Shown: one piece after another, positions 1 through 64,000 of the stretch
How the letters are laid out: every line of letters begins with the position of its first letter
How positions within the stretch are numbered: position 1 is the stretch's first letter
NCBI GenBank assembly: GCA_963835535.1
Contig: CAWIFL010000003.1
Coordinates: 162,432-226,431 of the forward strand
DNA length: 64,000 nt
From: an uncultured Gemmatimonadales bacterium
GTDB taxonomy: Bacteria; Gemmatimonadota; Gemmatimonadetes; Gemmatimonadales; JACORV01
Direction: 5' to 3'
Notes under the pieces: model-generated
Told to the model about the DNA's origin: nothing
Database searches by the model: none
What the model saw: only the letters and a program-made list of their open reading frames with translations
Made by a program: the position numbers and the translations under genes

Positions 1-234
1 CAGCTGGTCTCCTATCTCGTGGCCGCACTTTGCTTCCTGGACCTCTTCCGGCTTGGAAGCAAGCTGGGTGCGGAGCGCATTGGATCGGTCACGCAACGAC
101 AGTTCTGGACGATGTGGATGCCCGGCGGGTTCACAGCAAAAGGTCAGGCGCTCCGCCGTCGTATTAACACCCGTTTTCTACTCGGTGCGATCTTCTTGGT
201 CGCGGGTCTGGTGCTGGGTCGCCTTGCCGTCTAA
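1..234 (+). CDS. hypothetical cassette ORF, 5' end possibly outside window
   Basis: Frame is open from base 1 (track start GTG at 19). C-terminal hydrophobic helix. TAA stop at 232-234 lies inside the attC inverse core GTCTAAC. No family recognised. Confidence 0.3.
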   Translation, partial: QLVSYLVAALCFLDLFRLGSKLGAERIGSVTQRQFWTMWMPGGFTAKGQALRRRINTRFLLGAIFLVAGLVLGRLAV

Positions 235-355
235 CCCGCGCCTGCAGCGGCCGGGCGTCTTCGGCAGGTACGGGCTGGTGAGTGCAACTGCGGTAATGCA
301 GGTGTTGTGTGGCTGGCGGGTGAAGGCCCGCCGCTGAGGCGCAATTTCGTTAGGC
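229..355 (+). repeat. attC-like site 1 (127 bp, subfamily A)
   Basis: GTCTAAC (RYYYAAC) at 229-235 and GTTAGGC (GTTRRRY) at 349-355. Inner arms GCGCCTGCAGCGGCCGGGC / GCCCGCCGCTGAGGCGC are imperfectly complementary. Near-identical to sites at 2303 and 3795. Confidence 0.8.
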
Positions 356-384
356 ACACGGCCAATGCGTAGCGTCAGGATGCG

Positions 385-409
385 ATTCTGGCTATATTGT
401 GGCCAGAAT
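385..409 (+). promoter_or_regulatory. candidate operator/promoter of the RelE-Phd cassette
   Basis: Perfect 8-bp inverted repeat ATTCTGGC (385-392) / GCCAGAAT (402-409) brackets a TATATT -10-like box (393-398) and abuts the ATG at 408. Confidence 0.4.
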
Positions 410-725
410 GCGCTACGAGATTGTCGTGGCTCCGGACGCCAGCAGGGCCTTCAAGGCACTGCCAGCTCGGCGACGTGCGGACGTGTACGACGCGCTCCAA
501 ACGCACTTACGATATGAGCCGACCAAGGTATCCAAGAGCCGCATCAAGCGGCTTCGCGGGCTAAGTCGGCCGCAGTACCGGCTTCGGGTGGGCGACATTC
601 GGGTCTTCTACGACGTCGCGGCCCCCGAGGTCCAGGTCCTGGCGATCATTTCCAAGGCAGAAGCTCACGCGTGGTTGGAGCGGAAGGGGGTGGCCGATGA
701 AGGCGGTCGCGCTGGCGAAGGTTAA
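399..725 (+). CDS. RelE/ParE-family type II toxin
   Basis: About 100 aa. C-terminal motif YRLRVGDIRVFYDV...VQVLAIISKAEA is typical of RelE/ParE toxins. Alternative ATG at 408. Overlaps the downstream antitoxin gene. Confidence 0.75.
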   Translation: MARMRYEIVVAPDASRAFKALPARRRADVYDALQTHLRYEPTKVSKSRIKRLRGLSRPQYRLRVGDIRVFYDVAAPEVQVLAIISKAEAHAWLERKGVADEGGRAGEG

Positions 726-981
726 GGACGATCTGTCCCGCTACCTGCGGCAGGCGGAGCGGGAGGAGATCGTGATCACGCGCCACGGGCAGCCGGCGGC
801 GGTGCTCATCGGCTTCGAGAGCGAGGACGCGTGGTTCGAGTATCGGCTCGAGCACCATCCGGAATTTCTGAGGCGTGTCGCCGAGGCTCGGGCCGACCTG
901 GCCGCGGGTCGGGGTATTCCGCTGCGGCATCTCAAGCCGCGTGTCCGCCACAAGAAGGTGAACGGTCCAAGTGATAGGTAA
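697..981 (+). CDS. Phd/YefM-family antitoxin, 3' end altered by IS insertion
   Basis: N-terminus MKAVALAKVKDDLSRYLRQAEREEIVITRHGQPAAVLIGF matches the Phd/YefM fold signature. The last 3 codons and the stop come from the IS inverted repeat starting at 971. Confidence 0.7.
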   Translation: MKAVALAKVKDDLSRYLRQAEREEIVITRHGQPAAVLIGFESEDAWFEYRLEHHPEFLRRVAEARADLAAGRGIPLRHLKPRVRHKKVNGPSDR

Positions 982-2206
982 CACTTCGTACTCTGGTGAT
1001 GGGTAACACTGTTCGAGCAACTCTGTGATTGCCGCCCCGCCTCCGTGCGGGGCGATCGAGGTGATCCACGATGCGGCCGACCGCCTCGTGGAAGCGGCCC
1101 AGCCAGACCGGGCCGAAGTAGACATTCCAGAGGCCATCGTCGATCTCCTCGAAGCCCACCTCCAGTTCGGCGAGCAGGTGGCTGACATTGACCCAGTGGT
1201 GATTCCAGCGGATCCCGCCGTTGCGGCTGACGAGCCGGCGCTCGAAGTGGCCGGGGTAATCGAGCGGGGCCAGGGCCGCGCGGTAGGGCCGCGGTGAGGC
1301 GGCATAGCAGCTGGCCGGCGTCGCGTCACCCAGCGCCTCATGCGGGCGCTCGGTGTTGTAGCGCAGCCGGAAGCGGTCGAAGCACCGCTGCTGCGCCGCC
1401 AGGTGGGCCTGGGGAGGCCGGGCGGTGGCGGCCTTGAGCGTCTTGTGCATGCGCTCGTGCCGGCCGTTCTGCTCCGGATGGGCGGGCTCGATCAGCTCCG
1501 GCCGAATGCCGAGCCGCACCCACCAGACCGAGAGGGTTGAGAGCCGGCCGAGCGCGTTGGAGGCAAAGGGCTGGCCGTTGTCAGTGCGGAGCCGCTCCGG
1601 CAGGCCGTAGCGGCGAAAGAGCTGCGCGAAGACCGGCCAGCTGCCGGCCGTGGTCGGCGCGACCAGGCCCCGACAGCCCAGCAGGAAGCGGGTCGCTCCG
1701 TCCTGGACGGTGAGCGGGTAGCAGTAGAGCCCGTTGCCGGTGCGGAACTGGCCTTTGAAATCGGCGCTCCACACCGCATTCGGGGCATCCAGCGGCGTCT
1801 GGGGCCGCCCGGCGTGGAAGCGCCGCCGGCTCGGGCGCCGGGGACGGACCCGCCCATGCCGCTCGAGAATCCGATGGATCGTGGTCTTAGTGGGCACCTG
1901 CTCGGCGGGGACGCGGGCCTGCAGGAGCCGCCGCACCTTCCGCGCGCCCCAGGTGTAGCGCCGCTGGAGCTCGAGGATCAGCCGCACCACCGTCGGCGCA
2001 GTGGCCTGCGGGCTGGTGTGGGGGCGATGCGAGCTATTCGTCAGGCCCGCGGGCCCGGCCCGCTCGTAGGCCCGCAGCCACTTGTAGCCGGTCTTCCGGC
2101 TCACCTCGTAGCGCCGACACAGCTCGGCGATCGACCAGCCGGGCCGATGCACATCTTGGACAAAGCGCAGTCGCTCATCCATCGCTGACGTCTCCCTCCA
2201 CGGCAT
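932..2206 (-). CDS. IS481-family DDE transposase (HTH + rve integrase core)
   Basis: N-terminal HTH (WSIAELCRRYEVSRKTGYKWL). Catalytic-core motifs WSADFKG, LRTDNGQPF and HPEQNGRHERMH. The ORF runs through the IR and stops 37 nt outside the element. Likely true start is MDERLRF at 2182. Confidence 0.9.
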   Translation of the reverse strand: MPWRETSAMDERLRFVQDVHRPGWSIAELCRRYEVSRKTGYKWLRAYERAGPAGLTNSSHRPHTSPQATAPTVVRLILELQRRYTWGARKVRRLLQARVPAEQVPTKTTIHRILERHGRVRPRRPSRRRFHAGRPQTPLDAPNAVWSADFKGQFRTGNGLYCYPLTVQDGATRFLLGCRGLVAPTTAGSWPVFAQLFRRYGLPERLRTDNGQPFASNALGRLSTLSVWWVRLGIRPELIEPAHPEQNGRHERMHKTLKAATARPPQAHLAAQQRCFDRFRLRYNTERPHEALGDATPASCYAASPRPYRAALAPLDYPGHFERRLVSRNGGIRWNHHWVNVSHLLAELEVGFEEIDDGLWNVYFGPVWLGRFHEAVGRIVDHLDRPARRRGGNHRVARTVLPITRVRSVTYHLDRSPSCGGHAA

Positions 2207-2281
2207 TGGCGCCTCCCAGTCGAGGCACCTACGTTAGAGAGAGTGTTACCAATCAGCTGTGTACGAGGTGTTACCTATCAC
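971..2281 (-). mobile_element. IS481-family insertion sequence (about 1.3 kb)
   Basis: Terminal inverted repeats GTGATAGGTAACACTTCGTAC (971-991) and GTACGAGGTGTTACCTATCAC (2261-2281) match 20/21, with a second inner GGTAACACT match. Encloses a single DDE transposase gene. Confidence 0.85.
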
Positions 2282-2302
2282 CGGCGAATGTACCAGGCCG
2301 GT

Positions 2303-2428
2303 GCCTAACCCGCGCCTGCAGCGGCCGGGCGTCTTCGGCAGGTACTAGCTGGTGAGTGCAACTGCGGTAATGCAGGTGTTGTGTGGCTGGCGGGTGAAGG
2401 CCCGCCGCTGAGGCGCACTTCGTTAGGC
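2303..2428 (+). repeat. attC-like site 2 (126 bp, subfamily A)
   Basis: GCCTAAC at 2303-2309 and GTTAGGC at 2422-2428. Near-identical to site 1. Confidence 0.85.
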
Positions 2429-2461
2429 TGCCCCCACCTGTGCCCCGGTGCCTCAGGACAC

Positions 2462-2490
2462 TTGCATCTCTGTATATACACCCGTATATT
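2462..2490 (+). promoter_or_regulatory. sigma-70-like promoter of the BrnTA cassette (leaderless-type)
   Basis: TTGCAT (2462-2467), 17-bp spacer, TATATT (2485-2490). The GTATAT motif occurs twice. The ATG at 2496 is only 5 nt after the -10 box. Confidence 0.45.
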
Positions 2491-2495
2491 AGCGC

Positions 2496-2786
2496 ATGGA
2501 GTGTGGTTGGGATCCGGCCAAGAGTGAGGCCAACCTGCGCGAGCGAGGATTCGACTTCCCGTTCGCGACGCTGATCTTCGACGGCCCCACACTCGAGGTT
2601 GAGGATACCCGACGCGACTACGGCGAACGGCGTGTCGTGGCCATCGGGCTCGCCGATGGCCTGCACCTGACCGTGGTCTATACCGATCGCCGCACGCCGA
2701 AGGGGCGAGTCCAGCGACGGATCATCTCAGCGCGAAGGAGCAACCGACGTGAGCGTCGAGCGTTCGATGCGGCCCTCGGGATCTAG
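2496..2786 (+). CDS. brnT: BrnT-family ribonuclease toxin (DUF497)
   Basis: WDPAKSEANLRERGFDFPFATLIFDGP...DYGERRVVAIG...VVYTDR...RIISARRSNRRERR is the characteristic BrnT pattern. Overlaps the downstream antitoxin. Confidence 0.8.
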   Translation: MECGWDPAKSEANLRERGFDFPFATLIFDGPTLEVEDTRRDYGERRVVAIGLADGLHLTVVYTDRRTPKGRVQRRIISARRSNRRERRAFDAALGI

Positions 2787-3096
2787 GCGACAGCCGTCGC
2801 GCGGCCGGGCAGACCTGCGGCGGCTGCGGGATCTGACGGACGTGGCGATTGAGCGCACGTCCCCGCCCGAGCTGGCGGACCTGCCAGCTGACTTCTGGGC
2901 GGAGGCCGCCGTGGTGGTGCCCAGTCCCAAGCGAGCCATCTCGCTCCGGGTGGACGAGGATGTGCTAGAGTGGTTCAAGCGGGCGGGGCCCCGCTACCAG
3001 TCGCGAATGAATGCGGTGCTGCGCAGCTACATGGCCCGCATGCAGGATCTGCGGCGGCCGCGGCAGCGGCGCGGCACCCGTCGGGGGGCAGCCTAA
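2749..3096 (+). CDS. brnA: BrnA-family antitoxin (DUF4415-like)
   Basis: C-terminal ISLRVDEDVLEWFKRAGPRYQSRMNAVLRSYM matches the BrnA signature. TAA stop at 3094-3096 lies inside the attC inverse core GCCTAAC. Confidence 0.75.
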   Translation: MSVERSMRPSGSRRQPSRGRADLRRLRDLTDVAIERTSPPELADLPADFWAEAAVVVPSPKRAISLRVDEDVLEWFKRAGPRYQSRMNAVLRSYMARMQDLRRPRQRRGTRRGAA

Positions 3097-3218
3097 CCCG
3101 CGCCAGCAGTGGACGGGCGCGGCCACATAACGCCCGGCTGACGCTTGGGGTATAGACTAGAAACGGTTACCCAGGCGGCGCGCCAGTCGGCCCGCCGCTG
3201 AGGCGCATTTCGTTAGGC
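3091..3218 (+). repeat. attC-like site 3 (128 bp, subfamily B)
   Basis: GCCTAAC at 3091-3097 and GTTAGGC at 3212-3218. Shares its arms with subfamily A, but the centre (ACGCCCGGCTGACG...TAGACTAGAAACGGTTACCCAGGCGG) is shared only with site 6. Confidence 0.8.
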
Positions 3219-3271
3219 ACACCACGAATCATCGGTGTATCTTCAACGAGAGGCCGATCGGAGCCGACATC

Positions 3272-3496
3272 ATGCCGCCCCAGCAGACCGTCATCCGCGC
3301 AGACCCCCAGATTCTAGGCGGGACCCCGGTGTTTGTCGGAACTCGGGTGCCGGTCCAGACGCTCCTCGACTACTTGGGCGCTGGCCGGCCCCTGGCTCAG
3401 TTCGTCGCTGACTTCCCGACCGTGACCCGCCAGCAAGCCGTTGCCGCCCTCGAGGAAGCGAAGCAGCGCTTGGTGAGCGGTGCGCGTCCTGCTTGA
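3272..3496 (+). CDS. DUF433-family protein (putative antitoxin)
   Basis: IRADPQILGGTPVFVGTRVPVQTLLDYLGAGRPLAQFVADFPTVTRQQAVAALEEA is the canonical DUF433 pattern. Overlaps the next gene. Confidence 0.7.
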   Translation: MPPQQTVIRADPQILGGTPVFVGTRVPVQTLLDYLGAGRPLAQFVADFPTVTRQQAVAALEEAKQRLVSGARPA

Positions 3497-3800
3497 TGAG
3501 TGCCTGCCGAGGCCGCTGAAGGAGGCGCTAGCCGGCCACGATGTGCGGACCGTCCCCGAGATGGGGTGGGCAGGCAAGAGCAACGGAGATCTCCTGCGTT
3601 TGGCGGCACCCCAGTTTGACGTCTTCTTGACTGTCGATCGCGGCATCCAGTACCAGCAGAATCTCGAGGGCGCTCCCCTCGCCGTCATCACCATGGCGGC
3701 ACCCAGTAACGATATCGATGCCCTTCGCCCCCTGATCCCAGACGTACTGCGCGCGATGGCGAGCATCAAGCGGGGCCAGTTCGTCCGGGTGGGTGCCTAA
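3480..3800 (+). CDS. DUF5615-family PIN-like protein (putative toxin partner of DUF433)
   Basis: MRVLLDECLPRPL...VRTVPEMGWAGKSNGDLLRLAA..FDVFLTVDRGIQYQQN matches the Mut7-C/DUF5615 pattern. TAA stop at 3798-3800 lies inside the attC inverse core. Confidence 0.65.
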   Translation: MRVLLDECLPRPLKEALAGHDVRTVPEMGWAGKSNGDLLRLAAPQFDVFLTVDRGIQYQQNLEGAPLAVITMAAPSNDIDALRPLIPDVLRAMASIKRGQFVRVGA

Positions 3801-3920
3801 CCCGCGCCTGCAGCGGTCGGGCGTTTTCGGCAGGTACTGGCTGGTGAGTGCAACTGCGGTTGTGCAGGTGTTGTGTGGCTGGAGGGTGAAGGCCCGCCGC
3901 TGAGGCGCACTTCGTTAGGC
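3795..3920 (+). repeat. attC-like site 4 (126 bp, subfamily A)
   Basis: GCCTAAC at 3795-3801 and GTTAGGC at 3914-3920. Confidence 0.85.
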
Positions 3921-3929
3921 GGCCGAACA

Positions 3930-4418
3930 ATGAGACGCTCCCTGGTCGGTATTGCGCTCGCCGCGGCGCTGGCGCTCGCGTGCCGTGAACCGGTCGCGCC
4001 CGAGCCCCTCGGGCAGCGCCTCTCCGCCTGGCAGCCGGGCGACTCCGCGACGCTGATACATGACGGCTTCCCCTGCGGGCTGACATCGTCGTCGCGCATG
4101 GTAATCCAAGACTCTACCACATGGCGGTCGGTCTGGGACAGCGCCGTCTGCACCATACTCCCCCAGCCGCCGCTGCCGGTCGTCGATTTCACTTCCTACG
4201 ACGTGCTTGCGGCGGTGAGTGACGACTTTGACAGTTGGATTACCATCGACAGCGTAGTTCGCTTCGAGCTCGGAGCTCGGGTCTACGTCACCGAGTGCCC
4301 CGTGCTCGACTACACCCAGAGCTATAGTCTCACGTACCACATGGTCCGGACGCCACGCTTCGATGTGGAATCATGGCGCACCTACCGACTGAATCGCTGG
4401 TGCTGGACGGCTGCCTAA
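3930..4418 (+). CDS. putative lipoprotein, function unknown
   Basis: The internal ATG at 3930 gives MRRSLVGIALAAALALAC, a signal peptide with a lipobox Cys (the track start at 3873 lies inside attC). TAA stop at 4416-4418 is inside the attC inverse core. Confidence 0.6.
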   Translation: MRRSLVGIALAAALALACREPVAPEPLGQRLSAWQPGDSATLIHDGFPCGLTSSSRMVIQDSTTWRSVWDSAVCTILPQPPLPVVDFTSYDVLAAVSDDFDSWITIDSVVRFELGARVYVTECPVLDYTQSYSLTYHMVRTPRFDVESWRTYRLNRWCWTAA

Positions 4419-4507
4419 CCAGCGCCAGCAGCGGCCGGGCGCTTGCGGCTCGTGGAGTTGTGTGGCTGGCGGGTGAGGGCCCGCCGCTGAGGCGCACTTC
4501 GTTAGCC
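4413..4507 (+). repeat. attC-like site 5 (95 bp, short variant of subfamily A)
   Basis: GCCTAAC at 4413-4419 and GTTAGCC at 4501-4507 (one deviation from GTTRRRY). Arms are conserved and the central part is deleted. Confidence 0.7.
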
Positions 4508-4722
4508 GCACCCTCGCCCACGACGGCGCGGCACAGACGATGGGGCGCCGTGATCTGCTGCGCCACATCCAACGTCAGCTTCCCGTCGCACAGGCTGGAT
4601 GACCTCGGGCGCGTTGTCGCGCGCCGCCCGTTGCCTCCTACAGCTCGGCCTGCCCTGTAATGATCCGGTGACGCGCCGGTGACGACCAGTCCTTGTCTTT
4701 TCAAGCGTGGGCAAGATGAGTC

Positions 4723-4835
4723 GGCCAACTGCTGTGGAGGGGCCTCACGCCCGGCTGACGGCGGTGCTGTAGACTAGAAACGGTTACCCAGGCGGGTGGA
4801 GTGGTGGCCCGCCGCTGGGGCGCACTTCGTTAGGC
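4723..4835 (+). repeat. attC-like site 6 (about 113 bp, subfamily B, degenerate R'')
   Basis: GTTAGGC at 4829-4835. Centre and right arm match site 3. The left core is only GGCCAAC (4723-4729). Confidence 0.6.
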
Positions 4836-4871
4836 AGCCGCTGGAGCGCCGGACTTTGAACGGGGACTGAA

Positions 4872-5039
4872 ATGAGAAGCCACACGACCACCGCACTCTA
4901 CGTAGTCCTGATGGCAGCCGTGATCGTCGCGATCGATGTCCTGTTCTTCAAGAACCGGCTCTGGGAACGGCTGACGGTGAACGTTGGAATCGTCCTCGTC
5001 TTCGCGGCCTTCTATTTCAGATTCCTGAAGCGTCCATGA
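4872..5039 (+). CDS. small two-helix membrane protein (55 aa), absent from the ORF track (<60 aa)
   Basis: Hand translation: MRSHTTTALYVVLMAAVIVAIDVLFFKNRLWERLTVNVGIVLVFAAFYFRFLKRP*. Two hydrophobic helices. It is the only cassette-sense ORF in this cassette. Confidence 0.5.
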   Translation: MRSHTTTALYVVLMAAVIVAIDVLFFKNRLWERLTVNVGIVLVFAAFYFRFLKRP

Positions 5040-5047
5040 GCAAGACG

Positions 5048-5201
5048 GCCCTGAACTGACAACTGGAGTCACCGCTGGCCCGACGGTTTGCCGGCGTGCG
5101 GCCCACGGGAGGCTGAACTGGCTGGTGCGTGCGAGGGAGTTATGCAGGTGTCCGGTGGCTGGCGGGCATGAGGCCCGCCGGAGAGGCGCACTTCGTCAGG
5201 C
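5048..5201 (+). repeat. attC-like site 7, degenerate (array end)
   Basis: The right half (CTGGCTGGTG...GGCCCGCCGGAGAGGCGCACTTCGTCAGGC) is homologous to subfamily A, but the core is GTCAGGC and the left core is unclear. The left boundary is approximate. Confidence 0.45.
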
Positions 5202-5258
5202 GGTTGAAGTGAGGTAATTTCGCCAGGTGGGAGCTCCCTTCTGTACACGCGCGACGAG

Positions 5259-5777
5259 GTGGCAATGCATAAGGCCGTGATTGTCGCATTCGCTCTCATC
5301 TGTGCGCCCGTGGGGCTGTCCGGGCAGGCGTTGCATCCCGACTCGCTCTTCCCGCGCCTCATCGGGCACTGGGTGCTCCGGGGCACGATCGCCCGGCAGC
5401 AGACCGTCCACGACGTGACCTTCGAGTGGCTGCTGGGCCACGAGTACGTGCAGATGCACGAAATGTCCCGCGAGCGAGGGTCGAACGGCACGCCGGCCTA
5501 CGAGGCGGTTGTGCTGTTCGGCCGCGACCCGCAGACCGGGGCCTATGCCTGCATGTGGCTGGACAACACGGCCGCGGCAGCCTTCGATCCCCAGGGCGTC
5601 GGCCGCGGATCCGTGGCCGGCGATTCGGTGCCCTTCCTGTTCCACTACACGGCGACGGCCAGCTTTCACACCACGTTCGTGTATGATCGCGCTACGGACA
5701 CGTGGCAGTGGCATATGGACAACGACAGTTCCGGTGTGCGGCGGCCCTTCGCCCGTGTCACCCTGACGCGCCGCTAG
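5259..5777 (+). CDS. secreted DUF1579-like protein
   Basis: Signal peptide MAMHKAVIVAFALICAPVGLSGQA. The LIGHWVLRG...FEWLLGHEYVQMH pattern resembles DUF1579. Confidence 0.5.
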   Translation: MAMHKAVIVAFALICAPVGLSGQALHPDSLFPRLIGHWVLRGTIARQQTVHDVTFEWLLGHEYVQMHEMSRERGSNGTPAYEAVVLFGRDPQTGAYACMWLDNTAAAAFDPQGVGRGSVAGDSVPFLFHYTATASFHTTFVYDRATDTWQWHMDNDSSGVRRPFARVTLTRR

Positions 5778-6149
5778 CCGGCCAGGGAGCCGGGGCCGCA
5801 TGGAGGCGTAAATGCTCGTGGACTCGTGCATAAATGCGATCAAGCCGGAGAACTACGAAGGCATTCGGCTCTACTGGGCGCCCCGTGACATCATCGCCTT
5901 GTTTTGGGGTGGCCACCGACCCCGAGCACTCGGTGGAGACTGAGCCATGAACCGCTGGCATAAAATGGCTGCGACGATCGCATGACCCCTCGAACTCCGG
6001 CGGCAGCGGCATAGCGCTCGCCGCCTCAGCGCCGCGGAGATCGTGGCAGACCCCGAGCTGGCCGGCCGGCTTGCCATGGCCGTACAGGCACTCGCGTCCG
6101 CCGCCGAGGACGCACGGCAATGAGCCGTCATCATCTCAAGGAGAGGCCC

Positions 6150-6929
6150 ATGCGCATCGCAAGCTGGGGTCATGCGGTCTTTGCCGCGACGATGATCGCC
6201 CTTGGGATCCTGGGCCTGATCCAAGGCGCTTTCACACCGATATGGCTGCCCGTGTCCAAGGGTGTGCCCGCGCGAGAGGTACTGGTCTATCTCTCCGCCG
6301 TCGTCCCTCTGGTATCCGGCATCGGGCTGCTCTGGCGGCGCTCCGCCGCCGCCTCGTCCCGCGTGCTGCTCGGCTTTCTCCTCGCTTGGCTGCTGCTGCT
6401 GGATGCGGTCCACCTCGCCCTCGCTCCCGGGATGGAGCTGACGTGGGCAGCCTGCAAGACCGCGGCGATGGTGGCGGCCGCCTGGGCGCTGTACGTCCGG
6501 TTCGCCGGCGACCGCGACCGGAAGCGCCTCGGTTTCGCCTCCGGCGACGCGGGGCTCCGCATCGCCAGGGCGCTCTACGGCCTGGCCCTGATCCCGTTCG
6601 GCATAGCGCACTTCACCTATATCGAGAGAACCACTTCCCTGGTGCCTGGTTGGCTGCCATGGCACTTGGCCTGGGCGTACTTCTTCGGCTGTACCTTCAT
6701 CGCCGCGGGCCTGGCGGTGCTCATCGGCGTGTGTGCACGGCTGGCGGCCATACTGTCGGTGGTGCAGCTGGGCATGTTCACGCTGCTGGTGTGGGTACCC
6801 GTCGTGGCAGCAGGACCCAGCGCCTCGGATTGGGGCGAGTTCGTCGTCTCCTGGGCGTTGACGGCCGCCGCTTGGGTAATGGCGGATTCCTACCGCGGCA
6901 GGCCCTGGCTCGCCGTGGGCAAGGCCTGA
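6150..6929 (+). CDS. integral membrane protein (DoxX-like, uncertain)
   Basis: Multiple hydrophobic helices. AAGGAGAGG Shine-Dalgarno lies 5 nt before the ATG at 6150 (track start 6120). Confidence 0.55.
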
Positions 6930-6943
6930 GCGAGCCTCAGAGT

Positions 6944-7342
6944 CTACCGCTGCTTCGCCGCCGAGCGATTCCGGGCCACCGCGGCCTTCACGAGCGCCTT
7001 GAACGCCCTCGCATCGACCTTCTCCCCTTCGGGGATGTCGAGCGCCCTTCGCGTGCCGCCTTCCAGACTGGAATTGAAGAGGCGCGCCGGGTCCGGGACC
7101 GTGGCCCCCCGGGCGAACGTGAGCTTCACGGCCTTCTTGTACGCCTCCCCGGTGCAGACGATCCCGTGGTGCGACCAGGCCGGGTTGCTCCACTTCCACT
7201 CCTCGGTCATCTCGGGGTCCGCTTCCAGGATCAGCGCCCGCATGCGGGCCAGGGTCTCCCCGCGCCATCCCTCCAGCTCGCGGATCCGCTGGTCGATGAG
7301 CCGGGAAGCGGACTTCCCGGTCGCCGGCTCGCGGCCCATCAT
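6944..7342 (-). CDS. DUF1801 (YdhG-like) domain protein
   Basis: Internal start MMGREP. The motif EWKWSNPAWSHHGIVCTGEAYKKAVKLTFARGA is typical of DUF1801. The upstream part of the 259-aa track ORF overlaps the VOC gene. Confidence 0.7.
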   Translation of the reverse strand: MMGREPATGKSASRLIDQRIRELEGWRGETLARMRALILEADPEMTEEWKWSNPAWSHHGIVCTGEAYKKAVKLTFARGATVPDPARLFNSSLEGGTRRALDIPEGEKVDARAFKALVKAAVARNRSAAKQR

Positions 7343-7734
7343 GAGCCCCACGTGAGCTGCACGAGCTGGATCAGGTTGCCGCAGGTGTCGTCCAGCACCG
7401 CGATGATGGAGCCCGTCGTGGCCGTGACCGGCACGGTGAACTTCACGCCCCCCGCGGCCAGTCGATCGTGCTCGGACCGGACGTCCTTCACCAGGAACTG
7501 GGCCGCCGGCCGGCCCTGGCCGCGGAGCGCCTGCTGGTAGGCTTTGCCGGCGGGGTTGGCGTTCGACTCCAGCTGGAGCTCCGCGCCCTCCGGGTCCTCC
7601 GGCGAGGCGACCGTGAGCCAGCGATAGTTCCCATTGGAGAAATCCGCCTTCTTCCGAAAGCCAAGCTTGTCCGTGTAGAACTGCAGCGCCTTCTCCTGAT
7701 CGTCCACGTACAGGCCGGTCCACTTGATGCGCAT
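7339..7734 (-). CDS. VOC/glyoxalase-family protein
   Basis: MRIKWTGLYVDDQEKALQFYTDKLGF... glyoxalase fold pattern. AAGGAGG lies 6 nt upstream of the ATG at 7734. Confidence 0.8.
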   Translation of the reverse strand: MRIKWTGLYVDDQEKALQFYTDKLGFRKKADFSNGNYRWLTVASPEDPEGAELQLESNANPAGKAYQQALRGQGRPAAQFLVKDVRSEHDRLAAGGVKFTVPVTATTGSIIAVLDDTCGNLIQLVQLTWGS

Positions 7735-7804
7735 GGCTACCTCCTTGTTCACGGTCACAGTGACGAGTATCCGAGGACAGGGCGTCCCGACTGCCTCGAC
7801 CGGC

Positions 7805-8245
7805 TCAGGGAGTCCTCGCGAGCAGGTCTTCGAGCTTTCCTCCCATCATCTTCCAGCCGTAGCGCGCGCCGCCGAAGTTCTGCCCCTGGTCCGGCTTGAA
7901 GCCCGAGTGCACGAGGGCGAGGCGCGTGCCCGACGCCGTGGGCTCGAGCGTGAAGGTCACGACGGTGGCCATCGCGCCGACGCCCCAGTCGTACCGGAGC
8001 TTCCGGTGCGTTTCGATCTCGGCGATCCGGCACTGCACGACGCCGTCCCAGCCGCCGACCGGCTGCGTCTTGAACGTGAACGCCGCCCCGCGCTCGAGCT
8101 TGAGACCGATGACGGGCAGGAGCCACGCCGCGAGCAGGTCGGGTTCCGTGAGCGCCCGCCACACCTTCTCCGGCCGGTGCGGCAAGTCGAACTCGAGCGC
8201 GATGCATTCCTTCTGCGCCTTCGCCGTCTTGTCGATGAGGGTCAT
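7805..8245 (-). CDS. SRPBCC/AHSA1-domain protein
   Basis: The internal start MTLIDK overlaps the arsR stop. The pattern LEFDLPHRPEKVWRALTEPDLLAAW...TFTLEPTASGTRLALVHSGF is present. Confidence 0.8.
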   Translation of the reverse strand: MTLIDKTAKAQKECIALEFDLPHRPEKVWRALTEPDLLAAWLLPVIGLKLERGAAFTFKTQPVGGWDGVVQCRIAEIETHRKLRYDWGVGAMATVVTFTLEPTASGTRLALVHSGFKPDQGQNFGGARYGWKMMGGKLEDLLARTP

Positions 8246-8580
8246 GGGTCCATCTTCTCCAGCAGCCGTTCCAGCCGATCGACGCGCTCCGTCCAGAAGG
8301 CGCGGTAGTGCGCGATCCAGTCGACGAGCGGCTTCATCCCGCGCGGCTCCACCCGGTAGTAGACCCGGCGCCCCTCGCGCCGGCCGTGCACCAGGCCGGC
8401 CTGCTTCAACGCCGCGAGGTGCTGCGATACCGCCGGCTGCGAGATATCGAAACGCGCCGTGAGGTCCTTCACCGCCACTTCCCCACGCGTGAGCGACTCG
8501 AAGATCGCCCGGCGGCTGGGGTCCGCCAGCGCCTGGAAGATCCTGTTCTCGACGACGGCAACGCTCTGCACGCATAACAT
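8242..8580 (-). CDS. ArsR/SmtB-family transcriptional regulator
   Basis: IFQALADPSRRAIFESL...VKDLTARFDISQPAVSQHLAALKQAGLV is a winged-HTH signature. Confidence 0.85.
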   Translation of the reverse strand: MLCVQSVAVVENRIFQALADPSRRAIFESLTRGEVAVKDLTARFDISQPAVSQHLAALKQAGLVHGRREGRRVYYRVEPRGMKPLVDWIAHYRAFWTERVDRLERLLEKMDP

Positions 8581-8606
8581 ATAAGCTGCTGCTTATGGCT
8601 TGTCAA
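8578..8606 (-). promoter_or_regulatory. sigma-70-like promoter with a palindromic operator for the arsR operon
   Basis: On the minus strand: TTGACA (8606-8601), 17-bp spacer containing the palindrome ATAAGC-N4-GCTTAT (8581-8596), then TATATG (8583-8578) overlapping the annotated ATG. Confidence 0.4.
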
Positions 8607-8671
8607 GCGCGCGGATCGGGCCGCCCTCGGCAGCCTCGTGCCGCTAACGGAGTGACGACGTACCGGATAGA

Positions 8672-9121
8672 ATGTCTGGCGTGGGCACCGTGCTTGCCCC
8701 GTACGCCGGTGGAGGTCCCAAGGCCGTGACTGATGCCGCCAGCACCGAACGCACAGGCTGGGCCCGTCTCTGGGCCACCGCGCATCCGTTCGCCCGTCCC
8801 ATGCCCCGCGCCGGCGCGTGGTATCCCGTGGTGGGGGAGGCGTCGGGCGAACGGGCCGTGCTCGAGGTGCGCGGAAAGCGGGTCGCGGTCCGGAAGACGC
8901 TTCTGGAGTTCCGGCCCGAGCGGCCCAAGGTCTTCACGGTCGTCGTGCGTTCGCGCGAAGCCGCGGCCACGCTGTTCGCGACCTCCGGCTCCGACATCGC
9001 GCGGGTCTACGCGGTCTGCCCGGCCTGCGCCCAGCGCGTGCCGGTCGTCGAGGACCAGGTGGCGGCGACGTGTGCCAAGTGCGGCCACGAGGCCGAGATC
9101 GCGTGGTGGGAAACGGACTGA
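8672..9121 (+). CDS. hypothetical protein with C-terminal zinc ribbon
   Basis: CPAC...CAKC pair near the C-terminus. No family recognised. Confidence 0.4.
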   Translation: MSGVGTVLAPYAGGGPKAVTDAASTERTGWARLWATAHPFARPMPRAGAWYPVVGEASGERAVLEVRGKRVAVRKTLLEFRPERPKVFTVVVRSREAAATLFATSGSDIARVYAVCPACAQRVPVVEDQVAATCAKCGHEAEIAWWETD

Positions 9122-9218
9122 GCGTGGGGCGAGGCAGATGGCGCGGGCGGCATGGGGTTCCGTGGCTCGCTGAGGTCCGCTGTCCACGCACCCTCACGTT
9201 CACGGGCGACGGCGGTCC

Positions 9219-9551
9219 GTGAACGGCCACTACCGCAGAGTGGCCAGTTGGCGCTACGATTCATACGAGGCCTGTCGACAGAAGAACGACCCGGACGACT
9301 GCGTCTCCCTCATGGTCGTGAGCGTCTTCTTCGAGAACATGGGCCTGCTCCTGCGGCGCAAGTTCGCGCCGATCACACTCCTCGACGACCTTCTCTCCGG
9401 CCCGATCCTCGAGATCCGGCCCAAGGTGAGGCCGGTCCGGGTGGGATTGCGCAAGGAGCACAACCAGCCGTCCTGGGCCGAGTGGGGCGAGTTCTCCCAC
9501 GACGCGATGGCCGATCGGATGGCACGGGTGAACCGGAACGGGTCACGATGA
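9219..9551 (+). CDS. hypothetical protein
   Basis: ORF with plausible composition. Weak resemblance to DUF4760-type proteins only. Confidence 0.35.
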   Translation: MNGHYRRVASWRYDSYEACRQKNDPDDCVSLMVVSVFFENMGLLLRRKFAPITLLDDLLSGPILEIRPKVRPVRVGLRKEHNQPSWAEWGEFSHDAMADRMARVNRNGSR

Positions 9552-9584
9552 GGGTAGCGGGCGGCAGCCCGCCGCCGCGGCACA

Positions 9585-10088
9585 GTGCGTCACCAGCGGA
9601 AGGAGCACATGGCGGCTAATACACGTCAGGATCTGATCGACTCTCTCATCTCGGAGTTCCCCGATCTCTGCGCGGAACTCGAGGCCTCGGCAGGACTGCT
9701 CTCCGCGGAGATGGGCACGTTCGCCCTGTTCACGCAGGAGGCCAAGGAGCGCGGAGACCTTGGCACGTACGAACGCTGCCTCACGCTCGCGGACAGACTC
9801 TTCGATCAGGCCGACGCCGCTCTGGCGGGCGCCTTCCGGACCTCGTACCTCGAGCACCTGGAGTTCGAAGGCTCCGTGGGTCGCGCGGCATGGAAACTGG
9901 TTCCGCCTCGACTTCAGGCCGTCTGGAACCAGCTCGCGGCCGAGAACCGGCGGCTCATGGCCCTGCCGCAGAAGCACGGCCAGCTGCAGCGCGGCCCACA
10001 CGAGCGTGGCCCACAGGGGCAGGGCCCACTGGCGCCGCGCCGCGACGCGAGGAAGAAGCGCCCGCCGCGGCGAGGCCGCCGGCGTTGA
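9585..10088 (+). CDS. hypothetical protein
   Basis: Helical N-terminal part and an Arg/Pro-rich tail that may be over-extension. No family recognised. Confidence 0.35.
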   Translation: MRHQRKEHMAANTRQDLIDSLISEFPDLCAELEASAGLLSAEMGTFALFTQEAKERGDLGTYERCLTLADRLFDQADAALAGAFRTSYLEHLEFEGSVGRAAWKLVPPRLQAVWNQLAAENRRLMALPQKHGQLQRGPHERGPQGQGPLAPRRDARKKRPPRRGRRR

Positions 10089-10123
10089 GCTCGATGCCCC
10101 CTTCCGCCTGAGGGAGGCTCCGG

Positions 10124-10645
10124 TTGCGAACAGATGACGCTGGGGACCAACGGCTCGCCGCATGGCGCACGAGCTGTCGCGTCACCGAGTATCTGGTCTC
10201 TCACATCCCGGCACAGCTGTGGCGCGCCACGATCCCCGGGATCCCGACCCGCACTGTCCGCAGCATCGCCGCGCACCTGCACAACGCGCGGTGCAGCTGG
10301 GTGCGGACCCTGGGAGGCGAGCACGGGCTCGCCATCCCGACACGTGTGGACCAGCGGACCGTCACGCCCCGACAGCTCGCATCGGCCCTGAGGCGGAGCG
10401 GTCGCGGCATCGCGGCCCTCCTGGAGCTCGGCGACAGGCACGGCGGCCGGGTGCCGCCAGCGAAGGCCTACGTGTGGCGGAACCTCGCGCTGGACGTCGA
10501 GCACGTCCTGACATACTTCGTCGCCCACGAGGCGCACCACCGGGGCCAGATCGTGATGGGGGCGCGCCAGCTCGGCCACCGGTTTCCGCCGAGCGTGACG
10601 GCAGGGCTCTGGCAATGGCGCGAAGGGCGCGGCAGCAGACCGTGA
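10124..10645 (+). CDS. DinB-family protein
   Basis: Histidine triad pattern (IAAHLHNA ... HEAHHRGQIV) of the DinB/YfiT four-helix bundle. Confidence 0.7.
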   Translation: MRTDDAGDQRLAAWRTSCRVTEYLVSHIPAQLWRATIPGIPTRTVRSIAAHLHNARCSWVRTLGGEHGLAIPTRVDQRTVTPRQLASALRRSGRGIAALLELGDRHGGRVPPAKAYVWRNLALDVEHVLTYFVAHEAHHRGQIVMGARQLGHRFPPSVTAGLWQWREGRGSRP

Positions 10646-10694
10646 GCGACGCACACGCCAGGCAGCCGGAAGGACGAGACAAGCCGGAGGCACA

Positions 10695-11123
10695 ATGAAC
10701 GCCCAGTCCTCGGGCCGTCAGCTACCTCCGCTGCCGGAGCAGCGGCGCGCGCGGCTGCGCCGCGTGGAGCGGCGGTTCTTGCTGGGGCTCGCGACGCTGG
10801 TCCTGCTGGTGGTCGCGTGGGGGGCGCTCTCGGGCGCCGTCCGCCAGTTCCCCCGCTCGGACACGGTCGCGCAGAAGGTCGAGACCGCGGTGCAGTTCGC
10901 CTGCGGGTTCCTGAGCCTGCTGGGCGCGCTCACGACCTTCGTATGGCGGCGCTCGGCCTCGCGCATCCTCCCGGCTTGGGCCGGCTCGCTCGCGGCGGCG
11001 GCCGGCCTGTCGGCCCTCGTCTGGGGCCCGCCGCAGCCGGCGGTCGCGCTGATCTTCGCCGCCGTCGCGCTGCTCATTGGGCTCGGGGTCATCCGGGTGC
11101 TGCGCAAGGGACTGGCGACGTGA
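10695..11123 (+). CDS. membrane protein, function unknown
   Basis: Four hydrophobic segments. No family recognised. Confidence 0.45.
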   Translation: MNAQSSGRQLPPLPEQRRARLRRVERRFLLGLATLVLLVVAWGALSGAVRQFPRSDTVAQKVETAVQFACGFLSLLGALTTFVWRRSASRILPAWAGSLAAAAGLSALVWGPPQPAVALIFAAVALLIGLGVIRVLRKGLAT

Positions 11124-11145
11124 CCGCCCGGTTCCGGGAGTCGTG

Positions 11146-11568
11146 ATGGCGCGCGCCTTGATCTTCCTCGCGCTCATCCTCATCGCCGGCGCCTGCGGCT
11201 ACGCGCTCTGGCGCCTGGTCGTCCTGCGGCGCCGGCGCGGGGCGCGCGTCCAGCAGGAGACCTCCCTGCCCTACGAGGTCTGGTACGCGCTCCGTCAGAC
11301 CGACGAGGCGGCGGCGGAGCGGTTCCTCACGGCCCTCTGGGACCAGCTCCAGGCGGAGCGCTCCCGCCTCTGCGGCCAGGCGGCGATCGGCGCCGCCGTT
11401 CCGACCCTGCTCGAAGTCCAGGTCGCCCAAGTGGCCGGCGCGGCGGATGCGCTGCGGCGCGCTCACGCCGGCGAGCCGGCGCTCCCCCCCGCCCTCGCGA
11501 TCCTGGAGGAGCGGGTGCGGCGTCTGTGCGGCGACGTCGCCGCGCTGCAGCCCGGCGGCAATCCATGA
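11146..11568 (+). CDS. membrane-anchored hypothetical protein
   Basis: Internal start MARALIFLALILIAGACGYALW (N-terminal TM). Overlaps the start of the cysteine synthase gene. Confidence 0.4.
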   Translation: MARALIFLALILIAGACGYALWRLVVLRRRRGARVQQETSLPYEVWYALRQTDEAAAERFLTALWDQLQAERSRLCGQAAIGAAVPTLLEVQVAQVAGAADALRRAHAGEPALPPALAILEERVRRLCGDVAALQPGGNP

Positions 11569-12494
11569 CCGTGCTCGACGCGATCGGCCACACACCGCTG
11601 GTGGAGCTGCAGCGGCTTCCGGCGCCCGGCGCCGCCCGCGTGCTGGTGAAGCTGGAGTTCGCCAATCCCACCGGCAGCATGAAGGACCGGATGGCCGTGG
11701 CCGCGATCGATGCGGCGGAGGCCGACGGCCGCCTCAAGCCCGGCGGCACGGTCGTGGAGTACACGGGCGGGACGACGGGCGTCTCGCTCGCCTTCGTCTG
11801 CGCGGCCAAGGGCTACAAGGCGCGCATCGTCTTCTCCGACGCGTTCAGCCAGGACAAGAGACTGATGATGGAGGCCCTCGGCGCCGAGGTCAGCCTGGTG
11901 CGGAGCGGCGGCTCCGGGATCACGGAGAAAGTGGTCCGGCAGATGATCGAGGAGGCCCGCACGCTCGGCGGCCGGCCCGGACACTGGTGGTGCGATCAGC
12001 TGAACAACCGCGACGCGATCGCGGGCTACGTCCCGCTCGGCGAGGAGATCCGGGAGCAGGCAGGACGCGTGGACGCCTTCATCCATTGCGTGGGGACGGC
12101 GCACTCGATCCACGGCGCGACACGCGGGCTCCGCAAGGGCGGAGCGACGGTGCACGTGGTGGCGGTGGAGCCCGCCGAGTCGGCGGTGCTCGCGGGCGGG
12201 CCGGGCGGCAGCCACGGCATCGACGGCATCGGCATCGGGTTCGTGCCGCCGCTCTGGGAACCGCACGAGGTGAACGAGCTGATGACCGTCTCCACGGCGG
12301 ACGCGAAGGCGATGGCGCGGCGTCTGGCTGCCGAGGAAGGCGTGTTCGCCGGCACGTCGTCGGGGGCGAACGTCGTGGCGGCGCTCCGGGTCGCGCGGCG
12401 TCTGGGCACGGGTGCCACGGTCGCGACGATCATGGTGGACTCGGGTCTGCGCTACGTCAGCACCGACGTCTTCCGGAAGGAGACCAGACCATGA
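11565..12494 (+). CDS. cysteine synthase / PLP-dependent beta-synthase family
   Basis: GHTPLVEL...KLEFANPTGSMKDRMA (PLP lysine motif) and GGTTGVSLA. Start MTVLD at 11565. Confidence 0.85.
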   Translation: MTVLDAIGHTPLVELQRLPAPGAARVLVKLEFANPTGSMKDRMAVAAIDAAEADGRLKPGGTVVEYTGGTTGVSLAFVCAAKGYKARIVFSDAFSQDKRLMMEALGAEVSLVRSGGSGITEKVVRQMIEEARTLGGRPGHWWCDQLNNRDAIAGYVPLGEEIREQAGRVDAFIHCVGTAHSIHGATRGLRKGGATVHVVAVEPAESAVLAGGPGGSHGIDGIGIGFVPPLWEPHEVNELMTVSTADAKAMARRLAAEEGVFAGTSSGANVVAALRVARRLGTGATVATIMVDSGLRYVSTDVFRKETRP

Positions 12495-12985
12495 TGCTTC
12501 GGCTTCGCGGAACGCTCCTCGCCCCGCTGCTCATGATCGGAGGCTGCGCAGCGCCCTCCTCGAGCCCGATGACTGCGGCGCACGCGTCGGCGATCGTGGA
12601 CAGCGTGAGGACGACTCTGACGGCGTTCGCCGATCGGCTCAACGCGGCGGATCGGGATTCTCTCCTCAAGTTCTATCGCGACGATCCCCGCTTCGTCTGG
12701 GCTGCGGACGGCCGGGTCGCCACGCACTCCGTCGCCGAGATCGGCGCCCAGCTGAAGGCGCTATCCGGATTCCCGCACTGGCACATCGAGTACGTCAAGC
12801 CCATGATCGTGCCGCTGGCGCCCGGCGTCGCGGAGGTGGCGACGGAGTACACCATGACGCTGGCCGATTCGGCTGGGAAAGCGATTTCGTTTGTCGGCGC
12901 CAACACGATGGTCTGGGTCGCGTCGCCCGGAGGCTGGAAGATCCTGGGTGGCCACAGCTCGTCGCCGGCAGCGCCGGCTCGCTAG
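12491..12985 (+). CDS. SnoaL-like/DUF4440 lipoprotein
   Basis: Signal peptide with lipobox LLMIGGC. NTF2-like pattern (FYRDDPRFVWAADG ... WKILGGHSS). Confidence 0.55.
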   Translation: MMLRLRGTLLAPLLMIGGCAAPSSSPMTAAHASAIVDSVRTTLTAFADRLNAADRDSLLKFYRDDPRFVWAADGRVATHSVAEIGAQLKALSGFPHWHIEYVKPMIVPLAPGVAEVATEYTMTLADSAGKAISFVGANTMVWVASPGGWKILGGHSSSPAAPAR

Positions 12986-12992
12986 CGTCGCG

Positions 12993-13520
12993 GTGAAAGC
13001 CTCGGTTTTCGTCGGCGTCAGCGTGGACGGCTTCCTGGCCCGTCCGGACGGCGGTCTCGACTGGCTCCCGCAGGGCGACGGCGAGGACCACGGCTACACC
13101 GAGTTCTTCGCATCGGTGGACGCGGTGGTCATCGGGCGCAAGACGTACGAGGTCGTCCTGGGCTTCGGCTCCTGGCCGTACGGCAAGAAGCCCGTCTTCG
13201 TCCTGAGCACGAACGCGCTCGCGCCGGCGCCGAGGGGGGCGGTATTGGAGCGCCTGTCCGGGGAACCAGCGGACATCCTGTCGCAGCTGGCCGCCCGCGG
13301 GATCCAGCACGTCTACGTGGACGGCGGCGTCACGATCCAGCGCTTTCTGCGCGCCGGCCTGATTCAGCGACTCGTGATCACCCGCGTGCCCGTGCTCATC
13401 GGTGAGGGGATCGCACTCTTCGGCGTCACCGGACGCGACATCACCCTGAAGCACGTCGCGACGCGCCAGATCGCGGGCGGCATGGTCCAGAGCGAGTACG
13501 AGGTACTCGCCCCGACGTAG
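12993..13520 (+). CDS. dihydrofolate reductase-like (RibD C-terminal domain) protein
   Basis: VFVGVSVDGFLARPDG.LDWL...VDAVVIGRKTYE...VYVDGGVTIQRFLRAGLI. GTG start at 12993. Confidence 0.75.
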   Translation: MKASVFVGVSVDGFLARPDGGLDWLPQGDGEDHGYTEFFASVDAVVIGRKTYEVVLGFGSWPYGKKPVFVLSTNALAPAPRGAVLERLSGEPADILSQLAARGIQHVYVDGGVTIQRFLRAGLIQRLVITRVPVLIGEGIALFGVTGRDITLKHVATRQIAGGMVQSEYEVLAPT

Positions 13521-13521
13521 C

Positions 13522-13881
13522 CTAAGGCTTGGGCTTCGGAGCCGCGTGCGTCGTATCGCGCGGCAGCTCGTGCTCCACGCGCCCGACGAGCGCGCCGTTC
13601 GCCGCACTGACGTTCACCTCGTAGGTCCCCGGCTGGTTCGGTACCGTGAAACCGAACGACCAGATCAGCTGGCCGTTCTCGTTCTCCAGCTCCAACGCCT
13701 TCACCGTGCCCGTCGGGATCTTCGCCTGCGCGACCTTGAGGGCGGAATCCTCGCGCACCTTGGCCTGCCTGAGGAGCCGGGGCGGGACCTCCCGCTTGTA
13801 GGTCGGCCGCTGGGCCTGGGCGACACCGGCGATCGCGACCAGCGCCGCGAGCCCGACGAGCTTCGTGACGTTTCTCATCAC
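13522..13881 (-). CDS. PepSY-domain secreted protein
   Basis: Signal peptide plus ALKVAQAKIPTGTVKALELENENGQLIWSFGF...YEVNVSAANGALV. Confidence 0.65.
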   Translation of the reverse strand: MMRNVTKLVGLAALVAIAGVAQAQRPTYKREVPPRLLRQAKVREDSALKVAQAKIPTGTVKALELENENGQLIWSFGFTVPNQPGTYEVNVSAANGALVGRVEHELPRDTTHAAPKPKP

Positions 13882-16800
13882 TGCCTCTTGGGTGGCAGGT
13901 AGTCCCGGCCGCGGATCGCCACGACCAGGGTGGGCACCAGCAACAGGGTGATGGGCGTGGAGAGCGCCAGGCCGCCGATCACCGCCAGCGCCAGCGGCTG
14001 CTGCATCTCGCTCCCCGCGCCGAGCGCCAGGGCCAGGGGGAAGAGCCCGAACAGCGTACAGAGCGTGGTCATCAGGATCGGCCGGAGCCGCACCCGCGCC
14101 GCGTCGATGATCGCCTGCTCGAGCGGCATCCCGTCGTAGAGCCCGCGGCGCCGGGTGAAGTCGAGGAGGATGATGCCGTTCTTCACGATGAGTCCCACCA
14201 GCAGGATCAGGCCCATGAAGGACGAGACGTTGAGCGCGGTGCCGGTCACGAGCAGCATGCCCACCGCGCCGACGAACGAGACCGGCGCCGCGAGCGAGAT
14301 GACCAGGGGCTCCACGAACGACTCGAACTGCAGCACCATCACCATGATCACGCTGACGGCGGCGATGGCGAGGACCGCGAGCATCGCCTTGAACGCATCC
14401 TGCTGGCTGGCGTACTGCCCGCCGAGCTCGATCCGGATGCCTCCGGGGGCCGGCTGCGCGGAGAGGACGCCCTTCACGTCGGCCATGATCTGGCCGAGCG
14501 AGCGGCCGCTCACGTCGGCGGTCATGGCGATCATCTGCTGCTGGTTCTCACGGTCCAGCTCGGCGCGGGACTCGAGGGGCCGCAAGGTGGCCAGCGACGC
14601 CAGCGGTGCCGCCCGGCCGCGTGCGCCCGCCGCGACGGGGAGCGCGCCCAGCTTCAGGGCGTCGTAGCGCACCGAGTCCGGCGCGCGGACCCGGACGTTG
14701 ATGGCGCGGTCCTGGGTGCGGACCTCGCCCGCGTTCACGCCGAGCAGCGCGCCGCTCACCGCGTCACCCACCTGCTCGGGGGAAAGGCCGAGACGCTCCG
14801 CCTCCGCGCCGTCCACCCGCATCATCATCTCGGCGCTGGGGAAGCTGATGCCGTCGAACAGGTCCTCCACGCCGTCCACCTTCGAGAGGGCCGGCGAGAT
14901 CTTCCGCGCGTACGCCTCCAGCGAGTCGAGATTCGAGCCGAAGAGCTTGATCTCGATCGGCTTGGCGCCACCCGCCAGGTCGTTGATCACGTCGGACAGG
15001 ATCTGCACGAACTCGATGTGCAGCGTGGGCACCGCGGCGTTCACCTGGTCGCGGACGGTGTCCATCACCTGGAAGATCGAGCGGCGCCGGTCGGCTCGCC
15101 GCTTGAGCCGCGCCACCAGGTCGCCGGTGTTCTGCAGGGTGGCGAACAGCCCCAGCTCCGCCCCGGTGCGCCGCGACGTCCCGGTGACTTCCGGCGTCCG
15201 CGCCAGGATCCCCTCGACGATGCGGAGCTGCCGGTCCGTCTCCGCGAGCGCCGTGCCGCCCGGCGTCCAGTAGTCGAGGACGAACGCGCCCTCGTCCATG
15301 TCGGGGAGGAACCCGCTGCCCACGAAGTGCTGCGCCGCGACCCCCGCCACGATGAGCGCCGCGGCCCCGGCGAGCATCCGCCGCGGATGGTGCAGCACCG
15401 CGCCCAGCAGGCGGATGTACCGATCGCCGATGCCGTCCAGCGCGAGAGCGAGGAACGCCGCCGTCGCGGCCAGGCGCCCCCGGGATCGCGCGGCGAATTC
15501 CTGCGCCTCCGCGGGCACGTCGCGCGCCCTCACGAACTGGTCCGCCAGCAGCGGGATGATGGTCAGCGCCAGCAGCAGCGAGATCAGCACCGCGATGGTG
15601 AGCGTGAGCGACAGGGCGGCGAAGAACTGCCCGATCACCCCCTGCAGCAGTCCGAGGGGAAGGAAGACCACGACCGTGGTGATGGTCGACGTCGTCACCG
15701 GCCAGATCAGCTCCTGGACGGCCTGGCGGATGGCGGCGCGCCGGTCCCCGACCAGGGCGAGGTGGCGCGCGATGTTCTCGGTGATCACCACCGCGTCGTC
15801 GATCACCAGACCGATGGCTATGGCCATCGCACCCAGCGTCATCAGGTTGAAAGTCTGGCCGAGCAGGCTCATCACGGACACGGTGATGATCAGGGTGAGC
15901 GGGATCGAGGACGCGCTCACCGCCGTGATCCGCCCATGCCGCAGGAAGGCGAGCAGGATCACGACCGCGAGCAGGGCGCCGATCAGCATCGCGTCGCGCA
16001 CCGACTTCACGGCGTCCCGCACCAGCTCGGCCTGGTCGTAGACCACCTTGTAGTGCACGCCAGGCGGGAGTGTCGGCGCCAGCGCCGCCATCACCTTCGC
16101 AACGCTGTCCGCCAGCTGGACGGTGTTGCCGCCCACCTGCCGCGTGATGTTGAGGAGCGCCGCGGGCCGGCCGTCGCCGGCGATGACCTGGACGTGGTCC
16201 TCGGTGCCGAGGTTCACCGCCGCCACGTCGCGCACCCGGAGACCGTTGCCGATGGCGACGTTCCCCACGTCCTCCGGGGTGTGCGCCTCCTGGTCGGTGA
16301 CGATCAGGTACTGGCGGTAGTCGGCGGCGATGCGGCCCACGGCCTCTGGGGTGATCGCCTTCCGGATCGCCCCGGCCAGGTCGTCGTAGCTGAGGCCGAG
16401 CGAGGCGAGACGCGCGGGGTCGGCCACGACCTCGATCTCCCGCACGTCGGTCCCCTGCACGTCCACGCGCCCGACGCCCGGCACCCGGGAGAGCACCGGC
16501 TTGATCTCGTAGAGTGCGATGTCGTTGAGCGTCGCGGGGTCGCCGCCCTCGAGGTTGTAGGAGAGCACCGGGAAGAGCGAGGGCGTGAGCCGCTCGGCCC
16601 GCACGTCGAGCCCGGACGGCAGGTCGCCGCTGATCTGGCTGAGGCGCGACTGGACCATCTGGAGCGCGTAGGCCATGTCGGTCTTCGGGGAGAACCAGAC
16701 CGAGATCTCGCTCGCGCCGCGGATGGACCTCGAGCGCACCCTGAGGACGCCGGGGACGACGCTGACCGCCTCCTCGATGGGGCGGGTGATGCTGAAGACG

Positions 16801-16976
16801 ACCTGCCGCGCGCCGAGCGACGAGCCCTCGGCGACGATGGCGATGCGCGGGAAAGTCAGCTCGGGGTAGATGGCCGACGGGAGGAAGAACGCCGCGCCGA
16901 TGCCGGCGGCCGACAGCAGCGCCACCGCCAGGTAGATGAAGCGGCGCTGGCGAACGAGGACGTCGAACAGCGTCAC
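13878..16976 (-). CDS. RND efflux permease (CusA/CzcA-like)
   Basis: 1032 aa from GTG at 16976 (VTLFDVLVRQRRFIYLAVA...). Twelve-TM RND architecture. The 1377-aa track ORF is an artefactual upstream extension. Confidence 0.9.
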   Translation of the reverse strand: MTLFDVLVRQRRFIYLAVALLSAAGIGAAFFLPSAIYPELTFPRIAIVAEGSSLGARQVVFSITRPIEEAVSVVPGVLRVRSRSIRGASEISVWFSPKTDMAYALQMVQSRLSQISGDLPSGLDVRAERLTPSLFPVLSYNLEGGDPATLNDIALYEIKPVLSRVPGVGRVDVQGTDVREIEVVADPARLASLGLSYDDLAGAIRKAITPEAVGRIAADYRQYLIVTDQEAHTPEDVGNVAIGNGLRVRDVAAVNLGTEDHVQVIAGDGRPAALLNITRQVGGNTVQLADSVAKVMAALAPTLPPGVHYKVVYDQAELVRDAVKSVRDAMLIGALLAVVILLAFLRHGRITAVSASSIPLTLIITVSVMSLLGQTFNLMTLGAMAIAIGLVIDDAVVITENIARHLALVGDRRAAIRQAVQELIWPVTTSTITTVVVFLPLGLLQGVIGQFFAALSLTLTIAVLISLLLALTIIPLLADQFVRARDVPAEAQEFAARSRGRLAATAAFLALALDGIGDRYIRLLGAVLHHPRRMLAGAAALIVAGVAAQHFVGSGFLPDMDEGAFVLDYWTPGGTALAETDRQLRIVEGILARTPEVTGTSRRTGAELGLFATLQNTGDLVARLKRRADRRRSIFQVMDTVRDQVNAAVPTLHIEFVQILSDVINDLAGGAKPIEIKLFGSNLDSLEAYARKISPALSKVDGVEDLFDGISFPSAEMMMRVDGAEAERLGLSPEQVGDAVSGALLGVNAGEVRTQDRAINVRVRAPDSVRYDALKLGALPVAAGARGRAAPLASLATLRPLESRAELDRENQQQMIAMTADVSGRSLGQIMADVKGVLSAQPAPGGIRIELGGQYASQQDAFKAMLAVLAIAAVSVIMVMVLQFESFVEPLVISLAAPVSFVGAVGMLLVTGTALNVSSFMGLILLVGLIVKNGIILLDFTRRRGLYDGMPLEQAIIDAARVRLRPILMTTLCTLFGLFPLALALGAGSEMQQPLALAVIGGLALSTPITLLLVPTLVVAIRGRDYLPPKRQ

Positions 16977-18040
16977 GGCTTGGCCGGGACGATCTTCGCG
17001 CTGTCCGACACGCCGTAGGCGCCGTAGCCGACCACGGTCTCGCCGCCCTTGAGGCCGGACGTGATCTCCGCGAGCGTCTCGGTGCGCCCGCCGACGGTGA
17101 CGTCCCGGGCGTGCGCGATCCCCGCGCTGTCCACCACGAAGACGCGGAACCCTTCGCCCTGCGGCACGAGGGCGGCGACCGGCACGGTCACGGCGCGCGG
17201 CGCCACGCCCGCGGCGACGCGCCCGAACACGGTCTCGCCGATCTTGAGCGGGCGCGCACTGCGGGCGACCCGCACCCGGATCTCGACGGCGCGGGTGGCG
17301 GAATCGAGCGCGGCGCCGACGTCCGCCACGCTCCCCGTCCCGACGGAGTCGCCGCGCGCGTTCTCCCCCGCCCAGAAGGCGACCCGCTGGCCCGGGTGCA
17401 CCTGGGCGGCGTCCGCCGGCGTGAGGTTCAGCACGACGTCGAGCGCGGAGAGGTCGGCGATCTCCACCAGCGGCGCCGTCGCGTCGGCCGGCGAGCCCAT
17501 GACCGCCGACATCCGGGTCACGACCCCGGAGACCGGAGCGTGCAGCGTGGCGTTCGCCAGGGCGCGCTGGGCGCTCACCAGGGCCGCCTGCGCCTGCGCG
17601 AGGTCCGCATTCGCCTGGTCCACGTCCTTGCGCGGCACGATGCCCTCCCCCGCCAGGCGGACGGCGCGGTCGCGCGCGTTCTGCGCGGTGTTCACGGCGG
17701 CCTCGCCGCTGCGCGCCGCGGCCTCGAACGGCGCGCGATCGAACTCGATGAGCGCGTCCCCTTCCTGCACCGCCTGGCCGGGCACGACGAAGATGCGGGC
17801 CACGCGCGTCGGCCCCGGCGCGCCGAGGGCCGCGAACCTGCCGGGCCGCGGGGCGACAACACCCAGAGCAGAGACGAATCGCGTGAAGGGCCCGAGCGTG
17901 GCGACGGCGGTCCGGGCTCCGACGACGGCCTGGACGTCGCTGCGGGACTCGGATTCGGTGTCTCCGCCACTCGGCGCGCACGCGACGACAAGGGCGAGTT
18001 GCGAGACGCACAGTTGCGAGACGAGCCAGGCACGCTTCAT
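16973..18040 (-). CDS. efflux RND periplasmic adaptor (MFP)
   Basis: Lipoprotein-like N-terminus. HlyD/biotinyl-lipoyl-like pattern (VQEGDALIEFD ... ATLHAPVSGVVT). Overlaps the RND gene start. Confidence 0.85.
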   Translation of the reverse strand: MKRAWLVSQLCVSQLALVVACAPSGGDTESESRSDVQAVVGARTAVATLGPFTRFVSALGVVAPRPGRFAALGAPGPTRVARIFVVPGQAVQEGDALIEFDRAPFEAAARSGEAAVNTAQNARDRAVRLAGEGIVPRKDVDQANADLAQAQAALVSAQRALANATLHAPVSGVVTRMSAVMGSPADATAPLVEIADLSALDVVLNLTPADAAQVHPGQRVAFWAGENARGDSVGTGSVADVGAALDSATRAVEIRVRVARSARPLKIGETVFGRVAAGVAPRAVTVPVAALVPQGEGFRVFVVDSAGIAHARDVTVGGRTETLAEITSGLKGGETVVGYGAYGVSDSAKIVPAKP

Positions 18041-19269
18041 GGAGAGACCTCAGACGCAGTGAACAGGCGGACCGCCGACTCCGCGATGTTCGCGGCCGCC
18101 AGGTCGTCGAACAGCCGCCCGAAGGCCTCGCGCGCCTGGCGCTGCGCCTCCAGGACGCTCGGCAGGGCCACCGCGCCCTCCGCGTACGCCGTCAGCGACA
18201 TCGCGGCCACGCGATCGGCGCTCGCCACGAGCTGGCGGTCGCGCTGCGCCCGCTGCACCGCCACGGCGAGATCGCGGCGGGCGCGCGCGACGCTGGCGTC
18301 GCTCTCCTGCCGCGCGACCACGAGCTCGGCCGCCGCGCGGTCGCGGGCCGCCGCGGCGGCGGCGATCGCGGCACCGTTGAAGTTGAACAGCGGGAAGGTC
18401 AGGGCGAGGCCGATCGTCGGCAGCAGGCCGGGCTCCGCGCCGGTCGGGTCGTGCGTGTCGAAGCCGAAGGTGAGGCTGGGCGCGGCGAAGACGCTCCGCC
18501 GGGCCAGCGAGAGAGCCGCCTCGGCGGAGCGCGCGGCCGCCTCGGCCGAAGCGACCTGAAACGTCGGGCCGGCGAGCGCCGCGGCATCGGCCGGCGGCGG
18601 GACCAACGAGTCGGCCAGCTCGATCTGCGGCTGATCGGACGGCAGGCCCATCACCTGCTGGACCTCGAGCAGGCCGGCGATCGCCGCGGCAGAATCCGCC
18701 GCGGCGTCGTTGGCCAGCTGGCCGGCGTTCACGGTCGCGAGCTGCACGTCCAGCTCGCTCGCGTCCCCCGCCTCACGCCGCAGGACGGCCATGCGGAGCA
18801 GGCTGTCGGCGTCCCGGGCCGTGTGCCGCGACAGCAGCGCGTGCGCTGCGGCGGCCAAGGCGCCGGTGTACGCCTCTTCCGCGTCGAACCGCGCCGAGGC
18901 GCGCTCGAAGCGGAAGCGCAGCACCGCCGACGTGCTCGCCTCCGCCGCGGCGCGGATGCGCGCGCCGCGCAGCCACGGGTAGTCGAGGGGCAGCTCGACC
19001 GTCGCGTGGTACTGCGGCACGTCCTTGCTGTAGCTCGCGCTGAGGACGGGATTCTGGAACGCGCGGGCGCCGATGAGGTCGGCGCGCGCCGCCGCCGTGT
19101 CCGGTGCGGCGAGGGCGACGCGCGGCCCGCGGGCGAGCGCGGCCGCCACCGCCTGCTCGCGCGTCACGCTCTGCTGTGCGTTCGCCGCACTGGGCACGGA
19201 AAGCGCCGCCATCAGCGCGGCGGCGAGACAACGCACACGGAACGCGGGTCTCGAAGGGGACTTTCGCAT
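18037..19269 (-). CDS. TolC-like outer membrane efflux protein
   Basis: The internal start MRKSPSRPAF... provides a signal peptide. Two OEP repeats. Overlaps the MFP start. Confidence 0.8.
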   Translation of the reverse strand: MRKSPSRPAFRVRCLAAALMAALSVPSAANAQQSVTREQAVAAALARGPRVALAAPDTAAARADLIGARAFQNPVLSASYSKDVPQYHATVELPLDYPWLRGARIRAAAEASTSAVLRFRFERASARFDAEEAYTGALAAAAHALLSRHTARDADSLLRMAVLRREAGDASELDVQLATVNAGQLANDAAADSAAAIAGLLEVQQVMGLPSDQPQIELADSLVPPPADAAALAGPTFQVASAEAAARSAEAALSLARRSVFAAPSLTFGFDTHDPTGAEPGLLPTIGLALTFPLFNFNGAAIAAAAAARDRAAAELVVARQESDASVARARRDLAVAVQRAQRDRQLVASADRVAAMSLTAYAEGAVALPSVLEAQRQAREAFGRLFDDLAAANIAESAVRLFTASEVSP

Positions 19270-19295
19270 CCCCTTCAAGCTAGCCCGCTTACCTG

Positions 19296-20588
19296 TCAGG
19301 AGGATGACACGACCGGCGGGAAACGGATGGCCACGCGGGTGCCCTTGCCGGGCTCGCTCGTGACCTCCAGCTGCGCGCCGTGGGCGTCGGCGATCCACCG
19401 CGCGATCGCCAGGCCGAGCCCCGCGCCGCGGGCCCCGTCGCCGCGCCCGCGCGCCGGGTCGCCGCGATAGAACCGCTCGAAGATGTGCGGCAGCTGCTCC
19501 GCGCCGATCCCCACGCCGGTGTCCTCGACCACCACCTCCGCCTGCCCGCCGGGCGCCGCGGCGGAGAGCTTCACGCGCCCGCCCCGGGGCGTGAACTTCA
19601 CGGCGTTGTCGAGGACGATCATCAGGAGCTGGTGCAGCAGCTTCGGGTCGCCGAGCACCGCTCCCTCCTCGAACGTGCCGACCTCCAGCTCCACCCCGCG
19701 CCGCTCGGCGAGCGCGCGCGCCGCGGACGCCGCATCGAGGGCAAGGTCATCGAGGAAGACGCGCTCCCGGGCGATCGGACGCTCGCCGGCGTCCGCCCGC
19801 GCCAGCGTCAGCAGGTCCTCGACCGTGGCGCCGAGCCGCTCGGCCTCGCGCTCGATCCGGCGCAGCGCCTCGGCGTACTCGGGCGGCTGGCGGTCGCGCT
19901 GGAGCGCCACCTCAGCCTGGCCGCGCAGGACGGCGATGGGGGTCCGCAGCTCGTGCGCGGCGTCGGCCATGAAGCGCCGCATCGTCTCCATCGTCTGCTC
20001 GACCGGCGCGGTGGACTTGCGCACCAGCAGCCAGCCGCCGGCGGCCACGAGCACCAGGCCCACCAGCGCGGCAGCGCTGAAGACGGCGATCAGCGCCGCG
20101 AACTGGTTCTCGAGCTCGGCGACGTCGGCGACGGCCGCTCCGACGTACGTCTTGCCCAGGACGGTGAAGCGCTCGGCGTGGAGACGCAGGGTGCGGTCGT
20201 GCCGCGCCGGCCGCTCCAGGTCCGCGCGCCCGGTCTGCCCCGCCAGCCGCGCGGCGTCCCGGACCCACGCCTCTGCTTGCGGCGGCTTTACAGGCGTGCC
20301 GTCGGGGAGCGTCAGGTACAGGGAGCGGTCGGGGATGTGCAGCTCGTCCACGGCGTCCACGACCGCGCCGCTCGCGGTGCGGGACTCGACCTCGCGGATC
20401 CTCGCGGCCTGCATCAGCGCCGTCGTCGCCTGGCGCAGGGACCGGTCCAGCTGGTGGGAGATCTGCGTGCGAATCGCCAGGAAGAGCCCGCCGCCCAGGA
20501 GCAGGAGGATCAGGCCGAAGGTGCCGACGTACCACGCCGTCAGCCGGAGCCGCAGCTTCGCGAGCGGGGTGTTCACCGTCGGGCTCAT
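19296..20588 (-). CDS. sensor histidine kinase (HAMP-HisKA-HATPase)
   Basis: Start MSPTVNT. H-box FMADAAHELRTPIA. N/G boxes (DNAVKFT, DTGVGI, GLGLAI). ATGA overlap with the upstream regulator gene. Confidence 0.85.
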   Translation of the reverse strand: MSPTVNTPLAKLRLRLTAWYVGTFGLILLLLGGGLFLAIRTQISHQLDRSLRQATTALMQAARIREVESRTASGAVVDAVDELHIPDRSLYLTLPDGTPVKPPQAEAWVRDAARLAGQTGRADLERPARHDRTLRLHAERFTVLGKTYVGAAVADVAELENQFAALIAVFSAAALVGLVLVAAGGWLLVRKSTAPVEQTMETMRRFMADAAHELRTPIAVLRGQAEVALQRDRQPPEYAEALRRIEREAERLGATVEDLLTLARADAGERPIARERVFLDDLALDAASAARALAERRGVELEVGTFEEGAVLGDPKLLHQLLMIVLDNAVKFTPRGGRVKLSAAAPGGQAEVVVEDTGVGIGAEQLPHIFERFYRGDPARGRGDGARGAGLGLAIARWIADAHGAQLEVTSEPGKGTRVAIRFPPVVSSS

Positions 20589-21253
20589 TCGCCAAACCGG
20601 TAGCCTGCGCCCCGCAGCGTCTGGATCAGCTTGGGGTCGTAGTCGTCGTCGATCTTGCGCCGCAGCCGCCGCACCAGGACCTCGAGGACGTTGGTGAACG
20701 GGTCGTGGTTCTCGTCCCAGACGTGGGCGGTGATCGCCGCGCGGTCCACGACCTGCCCCCGGTGGCGCACGAAGAACTCCAGCAGCGCGAACTCCTTGGC
20801 GGTCAGCCGGATCGGTTCCGTGCCACGCCGCACGGTGCGCTGCCCCAGGTCCACCTCGAGGTCCGCCACGCGCACCACCTCGGGCGCGAGCGCCGGCGGG
20901 CGCCGCACCACCGCGCGGATCCGGGCCAGCAGCTCGCGGAAGGCGAACGGCTTCGTGAGGTAGTCGTCCGCGCCGGCCTCGAGCCCCACTACCCGGTCGT
21001 CCACCGCGTCCTTCGCCGTCAGCATGATGATCGGGGTCTTGATGCCGCGCTTGCGCAGCCGGCGGCACAGGTCGAAGCCGCTGCCCCCCGGGAGGAGCAC
21101 GTCGAGGAGGATCACGTCGAGAGAGGCGGATGCACCCTGGAGCAGGCCGTCGTCGAACGTCCCCGCGACGACGCTGTGGATGTCGTGCTCGGCGAGGCCT
21201 TCCCGGAGAACGCCCGCCAGGGCGGGGTCGTCCTCCACGATCAGCACACGCAT
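20585..21253 (-). CDS. OmpR-family response regulator
   Basis: REC domain (MRVLIVEDD...DVILLDVLLPGGSG) plus a winged-helix domain (LTAKEFALLEFF...IQTLRGAGYRF). Confidence 0.9.
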   Translation of the reverse strand: MRVLIVEDDPALAGVLREGLAEHDIHSVVAGTFDDGLLQGASASLDVILLDVLLPGGSGFDLCRRLRKRGIKTPIIMLTAKDAVDDRVVGLEAGADDYLTKPFAFRELLARIRAVVRRPPALAPEVVRVADLEVDLGQRTVRRGTEPIRLTAKEFALLEFFVRHRGQVVDRAAITAHVWDENHDPFTNVLEVLVRRLRRKIDDDYDPKLIQTLRGAGYRFGE

Positions 21254-21272
21254 CGCACCCGCCCGAAGAGGA

Positions 21273-22385
21273 TCAGTACTTCAGCCCGGCGGAATCGGCC
21301 CAGCTCTTGACCACGGCCTCCTGCTCGGGGGACAGCTTCGCCGGGACCTCGACCTGGATGTCGACGATCTGATCGCCCCGCGCGCCGCCCTTCTCGATCC
21401 CCTGCCCCTTGATGCGGAACTTCCGGCCGGGCTGCGTCCCCGGCGGAATGCGCAGCACCAGGTGTTTCCCGTCCAGCGTGCGCACCTTGAGCTTCGAGCC
21501 GAGCATCGCCTGCGCAACGTTGATCGCCACCGCGCAGTGGACGTCGAGCCCGTCGCGCTGGAAGAAGCGGTCCGGCTCCACCTCGAAGGAGACGACCAGG
21601 TCGCCCGCCTCCGCCCCGCCGGTGCCCGAAGGTCCCTGGTTCCTGAGCCGGATCTTCGTGCCGGTGTCGGTGCCCGGCGGGACGTTGATCATCAGCCGCT
21701 TCTCGAGCCGCACCTCCCCGACGCCCTGGCAGGTGGGGCACCGCTGCGCGGCGACCTTGCCGCGTCCCCGGCAGGCGGGGCACGGCCGCTTGACCGCGAA
21801 GCCGCCGTACCCGAACGAGATGGTGCCCGTGCCGCGGCACTCCGCGCACGTGCTGAGGGAAGAGCCCGGTGCGGCGCCCGAGCCGCCGCAGGTGCTGCAC
21901 GCCTCGACCACCTGCACGGCGACCGGGACCTTGCCCCCCAGCGCCGCGACGCGGAACGGGATGGTCACGACCGTCTCGACGCTGTCGCCGCGCTCGGGCC
22001 CGCCGCGGCGCTTCTTCTCACCGCCGAAGAGCGAGGAGAAGAGATCGCCGATCCCGCCCAGCCCGCCGAGATCGCGGACGTCGAACTCCTCGAACCGCTG
22101 GCCGGCTCCGCCAGCCCCGCCGGGGCTCGGCCCCCGCGGCCGCGGCGAAGATCCGTTGAAGGCTCCGTACCTGCGGAGCTGATCGTACTGCTTCCGCTTC
22201 GCGGCGTCGTTCAGCACCGAGTAGGCCTCGGAGATCTCCTTGAAGCGCTCCGTCGCCGCCTTGTCGCCGGCGTTCGCGTCGGGATGGTTCTTCTTGGCGA
22301 GCTTCCGATAGGCGCGCTTGATCTGGTCCGGCGTGGCCGACGCCGCCACGCCGAGAACGTTGTAGTAGTCCTTCTGGGGCGCCAT
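21273..22385 (-). CDS. dnaJ: chaperone DnaJ
   Basis: J domain with HPD (KDYYNVLGV...KNHPD). Four CxxCxGxG zinc motifs (CSTCGGSG, CAECRGTG, CPACRGRG, CPTCQGVG). Confidence 0.9.
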   Translation of the reverse strand: MAPQKDYYNVLGVAASATPDQIKRAYRKLAKKNHPDANAGDKAATERFKEISEAYSVLNDAAKRKQYDQLRRYGAFNGSSPRPRGPSPGGAGGAGQRFEEFDVRDLGGLGGIGDLFSSLFGGEKKRRGGPERGDSVETVVTIPFRVAALGGKVPVAVQVVEACSTCGGSGAAPGSSLSTCAECRGTGTISFGYGGFAVKRPCPACRGRGKVAAQRCPTCQGVGEVRLEKRLMINVPPGTDTGTKIRLRNQGPSGTGGAEAGDLVVSFEVEPDRFFQRDGLDVHCAVAINVAQAMLGSKLKVRTLDGKHLVLRIPPGTQPGRKFRIKGQGIEKGGARGDQIVDIQVEVPAKLSPEQEAVVKSWADSAGLKY

Positions 22386-22388
22386 CGG

Positions 22389-23024
22389 CTACTGCACCGC
22401 CTCGGAGGCGCTTTCCGGCTCCGTCCAGGTGTACACCGCCACGCGGGCCGCCCGGAGCAGCGAGCCGTTCAGCCGGTAGCCGGGCTGGAGGACTGCGCCG
22501 ACCGTGTGGTCGGCCTCCGGGCTCGGCGCCGCCAGCGTCATCACCGCCTCGTGCTGATTGGGATCGAACGGCTGGCCGGCCGGGTCGAGGCGCTCGACGC
22601 CGACGCCCTCGAGCACCTTGAGCAGCTTCCGCTCGACCAGCCCCATCCCCTCGTGGAGCGCCTGGGGGGTGGTCTGGGCGGGATCCAGCGCGGCGACGCG
22701 CGCCAGGTCGTCCACCACGTCGAGCACCCGCGAGATCACCTCGCCCTGCGCGCGCGTCGCGGCGTCGGAGCGCTCCCGCATCTGCCGCTTCTTGAAGTTC
22801 TCCAGGTCGGCCGCCGCACGGAACGCGCGGTCCTTCCAGTCGGCCAGCTCCAACTCGAGCCGCTGCACGGCCGCGGCCGCGGGCTCGGCCAGCGCCGCTC
22901 CCGGCTGGGCCTCGGGCGCCGGCTGGACCGCCTCGGCGGCCAGGGGTGCGGCCGCAGCCTCCGGCTGCCCGGGCGCACCGGGCGGAGCACTGGATGTCGC
23001 ATGCGGATGGTGCTTCTTGAGCAT
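22389..23024 (-). CDS. grpE: nucleotide exchange factor GrpE
   Basis: Start MLKKHH at 23024. Motifs RAAADLENFKKR and PFDPNQHEAV. Confidence 0.9.
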   Translation of the reverse strand: MLKKHHPHATSSAPPGAPGQPEAAAAPLAAEAVQPAPEAQPGAALAEPAAAAVQRLELELADWKDRAFRAAADLENFKKRQMRERSDAATRAQGEVISRVLDVVDDLARVAALDPAQTTPQALHEGMGLVERKLLKVLEGVGVERLDPAGQPFDPNQHEAVMTLAAPSPEADHTVGAVLQPGYRLNGSLLRAARVAVYTWTEPESASEAVQ

Positions 23025-23076
23025 GTCGCCTCGAGCGCCGAACGTGCGTAGGTTGGCGATAAACAATAACATACGT

Positions 23077-23092
23077 GGCAATCGGCGTGCCA
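23077..23092 (-). promoter_or_regulatory. sigma-54-type -24/-12 promoter candidate upstream of grpE-dnaJ
   Basis: The minus strand reads TGGCACGCCGATTGCC, an exact fit to TGGCAC-N5-TTGC, about 55 nt upstream of the grpE ATG. Confidence 0.4.
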
Positions 23093-23244
23093 GCCGAGAG
23101 CTGCCACTCTGGCAAGCACCTGTCTCATATCCTGACCTCTGTGGTCCGCTGGCAACTTGCCGACTGGCAACGGACAACTCTTTGCCAACGAAGGACCACT
23201 AAGGACCAGATGAGACGCCGTCGCGTTGAATCGCAGCCGTCCCG

Positions 23245-23805
23245 GTGAATGCCGTCGCGGCTTCCGACCTCCCGGCCTCACCGGACCGGGCGCTGGCCGA
23301 GCAGGTCCTGGCCGGCGACGAGGGCGCGTTCCGCCAGCTGTACCGGCGGCACACGCCCCGGCTGCTGCAGCTCGCGCTGCGGCTCCTGGGCGGCGCGGAG
23401 GCGGACGCGGAGGACGTGGTGCAGGACACCTGGATCAAGGCGGTCGAGAAGCTGGACACGTTCCGGTGGGAGTCCGCGTTCGGCACGTGGCTCCACGCCA
23501 TCGCCCTCAACGTCTCCCGCGAGGCGGTGCGGAAGCGGGGGCGGCGCCAGGAGACGCCATTCCCGGAGCAGATGGAGCCGGCCGCGCCGGCGCCGTTCGA
23601 GCGGGTCGAAGTGATGGACCTGGAGCGGGCCATCGCACAGCTCCCCGATGGGTATCGGACGGTGCTGGTGCTGCACGACGTCGAGGGCTTCACGCACGAG
23701 GAGATCGCGGAGCAGCTGGGCATCGCCGCCGGCACGACGAAGTCACAGCTCTTCTGGGCGCGGCGGGCGGTGCGCGCGCAGCTCGCTCCGGTGAAAGGTG
23801 GATGA
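23245..23805 (+). CDS. ECF-type RNA polymerase sigma factor
   Basis: Region 2 (AEDVVQDTWIKAV) and region 4 (LPDGYRTVLVLHDVEGFTHEEIAEQLGIAAGTTKSQL). Confidence 0.85.
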   Translation: MNAVAASDLPASPDRALAEQVLAGDEGAFRQLYRRHTPRLLQLALRLLGGAEADAEDVVQDTWIKAVEKLDTFRWESAFGTWLHAIALNVSREAVRKRGRRQETPFPEQMEPAAPAPFERVEVMDLERAIAQLPDGYRTVLVLHDVEGFTHEEIAEQLGIAAGTTKSQLFWARRAVRAQLAPVKGG

Positions 23806-23806
23806 C

Positions 23807-24374
23807 ATGACCGGTTCCGACGATTTGACCCCGGGCGAGAAGCGGGCCTTCGAGGCGCTGCCCAAGGAGCGCGCGGCGCGCGCCGAGCTGGAGGATCGCG
23901 TGGTGGCGGCGCTGCAGCGGCGCGGCCTGCTGGCGATCCCGCTGGGGACCGCGGCCGGCCGGCGGCGGCACGTCACACCCTGGCTGGTGGGCGCCGCCGC
24001 GGCGGCCCTCGCCTTGTTCGTGGGCGGGTTCGCGGCGGGCCAGTACTTCGGGGCGCGCAGCGGCGCGGCGGCGGTCCTTTCCGGGGTGCAGGCATCCGGC
24101 GCCTCCGCGGCCCAGGTCGCGGCGCACGCCGAACGCGCCGGCACGATGTACGTGGCGGCGCTGGTCGCGCTGAACCAGCTCACCGATTCGGCCGACGCGC
24201 CGACGCGTGCCAGGGCGAAGCAGGCGGCCCTCGACGGCGCTGGGTGCGGCGGCGGAGGAAGTGGCGCACCTGGCGCCGAACGACCCGCTCGCCGCCGCGG
24301 TGCTGCGGGGCATGAACGAACGGAGCAGAGAGCAGGGGCCGGCGCCGTCCTCCCGGTCCGTGGTGTGGTTCTAA
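23807..24374 (+). pseudogene. anti-sigma factor, apparently frameshifted (or sequencing error)
   Basis: Abuts the sigma gene. Single TM (WLVGAAAAALALFVGGFAAG). The N-terminal frame has no stop until 26068. A plausible C-terminus (ALGAAAEEVAHLAPNDPLAAAVLRG...VVWF*) is in another frame and ends at 24374. The shift lies around 24172-24245. Confidence 0.45.
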
Positions 24375-24391
24375 CCTCGGGAGGAACGACC

Positions 24392-25499
24392 GTGAAACGT
24401 CTGGCGATGGTGGTAGGGATGCTGGCCCTCGGGGCCGTGTCGGCGGCGGCGCAACAGGACACCAGCCGCGTGAGCATCCAGCGCCTCGTACAGCGCGAGC
24501 GCTCAGGAGGGCTGGCTGGGGATGGGGATCTCGTGCAGCCAATGCTCGCTCTACGACTGGAGCCGGGCGGCGAGGCGCGGCTTCACCGTGAGCTCGGGCG
24601 TCAGCCGCCGCTGGACGTTCCGCGAGCCCCCCGTCGTCTTCTCGGTGGAGGCGAACGGACCGGCCGACAAGGCGGGCCTCCGGACCGGCGACACGCTGGT
24701 GAGCATCGACGGATACCCGATCACCTCCGTGGAGGGGGGAGAGCGTTTCGCGAGCGTCAATCCTGGCCAGACGGTCCAGCTCCGCTACCGGCGGGACGGC
24801 CAGGAGAAGGATGCGCGGGTCACGGCTGGCGCCCGGCCGCGCTCGGCCGAGCTGGCGATGCAGGACAGCATCCGGGCCCTGGCGCGCGCCCAGGCACGGC
24901 AGCAGGAGCAGATGCAGCGCGAGATGGAGCGCTCGCGCGCGGCGCAGCAGCGGGCGCTGGAGCAGTCGCAGGCGGCGCTGGAGCGGCAGCGCGAGTACAT
25001 GGAGCGCGCGATGGAGCAGCTGCAGCAGGTCGAGGGGCGATTCTCCGATTCGACGCGGCAGGAGTCGGTCCAGCGGACAAAGGCGATGCTCGACAGCGCG
25101 GTGGCGCGGTGGCGCGTCGCCGAGTCGCTGTACGCGCAGGTGCCGCCCCCGGTGGCGCCCATGGCGCCGATGACCCCAATGGCGCCCATGGCGCCCATGG
25201 CCCCCATGGCGCCGATGGCCCCCATGGCGCCAATGGCCCCGCTCGCGCCACTCACCTACGCCGAGCACCGCCGCTTCGGCGCGCTACGCTACTCCGGCCA
25301 GATCGGCGACGTCGTCATCGAGGCGCGCAGCCCCTATGCGGCGACCGCGACGGAAGTGTCAGACAGCGAAGTGGTGGTGACGTCGCGGGATCTCAGCGTG
25401 CGCATCGCCCTCCGGCCGCGTGCGGCGCCGGCGCCGCGCCCCGCCCGCACGCCCAAGGCCGCGCCTGCGCCGCAGCCCGCCCGGCCGCCGGAGAACTAG
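24392..25499 (+). pseudogene. secreted PDZ-domain protein, apparently frameshifted near the 5' end (or sequencing error)
   Basis: GGGAGGA SD plus GTG at 24392 encode a signal peptide (VKRLAMVVGMLALGAVSAAAQQ) in one frame. The PDZ domain (GWLGMGIS...VEANGPADKAGLRTGDTLVSIDGYPI) is in the frame of track ORF 24522-25499. The shift lies around 24474-24520. Confidence 0.5.
25157..25255 (+). repeat. in-frame 9-bp tandem repeat, 11 units
   Basis: GCGCCCATG-like units encode APMAPMTPMAPMAPMAPMAPMAPMAPMAPLAPL inside the PDZ protein. Confidence 0.9.
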
Positions 25500-26038
25500 C
25501 CCGCGCGGACCAGCTCGGCCAGGCGCAGCACCGTGTTCCAGTTGCGCGCGGTGCCGCGCGTGCCGAGATGCTTCTCGATCAGGGCGTTGGTGAGCTTCGA
25601 GCGGCCCTGGCCGTCCGGGTAGACGATGTAGGCTTGCTTCCCCGCGGCGCGCACGACTTCGCGCCCCACGATGGCGGCCTGCAGCGCCTTCACCGCCCCG
25701 CTGCCGGGCGCCTCCTTGAGGAACACCACCACCAGGTGCGCGGGATCGCGCCTTGCCTCGGCGTGGAACGGGTTCTCCGCGACGACGTCCTCCCACTCGG
25801 CCGCGCTGCGGACGAAGAAGTCCGCCTCCAGGGCGAGGCGCTTCTTCGCCTCCGCCTCCAGCAGCCGCTCGAGCGCGCCCGCCTTCCCGTTCGTCCTGAA
25901 GACGAGGTTGCCGCTCTGGAGCACGGACTGAACGTCGGAGAAGCCGAGCCCGGCGACCAGGTCCCGCAGGTCGGCCATCGCCACCGGGTTGTGGCCGGCG
26001 ACGTTGACGGCGCGGAGCAGGGCGATCTGGAAGCTCAC
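25496..26038 (-). CDS. DUF1697-family protein
   Basis: GTG start at 26038. ALLRAVNVAGHNPVAMADLRDLVAGLGFSDVQSVLQSGNLVF is the DUF1697 signature. Confidence 0.7.
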   Translation of the reverse strand: MSFQIALLRAVNVAGHNPVAMADLRDLVAGLGFSDVQSVLQSGNLVFRTNGKAGALERLLEAEAKKRLALEADFFVRSAAEWEDVVAENPFHAEARRDPAHLVVVFLKEAPGSGAVKALQAAIVGREVVRAAGKQAYIVYPDGQGRSKLTNALIEKHLGTRGTARNWNTVLRLAELVRAG

Positions 26039-26526
26039 CAGCTCCGCTCGTCGGCGGTCGGGCCGTAGATGGGCGGGATCGGCACGTCCAGCAGCCGCAG
26101 GTAGACGGTGAGCTGGCCGCGATGGTGCACCAGGTGACTGATGTGCTGCCGCACGACCACGCCGCGCGGCGCGCTGAACAGCACCTTGTCCCCGTGCTTG
26201 AGCGACCAGGTCGCGCCGAAGTCGGCGTCCCTGGCCGCCTTCAGGGCATCGCGCGATTCCTGGACGCCCCGGTCGAAGATCGCCAGCAGCTTGTCGGTCG
26301 TTTCGAACGAATAGCGGGGAGCCGCGGCCAGGTTGAGGTTCTTCTCCCGCAGCGTGTTCCCGATCCAGCCGGGCATCCACGATACCAGCTGGGCGAGGTG
26401 GCCCAGCGCGAACGACTTGGGATGCGGCTTCCAGGTGCCCTTGTCGCTCGGCACGCGCTCCAGCAGGCGGCGCGTCGAGGCCATTTCCTGCTCGAATTCG
26501 GGCAGGAGCGTCTCAGCGATGCTCAT
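26035..26526 (-). CDS. DinB-family protein
   Basis: Start MSIAETLLPEFEQE at 26526. HISHLVHHRGQLTVYLR motif. The 642-aa track ORF is an artefactual extension. Confidence 0.75.
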   Translation of the reverse strand: MSIAETLLPEFEQEMASTRRLLERVPSDKGTWKPHPKSFALGHLAQLVSWMPGWIGNTLREKNLNLAAAPRYSFETTDKLLAIFDRGVQESRDALKAARDADFGATWSLKHGDKVLFSAPRGVVVRQHISHLVHHRGQLTVYLRLLDVPIPPIYGPTADERSW

Positions 26527-26606
26527 GCGGCCAACTCCGATATGTCCGGGTGCCGGGAACTCTAACGCCGACGGGCCGGCCGCACCAAGACCCCCCGGCC
26601 CCCGCC

Positions 26607-27179
26607 TCAGGTCCCGGCGCGGCCCCCGCGACAGCGTCCACTGACGACGATCCGCTCGATCCGGGCGGAGCCGGGCATCGCGGCGCGGGGACTCCCCCGG
26701 CCGCCCCAGGTGCGGGAGAACCGCGCGGCCGAGCTGTCGTCCACCTGGAAGGAGATCCCCTCCTTGGACAGGCGCACGAGGGGGACGCCTTCCGGGAAGG
26801 TGAAGGTCGTCCGCTCGCCCGCGGCCAGGACGTCGGCGAACGAGGAGCCGACACGCAGGCCGTTCGCGGTCACGAAGGCGGGGCTGGTGGTGCTGATGCG
26901 CCAGACGCGGGTCCGATCCACGAACGACGCCTCGACGAACAGCCACTGGCCCGGACCGAAGCTCACGATCTTGCCCGGCCACCGGATCCCGTTGCCCACG
27001 CCGAAGAGCATGGTGTCCTGGGCGGCCGGGTAGAGGACATTCACGCTGTCGAGCGGCTGGCAGACGCGGACGCCGCCGATCGCGCCGGCGGCCAAGGTGG
27101 AGTCGGGCACGCTCACCTGGGCACGGGCGGCACCGCTCAACGCTGCGGCGAACGAGGTGACGAGAACGACGCGACGCAT
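26607..27179 (-). CDS. secreted hypothetical protein
   Basis: Signal peptide MRRVVLVTSFAAALSGAARAQ. No family recognised. Confidence 0.45.
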   Translation of the reverse strand: MRRVVLVTSFAAALSGAARAQVSVPDSTLAAGAIGGVRVCQPLDSVNVLYPAAQDTMLFGVGNGIRWPGKIVSFGPGQWLFVEASFVDRTRVWRISTTSPAFVTANGLRVGSSFADVLAAGERTTFTFPEGVPLVRLSKEGISFQVDDSSAARFSRTWGGRGSPRAAMPGSARIERIVVSGRCRGGRAGT

Positions 27180-27188
27180 CGCGGAGCG

Positions 27189-28556
27189 CTACCTCCCGAT
27201 CGGCTCCAGGCGCGCGGTGAAGTGCGGGAGGACGGGGGCGCGCGAGACGATCCGGAGCCCGCGGATGGTGTCGCGGCAGGCGAGGATCTTCGCGCAGACG
27301 TCTACCACGTAGTCGAGGTGCGCGTCGGTGTACACCCGGCGGGGCACCGCGAGGCGCACCAGCTCCAGCTCCGGCCAGGTCCACTGCCCCGTCGCCTCGT
27401 CCGGCGTGCCGAACATCAGGCCGCCGATCTCCACGCCGCGGATCCCGCCCTCGAGATAGAGCGCGCAGGTGAGCGCCTGGGCCGGGAACGCGGACTGCGG
27501 GACGTGGGGGAGGAAGCGGCGCGCGTCGAGGAACACCGCGTGGCCGCCGATGGGCAGCACGATCGGGACGCCCGCGGCGACCAGGCGCTCGCCGAAGCGC
27601 CGCACCTGCCCGACCCGGTGCGCCAGGTAGCGCTCCTCCAGCACCTCCTCCAGGCCGATCGCGATCGCCGCGAGGTCGCGGCCGGCGAGCCCGCCGTAGG
27701 TCGTGAACCCCTCGATCAGGATCAGCATGTTGGAGAGCCGGGTCGCCAGCGCGTCGTCGTTGGTCGCGATGAAGCCGCCGATGTTGACGAGCCCGTCCTT
27801 CTTGGCGGACATCGTGCAGCCGTCGCCCAGCGTGAAGAAGGCGCGCGCGATCTCCTCGACGGACATCGCCGCGCACCCGCTCTCGCGGATCTTGCAGAAG
27901 TAGGCGTTCTCGGCGAAGCGGCAGGCGTCGAAGAAGAGCGGGATGCCGTGGCGCCGGCACCACTCCGAGGTCGCGCGGGCGTTGGCGAGCGAGACCGGCT
28001 GCCCGCCCCCCGAGTTGTTGGTGATCGTCAGCATCACCAGCGGGACGCGCTCCTTCCCGACCTCCGCCAGCACGCGGTCGAGCTTGGCGAGGTCCATGTT
28101 CCCCTTGAACGGGTGCTCGCGAATCGGGTCGTAGGCCTCGTCGATCACGCAGTCCACGGCCACGCCGAGGTTGTGCTCGACGTTGGCGCGGGTGGTGTCG
28201 AAGTGGATGTTGTTCGGCACCCGGTCACCGGGCTTGAGGACCGTGGTGAAGAGGAGGTTCTCCGCCACCCGCCCCTGGTGGGTCGGGATGATGTGGCGGT
28301 AGGTCGTGATGCGCCGGACGACGCGCTCGAGGTCGAAGTAGTTCCGGCTCCCCGCGTACGCCTCGTCGCCGAGCATCATCCCCGACCACTGGCGGTCGGA
28401 CATCGCCGAGGTGCCCGAGTCGGTGAGCAGATCGATCGTGACCAGGGAGGCCGGCACGTTGAAGAGGTTGTAGCCGGCGTCGGCCAGGGCCGTCGCGCGC
28501 TGCTCGCGCGTGGTGACCGGGATGGGCTCGACGACCTTGATCTTGTACGGTTCCAT
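27189..28556 (-). CDS. tryptophanase / tyrosine phenol-lyase family (beta-eliminating lyase)
   Basis: MEPYKIKVVEPI..., DLLTDSGT and the PLP-lysine motif SAKKDGLVNIGGF. Substrate cannot be decided by eye. Confidence 0.85.
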   Translation of the reverse strand: MEPYKIKVVEPIPVTTREQRATALADAGYNLFNVPASLVTIDLLTDSGTSAMSDRQWSGMMLGDEAYAGSRNYFDLERVVRRITTYRHIIPTHQGRVAENLLFTTVLKPGDRVPNNIHFDTTRANVEHNLGVAVDCVIDEAYDPIREHPFKGNMDLAKLDRVLAEVGKERVPLVMLTITNNSGGGQPVSLANARATSEWCRRHGIPLFFDACRFAENAYFCKIRESGCAAMSVEEIARAFFTLGDGCTMSAKKDGLVNIGGFIATNDDALATRLSNMLILIEGFTTYGGLAGRDLAAIAIGLEEVLEERYLAHRVGQVRRFGERLVAAGVPIVLPIGGHAVFLDARRFLPHVPQSAFPAQALTCALYLEGGIRGVEIGGLMFGTPDEATGQWTWPELELVRLAVPRRVYTDAHLDYVVDVCAKILACRDTIRGLRIVSRAPVLPHFTARLEPIGR

Positions 28557-28560
28557 GGGG

Positions 28561-29400
28561 TCACGCCGCCAGGACGTGGTCGAGCCACCGTTCGACGTCG
28601 CGGTAGACCCGCGCGCGCTGCGGCTCGTTGAAGATCTCGTGGAAGAACGACTCGTAGACCGTCACCGACACGTCGCCCTTGAGGCCGCGCGCGAACGCTT
28701 CGGACGCTGCGCGCGAGACGATACGGTCGTCCCCCGCCAGGAGGACCAGCAGCGGCACGGCGATCCTGTCCCCCTCGGCCACGACCGCGCGCTGCGCCGC
28801 GAGGATCTCGTGGTAGGCCCGCGGGGTCATCACCCGATGGTAGAGGTGATCGCTCTTCGCCGCCTGCCCCACCGCCGGGTCGGTCGAGAGGTGCCCCACG
28901 TCGAGCCCCGTCGCCACCGGCAGCGCGGGGAGCAGATCGAGCAGGGCCCGCGCCACGGCGCGCTTCCAGAGCGGGACCGCCATCGTGACGGCGAGGAAGG
29001 GGCTGGAGACGATCGCGCCGGTCACGCCCTCCGGGGCGGTCTCGAGATAGCGGAGCACGACCGTTCCGCCGAAGGAGTGGCCGAGCAGGAGCTGCGGCGC
29101 GCTCTCCTCGCCGCCCACCAGCTTCCGCAGGGCCGCGACGTCGGAGACGAACTGCGCGAACCGCGAGACGTGTCCGCGCCTGCCGGGCGAGCGCCCGTGC
29201 CCGCGCTGGTCCAGCGCCCAGACGCTGATCCCCCGCTCCGCGAACCAGGCCGCGACCTCGGCGTACCGGCCGCTGTGGTCGCCGAAGCCGTGGAGCAGGA
29301 TCAGCGCGCCCCGCGCCCGACCCGCGGCCGGCGCGCGCCGCAGGGCCAGCCGCGCGCCGTCGGCGGCGGTCCAGAAGGCGACGTCGGCGAAGAGCGCCAC
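28561..29400 (-). CDS. alpha/beta hydrolase (lysophospholipase/monoglyceride-lipase-like)
   Basis: GTG start at 29400. HGFGDHSGRY, nucleophile elbow GHSFGG, C-terminal HEIFNE. Confidence 0.8.
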   Translation of the reverse strand: MALFADVAFWTAADGARLALRRAPAAGRARGALILLHGFGDHSGRYAEVAAWFAERGISVWALDQRGHGRSPGRRGHVSRFAQFVSDVAALRKLVGGEESAPQLLLGHSFGGTVVLRYLETAPEGVTGAIVSSPFLAVTMAVPLWKRAVARALLDLLPALPVATGLDVGHLSTDPAVGQAAKSDHLYHRVMTPRAYHEILAAQRAVVAEGDRIAVPLLVLLAGDDRIVSRAASEAFARGLKGDVSVTVYESFFHEIFNEPQRARVYRDVERWLDHVLAA

Positions 29401-29402
29401 GC

Positions 29403-30695
29403 TCAACCTTCCCCGGCGAGGACGCGGCGCAGCGCGTCGAGCGCCGCCTGCGCCGCGCGCCGGCGCACCAGGTCCCGCTCGCCCGGGAACACATAGTGGA
29501 AGGCGCGCACCTTCCCCTGCCAGAGCGCCGCGATCCACACCGTGCCCACGGGCTTCTCCTCCGTGCCGCCGTCGGGTCCCGCGATCCCCGTGACCGCCAC
29601 GGCCGCCTCGGTGCCGAGGGTGCGCGCGATCCCCGATGCCATCTCGCGCGCCACCTGTTCGCTCACGGCGCCGTGCGCAGCCAGCGTGTCGGCCGACACG
29701 CCGAGCAGGTCGAGCTTCACCGCGTTGGAGTAGGCCACGACCCCGCCGACGAAGACGCGCGAGCTCCCGGGCACGGCGGTGAGCCGCTCGCCGAGGAGGC
29801 CGCCCGTGCACGACTCGGCCACGGCGAGGCGGCTCTGCCGGCGCTCGAGCTCGGCCAGCATCAGCGCCGCGAGGTCGGCGTCCCCCTCGCCGTAGCAGTG
29901 CGCGCCCACGAGCGGCCGCACGGCGGCCGCCGCCTTGGCGAGCGCGGCATCCGCGGCGGCCGCCGGCAGGTTCCAGGCCGTGAGGCGGAGGTCGGTCCCC
30001 TCCGGCGACGGGAGCCAGGCCATCGTCACGTGGGGCCCGACGAGCCGGGCGCTGTCGCCCACGCGATCCGCGAGCGCGGACTCCGAGATGCCGGTGGTCC
30101 TGAGGGTGCGCGAGCGGATGACCTCGGGGCCGGCGTCGGCGCCCCCGTGCGTCCGTGCGTCCGTGCGTCCGTGCGCCCGTTCGACCAGGCGCGGAATGAC
30201 CTCGGCTTCCAGGAGGCCGCGCATCTCGACCGGCACGCCGGGCAGCAGCACGGCCAGGCGCCCGTGCTCGCCCTCGAGCCAGAGGCCCGGCGCGGTCCCC
30301 CAGCGGTTCGGCAGGATCGTCGCACCCTCGGGCACGTCGGCCTGACGCGCGTTCGACTCCGGCATCGGTCCGCGCCCGAGCTTCGCGAAGCGCGCCTCCA
30401 GCGCCTGGAGGATCGCGGGGTCGCGCGCCAGCCGGCGGCCGAACAGCGCGGCGATGGCATCGCGCGTGAGATCGTCGGCGGTGGGCCCGAGCCCGCCGGT
30501 CACGATGACCGTCCCCGTCCGCTCCAACGCCGCCTGCGCCGCCTCGCGCACCGCCGTGGCGTCGTCGCCGACCGTGGCGCGCCGGGTGATCCTCACGCCG
30601 GCGTCCGCGAGCAGGCGCCCCGCCTGCGCGGCGTTGGTGTCCACGGTGTAGCCGAGCAGCAGCTCGGTGCCGACCGTGAGCAGCTCGCAATCCAT
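29403..30695 (-). CDS. cinA: CinA-family protein (MoCF-binding + PncC-like deamidase domains)
   Basis: LLTVGTELLLG.TVDTNA at the N-terminus. C-terminal ESCTGGLL...GVVAYSN motif. Confidence 0.85.
   Translation of the reverse strand: MDCELLTVGTELLLGYTVDTNAAQAGRLLADAGVRITRRATVGDDATAVREAAQAALERTGTVIVTGGLGPTADDLTRDAIAALFGRRLARDPAILQALEARFAKLGRGPMPESNARQADVPEGATILPNRWGTAPGLWLEGEHGRLAVLLPGVPVEMRGLLEAEVIPRLVERAHGRTDARTHGGADAGPEVIRSRTLRTTGISESALADRVGDSARLVGPHVTMAWLPSPEGTDLRLTAWNLPAAAADAALAKAAAAVRPLVGAHCYGEGDADLAALMLAELERRQSRLAVAESCTGGLLGERLTAVPGSSRVFVGGVVAYSNAVKLDLLGVSADTLAAHGAVSEQVAREMASGIARTLGTEAAVAVTGIAGPDGGTEEKPVGTVWIAALWQGKVRAFHYVFPGERDLVRRRAAQAALDALRRVLAGEG
30146..30177. repeat. 8-bp tandem repeat (CGTGCGTC)x4 inside cinA
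   Basis: Read directly from the sequence. Encodes HGRTDARTHG in the CinA inter-domain linker. The reverse complement recurs at 46323-46354. Confidence 0.9.
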
Positions 30696-30696
30696 G

Positions 30697-31332
30697 TCAG
30701 CGGGGGGCGGCCCGGAGCAGCGCGCGGTATCTGTACAGGTAGACGGCGAAGGAGTAGACGGTGAGGAACAGCGCGAGCGCGAGCGTCACGGCGACGACGC
30801 CCCCGTGGAACTCGTCCCAGGCGTCACGCATCCGCCCCGTGATGCCCGTCTTGACGAGGAAATCCCTCCACGCGAACCAGGCCATCGTCGCGGCGATGAA
30901 GAAGTCCTGGAAGAAGACCTTGAGCTTGCCCTCCCGGCCGGCCGGGATCACGACGCCGTGCCGCTGCGCCTGCCAGCGGAACAGGGTCATCAGCAGCTCG
31001 CGGCCCACCAGCATCACGGCCACCCAGAGTGGCAAGCTCCCCCACCAGGGGATGCCGTACAGCACGGTGGGGTGCCGCGTGAGCCAGTAGATCGGCACCA
31101 GGGTCGCGACGAGGAGCAGCTTGTCGGCCGCGGGGTCGAGCAGCTTCCCGAGATCGGTGATCTGCTTGCGGCTGCGGGCGAGATAGCCGTCGAGGACGTC
31201 GCTCAACGCGGCCGCGACGAAGATCACGAACGCGATGACCTTGGGCCAATAGCCTTCGATGAACGGCAGGAGCGCGATGACGGGCGCGAGACCGATGCGC
31301 GCCAGGGTGAGGATGTTGGGCAGGTTCCACAT
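30697..31332 (-). CDS. pgsA: CDP-diacylglycerol--glycerol-3-phosphate 3-phosphatidyltransferase
   Basis: CDP-alcohol phosphatidyltransferase motif DVLDGYLAR...GKLLDPAADKLL. Confidence 0.85.
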   Translation of the reverse strand: MWNLPNILTLARIGLAPVIALLPFIEGYWPKVIAFVIFVAAALSDVLDGYLARSRKQITDLGKLLDPAADKLLLVATLVPIYWLTRHPTVLYGIPWWGSLPLWVAVMLVGRELLMTLFRWQAQRHGVVIPAGREGKLKVFFQDFFIAATMAWFAWRDFLVKTGITGRMRDAWDEFHGGVVAVTLALALFLTVYSFAVYLYRYRALLRAAPR

Positions 31333-31338
31333 GCCCGG

Positions 31339-32016
31339 TCACCCCAGCGACTTCAGAACCAGCTTGCTGACGGCCTTGAGCGTCTCGAAGACCCCTTCGC
31401 CGGTGATGGCGACCGCCTCGTAGGCGGGCGCGCGCTCGATCCACTCGCCGGTGGGCAGCTGCTGGGCCAGGAACTCGCCCTGGAAGACGGGATCGGGCGT
31501 GACCTTCTGCCGCTCGGCCGCGGTGACCGGCCAGCCGGGGTTCAGCGACGCCTGCAGATCCTTGATCGGCGAGGCGTTGGGGAGATCGCGCTTGTTGAAC
31601 TGGACGACGAACGGGAGCCTGGTGAGGTCGTACCCGTACTCCGCCATGTTGTCGTACAGGTTCTGCATCGACTCGATGTTGGCCTCCATCCGCTCGACCT
31701 GGCTGTCGGCGACGAAGACGATGCCGTCCACGCCCTTGAGGATGAGCTTGCGGCTGGCGTTGTAGTACACCTGGCCCGGGACCGTGTAGAGGTGGAATCG
31801 GGTCTTGAAGCCGCGGATGGTCCCGAGGTCCACCGGGAGGAAGTCGAAGAACAGCGTGCGCTCCGTCTCGGTGGCGAGCGAGATGAGCTTGCCCCGCGTG
31901 TTGGGCTGCACCTTGCCGTACACGTGCTCGAGGTTGGTCGTCTTGCCGCCCAACCCCGGGCCGTAGTAGACGAGTTTGCAGTTGATCTCGCGCGAGGCGT
32001 AGTTGATCATCGACAT
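31339..32016 (-). CDS. mglA: MglA-type Ras-like GTPase
   Basis: [29 protein letters not shown]...TLFFDFLP...[13 protein letters not shown]...FNKRDLP closely parallels Myxococcus MglA. Carries an extra segment of about 35 aa before the last helix. Confidence 0.9.
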
Positions 32017-32028
32017 TGCGCGAGCTCC

Positions 32029-32520
32029 TCAGTCCCCGAACAGCTTGTCGATCTCATCTTCCGCCTCTTTGGTCCCGAAGCCCTCGACCTTGGGGCTCTC
32101 GGTGCCGGCACGATTGAACATGTCCTCGAACAACGTGGTCAGCGCCTCCACGGTCGTCTTGACCTTGAGCCGCACCAGGCCGAGGGTGGCGCGATTGTCG
32201 AACAGCGCGACGAGGATCACGCGGTGCGCCACGTCCGCGAGGTACATGGATTCCTTCTCGCCCTGGTGGAAAAGCGAGGAGAACTCGTGCTCGCCGATCA
32301 TCTTCGCGAGCTGGTCGTTGGCGCTGAAGTCGGCGGCGGTGAGCGACGCGAACGCCTGGGAGTCGAATTGCGGCGGCTCGCCCACGTTCGCCACCACCTG
32401 GCCGGCGCGGTCCACGAGCAGCAGGCTCTTCACGTTGGTCTCGCGGAGCAGGCCGTTCATCTGCTCCGTGATGGCCTTGTGATCCTGCTCGCGGAACGAC
32501 CAGCTCGACGCACCGGGCAT
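32029..32520 (-). CDS. mglB: MglB-like Roadblock/LC7 GTPase-activating protein
   Basis: Roadblock/LC7 pattern (SLLLVDRAGQVVANVG ... VILVALFD). Immediately upstream of mglA. Confidence 0.8.
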   Translation of the reverse strand: MPGASSWSFREQDHKAITEQMNGLLRETNVKSLLLVDRAGQVVANVGEPPQFDSQAFASLTAADFSANDQLAKMIGEHEFSSLFHQGEKESMYLADVAHRVILVALFDNRATLGLVRLKVKTTVEALTTLFEDMFNRAGTESPKVEGFGTKEAEDEIDKLFGD

Positions 32521-32531
32521 GCGCTACCGCC

Positions 32532-32798
32532 TCACGAGAGTTTGGCTTCCATCCGCCGCGCGATCACCTCGGCGCGGCGCCGCAGCGCGGGGTGCTCCTC
32601 CCAGGCGAGGTAGTCCCGCAGGACCTGGACCGCCTCGACCCCGGGATGCCCGCTCAAATACCCCAACGCCGCCAGGCGGCGCAAGGGCCGCGGCGAAAAC
32701 AGCGCGGAACGCCACCGCCCCATCGAGCGCTGCGCCAGGAGCGCGCCCCCGAGGAAGCCCACGGCCGTGGCCACGACGAAGAAGAACGGCTTCCTCAT
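32532..32798 (-). CDS. small membrane-anchored protein (88 aa)
   Basis: Internal start MRKPFFFVVATAVGFLGGALLA. ATGA overlap with the recR stop. Confidence 0.4.
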   Translation of the reverse strand: MRKPFFFVVATAVGFLGGALLAQRSMGRWRSALFSPRPLRRLAALGYLSGHPGVEAVQVLRDYLAWEEHPALRRRAEVIARRMEAKLS

Positions 32799-33400
32799 TC
32801 GCCCGGGAACTTCCGGCGCGCGCTGAACGCCTGGGCGATGGTCTCGCCGTCCGCATACTCGAGCTCGCCGCCGACCGGCAGCCCGCGGGCCAGCCGGCTC
32901 ACCGCGACCGCCGGCGCCGTCTGCCGCAACGTCCGCTCCACGTAGTGGGCCGTCGCTTCCCCTTCCACCGACGGGTTCGTCGCCACGATCACCTCGCGCA
33001 CCGCGGTCCCGTTCGCGAGCCGCGCCAGCAGGGACGGCAGGTTCAACGCGTCGGGCCCCACGCCGTCCAGGGGCGAGAGCCGCCCGCCCAGCACGTGATA
33101 GAGACCCCGGTACTCCCCCGTCCGCTCGATGGCGGCGACGTCGGACGCCTCTTCCACGATGCAGATCAGCCCCTGGTCGCGCCGCGGGTCCGTGCAGATC
33201 GCGCACGGGTCGGCTTCGGTCAGGTCGCCGCAGCGCGAGCACGCGCGCACGCGTTCGCCGAGGGCGGCGACGGCCCGCGACAGGCGCGCCGCCTCTTCCC
33301 GGGGCTGCTTGAGCAGGAAATAGGTCAGCCGCTGTGCCGTCTTTCGACCGATGCCAGGGAGCTTGGCGAACTCGGCGACCAGCTCCTCGATCGCAGACAC
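32795..33400 (-). CDS. recR: recombination protein RecR
   Basis: KLPGIGRKTAQRL HhH motif, C4 zinc finger (CSRCGDL...CAIC) and Toprim. Confidence 0.9.
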   Translation of the reverse strand: MSAIEELVAEFAKLPGIGRKTAQRLTYFLLKQPREEAARLSRAVAALGERVRACSRCGDLTEADPCAICTDPRRDQGLICIVEEASDVAAIERTGEYRGLYHVLGGRLSPLDGVGPDALNLPSLLARLANGTAVREVIVATNPSVEGEATAHYVERTLRQTAPAVAVSRLARGLPVGGELEYADGETIAQAFSARRKFPGE

Positions 33401-33402
33401 GG

Positions 33403-33717
33403 TTACAGCGAGAACGGCAGCGGGAACGGCAACAGGCTCTGGACCTTCTTCATCTCGTCCTGAGCCACCTCCGCCGCCCGCTTCTGCACCTCTGCGACGG
33501 CGGCCACGACGAGGTCCTCGAGCATCTCCACGTCGCCGCCGAGTAGACTGGGATCGATGTGGACCTCGCGCACCTGACCGCGGCCGTCACCCGTCACCGT
33601 GACCATGCCGCCGCCGGCGGTGCCCGTCACGGTCCGCTGGGCCAGCTCGCTCTGCATCGCTGCCAACCGCGCCTGCATCTGCTGCCCGAACTGCAGGAGC
33701 GCACGAGGGTCGGTCAT
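33403..33717 (-). CDS. ybaB: YbaB/EbfC nucleoid-associated protein
   Basis: GGGMVTVTGDGRGQVREVHIDPSLL pattern. Conserved dnaX-ybaB-recR order. Confidence 0.9.
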   Translation of the reverse strand: MTDPRALLQFGQQMQARLAAMQSELAQRTVTGTAGGGMVTVTGDGRGQVREVHIDPSLLGGDVEMLEDLVVAAVAEVQKRAAEVAQDEMKKVQSLLPFPLPFSL

Positions 33718-33754
33718 CCGTGAAACCTAGGAGGCGGGGGGGCCCGAAGCAAGC

Positions 33755-35485
33755 CTATTCGAGGAGGTCCAAGTCCAAGCTGTCTATGGCGCTATCGAGG
33801 CTCGGGTCCTTCTTCCGAAGGGCCTTCAGGCGCTCGGCCTTGGCCCCCGACGCGGTGAGCCGCGGAGGGGGGGCCGGAGGGCTCTGGGGGGGCGAGGCGG
33901 AGGAGCGCTTCTCGGCCCGGGGCGAGGCGGTGGCGGCGGCCACCACCACCGTCACCGGTTTGCCGAGGATGCGCGCGGCGATGCCCTCGACGACCGGCCG
34001 GTTGCGGGTCAGCCCCTCGGAGGTGAGCGGGTTGCCGCCCAGGGGGCGCAGGCGGATCACGTCGCCCTCGAGCTCCACCGGCTCGGCGTCCTCGAGCGCG
34101 CTCGCGACCATCGGCTTCTCGTTCCTGGCGGTCGCCACGAGGTCGGGCCAGAGCGCGCGCACCGACTCGAGCGTCAGCGGCGCGCCGGGGGCCGGACGTG
34201 GCGGCGGCGCGACGGGCAGCGACTCCGGAGCAGCCGGGCTCTCGGCGACTCGAGACGGCGCGTCAGGCCTGGTCTGCTCCCTAGCGACTGGCGTCTGGGA
34301 ACCACTGTGGAACTTGCCGTCTGGCAACTTCCCCGAACTCTGCCCACTCAGCAGTTCTTCTATCTGCACCGTGCGGTCCATGAGCGTCCACCGCACCAGC
34401 AGCGTCTCGATCGCCAGCCTCGGGCTGGCCCCGCGCCGGATCGGCTCCTCGGCCTCTTCCAGCGCCCGGAGCATCCGGAGCAGGTCGCCCGTCTCGAAGG
34501 TGGGGGCGAGCCGGGTCACCTGCGCGGCGAGTGCGGCCGTGAGGCCCTCCGGCTTCCCGCCGAGCCGCGTGGCGAGAGCCGAGCGCACCACGTCGCCCGC
34601 CCCCTCGGTGAAGGCCGCGAGGTCCACACCGGACTCGACCAGCTTGGCCACGAACGGAAAGACGTCCGGCGCGCGGTGCTCGCCGAGGATCGCGAGCAGC
34701 TCCGCGTAGATCTCGTCGTCCACCAGGCCCAGGACCTCGCGCACGCGCGCCGCAGTGACCGGGCCCTCGCCGAACGCCGTGGCCTGGTCCACCACCGACA
34801 GGGCGTCGCGCATCCCGCCGTCGGCGACCCGCGCGATGATCTCGATCGCGTCGTCGTCGGCCTGCAGCGCCTCCTGCTTCAGCACGTCGCGGATGCGGTC
34901 GGCGATCGCGTGCGGTCCGACGCGGCGGAAGTCGAAGCGCTGGAGGCGGCTCATCACCGGCGCGGCGGTGTTGGTGATCTTGTTCGGCTCGGTGGTGGCG
35001 AAGACGAAGACGACGCCCGGGGGCGGCTCCTCGAGGATCTTGAGGAGCGTGTTCCACGCCTCGCGGGTGAGCATGTGCGCCTCGTCCACGATGTAGACCT
35101 TGTGGCGGCCCTCCTGCGACGCGGCGTACATCGCGCGCTCGCGAAGGTCCCGGGCGTCGTCCACGCCGCGGTTGCTGGCGGCGTCGATCTCGACGACGTC
35201 GAGGCTCGCCGACCCGCTCCAGATGCGCTCGCACGAGGCGCAGGCGCCGCACGGCTCGCCCGGCTCGCCGGTGAACTTCCCGGCGTGGCGCTGCTCGCAG
35301 TTCAGGGCCATGGCGAGGATGCGGGCGGCGGTGGTCTTCCCCACCCCGCGCGGCCCGGCGAAGAGGTAGCCGTGGGCGACCTTGTCCTGCTCGACGGCCC
35401 CGCGCAGCGCGCGCGCCACGTGCTCCTGGGCGATCAGCTCGCCGAAGAGCCTGGGACGGTATTTTCGTGCGAGAGCTAGGTACAC
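33755..35485 (-). CDS. dnaX: DNA polymerase III subunit gamma/tau
   Basis: ARKYRPRLFGELIAQEHV, Walker A GPRGVGKTT, zinc module CGACASC, SRLQRF. Confidence 0.9.
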   Translation of the reverse strand: MYLALARKYRPRLFGELIAQEHVARALRGAVEQDKVAHGYLFAGPRGVGKTTAARILAMALNCEQRHAGKFTGEPGEPCGACASCERIWSGSASLDVVEIDAASNRGVDDARDLRERAMYAASQEGRHKVYIVDEAHMLTREAWNTLLKILEEPPPGVVFVFATTEPNKITNTAAPVMSRLQRFDFRRVGPHAIADRIRDVLKQEALQADDDAIEIIARVADGGMRDALSVVDQATAFGEGPVTAARVREVLGLVDDEIYAELLAILGEHRAPDVFPFVAKLVESGVDLAAFTEGAGDVVRSALATRLGGKPEGLTAALAAQVTRLAPTFETGDLLRMLRALEEAEEPIRRGASPRLAIETLLVRWTLMDRTVQIEELLSGQSSGKLPDGKFHSGSQTPVAREQTRPDAPSRVAESPAAPESLPVAPPPRPAPGAPLTLESVRALWPDLVATARNEKPMVASALEDAEPVELEGDVIRLRPLGGNPLTSEGLTRNRPVVEGIAARILGKPVTVVVAAATASPRAEKRSSASPPQSPPAPPPRLTASGAKAERLKALRKKDPSLDSAIDSLDLDLLE

Positions 35486-35524
35486 GTCTGGTGGGCCCTC
35501 GGTGTTCTCACGGCTCAGGAAGGG

Positions 35525-35627
35525 AGTGCCCCAGGCACCCCGCCGCGACGCGAGACATCACTTAGCGCTGCTGCCTTCGGGGCCCTGACGCGGTTCGTGC
35601 GCTCTCGCCCGACGGACCTGGGGCCCC
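35525..35627 (-). ncRNA. ffs: signal recognition particle RNA (small, 4.5S type)
   Basis: The minus strand reads GGGGCCCCAGG...CGCGUCAGGGCCCCGAAGGCAGCAGCG...GCCUGGGGC. This gives the domain IV motif (GUCAGG-CC-GAAGG-AGCAGC) with complementary 5'/3' ends. The position upstream of dnaX is the conserved one. Ends are approximate. Confidence 0.7.
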
Positions 35628-35744
35628 TCAAAGTAGCAGGTCGACATCTGGGAGACCAGTTGCGAGACGCGAGACTTCCGAACAGTTGCCAGACGGCAAG
35701 TTGGCACTGGCGACTGTTCCGAACCCTCAATCCCCGCGTCTCCC

Positions 35745-36440
35745 CTACTCTGCTTTCAATCGGTAGCCCACGCCCGACTCCGTCAGCAGATACCTCGGCC
35801 GGGACGGTTCGTCCTCGAGCTTGTGCCGCAGCTGGGTCATGTAGACGCGCACGTAGTGCGTCTGCTCCACCGCGTTCGGCCCCCACGCCTCCTTCAGGAG
35901 CTGGCGGTGCGTCACGACCTTCCCCGCGTGGCGCACCAGCGTCGCCAGGAGCTTGTACTCGATGGGGGTGAGATGCACTTCGACGCCCCGTCGGAACACG
36001 AGCCGGGCCGCGAGGTCCACCTTGAGGTCGCCGACGGCGAAGACCGGCTCGCCCCCGCCGTCCGGCTGCGCCGCGTGGCGCAGCGCCACCCGGAGCCGGG
36101 CGAGCAGCTCCCCGATGCCGAAGGGCTTCGTGAGATAGTCGTCCACGCCGGCGTCGAGCGCCGCGATCTTGTCCTGCTCGCGGCCGCGCGCCGAGATGAC
36201 GATGATCGGCGTGCGCGACCACTCGCGCAGCCGGCGCGTCAGCTCGACGCCGTCGAGGTCGGGGAGGCCGAGGTCCAGCAGGATGACGTCGGGGTTGCGG
36301 CCGGTGGCCTGCGTCAGCCCCTCGCGCGCGGTCACCGCCTCGACGCAATGGTAGTCGTGCGCCTCGAGCGATGTCGTGAGGAACCGCCGCATCTGCGGCT
36401 CGTCTTCGATGACCAGGACCGTCGGCGCCACGTCGCTCAT
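35745..36440 (-). CDS. kdpE: KdpE, OmpR-family response regulator
   Basis: REC plus winged-helix domains. Directly downstream of kdpD. Confidence 0.85.
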   Translation of the reverse strand: MSDVAPTVLVIEDEPQMRRFLTTSLEAHDYHCVEAVTAREGLTQATGRNPDVILLDLGLPDLDGVELTRRLREWSRTPIIVISARGREQDKIAALDAGVDDYLTKPFGIGELLARLRVALRHAAQPDGGGEPVFAVGDLKVDLAARLVFRRGVEVHLTPIEYKLLATLVRHAGKVVTHRQLLKEAWGPNAVEQTHYVRVYMTQLRHKLEDEPSRPRYLLTESGVGYRLKAE

Positions 36441-36464
36441 GGGAGACCCGAGAGGTCGCTGAAC

Positions 36465-39203
36465 CTAACCCGCGGCCGGCTCCGCCGGAACGGCGTCGGG
36501 GGGCGCGGGTTGAGGCGCCAGCGGGAGCGTGAAGCGGAAGACCGCGCCGCCGCCCGGGCGATTCTCCGCCCACATCCGGCCGCCGTGGGCGGTGACGATC
36601 CCGCGGCAGATCGTGAGGCCCAGGCCGACGCCGCCGCCCGCCCCGCCGCCGCCGTTGTCCACGCTGGCGCTCACCCGGTAGAACTTCTCGAACACCCGTC
36701 GCTCCTCGCCGGCGGGGATGCCCGGGCCCCGATCGGCCACGTCCACGACGATCTCGCCGTCGGCCACGGCGGCGGAGACTTCGATCGGCGTGCCCTGGGG
36801 CGTGTACTTCACCGCATTCTCGAGGAGATTGACGAACACCTGCTCCAGCAGCAGGCCGTCGGCCCACAGCAGCGGCAGGTCGGGCGGGAGACGCACGGCG
36901 ACCGGGCGCCCCTTGAGCCGCTCCTCCAGCCGGATCAGCGCGACGCCCACGATCTCCTCGAGCGGCTGCCAGTCGCGCTGCACCTCCAGGGCGCCGGTCT
37001 CGACGCGGATCATGTCGAGCAGGTTCCCGATGAGGCGGTTCATCCGCTGCGACTCGTCGAGGATCGCCTTGAGCAGGTCACGGCGCTGCGCGTCCGAGAA
37101 GGCCCCGCGGTCCTCGAGGAGGCTGCTCGCCGCGCCCGTGATCGCGCCGAGGGGTGTGCGCATGTCGTGCGAGAGCGAGGAGAGGAGCGCGGTGCGCAGC
37201 CGCTCCGCCTCCGCCTCGACCTGCTCCCGCTGCGCGCGCTCGGTGAGGAGCACCCGCTCGAGGGCGAGCGCGGCCTGCCCGGTGAGCGCCTCGAGCAGCC
37301 GCTGCGTGGCCGGCTCCTGGAGGCGTTTGCTGCCGGCCTCCCGGTCGTCCGGCCGGAGCCCCACCACACCGACCGCGCCCGCCGAGCCGGCCAGCGGCCG
37401 GTACATCGCCTGGGCCGCCGGCAGGGTGTCGGTGCCCGCCCCGGCCGGCCGGCCGCGCTCGAACGCCCACTGCGCGACGCTGCGCTCCTTCTCGTCGATC
37501 GGGAAGGCGGGCGGAACGCCCACCGGGATCTCGATGCGCCCGGCGTCGTCGGGGAGCAGGATCTGCACCCGGGCGTCGAAGGTCGCGCCGAGCTGCCGCT
37601 CCGCCGCCAGCGCCAGCGCGCTCCGTCCCCGGGTCGCCGACAGCTCGCGGCTCATCGCGTAGAGCGCGGCCGTGTGCCGCTCGCGCTCGCGCGCCGTCTC
37701 GGCCTGGGCGCGGATCCGCAGGGTGAGCGCGCTGATCAGCAGCGCGATCCCCAGCATGACGGCGAAGGTGAGCAGGTACCGGACGTCGGAAACGGCGAAG
37801 GTGTAGAACGGCGGGACGAAGAAGAAGTCGAACGAGGCGATGCTCAGGAGCGCCGCGAAGACCGACGGCCCGCGCCCGTACCGGGAAGCCACCAGCCCCA
37901 CGCCCAGCAGGTAGATCATCGCCACGTCGGTCACGGACAGCGCGCGGAAGACCAGCGCCCCGAGCGCCGTGCACGCGCCGACGATCAGGGCGGCCCAGCC
38001 GTACTCCGCCAGGGGCGAGCGGTACCCTGCTCCGCCCGCGCGCCGCCGGGGGCGCGGCTCCGCTTCCCCGGTGATGGCGTACACGTCCACGTCGCCGCTG
38101 CCGCGCACGATCTGATCGAGGAGCGAGCCGAAGATCTGGTCGCGCCAGCGCGGGTGGGTCGGCTTCCCCACCACGATCTTGGTCACGTTGTGCTCGCGCG
38201 CGTACGCCAGGATCTCCGCCGCCGCGTTGAGCCCGCTCAACGTGGCGGTCATCGCCCCCAGCGACTCGGCGAGCTGCAGGTTCGCGACCAGCGCCTCCCG
38301 CTCCTCGCCGGACATCGCCGAGCCGGGCCGCTCGACGTTGACGACCCGCCAGTCGCACTTGAGCCCGACGGCCATGCGCTTCCCGGCCCGCACCAGCCGG
38401 GCGCCCTCGGGGTTGGGGCCGATGCACACCAGGAGCCGATCGGCGGCGGCCCAGGTGGCGTGGATCCCCGCCTCGCGCATGTAGCCGCGCATCTGCGCGT
38501 CCACGCGCTCGGCGGCGCGACGCAGCGTCAGCTCGCGGAGCGCGATCAGGTTCCCCTTGCGGAAGAAGCGTTCGATCGCCGCCGCCGCCTGCTCCGCCAT
38601 GTACACCTTGCCCTGCCGGAGCCGCGCCAGCAGGTCGTCCGCCGAGAGGTCGGCCAGCTCGATCTCGTCCGCGCCGTCGAACACCGAGTCCGGCAACGTC
38701 TCCCGGACGGTGACGCCCGTGATCTGCGCGACCACGTCGTTCAGGCTCTCGATGTGCTGGACGTTCAGGGTGGTGTAGACGCTGATGCCCGCGGCGAGCA
38801 GCTCCTCGACGTCCTGCCAGCGCTTGGGGTGGCGCGAGCCGGGCGCGTTGGTGTGGGCCAGCTCGTCCACGAGGATCACGCCGGGCCGGCGCCCCAAGGC
38901 TGCCTCGAGATCGAATTCCTGCAGGGTGATGCCGCGATACTCCAGCCGGCGGCGCGGCAGCACGGGCAGCCCCTCCAGCAGGGCGGCCGTCTCCGGGCGG
39001 CCGTGGGTCTCGACCACGCCTACGACGACCTCGACGCCCTCGCGGGCGCGGGCGCGCGCCGCCTCCAGCATCGCGTACGTCTTCCCCACGCCGGGGGACG
39101 CGCCGAAGAAGATCTTGAGGCTGCCGCGCGTCGCGCGCCGCTCCTCCTCCCGCACCTGCGCGAGAAGGGCCTCGGGGTCCGGGCGACGGTCCGTGGCGCT
39201 CAC
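36465..39203 (-). CDS. kdpD: KdpD sensor histidine kinase
   Basis: N-terminal KdpD domain with Walker A (GASPGVGKT), Usp domain, 4 TM, GAF-like region, H-box (SLSHDMRTPL) and HATPase. Confidence 0.9.
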   Translation of the reverse strand: MSATDRRPDPEALLAQVREEERRATRGSLKIFFGASPGVGKTYAMLEAARARAREGVEVVVGVVETHGRPETAALLEGLPVLPRRRLEYRGITLQEFDLEAALGRRPGVILVDELAHTNAPGSRHPKRWQDVEELLAAGISVYTTLNVQHIESLNDVVAQITGVTVRETLPDSVFDGADEIELADLSADDLLARLRQGKVYMAEQAAAAIERFFRKGNLIALRELTLRRAAERVDAQMRGYMREAGIHATWAAADRLLVCIGPNPEGARLVRAGKRMAVGLKCDWRVVNVERPGSAMSGEEREALVANLQLAESLGAMTATLSGLNAAAEILAYAREHNVTKIVVGKPTHPRWRDQIFGSLLDQIVRGSGDVDVYAITGEAEPRPRRRAGGAGYRSPLAEYGWAALIVGACTALGALVFRALSVTDVAMIYLLGVGLVASRYGRGPSVFAALLSIASFDFFFVPPFYTFAVSDVRYLLTFAVMLGIALLISALTLRIRAQAETARERERHTAALYAMSRELSATRGRSALALAAERQLGATFDARVQILLPDDAGRIEIPVGVPPAFPIDEKERSVAQWAFERGRPAGAGTDTLPAAQAMYRPLAGSAGAVGVVGLRPDDREAGSKRLQEPATQRLLEALTGQAALALERVLLTERAQREQVEAEAERLRTALLSSLSHDMRTPLGAITGAASSLLEDRGAFSDAQRRDLLKAILDESQRMNRLIGNLLDMIRVETGALEVQRDWQPLEEIVGVALIRLEERLKGRPVAVRLPPDLPLLWADGLLLEQVFVNLLENAVKYTPQGTPIEVSAAVADGEIVVDVADRGPGIPAGEERRVFEKFYRVSASVDNGGGGAGGGVGLGLTICRGIVTAHGGRMWAENRPGGGAVFRFTLPLAPQPAPPDAVPAEPAAG

Positions 39204-39267
39204 ACGCCTAAGCTAGCATCGGGCCGCGGCCCCGGTGAGGCCGCGGCACCGCGGGGCGCCAGCGCGC

Positions 39268-40620
39268 CTAGAGCTTCACCAGGAGCGCGCAGTTGATCCG
39301 GTTCTCGGTCTGGCGCAGGTCGGGCGTCCAGCCCGGCACCGCCGATCCCGGCGCGCCGGTGTTGCCGTTCGGCGGAGTGACGCCGCCCGGCCCCGCGAAG
39401 TACGGCACGCTCGCGTGCCGGTGATCGAATTCAACGCGGAACGTCACGAAGTCGTCCGGCATGTAGTCGAACGTCACCGACGCGTCCCAGGCGCTGAATT
39501 GGTCGCCGGGGTTCTCCGTGAAGTAGGGCGTCCCCGACGCGGCCGTGGCGCCGTTGATCGGCGGCATCAGCACCAGGTAGCGCCCCGGGTTGTTCATCTG
39601 GCCGCCGCCCACGGTCACGGCGTACCGGTCGTGGGCGAACCAGGCCCGGTTGTAGATCATGTAGCCCAGGAACGACTGCTTGGGGCCCAGCGCCGTTCCG
39701 GTGCAGCTCACGCCGCCGCCGTTCTCGCACCCGGCGTCCGCCGTGATCGAGAACGCCAGCTTGTCGGGGAAGCCGTTCGGCCGGTCGAGGTACTTGACCT
39801 GCACGCTGTTGTCGGTGTGCACGCGGGCCCGGCCCGGAATCCCGAGCCAGTCGTAGCCGTAGTAGTTGTTGGACAGCACCGAAAGCGCGCCGTTCGGCCG
39901 CCACAGGATCTGCATCCCGTAGCCGGGGCTCTCGTTGAACATCCCGTACGACTGCCAGCCGTTGATGAGCCACGGCTCGATCTTGAGCTTGTCGCTCGGG
40001 AAGATCTGCAGCCGCAGCCCGTTGAAGAACCACGGCGTATTCGACGAGACGTACGACGGCTGGTAGGCCCAGTTGTCGAAGTTGTAGTAGCCGAACAGCC
40101 CGACGTACGACATGAAGATGCCGGCCTCGAAGTTGATCCCGTTCCACACGTTCCAGTGATAGCCGCCGTACGCCTCGGAGATGTAGCGGTACGCGTCGGA
40201 GAGGTCCCACTGACCGCGCGAAGGGCTGGCGTCGTTGCGCGGGGTCATCGTCGAGTACATCCCGAACTGCGTCATGAGGCGGCCGATGGCGTTGTCGGCG
40301 TGGAAGTCGCCGCCGATGCCGAGCTGCTGGACCTGGACCTCGGACGTGCGCCCGCTCTCCGATGTCCCGACCAGGGTGTGGTCCGACGGGTGGTTGAAGT
40401 CGCCGATGTACGAGGCGTCGAGCCGGAATTCGCCCGTGAAGTACTTCGAGTCGAGGACGTTCTGATGGCTGCGGGGGTTGCCCTGAAGCCAGGTGAAATC
40501 GGCGAAGGCGAACGGCGGCTTCGCCGCCGTGTCCTGCGCCGCCGGGGCGGCGTGCGTCGTGTCCTGCGCCGCGAGCAGAGCGGGCACGAGGAGCCCGACG
40601 AGGGCGAGGCGTGCGATCAC
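39268..40620 (-). CDS. outer-membrane beta-barrel porin associated with the kdp locus
   Basis: Signal peptide, alternating aromatic/Gly beta-strand pattern, C-terminal aromatic-rich strand. Sits between kdpC and kdpD. Confidence 0.65.
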   Translation of the reverse strand: MIARLALVGLLVPALLAAQDTTHAAPAAQDTAAKPPFAFADFTWLQGNPRSHQNVLDSKYFTGEFRLDASYIGDFNHPSDHTLVGTSESGRTSEVQVQQLGIGGDFHADNAIGRLMTQFGMYSTMTPRNDASPSRGQWDLSDAYRYISEAYGGYHWNVWNGINFEAGIFMSYVGLFGYYNFDNWAYQPSYVSSNTPWFFNGLRLQIFPSDKLKIEPWLINGWQSYGMFNESPGYGMQILWRPNGALSVLSNNYYGYDWLGIPGRARVHTDNSVQVKYLDRPNGFPDKLAFSITADAGCENGGGVSCTGTALGPKQSFLGYMIYNRAWFAHDRYAVTVGGGQMNNPGRYLVLMPPINGATAASGTPYFTENPGDQFSAWDASVTFDYMPDDFVTFRVEFDHRHASVPYFAGPGGVTPPNGNTGAPGSAVPGWTPDLRQTENRINCALLVKL

Positions 40621-41201
40621 TTGTGACCTCCGAGACTGTCCAGAGCCAGATTGAGCCAGAGGACGTTGACGCGGGGTTCGCCGAAGATGCCGAGCGTCCG
40701 CCCTTCCGTGTGACGCGCCACCAGCGCACGGACCGTGTCGGCGTCAGCCCGCGGGCGCGCGGCGACCCGCGGCACCTGGCCCTCGGCGCTGGCGGGCGAG
40801 ATGTCGGGATCGAGGCCCGAGCCCGACGACGTCACGAGGTCCGCCGGGATCTGCCCCTTCACCCAGTGATCGAGCTTCACCGCGCTGTCCACCGCCTGCA
40901 CGATCAGCGTGTCGGCGAGCTTGGCGCTGGTGGGCCCCAGGTTGGTGCCGCCGGACAGCGTGTCGTCATAGCCGCTGCCGGCCGCCGACGGCCGCGCATG
41001 GAAGTAGCGGGCGCTCGCGAACGACTGCCCGATGAGCAGGCTGCCCACGACGTGCCCGTCCACCGAGACCAGCGAGCCGTTGGACTGCCGCGGGAAGAGC
41101 AACTGCGCGATCCCGGTGACGACGCCCGGATAGAGCACGCCCGTGATGAGCATCAGGACGAGCGTCACGACGATCGCTGGACGAAGCTGGTTCTTGAGCA
41201 T
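40617..41201 (-). CDS. kdpC: K+-transporting ATPase subunit KdpC
   Basis: MLKNQLRPAIVVTLVLMLITGVLYP... and SGSGLDPDISP motif. Confidence 0.9.
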   Translation of the reverse strand: MLKNQLRPAIVVTLVLMLITGVLYPGVVTGIAQLLFPRQSNGSLVSVDGHVVGSLLIGQSFASARYFHARPSAAGSGYDDTLSGGTNLGPTSAKLADTLIVQAVDSAVKLDHWVKGQIPADLVTSSGSGLDPDISPASAEGQVPRVAARPRADADTVRALVARHTEGRTLGIFGEPRVNVLWLNLALDSLGGHK

Positions 41202-41203
41202 CG

Positions 41204-43248
41204 TCAGGCCAGGTGAAGAAGGGTGATCAGCACGTCGAGGACCTTGATCCCCGCGAACGGGATCAGGATGCCGCCCACGCCGTAGATCCAGAGATTGCGC
41301 CGCAGGATCTGCGCAGCCGGCGCCGGCCGCCACCGCACGCCACGGAGGGCGAGCGGGATCAGGGCGACGATGATGAGCGCGTTGAAGACGACGGCGGACA
41401 GCACGGCCGACTGCGCGGTGTGGAGGCGCATGACGTTCAGGGACTGCAGCGCCGGATAGGTGGCGACGAACATGGCCGGGATGATCGCGAAGTACTTGGC
41501 CACGTCGTTGGCGATCGAGAAGGTGGTCAGCGCGCCGCGGGTGATGAGCAGCTGCTTCCCGATCTCCACCACCTCGATGAGCTTGGTCGGATTGGAGTCG
41601 AGGTCGATGAGGTTCCCCGCCTCCTTCGCCGCCTGCGTGCCGGTGTTCATCGCCACCGCCACGTCGGCCTGGGCGAGCGCCGGCGCGTCGTTGGTGCCGT
41701 CCCCGGTCATCGCGACGAGCCGCCCGCCGGCCTGCTCGCGCCTGATGAGCGCCATCTTGTCCTCGGGCTTCGCCTGGGCGAGGAAGTCGTCCACGCCGGC
41801 CTCGGCGGCCACGGCGGCGGCGGTGAGCGGGTTGTCGCCCGTGATCATCACCGTCTTGATGCCCATGCGCCGCAGCTCGGCGAAGCGCTCCTTTATCCCG
41901 CCCTTCACGATGTCCTTGAGGTGCACCACGCCCAGGGCGCGCGCGCCCTCGGCCACGACGAGCGGCGTCCCGCCCTCGCGCGCAATCGCCTCGACCGACG
42001 CCTGGACACTCCCCGGCACGGAGCCGCCATGCTCCGCCACGAACGCCGCGATCGCGTCGGCGGCGCCCTTGCGGATCCGCCGCCCGTCGAGGTTCACGCC
42101 GCTGAGCCTGGTCTGCGCGCTGAACGGGATGAACTGGGCGCCGAGGCCCTGGATGTCCCGCTCGCGGAGCCCGTAGCTCGTCTTCGCCAGCACCACGATG
42201 CTGCGCCCCTCCGGCGTCTCGTCGGCCAGGGACGCGAGCTGGGCGGCGTCGGCGAGGCTCTCGCCGGAGACCCCTTCGGCCGGAATCAGCGCCACCGCCT
42301 GGCGGTTGCCGAGGGTGATCGTGCCGGTCTTGTCGAGCAGCAGCGTGTCCACGTCGCCCGCCGCTTCCACCGCCCGGCCGCTCATCGCGATCACGTTGTG
42401 CTGGATCATCCGGTCCATCCCCGCGATGCCGATGGCGGACAGCAGGCCGCCGATGGTGGTCGGGATCAGGCAGACCAGCAGGGCGACGAGAATCGGAATC
42501 GAGACTGCGCTGCCGGAATAGACCGCGAACGGCTGCAGCGTGACCACGGCCAGCAGGAACACGATGGTCAGGCCGGACAGCAGGATGATCAGCGCGATCT
42601 CGTTGGGCGTCTTCTGCCGCGTCGCGCCTTCGACGAGGCCGATCATCCGATCGAGGAAGGTCTCGCCCGGGTTCGCCGTGATGCGGATGACGAGCCAGTC
42701 CGACAGCACCTTCGTGCCGCCCGTGACGGCGGAGCGGTCGCCGCCCGACTCGCGGATGACGGGAGCAGACTCGCCGGTGATCGCCGACTCGTCCACCGAC
42801 GCGACGCCCTCGATCACCTCCCCGTCGCCCGGGATCAGATCGCCGGGCTGGCAGACGACCACGTCGCCGCGGCGCAGCTCCCCGGCCCAGACCGGCAGAC
42901 CCGACTGCCGGTCCTTCGGGTCGCGCAGGCGCTTCGCCAGGGTCCGCGTGCGGGAGCCGCGCAGGGCGTCGGCCTGCGCCTTGCCCCGCCCCTCGGCCAT
43001 CGCCTCGGCGAAATTCGCGAACACGACGGTGAACCAGAGCCACAGCGCGATCTGCAGCGTGAAGCCGACGCCGCCGCGCCCCTCCAGGACGTCGCGCACC
43101 AGAACCAGCGTGGTGAGCACGCTGCCCACGAGGACGACGAACATCACCGGGTTCCGCACCATGTGCCGCGGATGGAGCTTCGCGAAGGAGTCCCGAACGG
43201 CCCGGCGCACGATCGGGGGGTCGAAGAGCGGCCGCCTGACCGTGGCCA

Positions 43249-43249
<1 letters not shown>
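41204..43249 (-). CDS. kdpB: K+-transporting P-type ATPase subunit KdpB
   Basis: DKTGTIT phosphorylation motif, [20 protein letters not shown]. Confidence 0.95.
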
Positions 43250-44964
<1,715 letters not shown>

Positions 44965-44970
44965 GACGGC

Positions 44971-45060
44971 TCAGAACCTCTCGGGGCGGAGCAGCGTGTA
45001 GATCAGGTAGAAGAGCACCGCGAGCGAGACCAGCGCGCCGACGATCGTCTCGGCGCTCAC
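44971..45060 (-). CDS. kdpF: KdpF (29 aa), absent from the ORF track
   Basis: Hand translation: VSAETIVGALVSLAVLFYLIYTLLRPERF*. Single TM ending in the typical L(L/I)RPE(R/K)F. Lies 6 nt upstream of kdpA. Confidence 0.7.
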   Translation of the reverse strand: MSAETIVGALVSLAVLFYLIYTLLRPERF

Positions 45061-45173
45061 GACCGGTCCTCCTCGCCGGTGCCGTCCTCACCCAGCTTCT
45101 CGCAGCCACGCACGTACGCCAGCATGAGCGCGAAGAACGCCAGCGTGACGAGGATGTAGACGACGTCGAGCAT
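45057..45173 (-). CDS. 38-aa hydrophobic peptide upstream of kdpF, absent from the ORF track
   Basis: MLDVVYILVTLAFFALMLAYVRGCEKLGEDGTGEEDRS*. GGAGGGGGAG lies just before the ATG. GTGA overlap with the kdpF start. Confidence 0.4.
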   Translation of the reverse strand: MLDVVYILVTLAFFALMLAYVRGCEKLGEDGTGEEDRS

Positions 45174-45282
45174 CTCCCCCTCCTGGTGCAGCGGGGGGAG
45201 CATATGCGGCGGGGTGTCAAAACGGTGTTAGAACAGGTCCGGCAGGCGTCAAGATCTCATAAAGCGGCTCTGCAACTCCCGT

Positions 45283-46305
45283 TTACCGCAGCACTTCCGA
45301 TATGATCTGGATCGCCCGCTCGATGTCCTGTGCGCTGACGTCCAGGTGCGTGATCGCCCGCAGCCGCTTCGGCCCGAACGCGGTCACCAGCACGCCGCGC
45401 TCGGCCAGCTTCGGAATCACCGCGTCCGCCGCGTCGCGTACGAGGTCGAGCATCACGATGTTCGTGTCGGGCGGGAGCGGCTTCACTCCCGGATGTCCGG
45501 CGAGCCCGGATGCCAGCCGCTTGGCGTTGGCGTGGTCCTCCGCCAGGCGGCCGAGGTTGTGCTCCAGCGCCCAGAGACCGGCCGCGGTCAGGATGCCCGA
45601 CTGCCGCATCCCGCCGCCCAGGCGCTTGCGGATCTCCCACACGTCGTCCCGCGCCGCGCGCGGGAAGGCGAGGCAGGAGCCCACCGGGCAGCCGAGGCCC
45701 TTGGAGAGGCTCACCATCACGGTGGTCGCCGGCGCGGCGAGGCGCGCGGGGGGCACGCCCAGCGCGGCCGCCGCGTTCCAGAGCCGCGCGCCGTCGAGGT
45801 GCAGGTTGACCTTCGCCTCGCGCGCCACCGCGCCGATCGCCTCCGCGACCGCGACGGGCATCACCTTCCCGCCGGCGGCGTTGTGGGTGTTCTCGATCGC
45901 GATGGCGCTGGGACGGGGCACGTGCGGCGACGGGGCGCGCAAAGCGCCGCGCACCAGCTCCGCCGTGAGCAGGCCGTCGGGCGTCGCGACCGGGCGGATC
46001 TGCACCCCGGACAGCGTCGCCACGCCGGCGAACTCGTAGTGCACCAGGTGCGCGTTGGCCTCCAGCAACAGCTCGGTGCCGGGTCGCGTGTCGAGCCAGA
46101 TCCCGCTCTGGTTGGCCTGCGTGCCGCTCGGGAAGAAGAGCGCCGCCTCCTTGCCGAGCAGAACGGCGATGCGCTCCTCCAGGCGGAGCGTCGTCGGGTC
46201 GTGGTCCAGGACGTCGTCGCCGACCTCGGCCTCGGCCATCGCCCGCCGCATCGCGGCGGAGGGGCGGGTGACGGTGTCGCTGCGGAGATCTATCGCGGCT
46301 GGCAT
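45283..46305 (-). CDS. ltaE: low-specificity L-threonine aldolase
   Basis: Start MPAAIDLRSDTVTRPS at 46305. GDDVLDHDPT and the PLP-lysine region VSLSKGLG. Confidence 0.85.
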   Translation of the reverse strand: MPAAIDLRSDTVTRPSAAMRRAMAEAEVGDDVLDHDPTTLRLEERIAVLLGKEAALFFPSGTQANQSGIWLDTRPGTELLLEANAHLVHYEFAGVATLSGVQIRPVATPDGLLTAELVRGALRAPSPHVPRPSAIAIENTHNAAGGKVMPVAVAEAIGAVAREAKVNLHLDGARLWNAAAALGVPPARLAAPATTVMVSLSKGLGCPVGSCLAFPRAARDDVWEIRKRLGGGMRQSGILTAAGLWALEHNLGRLAEDHANAKRLASGLAGHPGVKPLPPDTNIVMLDLVRDAADAVIPKLAERGVLVTAFGPKRLRAITHLDVSAQDIERAIQIISEVLR

Positions 46306-46322
46306 TGGGACCCCCACGGCAG

Positions 46323-46354
46323 GACGCACGGACGCACAGACGCACGGACGCACG
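46323..46354. repeat. 8-bp tandem repeat (GACGCACG)x4 in the ltaE 5' region
   Basis: Read directly from the sequence. Reverse complement of the repeat at 30146-30177. Confidence 0.9.
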
Positions 46355-46374
46355 GGTCAGGCATGGCGCAGCTC

Positions 46375-47259
46375 CTAGTGGAGCACGGCGTGCTGCGCGG
46401 TCTTGCGCCGGCCCAGCTCGTAGACCTGGGCGATCTGGGCGCCGACCAGGAAGATGAAAGCCATGTAGTAGACCCAGGCGACGAGGAGGAGGACCGCTCC
46501 GAGTGTGGCGTTGCTCGCCAGCTGGTCGGTCCGGACGAAGGTGCGGAAGTAGGCGCCCAGCGCCTCCTTGGCGACGTCGAACCCGACGGCGCAGGTCACC
46601 GCGGCGACGAGCGCGGTATCCCACTTGATCCGCCGCGCCGGCGAGTACTTGAAGACCGTCACGAACAGCACGAGCAGGAACCCGAACGCCAGCAGCTGCG
46701 CGGCGAAAAACTCGACGAAGCCGACGTGGCGCACCAGGACGGCGATGCCGTCGCTCAACAGCGCATAGGCGGCGACCAGGAATCCGGTCACCACGACCAG
46801 CGCCCCATCGGACAGCTTGCCGCGGAGCCAGGAGCGCGTCTCCTGCGTGTCGAAGACCTCGCACAGCACGGTGCGCAGCGAGCCGAACAGCCCGGTCGCG
46901 AACCAGACGAAGAGCGGGAGGCCGACCAGGGTCAGCTTGCCGCGCGAGCGCACCACGCCCTCCGCCAGGCGGATCACGGGCGCGAACGGGCTCGAGGTCT
47001 GCGGTCCGTAGCTCGGGAACAGGCGCTGCAGATACGCCGCGAGCTCGAGGCGCGAGGCCGCCGCATTGGCGTTGAGGACGTGGCCGATCAGGGCCAGGAC
47101 GATGAAACCGAAGGGGATGGCGGCGAGCAGGGCGTTGAAGGCGAGGCCGCTGGCCAGGAACGAGACATTCGACTCCTTCGCGCCCTCCCAGACGCGGCGG
47201 ACGAAGTTCCGCGCGTCATGCCAGGCGAAGACCCAGCGGAGCCGATCCTTCCGGGCCAC
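46375..47259 (-). CDS. YihY/BrkB-family membrane protein
   Basis: Six-TM protein with an N-terminal pattern typical of YihY (FLASGLAFNALLAAIPF). Confidence 0.8.
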   Translation of the reverse strand: MARKDRLRWVFAWHDARNFVRRVWEGAKESNVSFLASGLAFNALLAAIPFGFIVLALIGHVLNANAAASRLELAAYLQRLFPSYGPQTSSPFAPVIRLAEGVVRSRGKLTLVGLPLFVWFATGLFGSLRTVLCEVFDTQETRSWLRGKLSDGALVVVTGFLVAAYALLSDGIAVLVRHVGFVEFFAAQLLAFGFLLVLFVTVFKYSPARRIKWDTALVAAVTCAVGFDVAKEALGAYFRTFVRTDQLASNATLGAVLLLVAWVYYMAFIFLVGAQIAQVYELGRRKTAQHAVLH

Positions 47260-47267
47260 AGCCGCGC

Positions 47268-47699
47268 TTACGCGCCGGACTCGTCGTCCTTCGAGACCTG
47301 ACGGGCACCGCGCCGCGATTCGCGGGCGTCGGCCAGCCGCTTCTCGAGTTCCTCGCGCGCGGTCAGCGCCGCGCCCCGGCCGGCCTCGACGACGTCGTGC
47401 GCCACCTGCCGGCCCTCGTGCACGCGCTGCTTCGCGCTATCGAGCCCCGCCTCCACCCGGGCGCGGGCCTTCTCGTACCCGCCGGCCACGAGATTCTCCA
47501 GCTCCTCGGCCTTCTCGGCAGCCATATCCTTCAGCTGCCTGCTGCGGCTCCGGATGTTCGCCCGCATCTCCTCGCCCGACATCGGCGCGAGCAGCAGCGC
47601 CAGAGCCGCCCCGATGGTCAGCCCCCACAGGAAGGGCACCACCGGCGAGCCGCGCTTCTCCACCACCACCACGTCGTCGTCTTCGCTGTGCCTCGCCAT
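47268..47699 (-). CDS. YtxH-like membrane-anchored protein
   Basis: Internal start MARHSEDDD. TM followed by LLLAPMSGEEMRANI, the YtxH signature, then a long helical tail. Confidence 0.6.
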   Translation of the reverse strand: MARHSEDDDVVVVEKRGSPVVPFLWGLTIGAALALLLAPMSGEEMRANIRSRSRQLKDMAAEKAEELENLVAGGYEKARARVEAGLDSAKQRVHEGRQVAHDVVEAGRGAALTAREELEKRLADARESRRGARQVSKDDESGA

Positions 47700-47713
47700 C
47701 GTCTCCCCCTCGC

Positions 47714-49135
47714 CTATTCCCCGGCTTCCGCGTCGTCCGGCGCCGCCGCCATGGCGGCGGCCGGCTCGGCGCGGCGCAGCACCGGGGCCTTCACGTAATG
47801 CGCGACCATCTCCGCGCTGTGGCTCACCTTGAGCGCCTCGAACAGGAACGAGAACTGGTCCTCGAGCGCCTCGCCCAGCGCCCCGCGCACCGCCTCCGGC
47901 AGGCTCCACCAGTCCTTCTTGAACGGGCCGAGGGCCTTCTTGCGCGTCTTGTAGAAGAACTGCTCGTCCGTCTCCCCCGCCTTGCGCTCACCGGCGGCGT
48001 TGGCGCGCAGCCAGTCGTAGATCTTCGCCTTGAACGCGGCCGGCGTCGCCTCGTGGTCGAACAGGAGCGACTGAAAGGCGGTGGCCAGGTGGATCTCCGC
48101 CGCCTCGACCTCCGGGAAGCGGACGAAGGCCTCGGCCGGCAGCGTCGAGGCGCCGTGCTGCACCGCGCCCGCCATACCGTACTTCTTCCGCGCGTCCTCG
48201 GACAGCTTCTTCAGGACGTCGAGGTCGAGCTTCACCTCGGCGATCGAGCCGTCCGGCAGGACGACGCCGCCGTGGCTCGTCCCGGTCTGCACGCTGATCT
48301 TCGAGACCCCGACGAGCTTCGCGCCGCGGGCCATCAGCGCGCGGACGTAACCGTCCATGAAGACGTGCTGGTCCTCGATCGTGCTGTTCTTCCCGCCGAC
48401 CTCGCCGATCTCGGCGCCGACCGAGATCGTGATGCCCTTGGGCTCCTCGGCGCGGATCACCTCGGTCAGCTCGGCCGCGCGCTCGTAGTTCACCTTCTGC
48501 TGTGCGTCGAGCGTCGGCCGCTCGAGGTCCACCAGCGTCGAGGTGTCGATGTCGATGTTGTAGAACCCGGCGGCGACGGCCTCCTTGATCAACACCTTGA
48601 TCGCGCTGATCTCGCCCTCCGGATCGGTCGCGTACTTCTTGGCGTTGGCCTGGAAGTGGTCGCCCTGGACGAACAGCGGGCCGCGGAAGCCTTCGCGCAA
48701 CGCCGCCGCGATGAGTACGGCCACGTACTCGGCCGGCCGCTGGTCGGTGTAGGCCATCTCGGAGCGCGCGATCTCGACGAGGAAGGCGCCGGCCTCGCGC
48801 TTCACGGCGGCGCGGAACAGCGCCCGCGCCGAATCGTAGGCCATGCCCCGGATGTTGATCGCGGGCACGGTGAAGCCGTGGACCTGCCCCTTGCCCCGCG
48901 CCATGTAGAGGTCGTGGATCGAGGCCGGCCGCACGCCGACCACCTGCCCGATCTCCCACAGCACCCAGCGCGCCGCGTCCCGCCACGTCGCGTCGCCGAA
49001 TACGGCGGTGTCGGCGAGCTGATCGGTCGCCTTGTCCGCGAGCGCGGCGGGTCTCGGGACGGCGACGGCGCCACCCGTGTCCACCGTCACCGCGCCGCCG
49101 AAGGGCCTCACGAGCTTGTTCACGATCTCCTGCAT
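47714..49135 (-). CDS. class II (ketose-bisphosphate) aldolase, long form
   Basis: FTVPAINIRGM, LFVQGDHF, QTGTSHGG and AVQHGAST metal/substrate motifs. Confidence 0.8.
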   Translation of the reverse strand: MQEIVNKLVRPFGGAVTVDTGGAVAVPRPAALADKATDQLADTAVFGDATWRDAARWVLWEIGQVVGVRPASIHDLYMARGKGQVHGFTVPAINIRGMAYDSARALFRAAVKREAGAFLVEIARSEMAYTDQRPAEYVAVLIAAALREGFRGPLFVQGDHFQANAKKYATDPEGEISAIKVLIKEAVAAGFYNIDIDTSTLVDLERPTLDAQQKVNYERAAELTEVIRAEEPKGITISVGAEIGEVGGKNSTIEDQHVFMDGYVRALMARGAKLVGVSKISVQTGTSHGGVVLPDGSIAEVKLDLDVLKKLSEDARKKYGMAGAVQHGASTLPAEAFVRFPEVEAAEIHLATAFQSLLFDHEATPAAFKAKIYDWLRANAAGERKAGETDEQFFYKTRKKALGPFKKDWWSLPEAVRGALGEALEDQFSFLFEALKVSHSAEMVAHYVKAPVLRRAEPAAAMAAAPDDAEAGE

Positions 49136-49377
49136 GACTGCTCCCGACTGCGAGTGTTCCTGGGGAATGTAGGGGTCCGCGCAGAGGGCGTCAAAACAAC
49201 CCGCGACAACGAGGTACGATATTCAACACGAAGCGCGGCGTTACGTTGGGGCGGGCCGGAGCGTCCTGGGAGGTGCACCCTTCCCACCCCTCGGTCTGAG
49301 GCGCCGCTAGCCGAGACGATAAGGGCCGGGGCTCTTACGGCGCGCCTCGGCGCCACGTAGTTTCCCACGTCAAAGCC

Positions 49378-50910
49378 ATGTACACACAAGCAAGGGCGCA
49401 CCCTACCTTGGCTCCATCCGTGCCCAAGTCTCCGACGGGCATTCAGGGGCTGGACGAGATCACCGGTGGCGGGCTGCCGCGCGGCCGGCCGACGCTCATC
49501 TGCGGTGGCCCCGGGTGCGGCAAGACCATTCTCTCGATGGAGTTCCTGATCAACGGGGCGCGTCAGTTCGGCGAAACGGGCGTGTTCCTGTCGTTCGAGG
49601 AGACCGTCGAAGATCTGACGCAGAACTTCGCCTCGCTCGGGTTCGATCTGCGCCCTCTCTCGGCCCGAAAGAAGCTCTCGTTGGACTACGTCCGGGTCAT
49701 GCCCAGCGAGATCCAGGAGACCGGCGAGTACGACCTGGACGGCCTCTTCATCCGCCTGGGGCACGCGATCGATTCCATCGGCGCCAAGCGCGTGGTCCTC
49801 GACACCATCGAGACGCTCTTTTCCGGACTCTCCGATACCCGCCTGCTGCGCGCGGAGCTGCGCCGGCTCTTCGACTGGCTCAAGACCAGGGGCGTCACCG
49901 CCATCGTGACCGGGGAACGCGGCGAGGGCAAGATGACTCGCCACGGTCTGGAGGAGTACATCACCGACTGTGTCATCCTGCTGGATCACCGGGTCGTGGA
50001 CCAGAACGCGACCCGGCGGCTCCGTGTCGTGAAGTTCCGGGGCTCGACCCACGGGGCCAACGAGTCGCCGTTCTTCATCGACGAGACGGGCATCTCGGTG
50101 CTCCCGATCGCCTCCCTGGGATTGCAGCACCGGGTCCCGCCCGGCCGCGTCTCGACGGGTGTGCCGGATCTCGACGGCATGCTGGGGGGCAAGGGCTACC
50201 ACCGGGGCAGCAGCATCCTGGTGTCCGGCAGCGCGGGCACCGGAAAGACCAGCCTGGGGGGCTACTTCGCAGACGCCGCCTGCCGCCGGGGCGAGTCCGC
50301 CCTCTACTTCGCGTTCGAAGAGTCGGCCGCCCAGATCGTGCGCAACCTGCGGTCGATCGGCCTCGATCTCGAGCCGTCGCTACGAAAGCGACTGCTCCAG
50401 GTCCACGCGGCACGCCCCACGACGAGCGGTCTGGAAGGGCACCTCAGCACAATGCACCGGCTGATCGAGGAACAGCGGCCGCGGGTGGTGATTGTCGACC
50501 CGATCAGCAACTTGATCTCGGTGGGTACGTCGGTCGAAGTCAAGGCCATGCTCGCGCGCCTGATCGATTTCATGAAGGTTCGACAGATGACCGCCTTGTT
50601 CACGTCGCTGACCATCGACGAAGGCCATCCTGAAGGAACCGACCTCGGCATTTCCTCGTTCATGGACACGTGGCTGGTGCTCCGGAACATCGAAATGAAC
50701 GGGGAGCGGACCCGCACGCTCAGTGTGCTGAAATCGCGGGGCATGCCGCACTCGAATCAGGTGCGGGAGTTCGTCCTGACCAGCGGTGGCCTGAAACTGC
50801 TCGAGGTAGTGCGGCATCAGGGCCGCGTGCTGGTCGGGTCGGAGCGGGAGGCCCAGGGCGGCCGCGCCGTCGCGGCACGACGCGCGGCGAGGCGCGAATC
50901 GCGTCGATGA
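49378..50910 (+). CDS. kaiC: KaiC circadian-clock-type double-domain ATPase
   Basis: Two RecA-like halves. [14 protein letters not shown] plus Walker A GGPGCGKT plus SFEE; then [14 protein letters not shown] plus Walker A GSAGTGKT plus AFEES. The Ser-Ser pair in GISSFMDTW aligns with the cyanobacterial S431/T432 site. Confidence 0.9.
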
Positions 50911-51251
50911 GCGCGAAGCCGGCACGGCAGTCGCGCAGGCCCCGCAAGATCCAGGCGACGGCGGACTTCTACGATCTCCGGCTCTACGTCGCGGGTCAGA
51001 CCGCGAGGTCGCTGGCCGCCATGGCGAACCTCGTGAAGCTCTGCGACGAACATCTGGAGGGGCGATACCGCATCGAGGTGATCGATCTCCTCGAGCGTCC
51101 GCAATTGGCCCGGGGCGACCAGATCGTCGCTCTCCCGACCCTGGTCCGCAAGCTCCCCAAGCCGATCCGCAAGCTGGTCGGGGATCTCTCCAACACCGAG
51201 CGCGCCCTGGTCGGGCTGGACCTGCGCCCGAGAGCCCCAGGCAAGACGTAA
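50907..51251 (+). CDS. kaiB: KaiB
   Basis: Start MSAKPARQ at 50907 (ATGA overlap with the kaiC stop). LRLYVAG.T..S..A..NL...C......G.Y.IEVIDL...P.LA....I.A.PTLV is the KaiB thioredoxin-like signature. Confidence 0.85.
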
Positions 51252-51270
51252 AGGCCGGCCAGGGACGGCG

Positions 51271-52542
51271 GTGAGACGCAAGCGCACGTCGGGCCGACGC
51301 CGGAGCCCGGTCCCGGGACTCCGGGCACGGCTGTCCGAGGCTGAAGCGACCCTGGAGGCCATCCGCACCGGTGCGGTAGACGCGGTGATCGTGTCGGGCC
51401 CCGAGGGCGAGCAGACGCGGGCCATCGAGGGCGCAACCCATCCATACCACGTGCTGCTGAACGCCATGAACGACGGCGCCGCGCTGCTGGCCCCCGACGG
51501 GAGAATCCTCTTCGGCAACCGCCGCCTCGGCGAAATCGCCCGGGCGCCGCTCGAGCGCCTGCGTGGTTGCCCGCTCCAGCAACTCTTTGCACGAGCGGAG
51601 CGAGCGCGCGTCGACGAGTTCCTGCGAGAAGGCGGGCAGAACCGCGCCCGGGAATTCACCATGCTCGATGGACAAGCGTCCGCGACGCCCGTCGGGATCG
51701 CGCTCTCCGAGATCCCGCTCGAGATCCAGCCGGGAGCGACCGGGGCGGAGGCATGGAGCGGCGCCGCCGTCTTGATGGCCATCATCACGGACCTGACCGA
51801 GCGGAAGCGGGCCGAGGCCACGCGCCTGGAGCTGATGAAGCGCCTGATCTCGGCGGAAGACGAGGAGCGCCGGCGCTTCGCTCGGGAGCTGCACGACGAG
51901 ACCGGGCAGTCGCTCACCGCCCTGCTGGTCGGGCTTCGCGCCATCGAGGAGCGGGCGGTCACGCTGGACGTACATACGGCGGCGCAGCAGCTGCGGAGTG
52001 TCGCTGCACGGACCGTGGACGACGTCGGACGCCTGGCCCGCGGCCTGCATCCCAGCGTCCTGGATGACCTGGGACTGGCGGCGGCCGCGCGGCGGCACGT
52101 GAACGACTTCACGAAGTCGTTCGGTGTCGCCGTCGACCTGCGGGTGGATGGCATCCTCTCGCTCCGCCTGTCGCCGCTGGTGCAGACGACGATGTATCGG
52201 ATCCTGCAAGAGGCGCTGACCAACGTGGCGCGGCACGCACGGGCTCGGCTGGTGGATGTGGAGCTCACGTACGAGGGGGGCGCCCTCGAACTCGCGGTTC
52301 GAGACGATGGTGTCGGTTTCGACGCGGGTGAGACAGTCCACAATGCGTCGGGACTTGGCCTGCACGGCATGCGGGAGCGGGTCGCCCTGCTGGAGGGAGC
52401 CGTCGAGATCGAGTCGAGCCCGGGACGTGGGACCGTCGTGCGCGCGCGCATCCCCGGCGCCATCGCCCCCCCCCCCCCCGACGAACCCAGCGCCGGTAGC
52501 GGCGTGAGCGCACCAGGTAGGAACCGCAACCGTGCCCATTAG
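51271..52542 (+). CDS. PAS-domain sensor histidine kinase (HisKA_3 type)
   Basis: PAS (LLNAMNDGAALLAPDGRILFGNRRL). H-box ISAEDEERRRFARELHDETGQSL. HATPase (LTNVARHA, DDGVGF, GLGLHGMRER). Confidence 0.85.
   Translation: MRRKRTSGRRRSPVPGLRARLSEAEATLEAIRTGAVDAVIVSGPEGEQTRAIEGATHPYHVLLNAMNDGAALLAPDGRILFGNRRLGEIARAPLERLRGCPLQQLFARAERARVDEFLREGGQNRAREFTMLDGQASATPVGIALSEIPLEIQPGATGAEAWSGAAVLMAIITDLTERKRAEATRLELMKRLISAEDEERRRFARELHDETGQSLTALLVGLRAIEERAVTLDVHTAAQQLRSVAARTVDDVGRLARGLHPSVLDDLGLAAAARRHVNDFTKSFGVAVDLRVDGILSLRLSPLVQTTMYRILQEALTNVARHARARLVDVELTYEGGALELAVRDDGVGFDAGETVHNASGLGLHGMRERVALLEGAVEIESSPGRGTVVRARIPGAIAPPPPDEPSAGSGVSAPGRNRNRAH
52466..52479 (+). repeat. C14 homopolymer tract
   Basis: 14 consecutive C (encoding PPPP) 63 nt before the kinase stop and 53 nt before the overlapping regulator start. 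Confidence 0.95.
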
Positions 52543-53209
52543 AGTACTGATCGCGGACGACCACGCCATCCTGCGGGCCGGACTTCGCATGTTGCTCGAG
52601 GCGCAGACGGACATCGAGGTTGCGGGCGAAGCGGGCGACGGAACGGAGGTCTCCCGGAAGGCCCGCGAGCTGCGACCCGACGTCGTCCTGATGGACCTCT
52701 CGATGCCGGGGCCACCCAGCGGCGAGGTCATCCGTCAGGTCCTGCGAGCGTGTCCGACAACTCGAGTCCTGGTCCTCACGATGCACGATGATCCGGCGTA
52801 TCTCACCGCGGCGATGTCGGCGGGGGCCGCAGGATATGTAGTAAAGAAGGCGGCCGATGCGGAGCTGCTGTTGGGTATCCGGGCCGTCCAGGCCGGGCGG
52901 ACGTTCGTGGACTTTACGCGCGGCGCCGGCCTGCCCCCGAACGCAGCCCCCCGAACCTCCGCCGTGCGGCGGCACGCGCCGAAGGACCTGAGCCGCCGAG
53001 AGCGCGAAGTGCTCGTGCTGCTGGCGCAGGGGCACTCCAATCAGCAGATCGCCGATCGCCTGCGCGTGGGCGTGAAGACGGTGGAGACCTACCGCACCAG
53101 ACTCCGGGAGAAGCTCGGGCTCAAGGGGCGCTCGGAGCTCTATCGCTTCGCCATCGAATCCGGAATCCTCGGCGTCGCTTCCGGCGCACCACCCGACGCC
53201 CGGGACTAG
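52532..53209 (+). CDS. NarL/FixJ-family response regulator
   Basis: REC (IRVLIADDHAILR...DVVLMDLSMPG) plus LuxR HTH (LSRREREVLVLLAQGHSNQQIADRLRVGVKTVETY). Overlaps the kinase stop by 11 nt. Confidence 0.9.
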   Translation: MPIRVLIADDHAILRAGLRMLLEAQTDIEVAGEAGDGTEVSRKARELRPDVVLMDLSMPGPPSGEVIRQVLRACPTTRVLVLTMHDDPAYLTAAMSAGAAGYVVKKAADAELLLGIRAVQAGRTFVDFTRGAGLPPNAAPRTSAVRRHAPKDLSRREREVLVLLAQGHSNQQIADRLRVGVKTVETYRTRLREKLGLKGRSELYRFAIESGILGVASGAPPDARD

Positions 53210-53340
53210 CCCACCCTGTTGTCGGGTCCAACCCCGACATTCCGTGCTGACCCAAGGGATTTTCCCGCTACCGATGGCGCTCCGCCGCGCCCATCCTTGT
53301 CGTGGGGTAAACCACGACATCGGCATCGACAGCGCGGGGA

Positions 53341-54054
53341 GTGGGGATGATCGAGGGGCGACCGGTCACTGCAGCAGGCGTAATCTCCGTAGCCCTCATC
53401 GAGGACAATCGCCTGGTGCGCGAAGGGATTGCCGCCCTCCTCAATCAGCTGCCGGACCTGAAGGTCGTCGCCGGGGAGTCGGGCGACGACACGTCGGTGC
53501 TGCGGAAGGCGAACCCTCACGTGGTCCTCCTGGACCTCGGCTTGCGGAACGGCGACAGCCTGCGCGTGGCGGAGAAGGTCAAGAAGGAGTTGCCGGCGTC
53601 CAAGGTCATCGTGATGGATCTCCTCCCCGTGCACGAGGACATCGTGGAATTCGTCAACGCGGGCGTGTCCGGTTTCATCATGAAGGACGCCACCCTCGAC
53701 GAACTCGTGAGCGCGATCCGATCGGTGGCGCAGGGAGGCCACGTCCTGCCGCCCCAGATGACCGGCACGCTCTTCTCCCAGATCGCGCGGGACGCGGTCG
53801 CCCGCGGCCGGCCGGAGGCGCTCGACTCCGTACGGATGACGCCGCGGGAACGAGAGGTGATCAACCTGATCGCGGAAGGGTTGAGCAACAAGGAAATCGC
53901 CGGACGGCTCAACCTCGCGACCCACACGGTCAAGAGCCACGTGCGCAACGTGATGGAAAAGCTGACGCTGCACACCCGGCTGCAGATCGCCGCTTATGCG
54001 CACAATGACGGCCGGGAGAGCCCCTCCGGCGGAAGCCCGAGGTCCGGCGACTGA
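53341..54054 (+). CDS. NarL/FixJ-family response regulator (second copy)
   Basis: REC (VALIEDNRLVREG...HVVLLDLGLRNGDS) plus LuxR HTH (MTPREREVINLIAEGLSNKEIAGRLNLATHTVKSH). Confidence 0.85.
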   Translation: MGMIEGRPVTAAGVISVALIEDNRLVREGIAALLNQLPDLKVVAGESGDDTSVLRKANPHVVLLDLGLRNGDSLRVAEKVKKELPASKVIVMDLLPVHEDIVEFVNAGVSGFIMKDATLDELVSAIRSVAQGGHVLPPQMTGTLFSQIARDAVARGRPEALDSVRMTPREREVINLIAEGLSNKEIAGRLNLATHTVKSHVRNVMEKLTLHTRLQIAAYAHNDGRESPSGGSPRSGD

Positions 54055-54073
54055 CGCGGCCCCCAGGCCGATT

Positions 54074-54095
54074 CTGAGGCGCCGCAGCGCCTCAG
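54074..54095 (+). terminator. hairpin after the second regulator
   Basis: CTGAGGCGC-CGCA-GCGCCTCAG, a perfect 9-bp stem with no U tract. Confidence 0.35.
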
Positions 54096-54263
54096 ACCCG
54101 CAGTACCTCCAAGGCATTACGTCGTAAGCGGTAGTTCCCCTCTCATCCCTTTTTCACCCGTTCGCGCGATACCTGCCGCACGCCCTCAGGCCTAGCTTCA
54201 CGCTGTTCCTCGCCGATCTCGATCGACCGCGGCCTGGCACGCCGTCTTCGTCCTTCAGCAAAG

Positions 54264-56321
54264 GTGGGTACAATGTCAGCTCTCCGCCGACTCGCGGCGC
54301 GACTCGTCTGGATGGTCCCTTTCGCCGCTCTGATCTCCGCGGCGTGCGAGCACAGCCCCACAGGGAATTTTCCTGTGGCGACAATCGTCGTCACAGAGCG
54401 CACAGAGACCCTGGTAATCGGCACGAGCGTGCAATTCACCGCTACCGGCTATGACGCCAACAATTCGGTGGTGGGCATCAGCCCGACCTGGTCGACCGCC
54501 GGCGGTGGCGGAACGTCCATCACCCAAGCGGGCGTGTTTACCGCAGGCACGACGCCCGTGACGAATACGGTGACGGCGACCGCGGGCGGCGTTTCGGGCA
54601 CCGCGACGGCGATCGTCATCGCCGGTGCGGCGGCGAGCATCACCGTCACACCAAACCCGCAGACAGTCGCGATCAACGGCACGCAGCAGTTCACCGCCGT
54701 GATCAAGGACGCTTCCAGCAACATCCTTGCGATCACGCCCAACTGGTCCACAGCGGCGGGCGGCGGAACCATCAGCGGCACGGGCCTGTTCACCGCGGGC
54801 ACGGCGGCGGGGACGTACACCAATACGGTCACCGCGAGCGTCGGCAGCCTCAACGGCACCGCGACCGTGACCGTATCCACCTCGGCTCTGGCGAGCATCA
54901 CCGTCACGCCAAGCCCGCAGGTCCTCGCCATCAACGGCACCCAGCAGTTCACCGCCGTGGGCAAGGACGGCAGCGGTAATGTCGTCGCAATCACGCCGAC
55001 GTGGTCGGTCGTGGCGAGCGGCGGAGCCATCAGCGCCGCCGGTCTGTTCACGGCCGGCACCGTGTCCGGCCCGTTCGTCAGTACGGTCAGGGCGTGCAGC
55101 ACCGCGCTCTGCGCCGCCGGCAGCGTCTCCGGCTTCGCCACCGTCACGGTGACCCCGGGTGTCCTGGCGACCATCACCGTCACGCCGCCCAACCAGAGCG
55201 TGGGGACCAGCGCCAGCCAGCAGTACACCGCCGTCGGCACTGACGCGCATAACAACATCATTCCGATCGTGCCGGTGCAGACCTGGTCCGTCCAGAACGG
55301 AAACGCGGGCGGAAGTGTCTCCTCCAGCTCCGGCTTCTATACTGCTCCTACGCTGGTCGGGGTCGGGTTCGACACCGTCCTGGCTACCAGCGGCGCCATC
55401 GTCGGCAAGGTGCGGGTCAACGTGACCGCGTCGGGCGGGCTGGTGTCCATCGCCGTCACACCCAACCCGACCAGCCTCGGAGAGGGCGGGACGCAGCAGT
55501 TCACGGCGACGGGCTTTGACGCCACCGGCCTCATCGTTCCCATCCCCGCAGGGCTCGTCTGGTCGGTCGTGCCAAGCATGACAGCAGCCGGCACCATCGA
55601 CGGTAGCCTGGGCCTGTTCACCGCGGGTTCGGCGGTCGGGACGTACACCAATGCCGTCAAGGCACTGAGCGGCAGCATTTCGGGCTTCGCCACGGTCGTG
55701 GTCACCGCAGGTCCGCTCGTGCCTCTCGGCGCAGCGGCCCCGAACGGGATCATGGCGGGCCAGGCCGTCACCTGCATCACGGGCGGCCTCATCAGCGCCG
55801 ACGTCAGCATCAGCCCGGGAAACACGATCACGGGCTTCGGTCCCTGCGTGATCACGGGCGTGCAGCATCTGGCCGACGCCGTGGCGTTGAATGGACAGAA
55901 TGACCTCACGACCGCCTACAACACGCTGTTTGCCCTGCCCTGCCCGCCGGCGAATGCCATCGTGGCCGACCTGGGCGGAACGACCAAGCCGGCAGGTGTC
56001 TACTGCACCGCGAGCGGAATCGGCGTGACGGGCACGCTGACGCTGGATGGCGGTGGGGATCCGAATGCGAACTTCGTCTTCCAGGCCGGTACCTCGATCG
56101 TCACGGCCGGTAACGTCGTCCTGATCAATGGGGCGCAGGCCAAGAACGTGTACTGGTTGTCTGGCAGTTCGGTCACGCTCGGCACGGCCTCGCAGTGGAA
56201 GGGCAACATCGTCGCCCTGACCAGCATCACGCTGGTGGACAACGCCACGCTGTTGGGACGCGCCCTGGCGCGGAACGGCTCCGTGTCGCTGGGAACCGGC
56301 AACACGATCACCCTGCCGTAG
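54264..56321 (+). CDS. surface protein: five Big_2 Ig-like repeats + C-terminal DUF3494 (ice-binding-like) domain
   Basis: Signal peptide. Repeats of type ITVTPNPQTVAINGTQQFTAV...W(S/T)....GGTIS..GLFTAG. The C-terminus (NDLTTAYN...DLGGTTKPAGVYC...LTLDGGGDPNANFVFQAGTSIVT...NGAQAKNVYWLSGSSVTLG...WKGNIVALTSITL...GRALARNGSVSL) fits the DUF3494 beta-solenoid pattern. An ATG at 54273 is an alternative start. Confidence 0.75.
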   Translation: MGTMSALRRLAARLVWMVPFAALISAACEHSPTGNFPVATIVVTERTETLVIGTSVQFTATGYDANNSVVGISPTWSTAGGGGTSITQAGVFTAGTTPVTNTVTATAGGVSGTATAIVIAGAAASITVTPNPQTVAINGTQQFTAVIKDASSNILAITPNWSTAAGGGTISGTGLFTAGTAAGTYTNTVTASVGSLNGTATVTVSTSALASITVTPSPQVLAINGTQQFTAVGKDGSGNVVAITPTWSVVASGGAISAAGLFTAGTVSGPFVSTVRACSTALCAAGSVSGFATVTVTPGVLATITVTPPNQSVGTSASQQYTAVGTDAHNNIIPIVPVQTWSVQNGNAGGSVSSSSGFYTAPTLVGVGFDTVLATSGAIVGKVRVNVTASGGLVSIAVTPNPTSLGEGGTQQFTATGFDATGLIVPIPAGLVWSVVPSMTAAGTIDGSLGLFTAGSAVGTYTNAVKALSGSISGFATVVVTAGPLVPLGAAAPNGIMAGQAVTCITGGLISADVSISPGNTITGFGPCVITGVQHLADAVALNGQNDLTTAYNTLFALPCPPANAIVADLGGTTKPAGVYCTASGIGVTGTLTLDGGGDPNANFVFQAGTSIVTAGNVVLINGAQAKNVYWLSGSSVTLGTASQWKGNIVALTSITLVDNATLLGRALARNGSVSLGTGNTITLP

Positions 56322-56425
56322 GCAAGTACGGCTCGAGGGCTCGCGCGGGAGCCGGAGACCAGTCCGGTCTCCGTCTCCCGCACCGGCCGGAAGCTGTGAA
56401 CTCTTAGCGAGATTGGGGAGAGCAC

Positions 56426-57541
56426 ATGCGTAACCGAATTCTGAAGATCGTGGGGACGCTGGCCGTGTGTTTGCCGACGCTGGCGATGGCCCAGCAGCAG
56501 CCAGAGCCCGAGCGCGGCAGAGGCACCTGGGAGTTCAGCTTGGGCGGAGGCATCTCCATACTCGACGCCATGCTCCGGGGCTATCTTGGAAACGGGGCGC
56601 CCTCAACCCGGTACAACAACGGCTATCCGGGAGTTATCGCGCCCACCGTCGGCGCCCTCGTGGGCTACAACTTCAACCCGCACCTCGGTTTCAGCCTGGG
56701 GGGCGAGGCCGCCTTCGCTTCCAGTGTGAGCCTCAAGACGGAGGACGCCGCCCTCACGTACACGTGGAACCTGAACGCGAGGACGACCCCCTTCGTCCTC
56801 GGCGGGATGGAACTCACCCGCATCGACGGCCTCAACGATCGGACCAGTCACTCGACCTGGGGCGCCATGGGAGGCGTCGGCGTCCGCCAGATGGTCGGCA
56901 GGAACCTCGCGGTTCGGCTCGAGGGCCGGATGCGGCTCGAGGGCTACCAGGAGTTGCCGGCGGGCGACGCGTGGACATCAGAGATCAGGGTCGGCCTTTC
57001 GTACTTCGTCGGCGGACGGCGGCCTGCCGGCCCCCGGATGGCGGCGGCAGAGTATCGGCCGCCCCGTATGCTCGCGCGCGTGGATACGGTCGTGCGGGTG
57101 CGCGTGGATACGGTCGTGCGGGTGCGCGTGGATACCCTGAGACGGACGGATACGGTGCGCGTGATGGAACCGCAGCCGGACCAGATCGTTCTGCGCGTGC
57201 AGTTCGCCACCGACTCGACGGCGCTGCTGCGGAAATCGCGGCCGGTCCTCGATACGATCGCGCGTGCCATCATCGCGACGCCGAACTCGCAGTGGGAGGT
57301 GCAGGGCCACACCGACAATGTCGGCACGGCGGAGCACAATCGGATCCTCGCCCAGGGCCGCGCGCAGACGGTGGTGGATTACCTGGTCCGCCGCGGAGTG
57401 GATCGCAACATCCTGACGGCCAAGGGCTACGGTGAGGATCGCCCCGTGTTCTCCAACAGTACCATCTACGGGCGCGCGCAGAACCGGCGCGTGCAGCTGC
57501 GGCGCATCCCCGCACCGCCGACCGGGCCGCCGGTGAAGTAG
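56426..57541 (+). CDS. OmpA-family outer membrane protein (beta-barrel + OmpA C-terminal domain)
   Basis: Signal peptide. C-terminal peptidoglycan-binding motif (FATDSTAL...VQGHTDNVGTAEHNRILAQGRAQTVVDYL...NRRVQL). Confidence 0.85.
   Translation: MRNRILKIVGTLAVCLPTLAMAQQQPEPERGRGTWEFSLGGGISILDAMLRGYLGNGAPSTRYNNGYPGVIAPTVGALVGYNFNPHLGFSLGGEAAFASSVSLKTEDAALTYTWNLNARTTPFVLGGMELTRIDGLNDRTSHSTWGAMGGVGVRQMVGRNLAVRLEGRMRLEGYQELPAGDAWTSEIRVGLSYFVGGRRPAGPRMAAAEYRPPRMLARVDTVVRVRVDTVVRVRVDTLRRTDTVRVMEPQPDQIVLRVQFATDSTALLRKSRPVLDTIARAIIATPNSQWEVQGHTDNVGTAEHNRILAQGRAQTVVDYLVRRGVDRNILTAKGYGEDRPVFSNSTIYGRAQNRRVQLRRIPAPPTGPPVK
57076..57136 (+). repeat. 24-bp in-frame tandem repeat (about 2.5 units) in the OmpA linker
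   Basis: GCGCGTGGATACGGTCGTGCGGGT x2 plus a partial unit, encoding RVDTVVRVRVDTVVRVRVDT. Confidence 0.9.
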
Positions 57542-57576
57542 TGGTGTCCTGAGAGGTTGAACGCAGCAGTCTGACA

Positions 57577-57606
57577 GCGGGAGTCGGACCTGGGTCCGAC
57601 TCCCGC
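57577..57606 (+). terminator. strong hairpin downstream of the OmpA-family gene
   Basis: GCGGGAGTCGGACC-TG-GGTCCGACTCCCGC, a perfect 14-bp stem with no U tract. Confidence 0.5.
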
Positions 57607-57634
57607 GTCGCAAGCAGGTCACCGGGAGGACTAG

Positions 57635-58048
57635 ATGCCACGTCCCCGTCGTCCGCACCGCAAGGACGTTCGCCTGGAGCGGAAGACTGCCGAGGACACA
57701 CGGCAGGCCGGGACCGGAGCCTCGAGCCGGTCAGCGGCGACGCTGTGGGCGTACACGTATCAGATCGTGCCACGGCAGACCAGGATTCAGATGCGGGCGG
57801 TAGAAGCCCTCCTCGACCTGGAGCATGCGGACGCGAAGAACGCATCGGCCACGTTCGGGGGACGCTTGATCGTCGGTACGCAGGGGACGCGCATCCTGAT
57901 CGTGAGCGACTGTCCCGGACGAAGCTGTGCGGCGAACCAGCGACTGGAGTCCGAGCTGAGGCAGCTGCAGGCGGAGTTCACCGTGTCCGAGCCGGTGCTG
58001 CTGGCGGACGACGCGGCGACACCCTCGCCGGCAGCGACCTCCATGTAG
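57635..58048 (+). CDS. hypothetical protein
   Basis: ORF of plausible composition. No family recognised. Confidence 0.35.
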   Translation: MPRPRRPHRKDVRLERKTAEDTRQAGTGASSRSAATLWAYTYQIVPRQTRIQMRAVEALLDLEHADAKNASATFGGRLIVGTQGTRILIVSDCPGRSCAANQRLESELRQLQAEFTVSEPVLLADDAATPSPAATSM

Positions 58049-58057
58049 GGAGAACCC

Positions 58058-58654
58058 ATGACGACGCCGTCGAGCGCGAGAAGTGACGTGCACGCGCCCC
58101 TGGGGCTGCACCGGTACCGCGCGGGCGTTCGGCGTGGCCGGCAGCTCGAGTCGGTGGGCCGGCAGCGCAGCGCGACCCCGCTCGCGCCCCCGATGCAGGA
58201 GGCCCTGGACCGCGTCACGTATCTCGCCGGCCAGGCACTGGACGCGCCGGCCGTGTGCGTGTCGCTCGTGGATGCGGAGCGGCGGCTCCTGGCGAGCAGC
58301 TACGGCCTGCCCGTACCCACCGCCCTCCTCATTTCGCACGCGTTCCACAAGCACATCGTCGCCTCCCGCCGCCCCCTGGTGGTGGCGGACGGGCGCCGCG
58401 ACCCGCTGGTGGCGCAGAACCCGGCGGTGCGCGACGGGACGGTGCGCTCGTGCGTGGGCATGCCCTTCGGCACGGCGGACGGGCGCACGATCGGCACCCT
58501 CCTTGCGATGGACCCCCGACCGCGCCGGTGGACCGCCCCGCAACTGGATCTGATAGGCAAGCTCTCAGCGCTGATTGTGAGCGAGGTGGAAGTGGGGGTC
58601 GCGGTGCGCCGTACGTGGCGCAGCGCTGCCCGCCTTCCGCAAGCGAACCTGTAA
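58058..58654 (+). CDS. GAF-domain protein
   Basis: LDRVTYLAGQALDAPAVCVSLVD...RSCVGMPF...GRTIGTLLAMD..PRRWT..QLDLIGKLSALI fits the stand-alone GAF pattern. Confidence 0.65.
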   Translation: MTTPSSARSDVHAPLGLHRYRAGVRRGRQLESVGRQRSATPLAPPMQEALDRVTYLAGQALDAPAVCVSLVDAERRLLASSYGLPVPTALLISHAFHKHIVASRRPLVVADGRRDPLVAQNPAVRDGTVRSCVGMPFGTADGRTIGTLLAMDPRPRRWTAPQLDLIGKLSALIVSEVEVGVAVRRTWRSAARLPQANL

Positions 58655-58819
58655 CGGAGGGCAATCGCGAGGCGCGCAGTGTGACCCGATGACCGAGAAC
58701 CACCGTAACCCGCAAGGGGCGCCGTCCGGCCCCTCCGCCCTCGCTCGCATCGTCGTGGTGCTCGTGCGGTGACCGGTCCAACGTCGAACGACACTGGAAG
58801 ACGAGGAAGGAGATTTCCA

Positions 58820-58939
58820 ATGGCCAAGAAGAGCAGAGGCGGCAGAATGACCGCCGCCAAGAAGCGTGCTGCCAAGGCGCCCGGTGGAAAGGGCCCTGTC
58901 AAGAACCGCAAGGCGGGTCGCAGGATCATGGCGACCTGA
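58820..58939 (+). CDS. 39-aa highly basic peptide, absent from the ORF track
   Basis: AGGAAGGAG lies 8 nt upstream of the ATG. MAKKSRGGRMTAAKKRAAKAPGGKGPVKNRKAGRRIMAT*. Followed by a hairpin. Confidence 0.4.
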   Translation: MAKKSRGGRMTAAKKRAAKAPGGKGPVKNRKAGRRIMAT

Positions 58940-58966
58940 GAGCGCGGGGCAGCAACAGGCGGAGCC

Positions 58967-58994
58967 AAGGGGGCCGTCGCGAGACGGCCCCCTT
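58967..58994 (+). terminator. hairpin after the small basic ORF
   Basis: AAGGGGGCCGTC-GCGA-GACGGCCCCCTT, a perfect 12-bp stem, followed by GTT and a G-rich tract rather than a U tract. Confidence 0.45.
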
Positions 58995-58997
58995 GTT

Positions 58998-59028
58998 GGG
59001 GGGGGGGGCTGGGGGGCTGGGGGGCTGG
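58998..59028 (+). other. G-rich tract (G11-CT-G6-CT-G6-CT-GG), potential G-quadruplex
   Basis: Read directly from the sequence. Confidence 0.6.
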
Positions 59029-59120
59029 CCGTCGCTCCTACGTCCTCGCTGTACGTCGGACGGCAGTGCCGAGTGCCACCGCGGTACGTCGGCGGTCGTT
59101 GTGCGATCCCGGAGGATCCA

Positions 59121-59405
59121 ATGCCTTTCCTGCTCGCTGGCCTGGCGCTTCTCACGCCGCGACTCGCGGTCGCCCTTCTCTGGTTCCTCAGCCACTGGTT
59201 TGACGGCGTCTTCTCCGCGCCGTTGTGGCCGATTCTCGGCTTCCTCTTTCTGCCCACGACGCTGCTCTGGTACACGGCCGTCCACCACTGGTTCGGCGGC
59301 GCGTGGTCGTTCTGGCCCATCGTGGGCCTCGTGGTGGCGCTCACGATCGATCTGTCCCCGGCCCGCGAGCACCGCCGGTTCAGGGGCCGCCGGGCGGGGG
59401 ACTGA
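59121..59405 (+). CDS. small membrane protein (94 aa)
   Basis: Internal start MPFLLAGLALL. Three Trp-rich hydrophobic segments. Confidence 0.5.
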   Translation: MPFLLAGLALLTPRLAVALLWFLSHWFDGVFSAPLWPILGFLFLPTTLLWYTAVHHWFGGAWSFWPIVGLVVALTIDLSPAREHRRFRGRRAGD

Positions 59406-59416
59406 CTCGCGGCAGA

Positions 59417-59722
59417 CTATCGTGCGCTGGGGAGCCTGCGCTTGCGGCCGGCCGGCAGTTTCCGGGCGCCGCGTTCCGCCCGAACGGCCGCGATCCCCGC
59501 CAGCACCCCGGCGACCAGCGCCGCCTGTCCGGCGGCCCTCAGCACCCGGCCTGTCTTCGAGAGGGTCCGCTTGAGCTGGCGTTGCCGGTCCTCCGACTCC
59601 GCCCGCTTCCGGGCTTCCTGCAGCAACCGATCGGCCTCGCGCGCCGCCACCAACGCCCAATCCTTGGCGCGCTCTGCGGCGCGCACCGCCGCACTCATGA
59701 AGTGGTCTGCTCGTCTTCCCAT
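59417..59722 (-). CDS. hypothetical protein with C-terminal TM
   Basis: Helical, charged N-terminus plus AALVAGVLAGIAAV. No family recognised. Confidence 0.3.
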   Translation of the reverse strand: MGRRADHFMSAAVRAAERAKDWALVAAREADRLLQEARKRAESEDRQRQLKRTLSKTGRVLRAAGQAALVAGVLAGIAAVRAERGARKLPAGRKRRLPSAR

Positions 59723-59791
59723 GACTGGTGCCCCTTTCGCTCTGTGTGAGGTCGACTGCGCCCGCCTTCCGTCGCAGGCGCGCCCGTTGGC

Positions 59792-60808
59792 TCAGCCCGA
59801 CGCGCCCCTCCGTCCGCCCACGAACCACGTCCTGACTTCGCCCCTGCCCTCGACCTCGAGCGCGCCGCGCTCCTCGAGCAGGAACGATTCGTCCAGCAGC
59901 TGCCGAGTGCTCTCCGCCACCTGCACGCGCCCCGCCACGCCGTGGGATTCCATCCGGCTGGCGATGATCACCGCGTCGCCCCACACGTCGTAGAGGTACA
60001 TCCGCTTGCCGATGACGCCGGCCACCACCGGCCCGGTAGCGATGCCGATGCGCAGCTGGAGCGCGGAGCCGCCGCGCTCATTGAAGCGGTTCAGCGCGTC
60101 GATCATGTCGAGCGACAGGTGCGCCGCCCGCACCGCATGATCGCCCGATGGCACCGGCACACCCGCGGCGGCCATGTACGAGTTCCCGAGCGTCTTGATC
60201 TTCCTGAGGCCACGCTGCCGGGCGAGGTCGTCGAACGTGGTGAAGATCTCCTCGAGCTGGAGCGCCAGCTGCTCGGGGCCCACCGGCGGCGTCAGCTCCG
60301 CGAATCCCACGATGTCCGCGATCACCACCGTCGCGTCCGCGAAGTGGTCCGCGGTGACGTCCGGGCGTGCCGCCAGCCGCGCCGCGATCGAGTCCGGCGG
60401 CACGTGGAGGGCCAGCCGCTCCGCCACCTTCCGCGCCGCCACGACCTGATCGAACAGCTGCTTCAGCTCGCCATTCTTGCGGCGCACCTCGGCGTACAAC
60501 AGGCGGACCTCGAGCATGTTGTGGACCCGCGTCAACACCTCCGGGACATCGAAAGGCTTGCTGATGAAGTCCTTCGCCCCGGCCTTGAGCGCGCGCAGTT
60601 TGTGCTCCGGCTGGGCCGTGATCACCAGGACCGGCAGGTACCCCTCCTTCTCGACCTCCTTCAGCCCCTCCATCACCTGGAATCCGTCCATGTCGGGCAT
60701 CTGGAGGTCGAGCAGGATCAGGTCGTAGCGATGCGCCTCGTGCAGCGCACACACCGCACGCGGATCCTGCGTCGACGTGACGGACGCATACCCGGCGCCG
60801 CCGAGCAT
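59792..60808 (-). CDS. response-regulator receiver + class III adenylate/guanylate cyclase
   Basis: REC (YDLILLDLQMPDMDG...KPF) plus cyclase domain (ATVVIADIVGFAEL...KTLGNSYMAAAG...GIATGPVVAGVIG...YDVWGDAVIIASRME). The first canonical start, at 60808, omits the in-frame upstream RILVVDDQPANVLLLER (60809-60859). Confidence 0.8.
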   Translation of the reverse strand: MLGGAGYASVTSTQDPRAVCALHEAHRYDLILLDLQMPDMDGFQVMEGLKEVEKEGYLPVLVITAQPEHKLRALKAGAKDFISKPFDVPEVLTRVHNMLEVRLLYAEVRRKNGELKQLFDQVVAARKVAERLALHVPPDSIAARLAARPDVTADHFADATVVIADIVGFAELTPPVGPEQLALQLEEIFTTFDDLARQRGLRKIKTLGNSYMAAAGVPVPSGDHAVRAAHLSLDMIDALNRFNERGGSALQLRIGIATGPVVAGVIGKRMYLYDVWGDAVIIASRMESHGVAGRVQVAESTRQLLDESFLLEERGALEVEGRGEVRTWFVGGRRGASG

Positions 60809-60880
60809 GCGCTCGAGCAGCAGGACGTTGGCCGGCTGGTCGTCGACGACCAGGATCCTGGCCTGAGGATCTCGGTGGGC

Positions 60881-63379
60881 TCAGGCATGCGGGTGCACAC
60901 CCTTCAGCGCCGCGTCCAGGGCTTCCATGAACTCCTTGACCTTGATCGGCTTGGTGAGATACGAGACGAACCCCGCTTCGAGGCCCTTCGCGATATCGCG
61001 TGGCATCGCATTGGCGCTGATGGCGACGACCGGGATGTGCGCGGTCGCCGGGTCGTCGTGCAGGATCTTCAGCGCCTCGAATCCGCTGATGCCGGGCAGG
61101 TTGATGTCCATCAGGATCACTTCCGGCTGATGGGCGTGGGCCAGCTGGATGCCCAGGTTGCCGTCCACCGCGGACAGCAGGCGCATGGTGGGGCGGCGCG
61201 CGATGAGCTGCTCGACCAGCTTCAGATTCGCCGGGTTGTCCTCGACATAGAGCAGCGTGCGCAGCGGCGTGCCGGGTTGCGCCGGCGCCTGGACGACGAC
61301 CGCCGGTGCGGCCGTGATCGCTTCGAGCTTCGGAGCGGCAGCCGCGCCCAGCTCGCACCAGAAGACGCTTCCCACCCCGACGCTGCTCTCCACTCCAAGG
61401 ACCCCACCCATCAGCTCGACCAGTCGCTTGCTCATCACCAGACCGATCCCCGTGCCCTGCTCGGCGCCCCGGTCCTGCCCGAGACGGTTGAACGGCTGGA
61501 ACAGCTGCGCCAGCTTGTCCGGAGGCAAACCCGGCCCGCTGTCCCGCACGTTGATGCGCACCCGGTCCGCCGTGCTGCCCGCGCAATCCAGCAGGACCGT
61601 TCCCCCGGTCTGGTTGTACTTGACCGCGTTCGACAGCAGGTTGATGAGGACCTGCTTCAGTCGCGTCCGATCCGCGGCGACGAAGACCGGGACGTCGAAC
61701 TGCGGGAAGGTCATGCGGATGCCACGGGGCTGGGCCTGCGGCTCGATCATGGCCTGGCATTCGAGGATGACCTCGGCCAGCGACGTCGGCTCCGGCGACA
61801 GCGACAGCCGCCCGGACTCGATCTGCGCCAGATCGAGGATCTCGTTGATCAGCGACAGCAGATACCATCCCGCGCGAAGAATCTCGGCGATGGCCACCTT
61901 CTGGGAGGGAGTCGCCGGCGTGGCGTCGGACTCCATCACCTGGGCGAACCCGAGGATCGCGTTGAGCGGTGAGCGCAGCTCATGACTCATGCTGGACAGG
62001 AACTCCGATTTGGCGAGGTTCGCCTTCTCCGCCACGGACTTCGCGCTCTCCAGCTCGATGTTCTTCTCGCGGAGCTCCCGATCCAGGCGCTTGCGCTCCG
62101 TCACGTCGCGCGCCGCGGCGACCACGCCCTGCAGCTGCCCGTCCCGGTCGTAGAACGTCGTGGCGTTGTAGGACACGACGGTTTCCCTGCCATCCCTGGC
62201 GCGCGCGGTGAGTTCGTAGTTGGTGACGGTCTTCCGGGTCAGCACCAGGGTGATGGCCGTTTCGGCTCGCTCCGGATCGGTGAAGTACTTCTTGAACGGG
62301 GCGCCGATCAGCTCGTCCCGCGTGCACCCGGTGAGCACTTCCATCTGCTTGTTGACATCGGTGATGATGCCGCGCGGATCGGTGGTCATGATCGCGTCGA
62401 TATTGGACTCGATGAGCGAGCGGGTGTAGAACTGCTGGTCGCGCAGCCGCTGATCGAGTTTCTTGCGCTCCTCTTCGATCTGCTTGCGCGCGGTGTTGTC
62501 GGTGCCGATCAGCAGATAGCCGATGATCGCATCCTGCGCGTCGCGCAGCGCCGTCACCGACACGACCGCCGGAAAGCGGCTGCCGTCCTTGCGGATGTAG
62601 GTCAGCTCATAGATGTCCTCGATGCCGCGCGAGGCCTTGAACACCAGCGCCTCGAAGCCCGGCGTGATCGGGGTGCCCAGCTCCACGCTGAGCGCCTTGG
62701 CGCGCGCGATCACTTCCTCCGGATCGGAGATGTCGGCCGGCGTGATCTTGTTCATCACCTCGGCGGCCGTGTAGCCCAGCATCCGCTCGGCGCCGACGTT
62801 GAAGATCTGGATCACGCCCTTGGCGTCCGTGGCGATGCTCGAGAAGTTGGCGCTGTTGAAGATCGCGCTCTGCAACGCGCCCGCCTTGAGCAGCGCTTCC
62901 TCCGCCTGCTTGCGCGCGGTGTTGTCGGTGCCGATCAGCAGATAGCCGATGATCACGTCCTGCGCGTCGCGCAGCGCCGTCACCGACACCACCGCCGGAA
63001 AGCGGCTGCCGTCCTTGCGGATGTAGCTCAGCTCGTAGATGTCCTCGATGCCGCGCGAGGCCTTGAACACCAGCGCCTCGAAGCCCGGCGTGATCGGGGT
63101 GCCCAGCTCGACGCTGAGCGCCTTGGCGCGCGCGATCACTTCCTCCGGATCGGAGATGTCGGCCGGCGTGATCCGGTTCGTCACCTCGGCGGCCGTGTAG
63201 CCCAGCATCCGCTCGGCGCCGACGTTGAAGATCTGGATGACGCCCTTGGCGTCCGTGGCGATGCTCGAGAAGTTGGCGCTGTTGAAGATCGCGCTCTGCA
63301 ACGCGCCCGCCTTGAGCTCCGTGATGCCCTCTCCCGCGCGGCGCGTTCCGGCCCCCGGGGCGACTCGTGCGCTGATCAT
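60881..63379 (-). CDS. hybrid sensor histidine kinase (3 PAS + HisKA + HATPase + REC)
   Basis: H-box SSMSHELRSPLNAI, N/G boxes, C-terminal REC (LLYVEDNPANL...VILMDINLPGISG...TKPI). Two near-identical N-terminal PAS modules. Confidence 0.9.
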   Translation of the reverse strand: MISARVAPGAGTRRAGEGITELKAGALQSAIFNSANFSSIATDAKGVIQIFNVGAERMLGYTAAEVTNRITPADISDPEEVIARAKALSVELGTPITPGFEALVFKASRGIEDIYELSYIRKDGSRFPAVVSVTALRDAQDVIIGYLLIGTDNTARKQAEEALLKAGALQSAIFNSANFSSIATDAKGVIQIFNVGAERMLGYTAAEVMNKITPADISDPEEVIARAKALSVELGTPITPGFEALVFKASRGIEDIYELTYIRKDGSRFPAVVSVTALRDAQDAIIGYLLIGTDNTARKQIEEERKKLDQRLRDQQFYTRSLIESNIDAIMTTDPRGIITDVNKQMEVLTGCTRDELIGAPFKKYFTDPERAETAITLVLTRKTVTNYELTARARDGRETVVSYNATTFYDRDGQLQGVVAAARDVTERKRLDRELREKNIELESAKSVAEKANLAKSEFLSSMSHELRSPLNAILGFAQVMESDATPATPSQKVAIAEILRAGWYLLSLINEILDLAQIESGRLSLSPEPTSLAEVILECQAMIEPQAQPRGIRMTFPQFDVPVFVAADRTRLKQVLINLLSNAVKYNQTGGTVLLDCAGSTADRVRINVRDSGPGLPPDKLAQLFQPFNRLGQDRGAEQGTGIGLVMSKRLVELMGGVLGVESSVGVGSVFWCELGAAAAPKLEAITAAPAVVVQAPAQPGTPLRTLLYVEDNPANLKLVEQLIARRPTMRLLSAVDGNLGIQLAHAHQPEVILMDINLPGISGFEALKILHDDPATAHIPVVAISANAMPRDIAKGLEAGFVSYLTKPIKVKEFMEALDAALKGVHPHA
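62481..63317. repeat. 426-bp tandem duplication inside the kinase gene
   Basis: 62481-62891 and 62907-63317 align base for base, with about ten mismatches counted by eye. Each encodes one PAS module (142-aa period). Confidence 0.9.
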
Positions 63380-64000
63380 GGCGTGCCTCCCTCTGATGGC
63401 TTCGCGGCATCCACGGCGTCCGCATCACGCAGGTCATGCGCGAGGTCCCTCGCGATCTGTCCCGCTTCCGGGGCCGTCGCGCCGGCGCTCATGCGCTCGT
63501 AGGTGGCCTCGGTCTTCGCGTCGCGGGCCAGCGCCGTCCGATCGTCGCGGTCGTCGCCCGGCATCTCCACCCGCAGCTCGACCAGCATCATCTGCAGACC
63601 CGCCGCGATCGGCAGGGCCAGCAGCGCTCCGATCACGCCGTACAGGATGCCGCCGGCGAGCAGCGCCAGGACCACCACAATCGAGGAGAGCCGCAGCACG
63701 TGCCCGTACACCTTCGGAATCAAGACCCGGTTCTCGAACTCCTGATAGATGAACAGCGCGGCCAGCACCACGAGGCCCGCGGGCAATCCCAGGGAAAGCG
63801 CGGAGAGCACGGCGGGAGCGGTGGCCAGCAGCGCGCCGATGAACGGGATCAGGTCCGTCACCGCCGCAAACAAGGCGATGGACAGCGCATTGGGGACCTT
63901 GAGGACGACCAGGAGCAGAAAGGTGAACACCCCGATCGCCGCGCACGTGATGAGCTGGCCGCGCATGTAGCCGCCGACGATCACCTCCAGGTTCTGGAGG
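63376..64000 (-). CDS. AI-2E (PerM/YhhT) family transporter, 5' end outside window
   Basis: ALFAAVTDLIPFIGALLATAPAV...FIYQEFENRVLIPKVYG...LLALPIAAGL conserved block. The frame is open to the window edge. Confidence 0.75.
   Translation of the reverse strand, partial: LQNLEVIVGGYMRGQLITCAAIGVFTFLLLVVLKVPNALSIALFAAVTDLIPFIGALLATAPAVLSALSLGLPAGLVVLAALFIYQEFENRVLIPKVYGHVLRLSSIVVVLALLAGGILYGVIGALLALPIAAGLQMMLVELRVEMPGDDRDDRTALARDAKTEATYERMSAGATAPEAGQIARDLAHDLRDADAVDAAKPSEGGTP

Follow-up and report, generated by a model that had tools for sequence, protein, structure and literature searches.

An integron cassette array in an uncultured Gemmatimonadales bacterium, very probably the integrase-distal end of a sedentary chromosomal integron

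In a 64,000-nt stretch of DNA from an uncultured Gemmatimonadales bacterium (GCA_963835535.1 CAWIFL010000003.1:162432-226431; hereafter the window), positions 1 to ~6119 very probably belong to a sedentary chromosomal integron of a Gemmatimonadales-type soil bacterium, forming the end of its cassette array that lies away from the integrase. Homologues are listed by NCBI as Gemmatimonadales proteins, and two of the contigs compared (L003 and L005) come from Gemmatimonadales MAGs. Base 1 falls inside the array, the remainder of which lies outside the window. A preliminary description of this DNA had read it as the distal end of a chromosomal integron or an integrase-less attC cluster, the first of which we retain, but had closed the array at 5201; the true end lies at ~6.1 kb, where we found a vestigial eighth site (~5988-6119).

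The seven attC-like copies proposed earlier are real and all lie on one strand, five of them intact and two degenerate; the bottom (recombined) attC strand is the minus strand of the window. We scored them with a covariance model, R1, which was built from 59 members of the same attC family and is hence not independent of that family. Sites 1 (229-355), 2 (2303-2428) and 4 (3795-3920) are intact, with R1 scores of 137.7, 145.6 and 143.8 bits, as is site 3 (3091-3218; 85.7 bits; repeat family D14), which has a differing central region in common with site 6. Site 5 (4413-4507; 90.2 bits) has intact arms around a short centre (95 nt in all) and an R' core mutated to GTTAGCC. Site 6 (4742-4835; 24.5 bits) is degenerate, with many non-pairs, a good right arm and a left arm that is eroded (GCCAAC, with bases deleted at ~4723-4745), and bottom-strand DNA folding gave no attC-like fold for it. 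Site 7 (5078-5201; 34.6 bits) is likewise degenerate, with broken pairs and the cores GCCCGAC and GTCAGGC; its decayed GTCAGGC end had been described correctly, but it starts at ~5078 and not at ~5048. Site 8 (5988-6119, minus strand), recognized by alignment with the related locus L095, lacks a GTT core and directly precedes an ATG at 6120. Its left arm reads CCTCGAAC..GGCAGCGGCATAGCGC and its right arm GTCCGCCGCCGAGGACGCAC (6096-6115); alone it is not significant (5.3 bits with R1), and in L095 this decayed right arm recurs behind a left arm that is still intact.

attC cores are 5'-RYYYAAC-3' and 5'-GTTRRRY-3' at the site ends, pairable as the R box (PMC5027507). Both boxes are present in sites 1-4, and sites 5-8 depart from them step by step; the earlier statement that GCCTAAC or GTCTAAC and GTTAGGC bound every site holds for sites 1-4 and fails for sites 5, 6 and 7. 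A 30-mer from the right arm (≤3 mismatches) matched six times, always on the plus strand before 5201, against 0 matches expected by chance; site 1, which has a 1-nt indel, escaped this search and was caught in other repeat searches. The left arm matched five times in the window. Beyond the array, no R1 match better than E~0.1 was found anywhere in the 64 kb.

Folding the bottom strand as DNA (sites 1 and 2) reproduced the expected anatomy of an R box, an unpaired spacer of 5/2 nt and two bulges. In the family, the two sides of the spacer measure 5-7 nt and 2 nt, and the centre is variable, giving a total site length of 95-137 nt. Over 57 distinct sites, 97.8% of cells were paired, compared with 30-42% when partners were slid. 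R-box pairs were 98% paired and the 17-bp stem 97.7%, the latter with changes on both sides in four pairs (slid controls, 30-42%). Compensatory changes comprised GC<->CG at 28-121 (45 versus 12 sites), GC<->CG at 29-120 and CG<->UA at 24-126, and the observed covariation values were reached in 0 of 500 shuffles. The two bulges are single bases, in alignment columns 130 and 123, and sit on the 3' arm when the minus strand of the window is folded; counted from the outer end of R'', they take positions 16 and 23. These extrahelical bases lie near L'' and occupy the arm that faces the bottom strand's AAC triplet. Numbered in the same way, the extrahelical bases of attC_aadA7 are G16/T23 (PMC5027507). 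The first bulge is a C in the family studied here and a G in attC_aadA7; the second varies in identity and is a gap in four sites.

The top strand was predicted to be the more stable in 55 of these 57 sites and the bottom strand in 2, with a mean advantage to the top strand of 5.0 kcal/mol and a top-strand GC skew of +0.19. Among attC sites of mobile integrons the bottom strand tends to be energetically favoured and purine-rich, a trend that is not a strict criterion (PMC5027507), and the family here runs opposite to it. Given the more stable top strand, strand choice in this family may depend on the extrahelical bases alone.

Measured between G|TT points, the cassettes have the sizes given in the preliminary description (2073, 790, 702, 587, 328 and 366 bp); its count of six complete cassettes stands for these, but a seventh, terminal cassette lies beyond 5201. 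All are read on the plus strand, and no promoter signal above chance was found. The window opens with the 3' part of a truncated cassette (1-349, crossover G at 349), whose membrane-protein-like ORF stops at 234 with a TAA within the R'' core and which had no homologue in the other arrays compared. Cassette 1 (350-2422; 2073 bp) encodes a ParE-like toxin (408-725; Pfam ParE_toxin 0.0012, below cutoff) and a Phd/YefM antitoxin (697-981; Pfam PhdYeFM 5e-11) whose last codons are altered by an insertion sequence (IS). Minus the IS and its target duplication the cassette is 734 bp, the same length as an intact copy (L001:8335-9068) that is 100% identical across the first 609 nt; the 762 bp first estimated must be corrected.

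Cassette 2 (2423-3212; 790 bp) encodes a BrnT toxin (2496-2786; Pfam 6.5e-23) and a BrnA antitoxin (2749-3096; 1.5e-16). Cassette 3 (3213-3914; 702 bp) carries genes for a DUF433 protein (3272-3496) and a DUF5615/PIN-like protein (3480-3800), both assigned with Pfam, which form a probable toxin-antitoxin pair. A 162-aa protein with a lipoprotein-like signal sequence and no Pfam family match is encoded by cassette 4 (3915-4501; 587 bp; ORF 3930-4418). Cassette 5 (4502-4829; 328 bp) has no convincing ORF and is the exception to the earlier statement that each site follows one short plus-strand gene or gene pair. Cassette 6 (4830-5195; 366 bp) encodes a 55-aa hydrophobic protein (4872-5039), and the terminal cassette (5196-6119) a 172-aa secreted-type protein (5259-5777) that matched nothing in Pfam. 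This last stretch is missing from the orthologous locus L095, where homology to the window begins at 6075. Because the last three attC sites are decayed, the last cassettes, the terminal one included, are probably fixed.

In other metagenome arrays the window's cassettes turn up again, at 99.7-99.9% identity and beside different neighbours. Four window cassettes were found again end to end, each with 1 mismatch and with differing neighbours: cassette 2 in L001 and L002 (790/790 nt), cassette 3 in L001 (702/702 nt), cassette 4 in L007 and L008 (587/587 nt) and cassette 5 in L007 (328/328 nt). Identity collapses 5 to 7 nt beyond G|TT and, in copies with another upstream neighbour, at -5/-6. The cassettes thus act as modules swapped at the R' core, and these breakpoints would fit, indirectly, recombination of the attC sites at G|TT by an integron integrase. 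The window's BrnTA cassette has a counterpart of 96% identity in L130, where it stands second after intI; contig_48056 holds three copies of cassette 3 and independently repeats the distal order of DUF433/PIN cassette, 162-aa cassette and ORF-less cassette. Metagenomes from soil, peat and wetland are rich in this attC family (at least 120 stretches), and one 28-kb contig from a relative carries at least 25 attC sites. Among the matches listed, strand was uniform in 93/93 loci with at least two sites (331 sites), and sites were spaced at a median of 684 bp (interquartile range 588-848 bp).

The element interrupting cassette 1 is a 1336-bp member of the IS481 family (959-2294, minus strand; boundaries set by alignment to the uninterrupted cassette), with a DDE transposase, subterminal inverted repeats (971-985 and 2267-2281) and a short, 3-bp target duplication (AGG at 956-958 and 2295-2297). 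Its transposase ORF (932-2206) overruns the IS end by 27 nt and has the Pfam domains rve, rve_3, LZ_Tnp_IS481 and HTH_28/32; NCBI names the homologues as IS481 family transposases. The IS ends 8 nt from the GCCTAAC core of site 2, and in 8/8 IS481-family insertions the distance to a GTTAG core is 7-10 nt, mostly 8. We give even chances to the proposal that it represents an undescribed DDE IS group that recognizes the integron core GTTAG and inserts ~8 bp outside attC, always antisense to the cassette genes; our literature search found no description of an IS481-family element inserting outside attC near the core. If true, the group would join the documented IS1111-attC group (PMC3971601, PMC11187229) and group IIC-attC introns (PMC3001079) as a third kind of mobile element directed at attC. 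The window IS, and the IS110-family elements that we observed in related arrays, resemble those two in holding a fixed position relative to attC, whereas the window IS differs from them in its DDE (rve) transposase, its landing outside the site and its 3-bp duplication.

The right-hand side of the array is a chromosomal flank common to relatives: window 6075-11276 is 95% identical over 5203 nt to L095:5907-11107, marking a fixed integron boundary, and 6710-7272 is 91% identical to L134:13004-13570. This conserved flank, the housekeeping genes near the relatives' intI and an SRP RNA gene in the window (its sole gathering-level Rfam match) together give the array a chromosomal setting. The absence of an integrase, noted earlier, was confirmed for the whole 64-kb window by searches with IntI1 and with the lineage's own IntI, and the window contains no attI. 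The placement of attI and intI to the left of the array agrees with L095 and L134, in which an integrase and a candidate attI lie left of arrays of the same family; L134 has intI, array and window-type flank on a single contig. The L095 integrase scores 436 bits on the curated model TIGR02249 (cutoff 265), which the L134 integrase also passes, and it aligns gap-free to IntI1 through the integron-specific domain with all catalytic residues kept. The lineage integrase is 52% identical to class 1 IntI1 and is encoded on the cassette strand rather than divergently. L130-L133 likewise carry intI. Contigs on which intI adjoins housekeeping genes reach 142 kb. A candidate attI is conserved in L095, L091 and L071 and ends in CCAATGATTG|TTAGGC.

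By the operational definition of several attC sites with no integrase in view (PMC8618304), the window on its own would count as a CALIN, and its integrase could have been lost or separated in this genome, the cassettes being frozen or moved by an integrase encoded elsewhere. The distal sites are indeed decaying, and this group does lose integrases, as L091 shows with attI-like DNA that has none in the 2.2 kb upstream. We nevertheless consider a CALIN unlikely: in both relatives that share the right flank an intact integrase precedes the array, which makes the loci orthologous to the window complete integrons; five window sites are intact; and the near-identity of cassettes to copies in other arrangements implies recent exchange. 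Contigs of this group typically break at the array, so a window that lacks intI is to be expected either way. On the preferred reading of a complete sedentary integron, we infer that the integrase is still present in the window's own genome.

The arrays of L003, L005 and L130-L133 lie at contig ends, and contigs from related samples hold the same cassettes in other orders, so part of the window's cassette order might reflect strain variants collapsed or misjoined in assembly. Such an artefact is improbable given that the distal order recurs in contig_48056 and the chromosome junction in L095, and even if real it would leave the nature of the element unchanged. That the repeats are extragenic palindromes of REP/BIME or MITE type, or shared terminator hairpins, unrelated to integrons, is a reading we hold to be extremely improbable. 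They are palindromic, intergenic and placed after genes, and three contain a weak terminator-like hairpin pattern, but they have attC-specific core boxes and bulges, their cores mark the breakpoints at which entire cassettes are swapped, and in relatives they are physically linked to an integron integrase. The data contradict dispersal and mixed orientation: a search with the family-derived R1 found 0 copies in the remaining 58 kb, and orientation was entirely uniform in the 93 multi-site loci among the matches listed.

As a sedentary integron, the element would work as follows. A cassette is made up of a single short gene or toxin-antitoxin pair and, after it, a ~126-nt attC site. When single-stranded, the attC bottom strand, here the minus strand, would form a hairpin in which the R box of 7 bp (GCCTAAC/GTTAGGC) is followed by an unpaired, asymmetric spacer and by an L stem with two extrahelical bases on the arm opposite the AAC triplet; the integron integrase would bind this hairpin and exchange strands at G|TT. 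Recombination between attC sites would excise cassettes, which could be reinserted at attI beside the integrase gene, which in this lineage lies to the left and on the cassette strand. The toxin-antitoxin cassettes probably stabilize the array.

Chromosomal location, a long array, homogeneous long attC sites, toxin-antitoxin cassettes, proteins of unknown function, duplicates and IS are typical traits of sedentary chromosomal integrons (PMC8618304), and we found chromosomal flanks, a long array in a relative and intact sites scoring 86-146 bits against one model. Like the Vibrio cholerae superintegron (VCR attC) and the Xanthomonas integrons, the window array is chromosomal, has long counterparts in its relatives, and combines attC sites of ~126 nt that are homogeneous within the lineage with many toxin-antitoxin cassettes, proteins of unknown function, duplicated cassettes and IS insertions. 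Unlike them, it belongs to Gemmatimonadota, its lineage's integrase is on the cassette strand, its sites have two rather than three extrahelical bases, and folding predictions give their top strand the greater stability. An integrase on the cassette strand is shared with atypical integrons of the Treponema denticola type, from which the lineage differs in its integrase's identity to IntI1. With class 1 integrons (IntI1, attC_aadA7) it shares the GTTAGGC core and RYYYAAC/GTTRRRY boxes, two extrahelical bases numbered 16 and 23, and an integrase that keeps the additional domain and catalytic residues. In contrast to class 1, it is sedentary and not on a transposon or plasmid, its sites are twice as long and nearly identical, it lacks resistance genes and its gene layout is co-directional.

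The array is well formed but ordinary and leaves the understanding of integrons unchanged. Integrons in Gemmatimonadota have already been reported, and this array adds one more; the literature lists them, but we found no detailed description, and the present example is a clean, well-documented large chromosomal integron from this soil phylum. It offers natural material for asking how two different transposase families home in on attC and, in its attC family, how the strand is chosen when the folding-energy asymmetry is reversed. Given its abundance in soil, peat and wetland metagenomes, this attC family could serve as a taxon-specific marker that assigns environmental cassettes to their host.

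Repeat scans of the window identified seven copies of a conserved 30-nt right arm (GGCCCGCCGCTGAGGCGCAnTTCGTTAGGC) and five copies of a 28-nt left arm (GCCTAACCCGCGCCTGCAGCGGCCGGGC), all on the + strand and all before position 5201; shuffled sequence contained no match to the arms. Each arm pair spans ~95–128 nt and lies downstream of a short + strand gene or gene pair. The scans and our reading of the sequence thus agree on the seven-copy repeat array of the preliminary description, which had also proposed folding the bottom strands with DNA parameters. When the minus strands of sites 1, 2, 4 and 5 were folded as single-stranded DNA, each formed an R box of 7 bp and an unpaired, asymmetric spacer (5 and 2 nt), together with a stem whose 3' arm carries two single-base bulges. 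The defining features of attC sites are their RYYYAAC and GTTRRRY cores, extrahelical bases on the arm that faces the AAC triplet, a central spacer that stays unpaired and a terminal structure that varies (PMC5027507). Because the R box, spacer and bulges match these features, we assign the repeats to attC.

To characterize this attC family, we collected and aligned 59 sites from the window and related loci. Standard pairs filled 97.8% of cells, compared with 30–42% when partners were slid by 1–3 columns, and none of 500 shuffles matched the observed pairing values. Both partners had changed in five pairs (one of these is G-C in 45 sites and C-G in 12). The second bulged base varied freely among sites. 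Numbering from the outer end of R'' puts the bulges at positions 16 and 23, the same numbers as G16 and T23 of attC_aadA7 in a paper whose numbering origin may differ (PMC5027507). A covariance model derived from this alignment and run on the 64-kb window recovered five strong sites (86–146 bits) and two degenerate sites, at 4742–4835 (24.5 bits) and 5078–5201 (34.6 bits), with no further significant match in the 64 kb. Rfam contains no attC family, so its scan was uninformative on attC.

Under DNA parameters, the top strand was predicted to be the more stable in 55 of 57 distinct aligned sites, including window sites 1–5 (mean difference 5.0 kcal/mol), and is G-rich in this family. This is opposite to the trend reported for attC sites of mobile integrons (PMC5027507). 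Despite the predicted stability of the top strand, the bulge placement, the gene orientation and the position of the candidate attI mark the minus strand as the probable recombined strand.

By Pfam, the cassettes encode three gene pairs: a weakly matching ParE-like toxin with a Phd/YefM antitoxin, BrnT with BrnA, and a DUF433 protein with a DUF5615/PIN-like protein. Three further small proteins had no Pfam family match, and an IS481-family transposase lies on the strand opposite to the cassette genes. Wherever the last ORF of a cassette reaches an intact left arm, it stops at the TAA within the GCCTAAC/GTCTAAC core (window 232–234, 3094–3096, 3798–3800 and 4416–4418; 8952–8954 in L001, part of the metagenome array on contig_48056). 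An uninterrupted copy of cassette 1 in L001 likewise stops at the core TAA; in the window, the insertion sequence (IS) cuts the Phd gene off from this codon and its last residues are altered. A promoter and terminator scan gave no signal above chance. The G+C content of the array DNA (63–67%; IS 71%) is below that of the adjoining chromosome (68–74%; window 1–6000 compared with 6000–16000).

The cassettes recur as exchangeable modules. Residue-identical copies of the window's BrnT and of its 162-aa protein are encoded on other metagenome contigs, which consist of long runs of short co-directional genes and are rich in the same repeat. When all arrays were cut at the G|TT of the right-hand core, the 790-, 702-, 587- and 328-bp window cassettes were found whole in other arrays beside different neighbours, with one mismatch within each shared cassette. 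Rightward, identity falls to 15–45% within 5–7 nt of the crossover, just past the TTAGGC core; leftward, it breaks at −5 or −6 where the upstream neighbour differs. Judged from the sequences compared, these breakpoints are those that recombination at the R' core would predict.

A scan of metagenome contigs for the attC family returned at least 120 stretches. Among all loci fetched, the sites lay on one strand in 93 of the 93 loci with at least two sites, their spacing had a median of 684 bp (interquartile range 588–848 bp), and one 28-kb contig consisted entirely of array and held at least 25 sites. Together with the recurrence of whole cassettes, the strand uniformity, spacing and array-only contig exclude REP- or MITE-type behaviour of the repeat.

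Several related arrays had features of their own. On contig_48056 (L001 and L007), there are three copies of the DUF433/PIN cassette and two of the 162-aa cassette, and one ParE/RHH pair is antisense to all other cassette genes. In L008 (1–2025; also in L009), a cassette that the window also carries is joined at CTTCG|TTAGGC to non-attC DNA of lower GC content. We rejected this region as an integrase-bearing array start, as neither of its two ORFs of ~265 aa matched a family or resembled IntI; the junction may reflect insertion at a secondary site or an array start of another kind. Two loci with the same attC family, L004 (2.6 kb) and L006 (4.0 kb), are binned in a 'Chloroflexi' MAG, reflecting either mis-binning or inter-phylum cassette transfer.

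The array extends further right than 5201, where the preliminary description had ended it. Homology between the window and L095, a relative with the same right flank, begins at 6075. Just before the ATG at 6120, both loci carry a decayed right arm, which joins an intact left arm in L095 and only an eroded one in the window. This shared arm points to an eighth, vestigial window site at ~5988–6119, and hence to a seventh, terminal cassette with a 172-aa ORF; the seven sites described before are all present. Site quality declines rightward in the window (90, 24.5 and 34.6 bits, then vestigial), and similar decay precedes chromosomal genes in L003, from a Gemmatimonadales MAG (99.8, 95.4, 57.1 and 45.8 bits).

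Alignment to the uninterrupted L001 cassette, which measures 734 bp and so slightly corrects the earlier 762 bp for cassette 1 without its IS, places the IS481-family element at 959–2294 with a 3-bp duplication. The same alignment shows a simple insertion, and the same IS is inserted in another cassette elsewhere; we therefore rejected the idea that two cassettes had fused to give cassette 1. The IS end GGTACATTC lies 7–10 nt (mostly 8) from a GTTAG core in 8 of 8 independent insertions, the separating bases differ each time, and the IS is always antisense to the cassette genes. Four insertions are in this attC family (window, L001 at ~10015–11351, L008 and L012), two are beside attC sites of other families (L135 and L136), one is at a non-integron site of the complete Gemmatimonadota genome CP070812.1 (L137) and one is on a short contig (L138). 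From these positions, the element's behaviour looks like core-directed targeting; we found no description of attC targeting by the IS481 family in the searchable literature. The transposase ORF lacks a stop within the IS and reads 27 nt into cassette DNA (window 932–958); in relatives, such as that in L135, a TGA lies inside the region of the terminal repeat.

Elements of the IS110 family also occupy fixed attC positions in related arrays (L001 ~6111 and ~14554; L007 10901–11857). In two different attC sites, the insertion is at the identical position of the L' arm (GCCCGCCGCT|GAGGCGCA), and another element begins directly after the GTTAG of an R' core. They resemble the IS1111-attC group, for which fixed attC positions are known (PMC3971601). 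In the array of L136, a reverse transcriptase of the group II intron type (RVT_1, GIIM; 7241–8488) is encoded close to an attC-like site and may belong to a group IIC-attC intron.

We searched for an integrase by tblastn with an IntI1 sequence, which scored 799.5 bits, full length, on the NCBIfam integron-integrase equivalog. Neither this query nor the L095 integrase identified an integrase in the window. With IntI1 as query, homologues were recovered from two loci that carry this attC family, full-length in L095 and partial in L071. The L095 integrase scored 436 bits on TIGR02249 (cutoff 265), aligned to IntI1 without gaps through the integron-specific domain and kept all catalytic residues. 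At 95% identity between L095 5907–11107 and window 6075–11276, L095 is, by sequence, the locus orthologous to the window's. Another relative, L134, carries on a single 17.6-kb contig intI, four strong attC sites, further co-directional genes and then the window flank; its integrase is 88% identical to that of L095 and its flank 91% identical to the window's. A third integrase variant (84% identical) was present on 22 contigs (the longest 142 kb), where it adjoins housekeeping genes, and most contigs carrying it stop within 0.4–0.6 kb past intI. The window's BrnTA cassette recurs in L130 at 96% identity, as the second cassette downstream of intI. Between intI and the first cassette lies a stretch with blocks conserved among three loci; it terminates in CCAATGATTG|TTAGGC and is a candidate attI. 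In all integrase-bearing loci compared, intI is co-directional with the cassettes, the same atypical one-strand layout as in Treponema integrons (PMC3607928).

A bacterial small SRP RNA gene at 35525–35624 on the − strand (Rfam RF00169, 45.9 bits) supports a chromosomal origin of the window. Elsewhere in the window, a 9-nt tandem repeat (TGGCGCCCA-like, ~13 units) occupies coding-looking DNA at 25144–25260. The stretches 54530–55696 and 62467–63192 hold diverged tandem repeats of ~258–276 nt, probably repeated protein domains, and, separately, a pair of 300-nt direct repeats with 95% identity and a distance of 426 nt.

Our results support the earlier reading of the array as the distal part of a sedentary chromosomal integron, whose integrase most likely lies past the window's left edge. 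The loci L003 and L005, both from Gemmatimonadales MAGs, correspond to the initial 8 kb of their contigs; arrays of this family thus regularly end contigs, and the window probably starts inside its array for this reason. The alternative that the array is an integrase-less remnant is unlikely, as relatives sharing its flank carry an integrase. A possible case of intI loss is L091, in which an attI-like region (L091 2241–2483), ~70% identical to that of L095, is followed by cassettes; the 2.2 kb upstream contains unrelated ORFs and no integrase. Returning to the integron reading, the element is of a known kind, as integrons have been listed for Gemmatimonadota (PMC8618304) and Gemmatimonadales integron integrases are already annotated by NCBI. 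Only the IS targeting and the reversed strand asymmetry might surprise a specialist.

Follow-up and report, generated by a model that had tools for sequence, protein, structure and literature searches.

An "hourglass-type" KaiC–KaiB pair encoded together with a PAS sensor kinase and a regulator that binds DNA in a soil Gemmatimonadales bacterium

What does a KaiC–KaiB pair do when its gene neighbours are a sensor kinase and two DNA-binding regulators, with no kaiA nearby? The question is raised by a locus in a soil Gemmatimonadales bacterium, which we analysed within a 64-kb stretch of DNA (hereafter the window) and compared with related loci (numbered with the prefix L). A first-pass annotation had called it a timing module coupled to an output branch. 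Its gene identifications were all correct: Pfam or NCBIfam models match the products, and 5 of 5 open reading frames lie on the plus strand where it had placed them (Table 1). The KaiBC and kinase parts of the "timing module" are real, whereas "timing" and "output" are interpretations. The annotation also overstated the novelty of the tie between clock core and two-component genes: a "kaiC-B-PAS/HK operon" has been described explicitly for Rhodopseudomonas palustris and Rhodobacter (Cereibacter) sphaeroides (PMC4794148), and papers of 2011 (PMC3164672) and 2022 (PMC9478674) give the general kaiC–kaiB–PAS kinase rule. Because the arrangement is known in other bacteria, the window locus is a lineage variant of it and not a new kind of system. 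Our literature search found no paper linking KaiC to this phylum. The features specific to the Gemmatimonadales clade are loss of the KaiC coiled-coil tail, one kaiB instead of two, a non-hybrid kinase with a separate regulator (RR1), and an atypical second regulator (RR2).

Table 1 Features of the kai locus and its downstream neighbours, in window coordinates
Feature	Position	Strand	Description
Conserved 11-mer ACGTAGTTTCC	49355..49365	+	13 nt upstream of the kaiC ATG
kaiC	49378-50910	+	510 aa
kaiB	50907-51251	+	114 aa; shares ATGA with the kaiC stop
PAS/HisKA_3 histidine kinase	51271-52542	+	423 aa; GTG start
Kinase "AIRTGAVDAVI" motif	51358-51390	+	preceded by an N-terminal helix
Kinase PAS	~51457-51825	+	Pfam PAS_4
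Kinase HisKA_3	51865-52062	+	H208 at 51892-51894
Kinase HATPase_c	52183-52455	+	Pfam
RR1, NarL/FixJ-type regulator	52532-53209	+	225 aa; GTG start
20-bp palindrome TGTCGGG-TCCAAC-CCCGACA	53220..53239	.	perfect 7-6-7; RR1–RR2 spacer
Second palindrome/hairpin TGTCGTGG-GGTAAA-CCACGACA	53298..53319	.	22 nt before the RR2 start
RR2, NarL-type regulator	53341-54054	+	237 aa; start GTG 53341 or ATG 53347
GC-rich 10-bp hairpin	54073..54096	+	19 nt after the RR2 stop; no U-tract
Ice-binding-like lipoprotein	54264-56321	+	Pfam Ice_binding, E = 1e-41
OmpA-family protein	56426-57541	+	Pfam OmpA
137-aa protein	57635-58048	+	
GAF protein	58058-58654	+	Pfam GAF

KaiC and KaiB

KaiC matched the NCBIfam model NF006799 ("circadian clock protein KaiC") with 696 bits against a cutoff of 408, and Pfam PF06745 (E = 2e-108) covered it in two stretches that correspond to the two tandem RecA-like domains of a double-domain KaiC. 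A RadA/Sms-like identity, the alternative that the first-pass annotation had itself raised, was ruled out, as that model scored 72 bits against a cutoff of 403 and the protein nests in KaiC2. The best solved structure was 8DBA, R. sphaeroides KaiC (KaiC_RS), at 584 bits and 56% identity; Synechococcus elongatus KaiC scored 312 bits and was 37% identical. Motifs were placed by alignment to S. elongatus KaiC, with a query 100% identical to PDB 1U9I. This alignment bore out the two Walker A motifs (GGPGCGKT at residues 43-50 and GSAGTGKT at 284-291), both catalytic EE pairs (74-75 and 314-315) and the Ser-Ser phosphosite pair that had been read from the DNA, and placed arginine fingers at R221 and R454. 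T421 corresponds to S. elongatus T426 and S426-S427 (codons at 50653-50658) to S431-T432; the pair also aligns with KaiC_RS S413/S414, mutated to Glu-Glu in PDB 8FWI. Judged by sequence, all motifs for autokinase, autophosphatase and ATPase activity are intact.

Ser-Ser phosphosites are a hallmark of KaiC2 (PMC5520375, PMC10076222). They occurred in 81 of 81 KaiC2-group sequences (the window, R. sphaeroides KaiC and 79 loci), and Ser-Thr was found only in the KaiC1 outgroup. In a neighbour-joining tree limited to the KaiC2 group and a KaiC1 root, with deep nodes lacking bootstrap support, the Gemmatimonadales proteins formed a monophyletic clade inside a long-tailed KaiC2 radiation. On phosphosites, sequence identity and tree position we assign the window KaiC to the KaiC2 subgroup.

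The C-terminal extension of at least ~50 aa expected of KaiC2 is missing. Beyond residue 490 the window protein has a tail of 20 aa, basic and without heptad character. Gemmatimonadales loci whose reading frame could be followed to a stop codon (L003-L009, L011, L048) have tails of 16-21 aa, L001 and L002 have still shorter ones, and in most other phyla the tail reaches 75-105 aa and is charged and heptad-like. As the literature places the extension "predominantly" in KaiC2 (PMC10076222), it is typical of the subgroup without strictly defining it, and the comparison across loci indicates that it was lost secondarily in Gemmatimonadales KaiC2. In KaiC_RS the C-terminal extension is ~70 aa longer and forms a 12-helix coiled coil that builds a dodecamer and drives autodephosphorylation, whereas the window KaiC stops 20 aa past the A-loop region. 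In this it is like KaiC_RS-Δcoil, an engineered form that is a hexamer with normal phosphorylation (5.5 versus 7.4 per h) and little autodephosphorylation (PMC10076222). A KaiC_RS allosteric-network position, Y436, is Tyr/Phe/His in 54 of 67 long-tailed proteins and Ser/Asn/Asp in all 11 of the Gemmatimonadales proteins (Ser in the window). Compensatory changes may have arisen in the coil-less clade, in which case the Δcoil analogy fails.

KaiB matched Pfam PF07689 with 92 bits (cutoff 27), and its best PDB match was R. sphaeroides KaiB in the KaiC–KaiB complex 8FWJ (100 bits). G103 and D105 correspond to G88 and D90 of S. elongatus KaiB, where mutations have been used to fix the protein in its fold-switched form (PMC9478674). 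The cyanobacterial KaiB equivalogs scored under their cutoffs (91 versus 110 and 85 versus 145), so the protein is not of the cyanobacterial KaiB1 type. A KaiA query that was validated against PDB KaiA chains (608 bits) gave no tblastn match better than E = 6 in the 64-kb window and none in 80 related loci; the KaiA of a self-sustained KaiABC circadian oscillator was detected in none of them, in line with the earlier reading. No second kaiB or kaiC was detected in the window by tblastn, the KaiB query matching kaiB alone.

The best structural relative of both proteins is the KaiBC hourglass of R. sphaeroides (8DBA, 8FWI, 8FWJ; Pitsawong et al. 2023, PMC10076222). Like the window it has Ser-Ser phosphosites and lacks KaiA, its kaiC precedes kaiB, and its operon includes a PAS kinase. 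Cyanobacterial KaiABC has the same double-domain KaiC with identical catalytic architecture, and the KaiB fold-switch positions are conserved, but it includes KaiA and carries Ser-Thr in place of Ser-Ser. The KaiA3–KaiB3–KaiC3 system (Köbler et al. 2024, PMC11372060) likewise encodes a NarL-type receiver domain beside kaiB and kaiC; however, KaiA3 has a KaiA-like C-terminal domain and activates KaiC3, whereas RR1 and RR2 have GerE DNA-binding domains and no KaiA similarity, and the window KaiC is KaiC2-type.

The probable kai operon and its PAS kinase

The gene junctions are tight. Read directly in the sequence, ATGA at 50907-50910 is both kaiC stop and kaiB start, a 4-nt overlap also seen in L081, L083 and L086, whose genes were called independently; the kaiB stop TAA (51249-51251) is followed by a 19-nt spacer and the kinase GTG, and the RR1 GTG overlaps the kinase stop TAG (52540-52542) by 11 nt. 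Both overlaps had been noted earlier, and gene order and overlaps are repeated in independent gene calls of related loci. A terminator scan found no terminator-like site between the genes; its sole plus-strand match lay inside kaiC, and the total did not exceed that of shuffled sequences. From the gene spacing, kaiC, kaiB, the kinase and RR1 are probably co-transcribed. The 11-mer upstream of kaiC, a candidate promoter-proximal element, occurs once in the window, where chance would give 0.17 matches at no more than one mismatch. L003 and L009 have an exact copy in the corresponding place, and L001, L005, L006 and L048 have variants that differ by one or two bases. The flanking genes are unconserved, the upstream aldolase having no match in any related locus.

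Same-strand, tightly spaced kaiC, kaiB and PAS histidine kinase genes, in that order, are the non-cyanobacterial kaiC–kaiB–PAS/HK operon, an arrangement shared by 71 of 81 sources. Set beside the window by its published description, R. palustris (Ma et al. 2016, PMC4794148) also combines kaiC with one kaiB and a gene for a PAS histidine kinase, without KaiA; a single promoter is predicted there, and the system is regarded as a proto-circadian (hourglass-like) timer. It differs in its host, a phototrophic alphaproteobacterium, and in that no NarL-type regulator is reported for the operon.

The kinase, composed of PAS_4, HisKA_3 and HATPase_c domains, has no hydrophobic segment (maximum 19-aa Kyte-Doolittle value 1.18) and is predicted to be a cytoplasmic sensor histidine kinase. 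H208, N318, D345, G347 and G349 are nearly invariant in an alignment of 43 kinases, and its H, N and G boxes, with the receiver residues of RR1, mark the two as NarL/FixJ-type two-component proteins. PAS kinases made up 41 of the 43 genes downstream of kaiB, and such a kinase follows kaiB in essentially all complete KaiC2-type loci examined, across more than 10 phyla. The transmitters vary: phospho-acceptor domains of the post-kaiB kinases were HisKA_3 in 23, HisKA in 16 and HWE/HisKA_2 in 3. The N-terminal 46 residues are 37-61% identical to those of the window kinase, versus 7-42% for the DHp region. In 71 of 81 sources the N-terminal motif had exactly one occurrence, in every case immediately behind kaiB; a six-frame reading of 903 kb gave no other. 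Synteny supports a functional link between kinase and KaiBC, so this part of the earlier claim stands. As the best-conserved kinase part across phyla, the N-terminal "AIRxGEVDA" segment plus PAS is probably a Kai-coupling domain.

This module is unlike those of the cyanobacterial output kinases. We found neither an N-terminal KaiB-like domain (as in SasA) nor GAF and pseudo-receiver domains (as in CikA) by Pfam or, for KaiB, by tblastn in the window, as the first-pass annotation had held; nor does the module resemble the domain by which SasA binds KaiC, and a look for solved relatives gave none. The cyanobacterial SasA–RpaA/CikA route would be matched in using a histidine kinase and a DNA-binding response regulator, but the window pairs a HisKA_3 kinase with a NarL-type regulator where RpaA is OmpR-type, and its genes lie inside the operon, the cyanobacterial ones elsewhere in the genome. 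That a PAS module can sense the state of KaiB has a mechanistic precedent in KidA of S. elongatus, whose PAS domains bind fold-switched KaiB in vitro (PMC9478674). The precedent concerns three PAS domains of an unrelated protein: KidA, a four-PAS GGDEF-EAL protein, tunes the period, and its gene lies apart from kai.

Two regulators and the genes downstream

The first-pass annotation had treated the two regulators as one branch, which holds for RR1. RR1 (Pfam Response_reg 80 bits, GerE 66 bits) has all canonical receiver residues (D9, D10, D55, T83, K105), and because its start overlaps the kinase stop it is likely the cognate partner of the kinase. In 10 of 12 Gemmatimonadales genome loci the gene after the kinase is an RR1 orthologue of 71-79% identity, and further orthologues occur in L081, L082, L083 and L086. 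RR2 (GerE 68 bits, Response_reg 50 bits) retains E21-D22, D65 and K115, but lacks the conserved Thr/Ser switch residue, Asp93 taking its place (position of S87 in NarL, aligned to 1A04); a "VIVMDLLP" segment is invariant in all its orthologues and paralogues. One paralogue, in L008, also lacks the acceptor Asp. RR2 has its own conserved upstream (promoter) region in orthologous loci, is separated from RR1 by inserted genes in L002, L083 and L088, and occurs with no kai genes nearby in L084 and L087. On this gene-context evidence we place RR1 in the kai unit, with RR2 not its equivalent and associated less with kai than with an island of envelope/stress genes downstream.

The spacer between them holds the 20-bp palindrome, the sole exact match to its pattern in the window. 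Ahead of RR2 it is conserved as TGTAGGGTCTTTCCCCGACA, then GGGTTTCCCCGCT. Every RR1-holding locus has it (L002, L004-L009, L011, L048, L081-L083, L086, L088), and it is missing upstream of RR2 in both loci without RR1, L084 and L087, which are only two negative loci. We regard it as a candidate operator for a dimeric regulator of the GerE type, which we suggest is RR1; its co-occurrence with RR1, and not with RR2 alone, suggests a cascade from Kai through kinase and RR1 to RR2. The second palindrome has an RNA fold z-score of -2.5 and is not kept as a palindrome in orthologous spacers, so its significance is uncertain.

Beyond RR2, the segment 54055-54115 (61 nt) holds a hairpin and folds at -28.9 kcal/mol (z = -3.5; 1 of 200 shuffles folds as well). 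The hairpin is a probable transcript end, missed by the consensus terminator scan because that scan requires a T-run. The co-directional genes that follow are candidates for an RR2-linked envelope/stress island outside the kai unit: Ice_binding, OmpA/Gly-zipper, GAF, DUF5670 and Peptidase_M48 genes come after RR2 orthologues in L081, L083 and L086, and partly in L084 and L087. Ferritin or HSP20 genes are among the neighbours in some loci. Minus-strand open reading frames at 54449-55909 were dismissed as antisense artefacts of the repeat-containing ice-binding-like gene.

A proposed KaiA-independent switch and competing readings

We propose, with a probability of about 60%, that the locus encodes a KaiA-independent, KaiC2-type KaiB–KaiC switch, probably co-transcribed with the kinase and RR1, that would act as an hourglass or energy-state timer with transcriptional output and not as a self-sustained clock. 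Like R. sphaeroides KaiC, the KaiC hexamer would need no KaiA to autophosphorylate, first on S427 and next on S426, given the identity between the two proteins and the intact motifs. Following the published KaiC_RS-Δcoil phenotype, the coil-less protein would remain a single hexamer and dephosphorylate poorly alone; resetting would then depend on KaiB and the ATP/ADP ratio. Fold-switched KaiB would bind phospho-KaiC, and the N-terminal module of the kinase, on the strength of synteny and the KidA precedent, would dock on KaiB or KaiB–KaiC so that kinase activity tracks KaiC state. The kinase would phosphorylate RR1 at D55, and RR1~P would bind the 20-bp palindrome and control RR2 and, through it, the adjacent envelope/stress genes.

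The kinase might serve instead as an input, its PAS domain sensing redox, oxygen, light or a metabolite, with the kinase modulating KaiBC or sharing its regulon; RR1 and RR2 would then report the PAS signal and KaiBC be a modifier only. PAS domains are classic ligand sensors, and the module's lack of similarity to the KaiC-binding domain of SasA, with no solved relative to be found, fits this reading, as does the proposal that the R. sphaeroides operon kinase passes a redox signal to KaiBC (PMC5520375, PMC10931921). We nevertheless consider it rather improbable: the N-terminal segment and PAS are kept across phyla whatever the transmitter, a pattern that a constant protein partner explains no less well than a constant ligand, we identified no signature of cofactor binding, and KidA is a direct precedent for PAS–KaiB binding. 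Input and output readings are not mutually exclusive. That the two-component genes adjoin kaiBC by chance, with no functional link, is a very remote prospect; the RR2 orthologues that stand apart from kai and the genes inserted between RR1 and RR2 could be cited for it, but the recurrence of the motif-bearing kinase after kaiB in many phyla, of RR1 with its overlaps after the kinase, and the unconserved flanking genes largely refute it for kinase and RR1, where it is untenable.

Alternatively, the locus may not be a timer: as in Legionella and Pseudomonas, KaiBC could be a general module for stress resistance or energy state, turning on an envelope/stress regulon when ATP/ADP falls, unrelated to day length. 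Legionella KaiC2 homologues are reported to act in the stress response and Synechocystis KaiC2–KaiB2 is thought to be clock-independent (PMC5520375, PMC11372060), the conserved neighbours are envelope- or stress-like (the ice-binding-like, OmpA, Gly-zipper, M48 peptidase and GAF genes, with ferritin/HSP20 in some loci), and there are no photosynthesis genes among the window genes scanned. We consider this possible but unlikely, as the closest characterised relative, R. sphaeroides KaiBC, is an ATP/ADP-driven hourglass; for the same reason "energy-state switch" and "hourglass" are one biochemistry, and the difference between them is physiological.

Taken to its full extent, the proposed switch would be a coil-less KaiC2 with a single KaiB, forming a minimal hourglass without the dodecamer autodephosphorylation switch, read by a universal Kai-coupling module (three phospho-acceptor classes, more than 10 phyla) and passed from kinase to RR1, the 20-bp operator, RR2 and an envelope/ice-binding stress island. 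We advance this longer chain tentatively and with considerable doubt. If true, it would give a Kai system outside the cyanobacteria, for the first time, a complete and testable output path from clock to DNA.

A KaiC2-type cluster in Gemmatimonadales

The window (G+C ~70%) carries five co-directional genes, encoding KaiC, KaiB, a PAS histidine kinase and two NarL-type regulators (RR1 and RR2). A codon-position G+C screen and an ORF list put all five exactly at the positions in the first-pass annotation, and family models identified their products. The reported overlaps were also borne out in the sequence: kaiC and kaiB share ATGA, and the kinase gene overlaps RR1 by 11 nt, with a 19-nt spacer between kaiB and the kinase gene. 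A conserved 11-mer lies 13 nt 5' of the kaiC start and a strong GC hairpin 3' of the RR2 stop codon. An Rfam scan of 47-58 kb returned no RNA family, and a consensus promoter/terminator scan gave no signal above chance within the cluster. Divergent from kaiC is a distant class II aldolase-like gene, kept as a neighbour in no related locus.

Alignment to Synechococcus elongatus KaiC (KaiC_Se; query 100% identical to PDB 1U9I) recovered the two Walker A motifs, both EE pairs and the Ser-Ser pair noted in the first-pass annotation, together with both arginine fingers. T421 corresponds to T426 of KaiC_Se, and S426-S427 to S431-T432. The closest solved structures were those of the hourglass-type Rhodobacter sphaeroides KaiC (KaiC_RS; 8DBA, 8DB3 and 8FWI, ~584 bits, with KaiC_Se at ~312 bits), and over 476 aligned columns identity was 56% to KaiC_RS and 37% to KaiC_Se. 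The window KaiB is nearest to R. sphaeroides KaiB of the 8FWJ complex. A Ser-Ser pair is the hallmark of the KaiC2 subgroup (PMC5520375; PMC10076222) and was present in 81/81 KaiC2-group sequences aligned. A cyanobacterial KaiC1-type protein was ruled out by the 37% identity and by a TIGR02655 score of 325 bits (cutoff 546). The RadA/Sms model scored far under its cutoff, which rules out the RadA/Sms or single-function ATPase that the first-pass annotation had itself named as evidence against its reading.

The exact KaiC sequence had no record in an exact-match lookup; hundreds of KaiC entries in the protein database share 81-97% identity with it, and come from Gemmatimonadales wherever the source gives a name. 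Scanning one genome per species yielded 12 Gemmatimonadales/Gemmatimonadota loci (KaiC 79-88% identical) and 68 further loci (57-65%) spanning Acidobacteriota, Verrucomicrobiota, Bacteroidota, Cyanobacteria, Betaproteobacteria, Nitrospirota, Myxococcota, Chloroflexota and others. We found no connection between KaiC and Gemmatimonadota in the literature searched.

Elsewhere, the window holds a complete locus for Kdp potassium uptake, two genes of the beta-eliminating lyase family (PF01212) and, at its low end, an IS481-family-like transposase gene (HTH and rve integrase core), near which G+C is lower (about 65-67%).

Features of the kai cluster, its surroundings and selected related loci (L numbers)
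Feature	Locus	Position	Strand	Remark
IS481-family-like transposase	window	932-2233	-	
Beta-eliminating lyase family	window	27189-28661	-	
Kdp locus	window	35745-44964	-	
KdpE-like OmpR regulator	window	35745-36464	-	
KdpD sensor kinase	window	36465-39212	-	
OmpL-like porin	window	39268-40743	-	
P-type ATPase (KdpB-like)	window	41204-43834	-	
KdpA	window	43249-44964	-	
Beta-eliminating lyase family	window	45283-46353	-	
Class II aldolase-like	window	47714-49135	-	
kaiC	window	49378-50910	+	NCBIfam KaiC equivalog 696 bits, cutoff 408; Pfam KaiC, two stretches
kaiB	window	50907-51251	+	Pfam KaiB, 92 bits
Kinase, 423 aa	window	51271-52542	+	PAS_4, HisKA_3, HATPase_c
RR1	window	52532-53209	+	Response_reg, GerE
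20-bp palindrome	window	53220-53239		
Second palindrome	window	53298-53319		
RR2	window	53341-54054	+	Response_reg, GerE
Ice-binding-like lipoprotein, OmpA and GAF genes	window	54264-58654	+	
Ice-binding-like lipoprotein	window	54264-56321	+	PF11999, E = 1e-41
Rejected ORF	window	54449-55261	-	
Rejected ORF	window	55337-55909	-	
Signalling pair	window	59792-63424	-	
Receiver-adenylate/guanylate cyclase fusion	window	59792-60808	-	
Hybrid kinase, three PAS domains	window	60881-63424	-	
Tandem kaiB pair	L015	4606-5177		
Tandem kaiB pair	L019	2222-2849		
RR2-like third paralog	L004	10566-11291		
RR2-like third paralog	L008	10605-11345		D→A
RR2-like third paralog	L081	7617-8357		
RR2-like third paralog	L086	7617-8306		

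KaiC tail and kaiB copy number

A C-terminal extension of at least ~50 aa is typical of KaiC2; through it the protein builds a 12-helix coiled coil and assembles as a dodecamer (PMC10076222). Taking the tail as the sequence past the residue aligned to 490, we found mostly 75-105 aa, charged and heptad-like, in the 68 non-Gemmatimonadales loci. Unlike KaiC_RS with its long coiled-coil tail, the window KaiC has a tail of 20 aa, resembling the engineered KaiC_RS-Δcoil in lacking the coil; Gemmatimonadales orthologs read to the stop codon have basic, little conserved tails of 16-21 aa. In a neighbour-joining tree rooted on KaiC1, whose deep nodes carry no support values, the Gemmatimonadales clade was monophyletic and nested among the long-tailed proteins, after KaiC_RS had branched off. 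Because of this nesting, the short tail is most simply read as a secondary loss. At Y436, part of the published allosteric network, 54 of 67 long-tailed KaiC proteins have an aromatic residue or His and all 11 Gemmatimonadales proteins Ser, Asn or Asp, a change that fits relaxed constraint after coil loss. Short-tailed KaiC2 proteins (roughly 0-21 aa past 490) also occur in L038 (Anaerolineales, with a single kaiB), L051 and L074 (Ideonella), so the coiled coil seems to have been lost more than once.

Two tandem kaiB genes, sitting between kaiC and the PAS kinase gene, were present in 59/68 non-Gemmatimonadales loci (among L012-L080) and in 0/12 Gemmatimonadales loci, where the single kaiB is of the kaiC-proximal type. 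In tandem loci, identity to the window KaiB was 54-75% for the proximal and 38-60% for the distal copy, and both distal copies scanned (2/2) were true KaiB-domain proteins. To our knowledge, this paired arrangement has not been described.

The kinase and its N-terminal module

The kinase has no hydrophobic segment, and its H, N and G boxes are intact. As the first-pass annotation had it, it is not SasA- or CikA-like, which its domain content (PAS_4, HisKA_3 and HATPase_c) and a KaiB-query search of the window rule out. Of 43 aligned genes immediately following kaiB, 41 encoded PAS kinases; phospho-acceptor domains were HisKA_3 (23), HisKA (16) and HWE/HisKA_2 (3), one gene had a sigma-54 activator domain, and 15 of the 43 scanned were hybrid kinases with a fused receiver. 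A full-length NarL-type regulator was found in the cluster in 2/68 non-Gemmatimonadales loci; a non-hybrid HisKA_3 kinase followed by RR1 was present in 10/12 Gemmatimonadales loci.

The best-conserved part of the kinase is its N-terminal ~46 residues, which lead into the PAS domain (consensus LRxRLxEAEETLxAIRxGEVDALVVxGPxGxxVFTLxGAxHxYR). Outside Gemmatimonadales, identity to the window kinase was 37-61% in this segment; for the DHp region the figure was 7-42%. Searched as a regular expression, the core motif had a single match in each of 71/81 sources, invariably on the kai strand and directly behind kaiB; sources without a match were mostly cut contigs or had slight motif variants. Six-frame reading of 903 kb gave no match anywhere else, although other PAS kinases were present. 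The signalling pair near the kai cluster, a receiver-cyclase fusion and a hybrid kinase, is without the AIRxGEVDA motif. Searched with the sensor module alone, the PDB gave no significant relative and the protein database only 30 close matches, mostly fragmentary, which say nothing on how widely the module occurs.

What stays constant across Kai-linked kinases is this short N-terminal motif plus PAS, not the kinase core, which suggests where to look for a physical link to KaiB/KaiC. We infer that the N-terminal motif and PAS module, rather than the transmitter, co-evolves with KaiBC, and it is likely a docking or sensing element. This cross-phylum result may prove more useful than the locus itself.

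Two regulators and a candidate operator

RR1 and RR2 are not equivalent. The RR1 start overlaps the kinase stop codon and its receiver residues are all canonical; RR2 begins 131 nt past RR1 and has Asp93 at the usual receiver Thr/Ser position, within an invariant 'VIVMDLLP' segment. Neither is a chimera like KaiA3, which joins KaiA-like and NarL-type receiver parts, as each carries a strong GerE domain and lacks similarity to KaiA. Among RR2 orthologs looked up on long contigs, the kai-kinase-RR1 unit lies directly upstream of RR2 in L081, L082 and L086, is separated from it by inserted genes in L083 and L088 (likewise in L002), and was not found within 7 kb of RR2 in L084 and L087. Several relatives have a third NarL-type gene directly after RR2, an RR2 paralog (53-58% identity) absent from the window; in L008 it has lost the phospho-acceptor Asp and is a pseudo-receiver.

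The RR1-RR2 spacer contains a perfect 20-bp palindrome with a GGGATTTTCCCGCT element after it. The two are kept upstream of RR2 in every locus with RR1 and are absent there in both RR1-less loci (n=2). A 20-bp dyad is the expected target of a GerE-type dimer, as in LuxR/NarL operators. Since the palindrome co-occurs with RR1 and suits such a dimer, we propose, from a small comparative sample, that RR1 may control RR2 through this candidate operator. A second palindrome was not kept in orthologs and was left out of the model.

Genes staying downstream of RR2 are envelope/stress-like: several ice-binding-like genes, OmpA, Gly-zipper OMP, DUF5670, GAF and Peptidase_M48 regularly follow Gemmatimonadales RR2 orthologs (L081, L083, L086). 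In the window, the ice-binding-like lipoprotein has a signal peptide ending ...ISAAC, contains internal repeats and carries its ice-binding-like domain at the C-terminus. Two minus-strand ORFs, considered as convergent genes, have no Pfam hits and their repeats mirror this gene; they are antisense artefacts of it.

A 'kaiC-B-PAS/HK operon' has been described in R. palustris and R. sphaeroides (PMC4794148), and the study of KidA, an S. elongatus PAS protein, demonstrated PAS-domain binding to fold-switched KaiB and noted co-operonic PAS genes in kaiBC-only bacteria (PMC9478674). The hard-wiring of a KaiA-less KaiBC to a PAS kinase is therefore already established. The first-pass annotation was correct and careful, and the locus is real and of a known kind. 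The Gemmatimonadales cluster is a lineage variant: its KaiC2 has no coil, there is only one KaiB, and a separate NarL-type partner stands beside an atypical regulator.

KaiA-independent autophosphorylation and ATP/ADP-driven resetting are known from the literature, as is the phenotype of KaiC_RS-Δcoil, a hexamer with almost normal autophosphorylation and hardly any dephosphorylation (PMC10076222). Beyond the part identities, motifs, synteny, tail loss and conserved motif and candidate operator observed directly, these properties and PAS-to-KaiB binding would carry over to the window proteins: the kinase would sense the KaiB/KaiC state, RR1 would be its cognate partner, and RR1 would act at the RR2 promoter.

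The cluster opens no new category and touches the question of how non-cyanobacterial KaiBC conveys its state to the cell. The allosteric model proposed for R. sphaeroides KaiC gains an evolutionary control in the natural loss of the coil. As a compact test case the cluster has some value for experiments: within 4.7 kb it combines a KaiC2 predicted to form only hexamers, one KaiB, a soluble 423-aa kinase and a canonical DNA-binding partner with a candidate operator.

Follow-up and report, generated by a model that had tools for sequence, protein, structure and literature searches.

How is a receiver-cyclase made when its receiver domain appears to have no start codon and its reading frame continues, through a single TGA, that of the kinase gene upstream? 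This question is raised by two adjacent genes on the minus strand of a 64,000-nucleotide stretch of DNA (the window) from the Gemmatimonadales metagenome-assembled genome (MAG) G000. Their coordinates are collected in Table 1. The upstream gene encodes a hybrid sensor histidine kinase in which Pfam identifies three PAS domains, HisKA, and HATPase_c, followed by a C-terminal Response_reg domain; exactly this 832-residue product is already on record. Across the junction, the minus strand reads AAG GGT GTG CAC CCG CAT GCC TGA GCC CAC CGA GAT CCT CAG GCC AGG ATC CTG GTC GTC GAC GAC CAG, and its straight-through translation is ...KGVHPHA*AHRDPQARILVVDDQPANVLLLERM.... The stop-to-stop open reading frame (ORF) that follows the TGA (60880..59792) holds both a Response_reg domain (residues 9–119) and a Guanylate_cyc domain (residues 177–354). 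As the original prediction had it, the TGA at 60883–60881 shares its frame with this ORF, and the ORF list contains no ATG, GTG, or TTG among the 24 codons that precede the ATG at 60808. The Pfam alignment likewise bears out the claim that a start at 60808 would delete the β1 strand and the DD pair of the receiver, inasmuch as residue 9 of the ORF already matches profile position 1 of Response_reg.

Table 1 Features of the kinase–cyclase locus, with coordinates in the window
Feature	Position	Strand	Description
Hybrid sensor histidine kinase gene	60881..63379	-	832 aa (ORF, translation, Pfam)
Kinase stop TGA	60881..60883	-	Genuine and conserved; orthologues end ...HA* at the equivalent place
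Receiver-class III nucleotide cyclase gene	59792..60888	-	365 aa with the missing C; frame-broken after codon 8 in the window
True cyclase ATG start	60886..60888	-	8-nt overlap with the kinase stop (ATGCCTGA); same start in L101, L201, and orthologues
Missing-base site	60864..60865	-	Window CTC-AGG; same-strain L201 CTCCAGG (Gln9); closest other strain CTCAAGG (Lys9)
Response_reg receiver, including the RILVVDD β1 strand	60524..60856	-	PF00072, residues 9–119 of the stop-to-stop ORF, E = 4e-27
First in-frame ATG	60806..60808	-	Gene callers' start on the frame-broken assembly; 338-aa product (ORF 59792..60808) without β1/DD
Class III adenylate/guanylate cyclase catalytic domain	59819..60352	-	PF00211, residues 177–354, E = 8e-54

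Inspection of the other frames revealed a canonical start codon that the original prediction had not seen. An ATG at 60888–60886 precedes the kinase TGA by 5 nt (CATGCCTGA). It opens the sequence MPEPTEIL (MPEPTEILRPGSW...) in a frame other than that of the receiver in the window, and the frame opened in this way closes about 56 codons further on. These first eight residues match the conserved N-terminus of orthologous proteins. With a canonical ATG at this position, the proposed reinitiation at a non-canonical codon becomes unnecessary.

To place this start codon in context, we compared 65 orthologous loci (at least 55% amino acid identity) collected from genome, genome-contig, and metagenome-contig searches, and the junction was read in each of them. 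Each of the 65 has a canonical start codon in frame with the receiver, and in 56 the Ile of ILVVDD follows exactly 11 codons later. The N-terminus follows the pattern M-x-x-x-x-[DE]-I-L-x-[AG]-[KR]-I-L-[VI]-V-D-D. An ATGNNTGA overlap spans the kinase stop in at least 25 loci, all of them Gemmatimonadales-like and 76–84% identical, and in these the upstream kinase ends ...HA*; in more distant relatives the two genes overlap by ATGA/GTGA or are set apart by a short spacer. Wherever the kinase precedes an orthologue, the kinase reading frame stops at the TGA and the cyclase begins from its own ATG in a different frame. These junctions indicate that the TGA is a real, conserved kinase stop and that a fused frame never existed. 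The comparison of fused and split architectures that had been suggested as a check thus comes down on the side of separate genes: at 25 or more loci, the kinase stop is conserved and the cyclase start overlaps it in a different frame. It contradicts both readthrough or recoding of the TGA to give a fusion protein and a nonsense mutation that split a fusion gene. Nor do orthologues begin at the site corresponding to 60808 and have a naturally truncated receiver, the outcome named in advance as a refutation; their starts lie upstream and their receivers are complete. The distance between the ATG and ...GACGACCAG is 53 nt in the window and 54 nt in the orthologue L003, which indicates that the window is one base short between the ATG and the receiver.

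The position of that base can be read from an independent assembly. L201, a Logan contig from run ERR10755942, aligns by blastn with positions 61120..59311 of the window; the alignment spans 1,811 nt and is interrupted by a single gap, with no mismatch. Where L201 has GAGATCCTCCAGGCC, the window has GAGATCCTC-AGGCC and so lacks one of two adjacent Cs at codon 9 of the cyclase gene, 16–17 nt downstream of the TGA. The additional C in L201 restores an intact ORF of 365 amino acids; the encoded protein (P0002) begins with MPEPTEILQARILVVDDQ and shows no other difference from the window protein. The next closest strain, represented by a JGI metagenome contig (L101) with 98.2% nucleotide identity, carries CTCAAGGCC with Lys9 and is also intact. 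In the 90%-identity cluster of the 338-residue product, all seven of the seven full-length members have 365 residues and are found on about 25 contigs, and the 338-residue form (P0001) occurs only on the window's own contig of 441,591 nt. Four other Logan contigs from runs ERR10755942 and ERR11523662 are 100% identical to the window elsewhere along its length (over 1,943, 1,546, 1,610, and 1,337 nt), which indicates that both runs contain the same strain.

Since the C is present in an otherwise identical independent contig, we read its absence from the window as a consensus (polishing) indel error of the MAG, an interpretation that is very probably correct. The cyclase gene would normally start at ATG 60888, over the kinase TGA and in a frame that differs from that of the kinase. 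Loss of one C of the CC pair from the consensus, converting CTCCAGG to CTCAGG at 60865/60864, would shift the rest of the cyclase gene, by coincidence, into the kinase frame. The in-frame TGA and the receiver without a start codon would then be two sides of a single base loss. The actual protein almost certainly comprises 365 residues with a complete receiver, as judged from the intact same-strain copy. The original prediction had listed a base-call error among its explanations; it was right in spirit that the sequence is at fault, and it misplaced the fault, in that the TGA is genuine and the missing C, as L201 reveals, lies at 60865/60864.

An artefact of this kind would be expected to be absent from an independent assembly of the same strain, as is the case for L201, and to be accompanied by other isolated single-base breaks in conserved genes of G000. 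This MAG consists of 13 contigs, the largest of 941 kb (3.49 Mb; 70% GC; 98.7% completeness), and its relatives are likewise Gemmatimonadales MAGs. When 167 conserved ORFs of a same-genus genome were compared with G000 by tblastn, the screen yielded four candidate breaks, two of them convincing. A gene encoding a CoxS-like [2Fe-2S] small subunit (C8, near 28320) is broken by an extra C relative to the 157-residue relatives listed; the site reads CTGCTGCAAGACG in G000, and the listed relatives encode LLL[K/N/R/A]-x-P-x-PTR in one frame. The 15 listed members of the 31-member cluster include no intact copy of the CoxS-like gene from an identical strain; they reach at most 96% identity. A LigT-like gene (C3, near 123230) is also frame-broken in G000. 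The convincing breaks amount to 2–3 of the 167 conserved ORFs, a modest rate that is little above natural pseudogene levels. The reciprocal screen gave two candidates in the relative G002, which is therefore not a clean control.

Two further candidates from the screen of G000 were set aside. The one at about 32523 in the window proved to be a false positive, because the stop-to-stop ORF extends at its 5′ end across a neighboring gene, and the one at C3:329814 is ambiguous because the query is off-frame. A separate case of the same kind of damage was seen in L096, an orthologue in a long-contig MAG that matches the cyclase in three successive frames.

The break in the cyclase gene resembles the indel errors of Nanopore MAGs in several respects. 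It is an isolated loss of one base in a short C run of a conserved ORF that is otherwise intact; the contigs are very long, further breaks are present, and the break is missing from a separate assembly of this strain. The C run is only 2 bases long in this case, in contrast to a long homopolymer, and the likeness is one of indel pattern. In the intact sequence the CC lies within CCAGG, with GATC to either side, a context in which reads, if they are from Nanopore, might show miscalls linked to base modification. Polishing of long-read MAGs with Medaka is meant to reduce indel errors of this type (PMC12313526; PMC9262707). Besides the modest rate of other breaks, a further observation runs counter to an artefact: along the approximately 5.9 kb in which the MAG and the Logan contigs could be uniquely compared, the frame-breaking base is their sole discrepancy, so that the assembly is not grossly error-ridden. 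Independent coverage of the missing-C site itself comes from one contig, L201; searches with the 101-aa ORF downstream and with a sigma factor added no second one.

The alternative closest to the artefact holds that the deletion is real in the genome from which the MAG derives, as a recent frameshift allele that coexists in the population with the CC allele. Such an allele would inactivate the cyclase gene or leave only a receiver-crippled product of 338 residues initiated at ATG 60808. We consider this unlikely. The single-C version stands in the MAG consensus, which is generally reliable given that the remaining assembly matches the independent contigs base for base, and some frameshifted genes do occur in real bacteria; against this, the sole independent same-strain sequence over the site carries the intact allele, and the truncated product is absent elsewhere among the approximately 25 contigs of the 90% cluster. 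The ORF that follows the break is intact and identical to that of the intact allele, which implies a break that either arose very recently or does not exist, and the same kind of single-base break is found in other conserved genes of G000. An extension of this alternative, in which some members of the population really carry the single-C allele and still express the cyclase from it, either as a TGA readthrough fusion or from ATG 60808, is very improbable. If it were correct, the CC/C site would act as a switch between a regulated and an unregulated cyclase; the product initiated at 60808 would be a cyclase with a crippled receiver, and the readthrough product would be a kinase-REC-REC-cyclase resembling cyanobacterial CyaC, which combines sensor, kinase, receiver, and cyclase in a single polypeptide.

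The existence of CyaC also lends some appeal to functional recoding, by which the window sequence would be decoded as it stands through readthrough of the TGA, a -1 shift near codons 8–9, or initiation at ATC or CTG in the receiver frame; indeed, TGA and receiver do share a frame in this assembly. The in-frame arrangement of kinase and cyclase, however, recurs in no orthologue; at all loci with the kinase upstream, the cyclase differs in frame and has its own ATG. In all 65 relatives, a single frame runs from the N-terminus into the receiver, leaving no conserved -1 shift, and the sequence ATG CCT GAG CCC ACC GAG ATC CTC AGG contains no slippery heptamer of the form X XXY YYZ. An Rfam search of positions 60500–61200 returned no match at E ≤ 1 for a SECIS or frameshift element. 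Finally, the identical strain represented by L201 needs no recoding to produce a full-length cyclase. Taken together, these observations render recoding barely credible, and a consensus error at codon 9 remains our preferred reading.

With the C restored, the locus is an ordinary two-gene module, with the gene for a receiver-adenylate/guanylate cyclase placed downstream of that for a hybrid PAS histidine kinase. The translation of the cyclase gene shows the motifs RILVVDD and LLDLQMPDMDG, and it carries both the acidic pair of the receiver and the Guanylate_cyc domain. The best matches of the catalytic domain in the PDB are adenylate cyclases (8sl3, 7pd4, 4p2f, and 1yk9). The protein resembles receiver-regulated class III adenylate cyclases in that the receiver lies directly N-terminal to the catalytic domain (PF00072 and PF00211) and a kinase is encoded by a linked gene. 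Presumably, the kinase phosphorylates the receiver of the cyclase and thereby controls cNMP synthesis. The arrangement differs from that of CyaC, a single polypeptide; at this locus, the kinase and the receiver-cyclase have a gene each, the second of which starts over the conserved stop of the first and is normally read in a different frame. The organization of the junction is reminiscent of coupled stop/start gene pairs, with the cyclase ATG overlapping the kinase TGA in an arrangement that has been kept in at least 25 Gemmatimonadales-like loci, and it suggests that translation of the two genes may be coupled through the 8-nt ATGCCTGA overlap.

Within Gemmatimonadales, the conserved kinase/receiver-cyclase pair joined by an 8-nt ATGNNTGA overlap forms a tidy two-component module, probably for cAMP (or cGMP), that holds little surprise. 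The public annotation of G000 carries the cyclase as a protein of 338 residues that lacks the β1 strand and the acidic pair of the receiver. The locus also illustrates a more general caution, namely that the loss of a base near the 5′ end of a gene with an overlapping start can mimic a recoding signal. The module is flanked upstream by a gene for an AI-2E-family transporter and downstream, on the other strand, by a gene for a small GAF-domain protein.

The C missing from the receiver-cyclase gene of the window falls, in the intact allele, within CCAGG, an instance of the Dcm-type motif CCWGG (window 60861-60870), and GATC motifs flank the site on either side at a distance of a few bases. One may speculate from these motifs that DNA modification led to a basecalling error, which is a possible cause of the missing C.

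Two genes outside the window in the same Gemmatimonadales MAG are also frame-broken. The gene for a CoxS/CutS-like [2Fe-2S] small subunit, on contig C8 at about 28318-28330, reads CTGCTGCAAGACG, whereas all 157-aa relatives listed encode ...HALLL-x-x-P-x-PTR... in a single frame; the break is consistent with one extra C. On contig C3 at about 123154-123240, a LigT-like gene (2'-5' RNA ligase with HxTx motifs) is spread over two frames relative to its same-genus orthologue. A candidate break within the window (32523-32653), raised by the tblastn screen of conserved ORFs from a same-genus genome, was a false positive in which the "upstream part" is the off-frame shadow of a neighboring gene; the roadblock/LC7 gene has a normal start at ATG 32520. 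In another long-contig MAG, the receiver-cyclase orthologue (contig CAVTHV010000026.1; L096:3430-4496) aligned across three successive frames covering residues 6-116, 113-249, and 251-359, which implies two frame breaks within one gene.

The kinase gene carries a tandem duplicate of a 426-nt unit whose copies are 97% identical and encode two near-identical 142-aa PAS units in the N-terminal part of the protein. Kinase relatives in the 90% cluster occur in two sizes, 832 and 690 amino acids, and this difference of 142 amino acids suggests that the copy number of the PAS unit varies between strains.

Features of the kinase-cyclase region
Feature	Window	Strand	Remark
GAF-domain protein, 198 aa	58058-58654	+	PF01590, E = 4e-13
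C-rich stretch	59007-59065		CCCCAG-like units
101-aa ORF	59420-59722	-	directly after cyclase gene
Tandem duplicate of 426-nt unit	62480-63317	-	inside kinase gene

Comparison of the 101-aa ORF with Pfam gave no match. The GAF-domain protein, encoded ~1.1 kb downstream of the cyclase gene on the opposite strand, could be an effector of the cyclic nucleotide. Several indels separate the C-rich stretch from its counterpart in L101, a metagenome contig of a 98%-identical strain: a 6-nt unit, a 1-nt change in the length of a C-run, and a 1-nt gap. The stretch is immediately followed by a GC-rich hairpin, GGGGGCCGTC...GACGGCCCCC.
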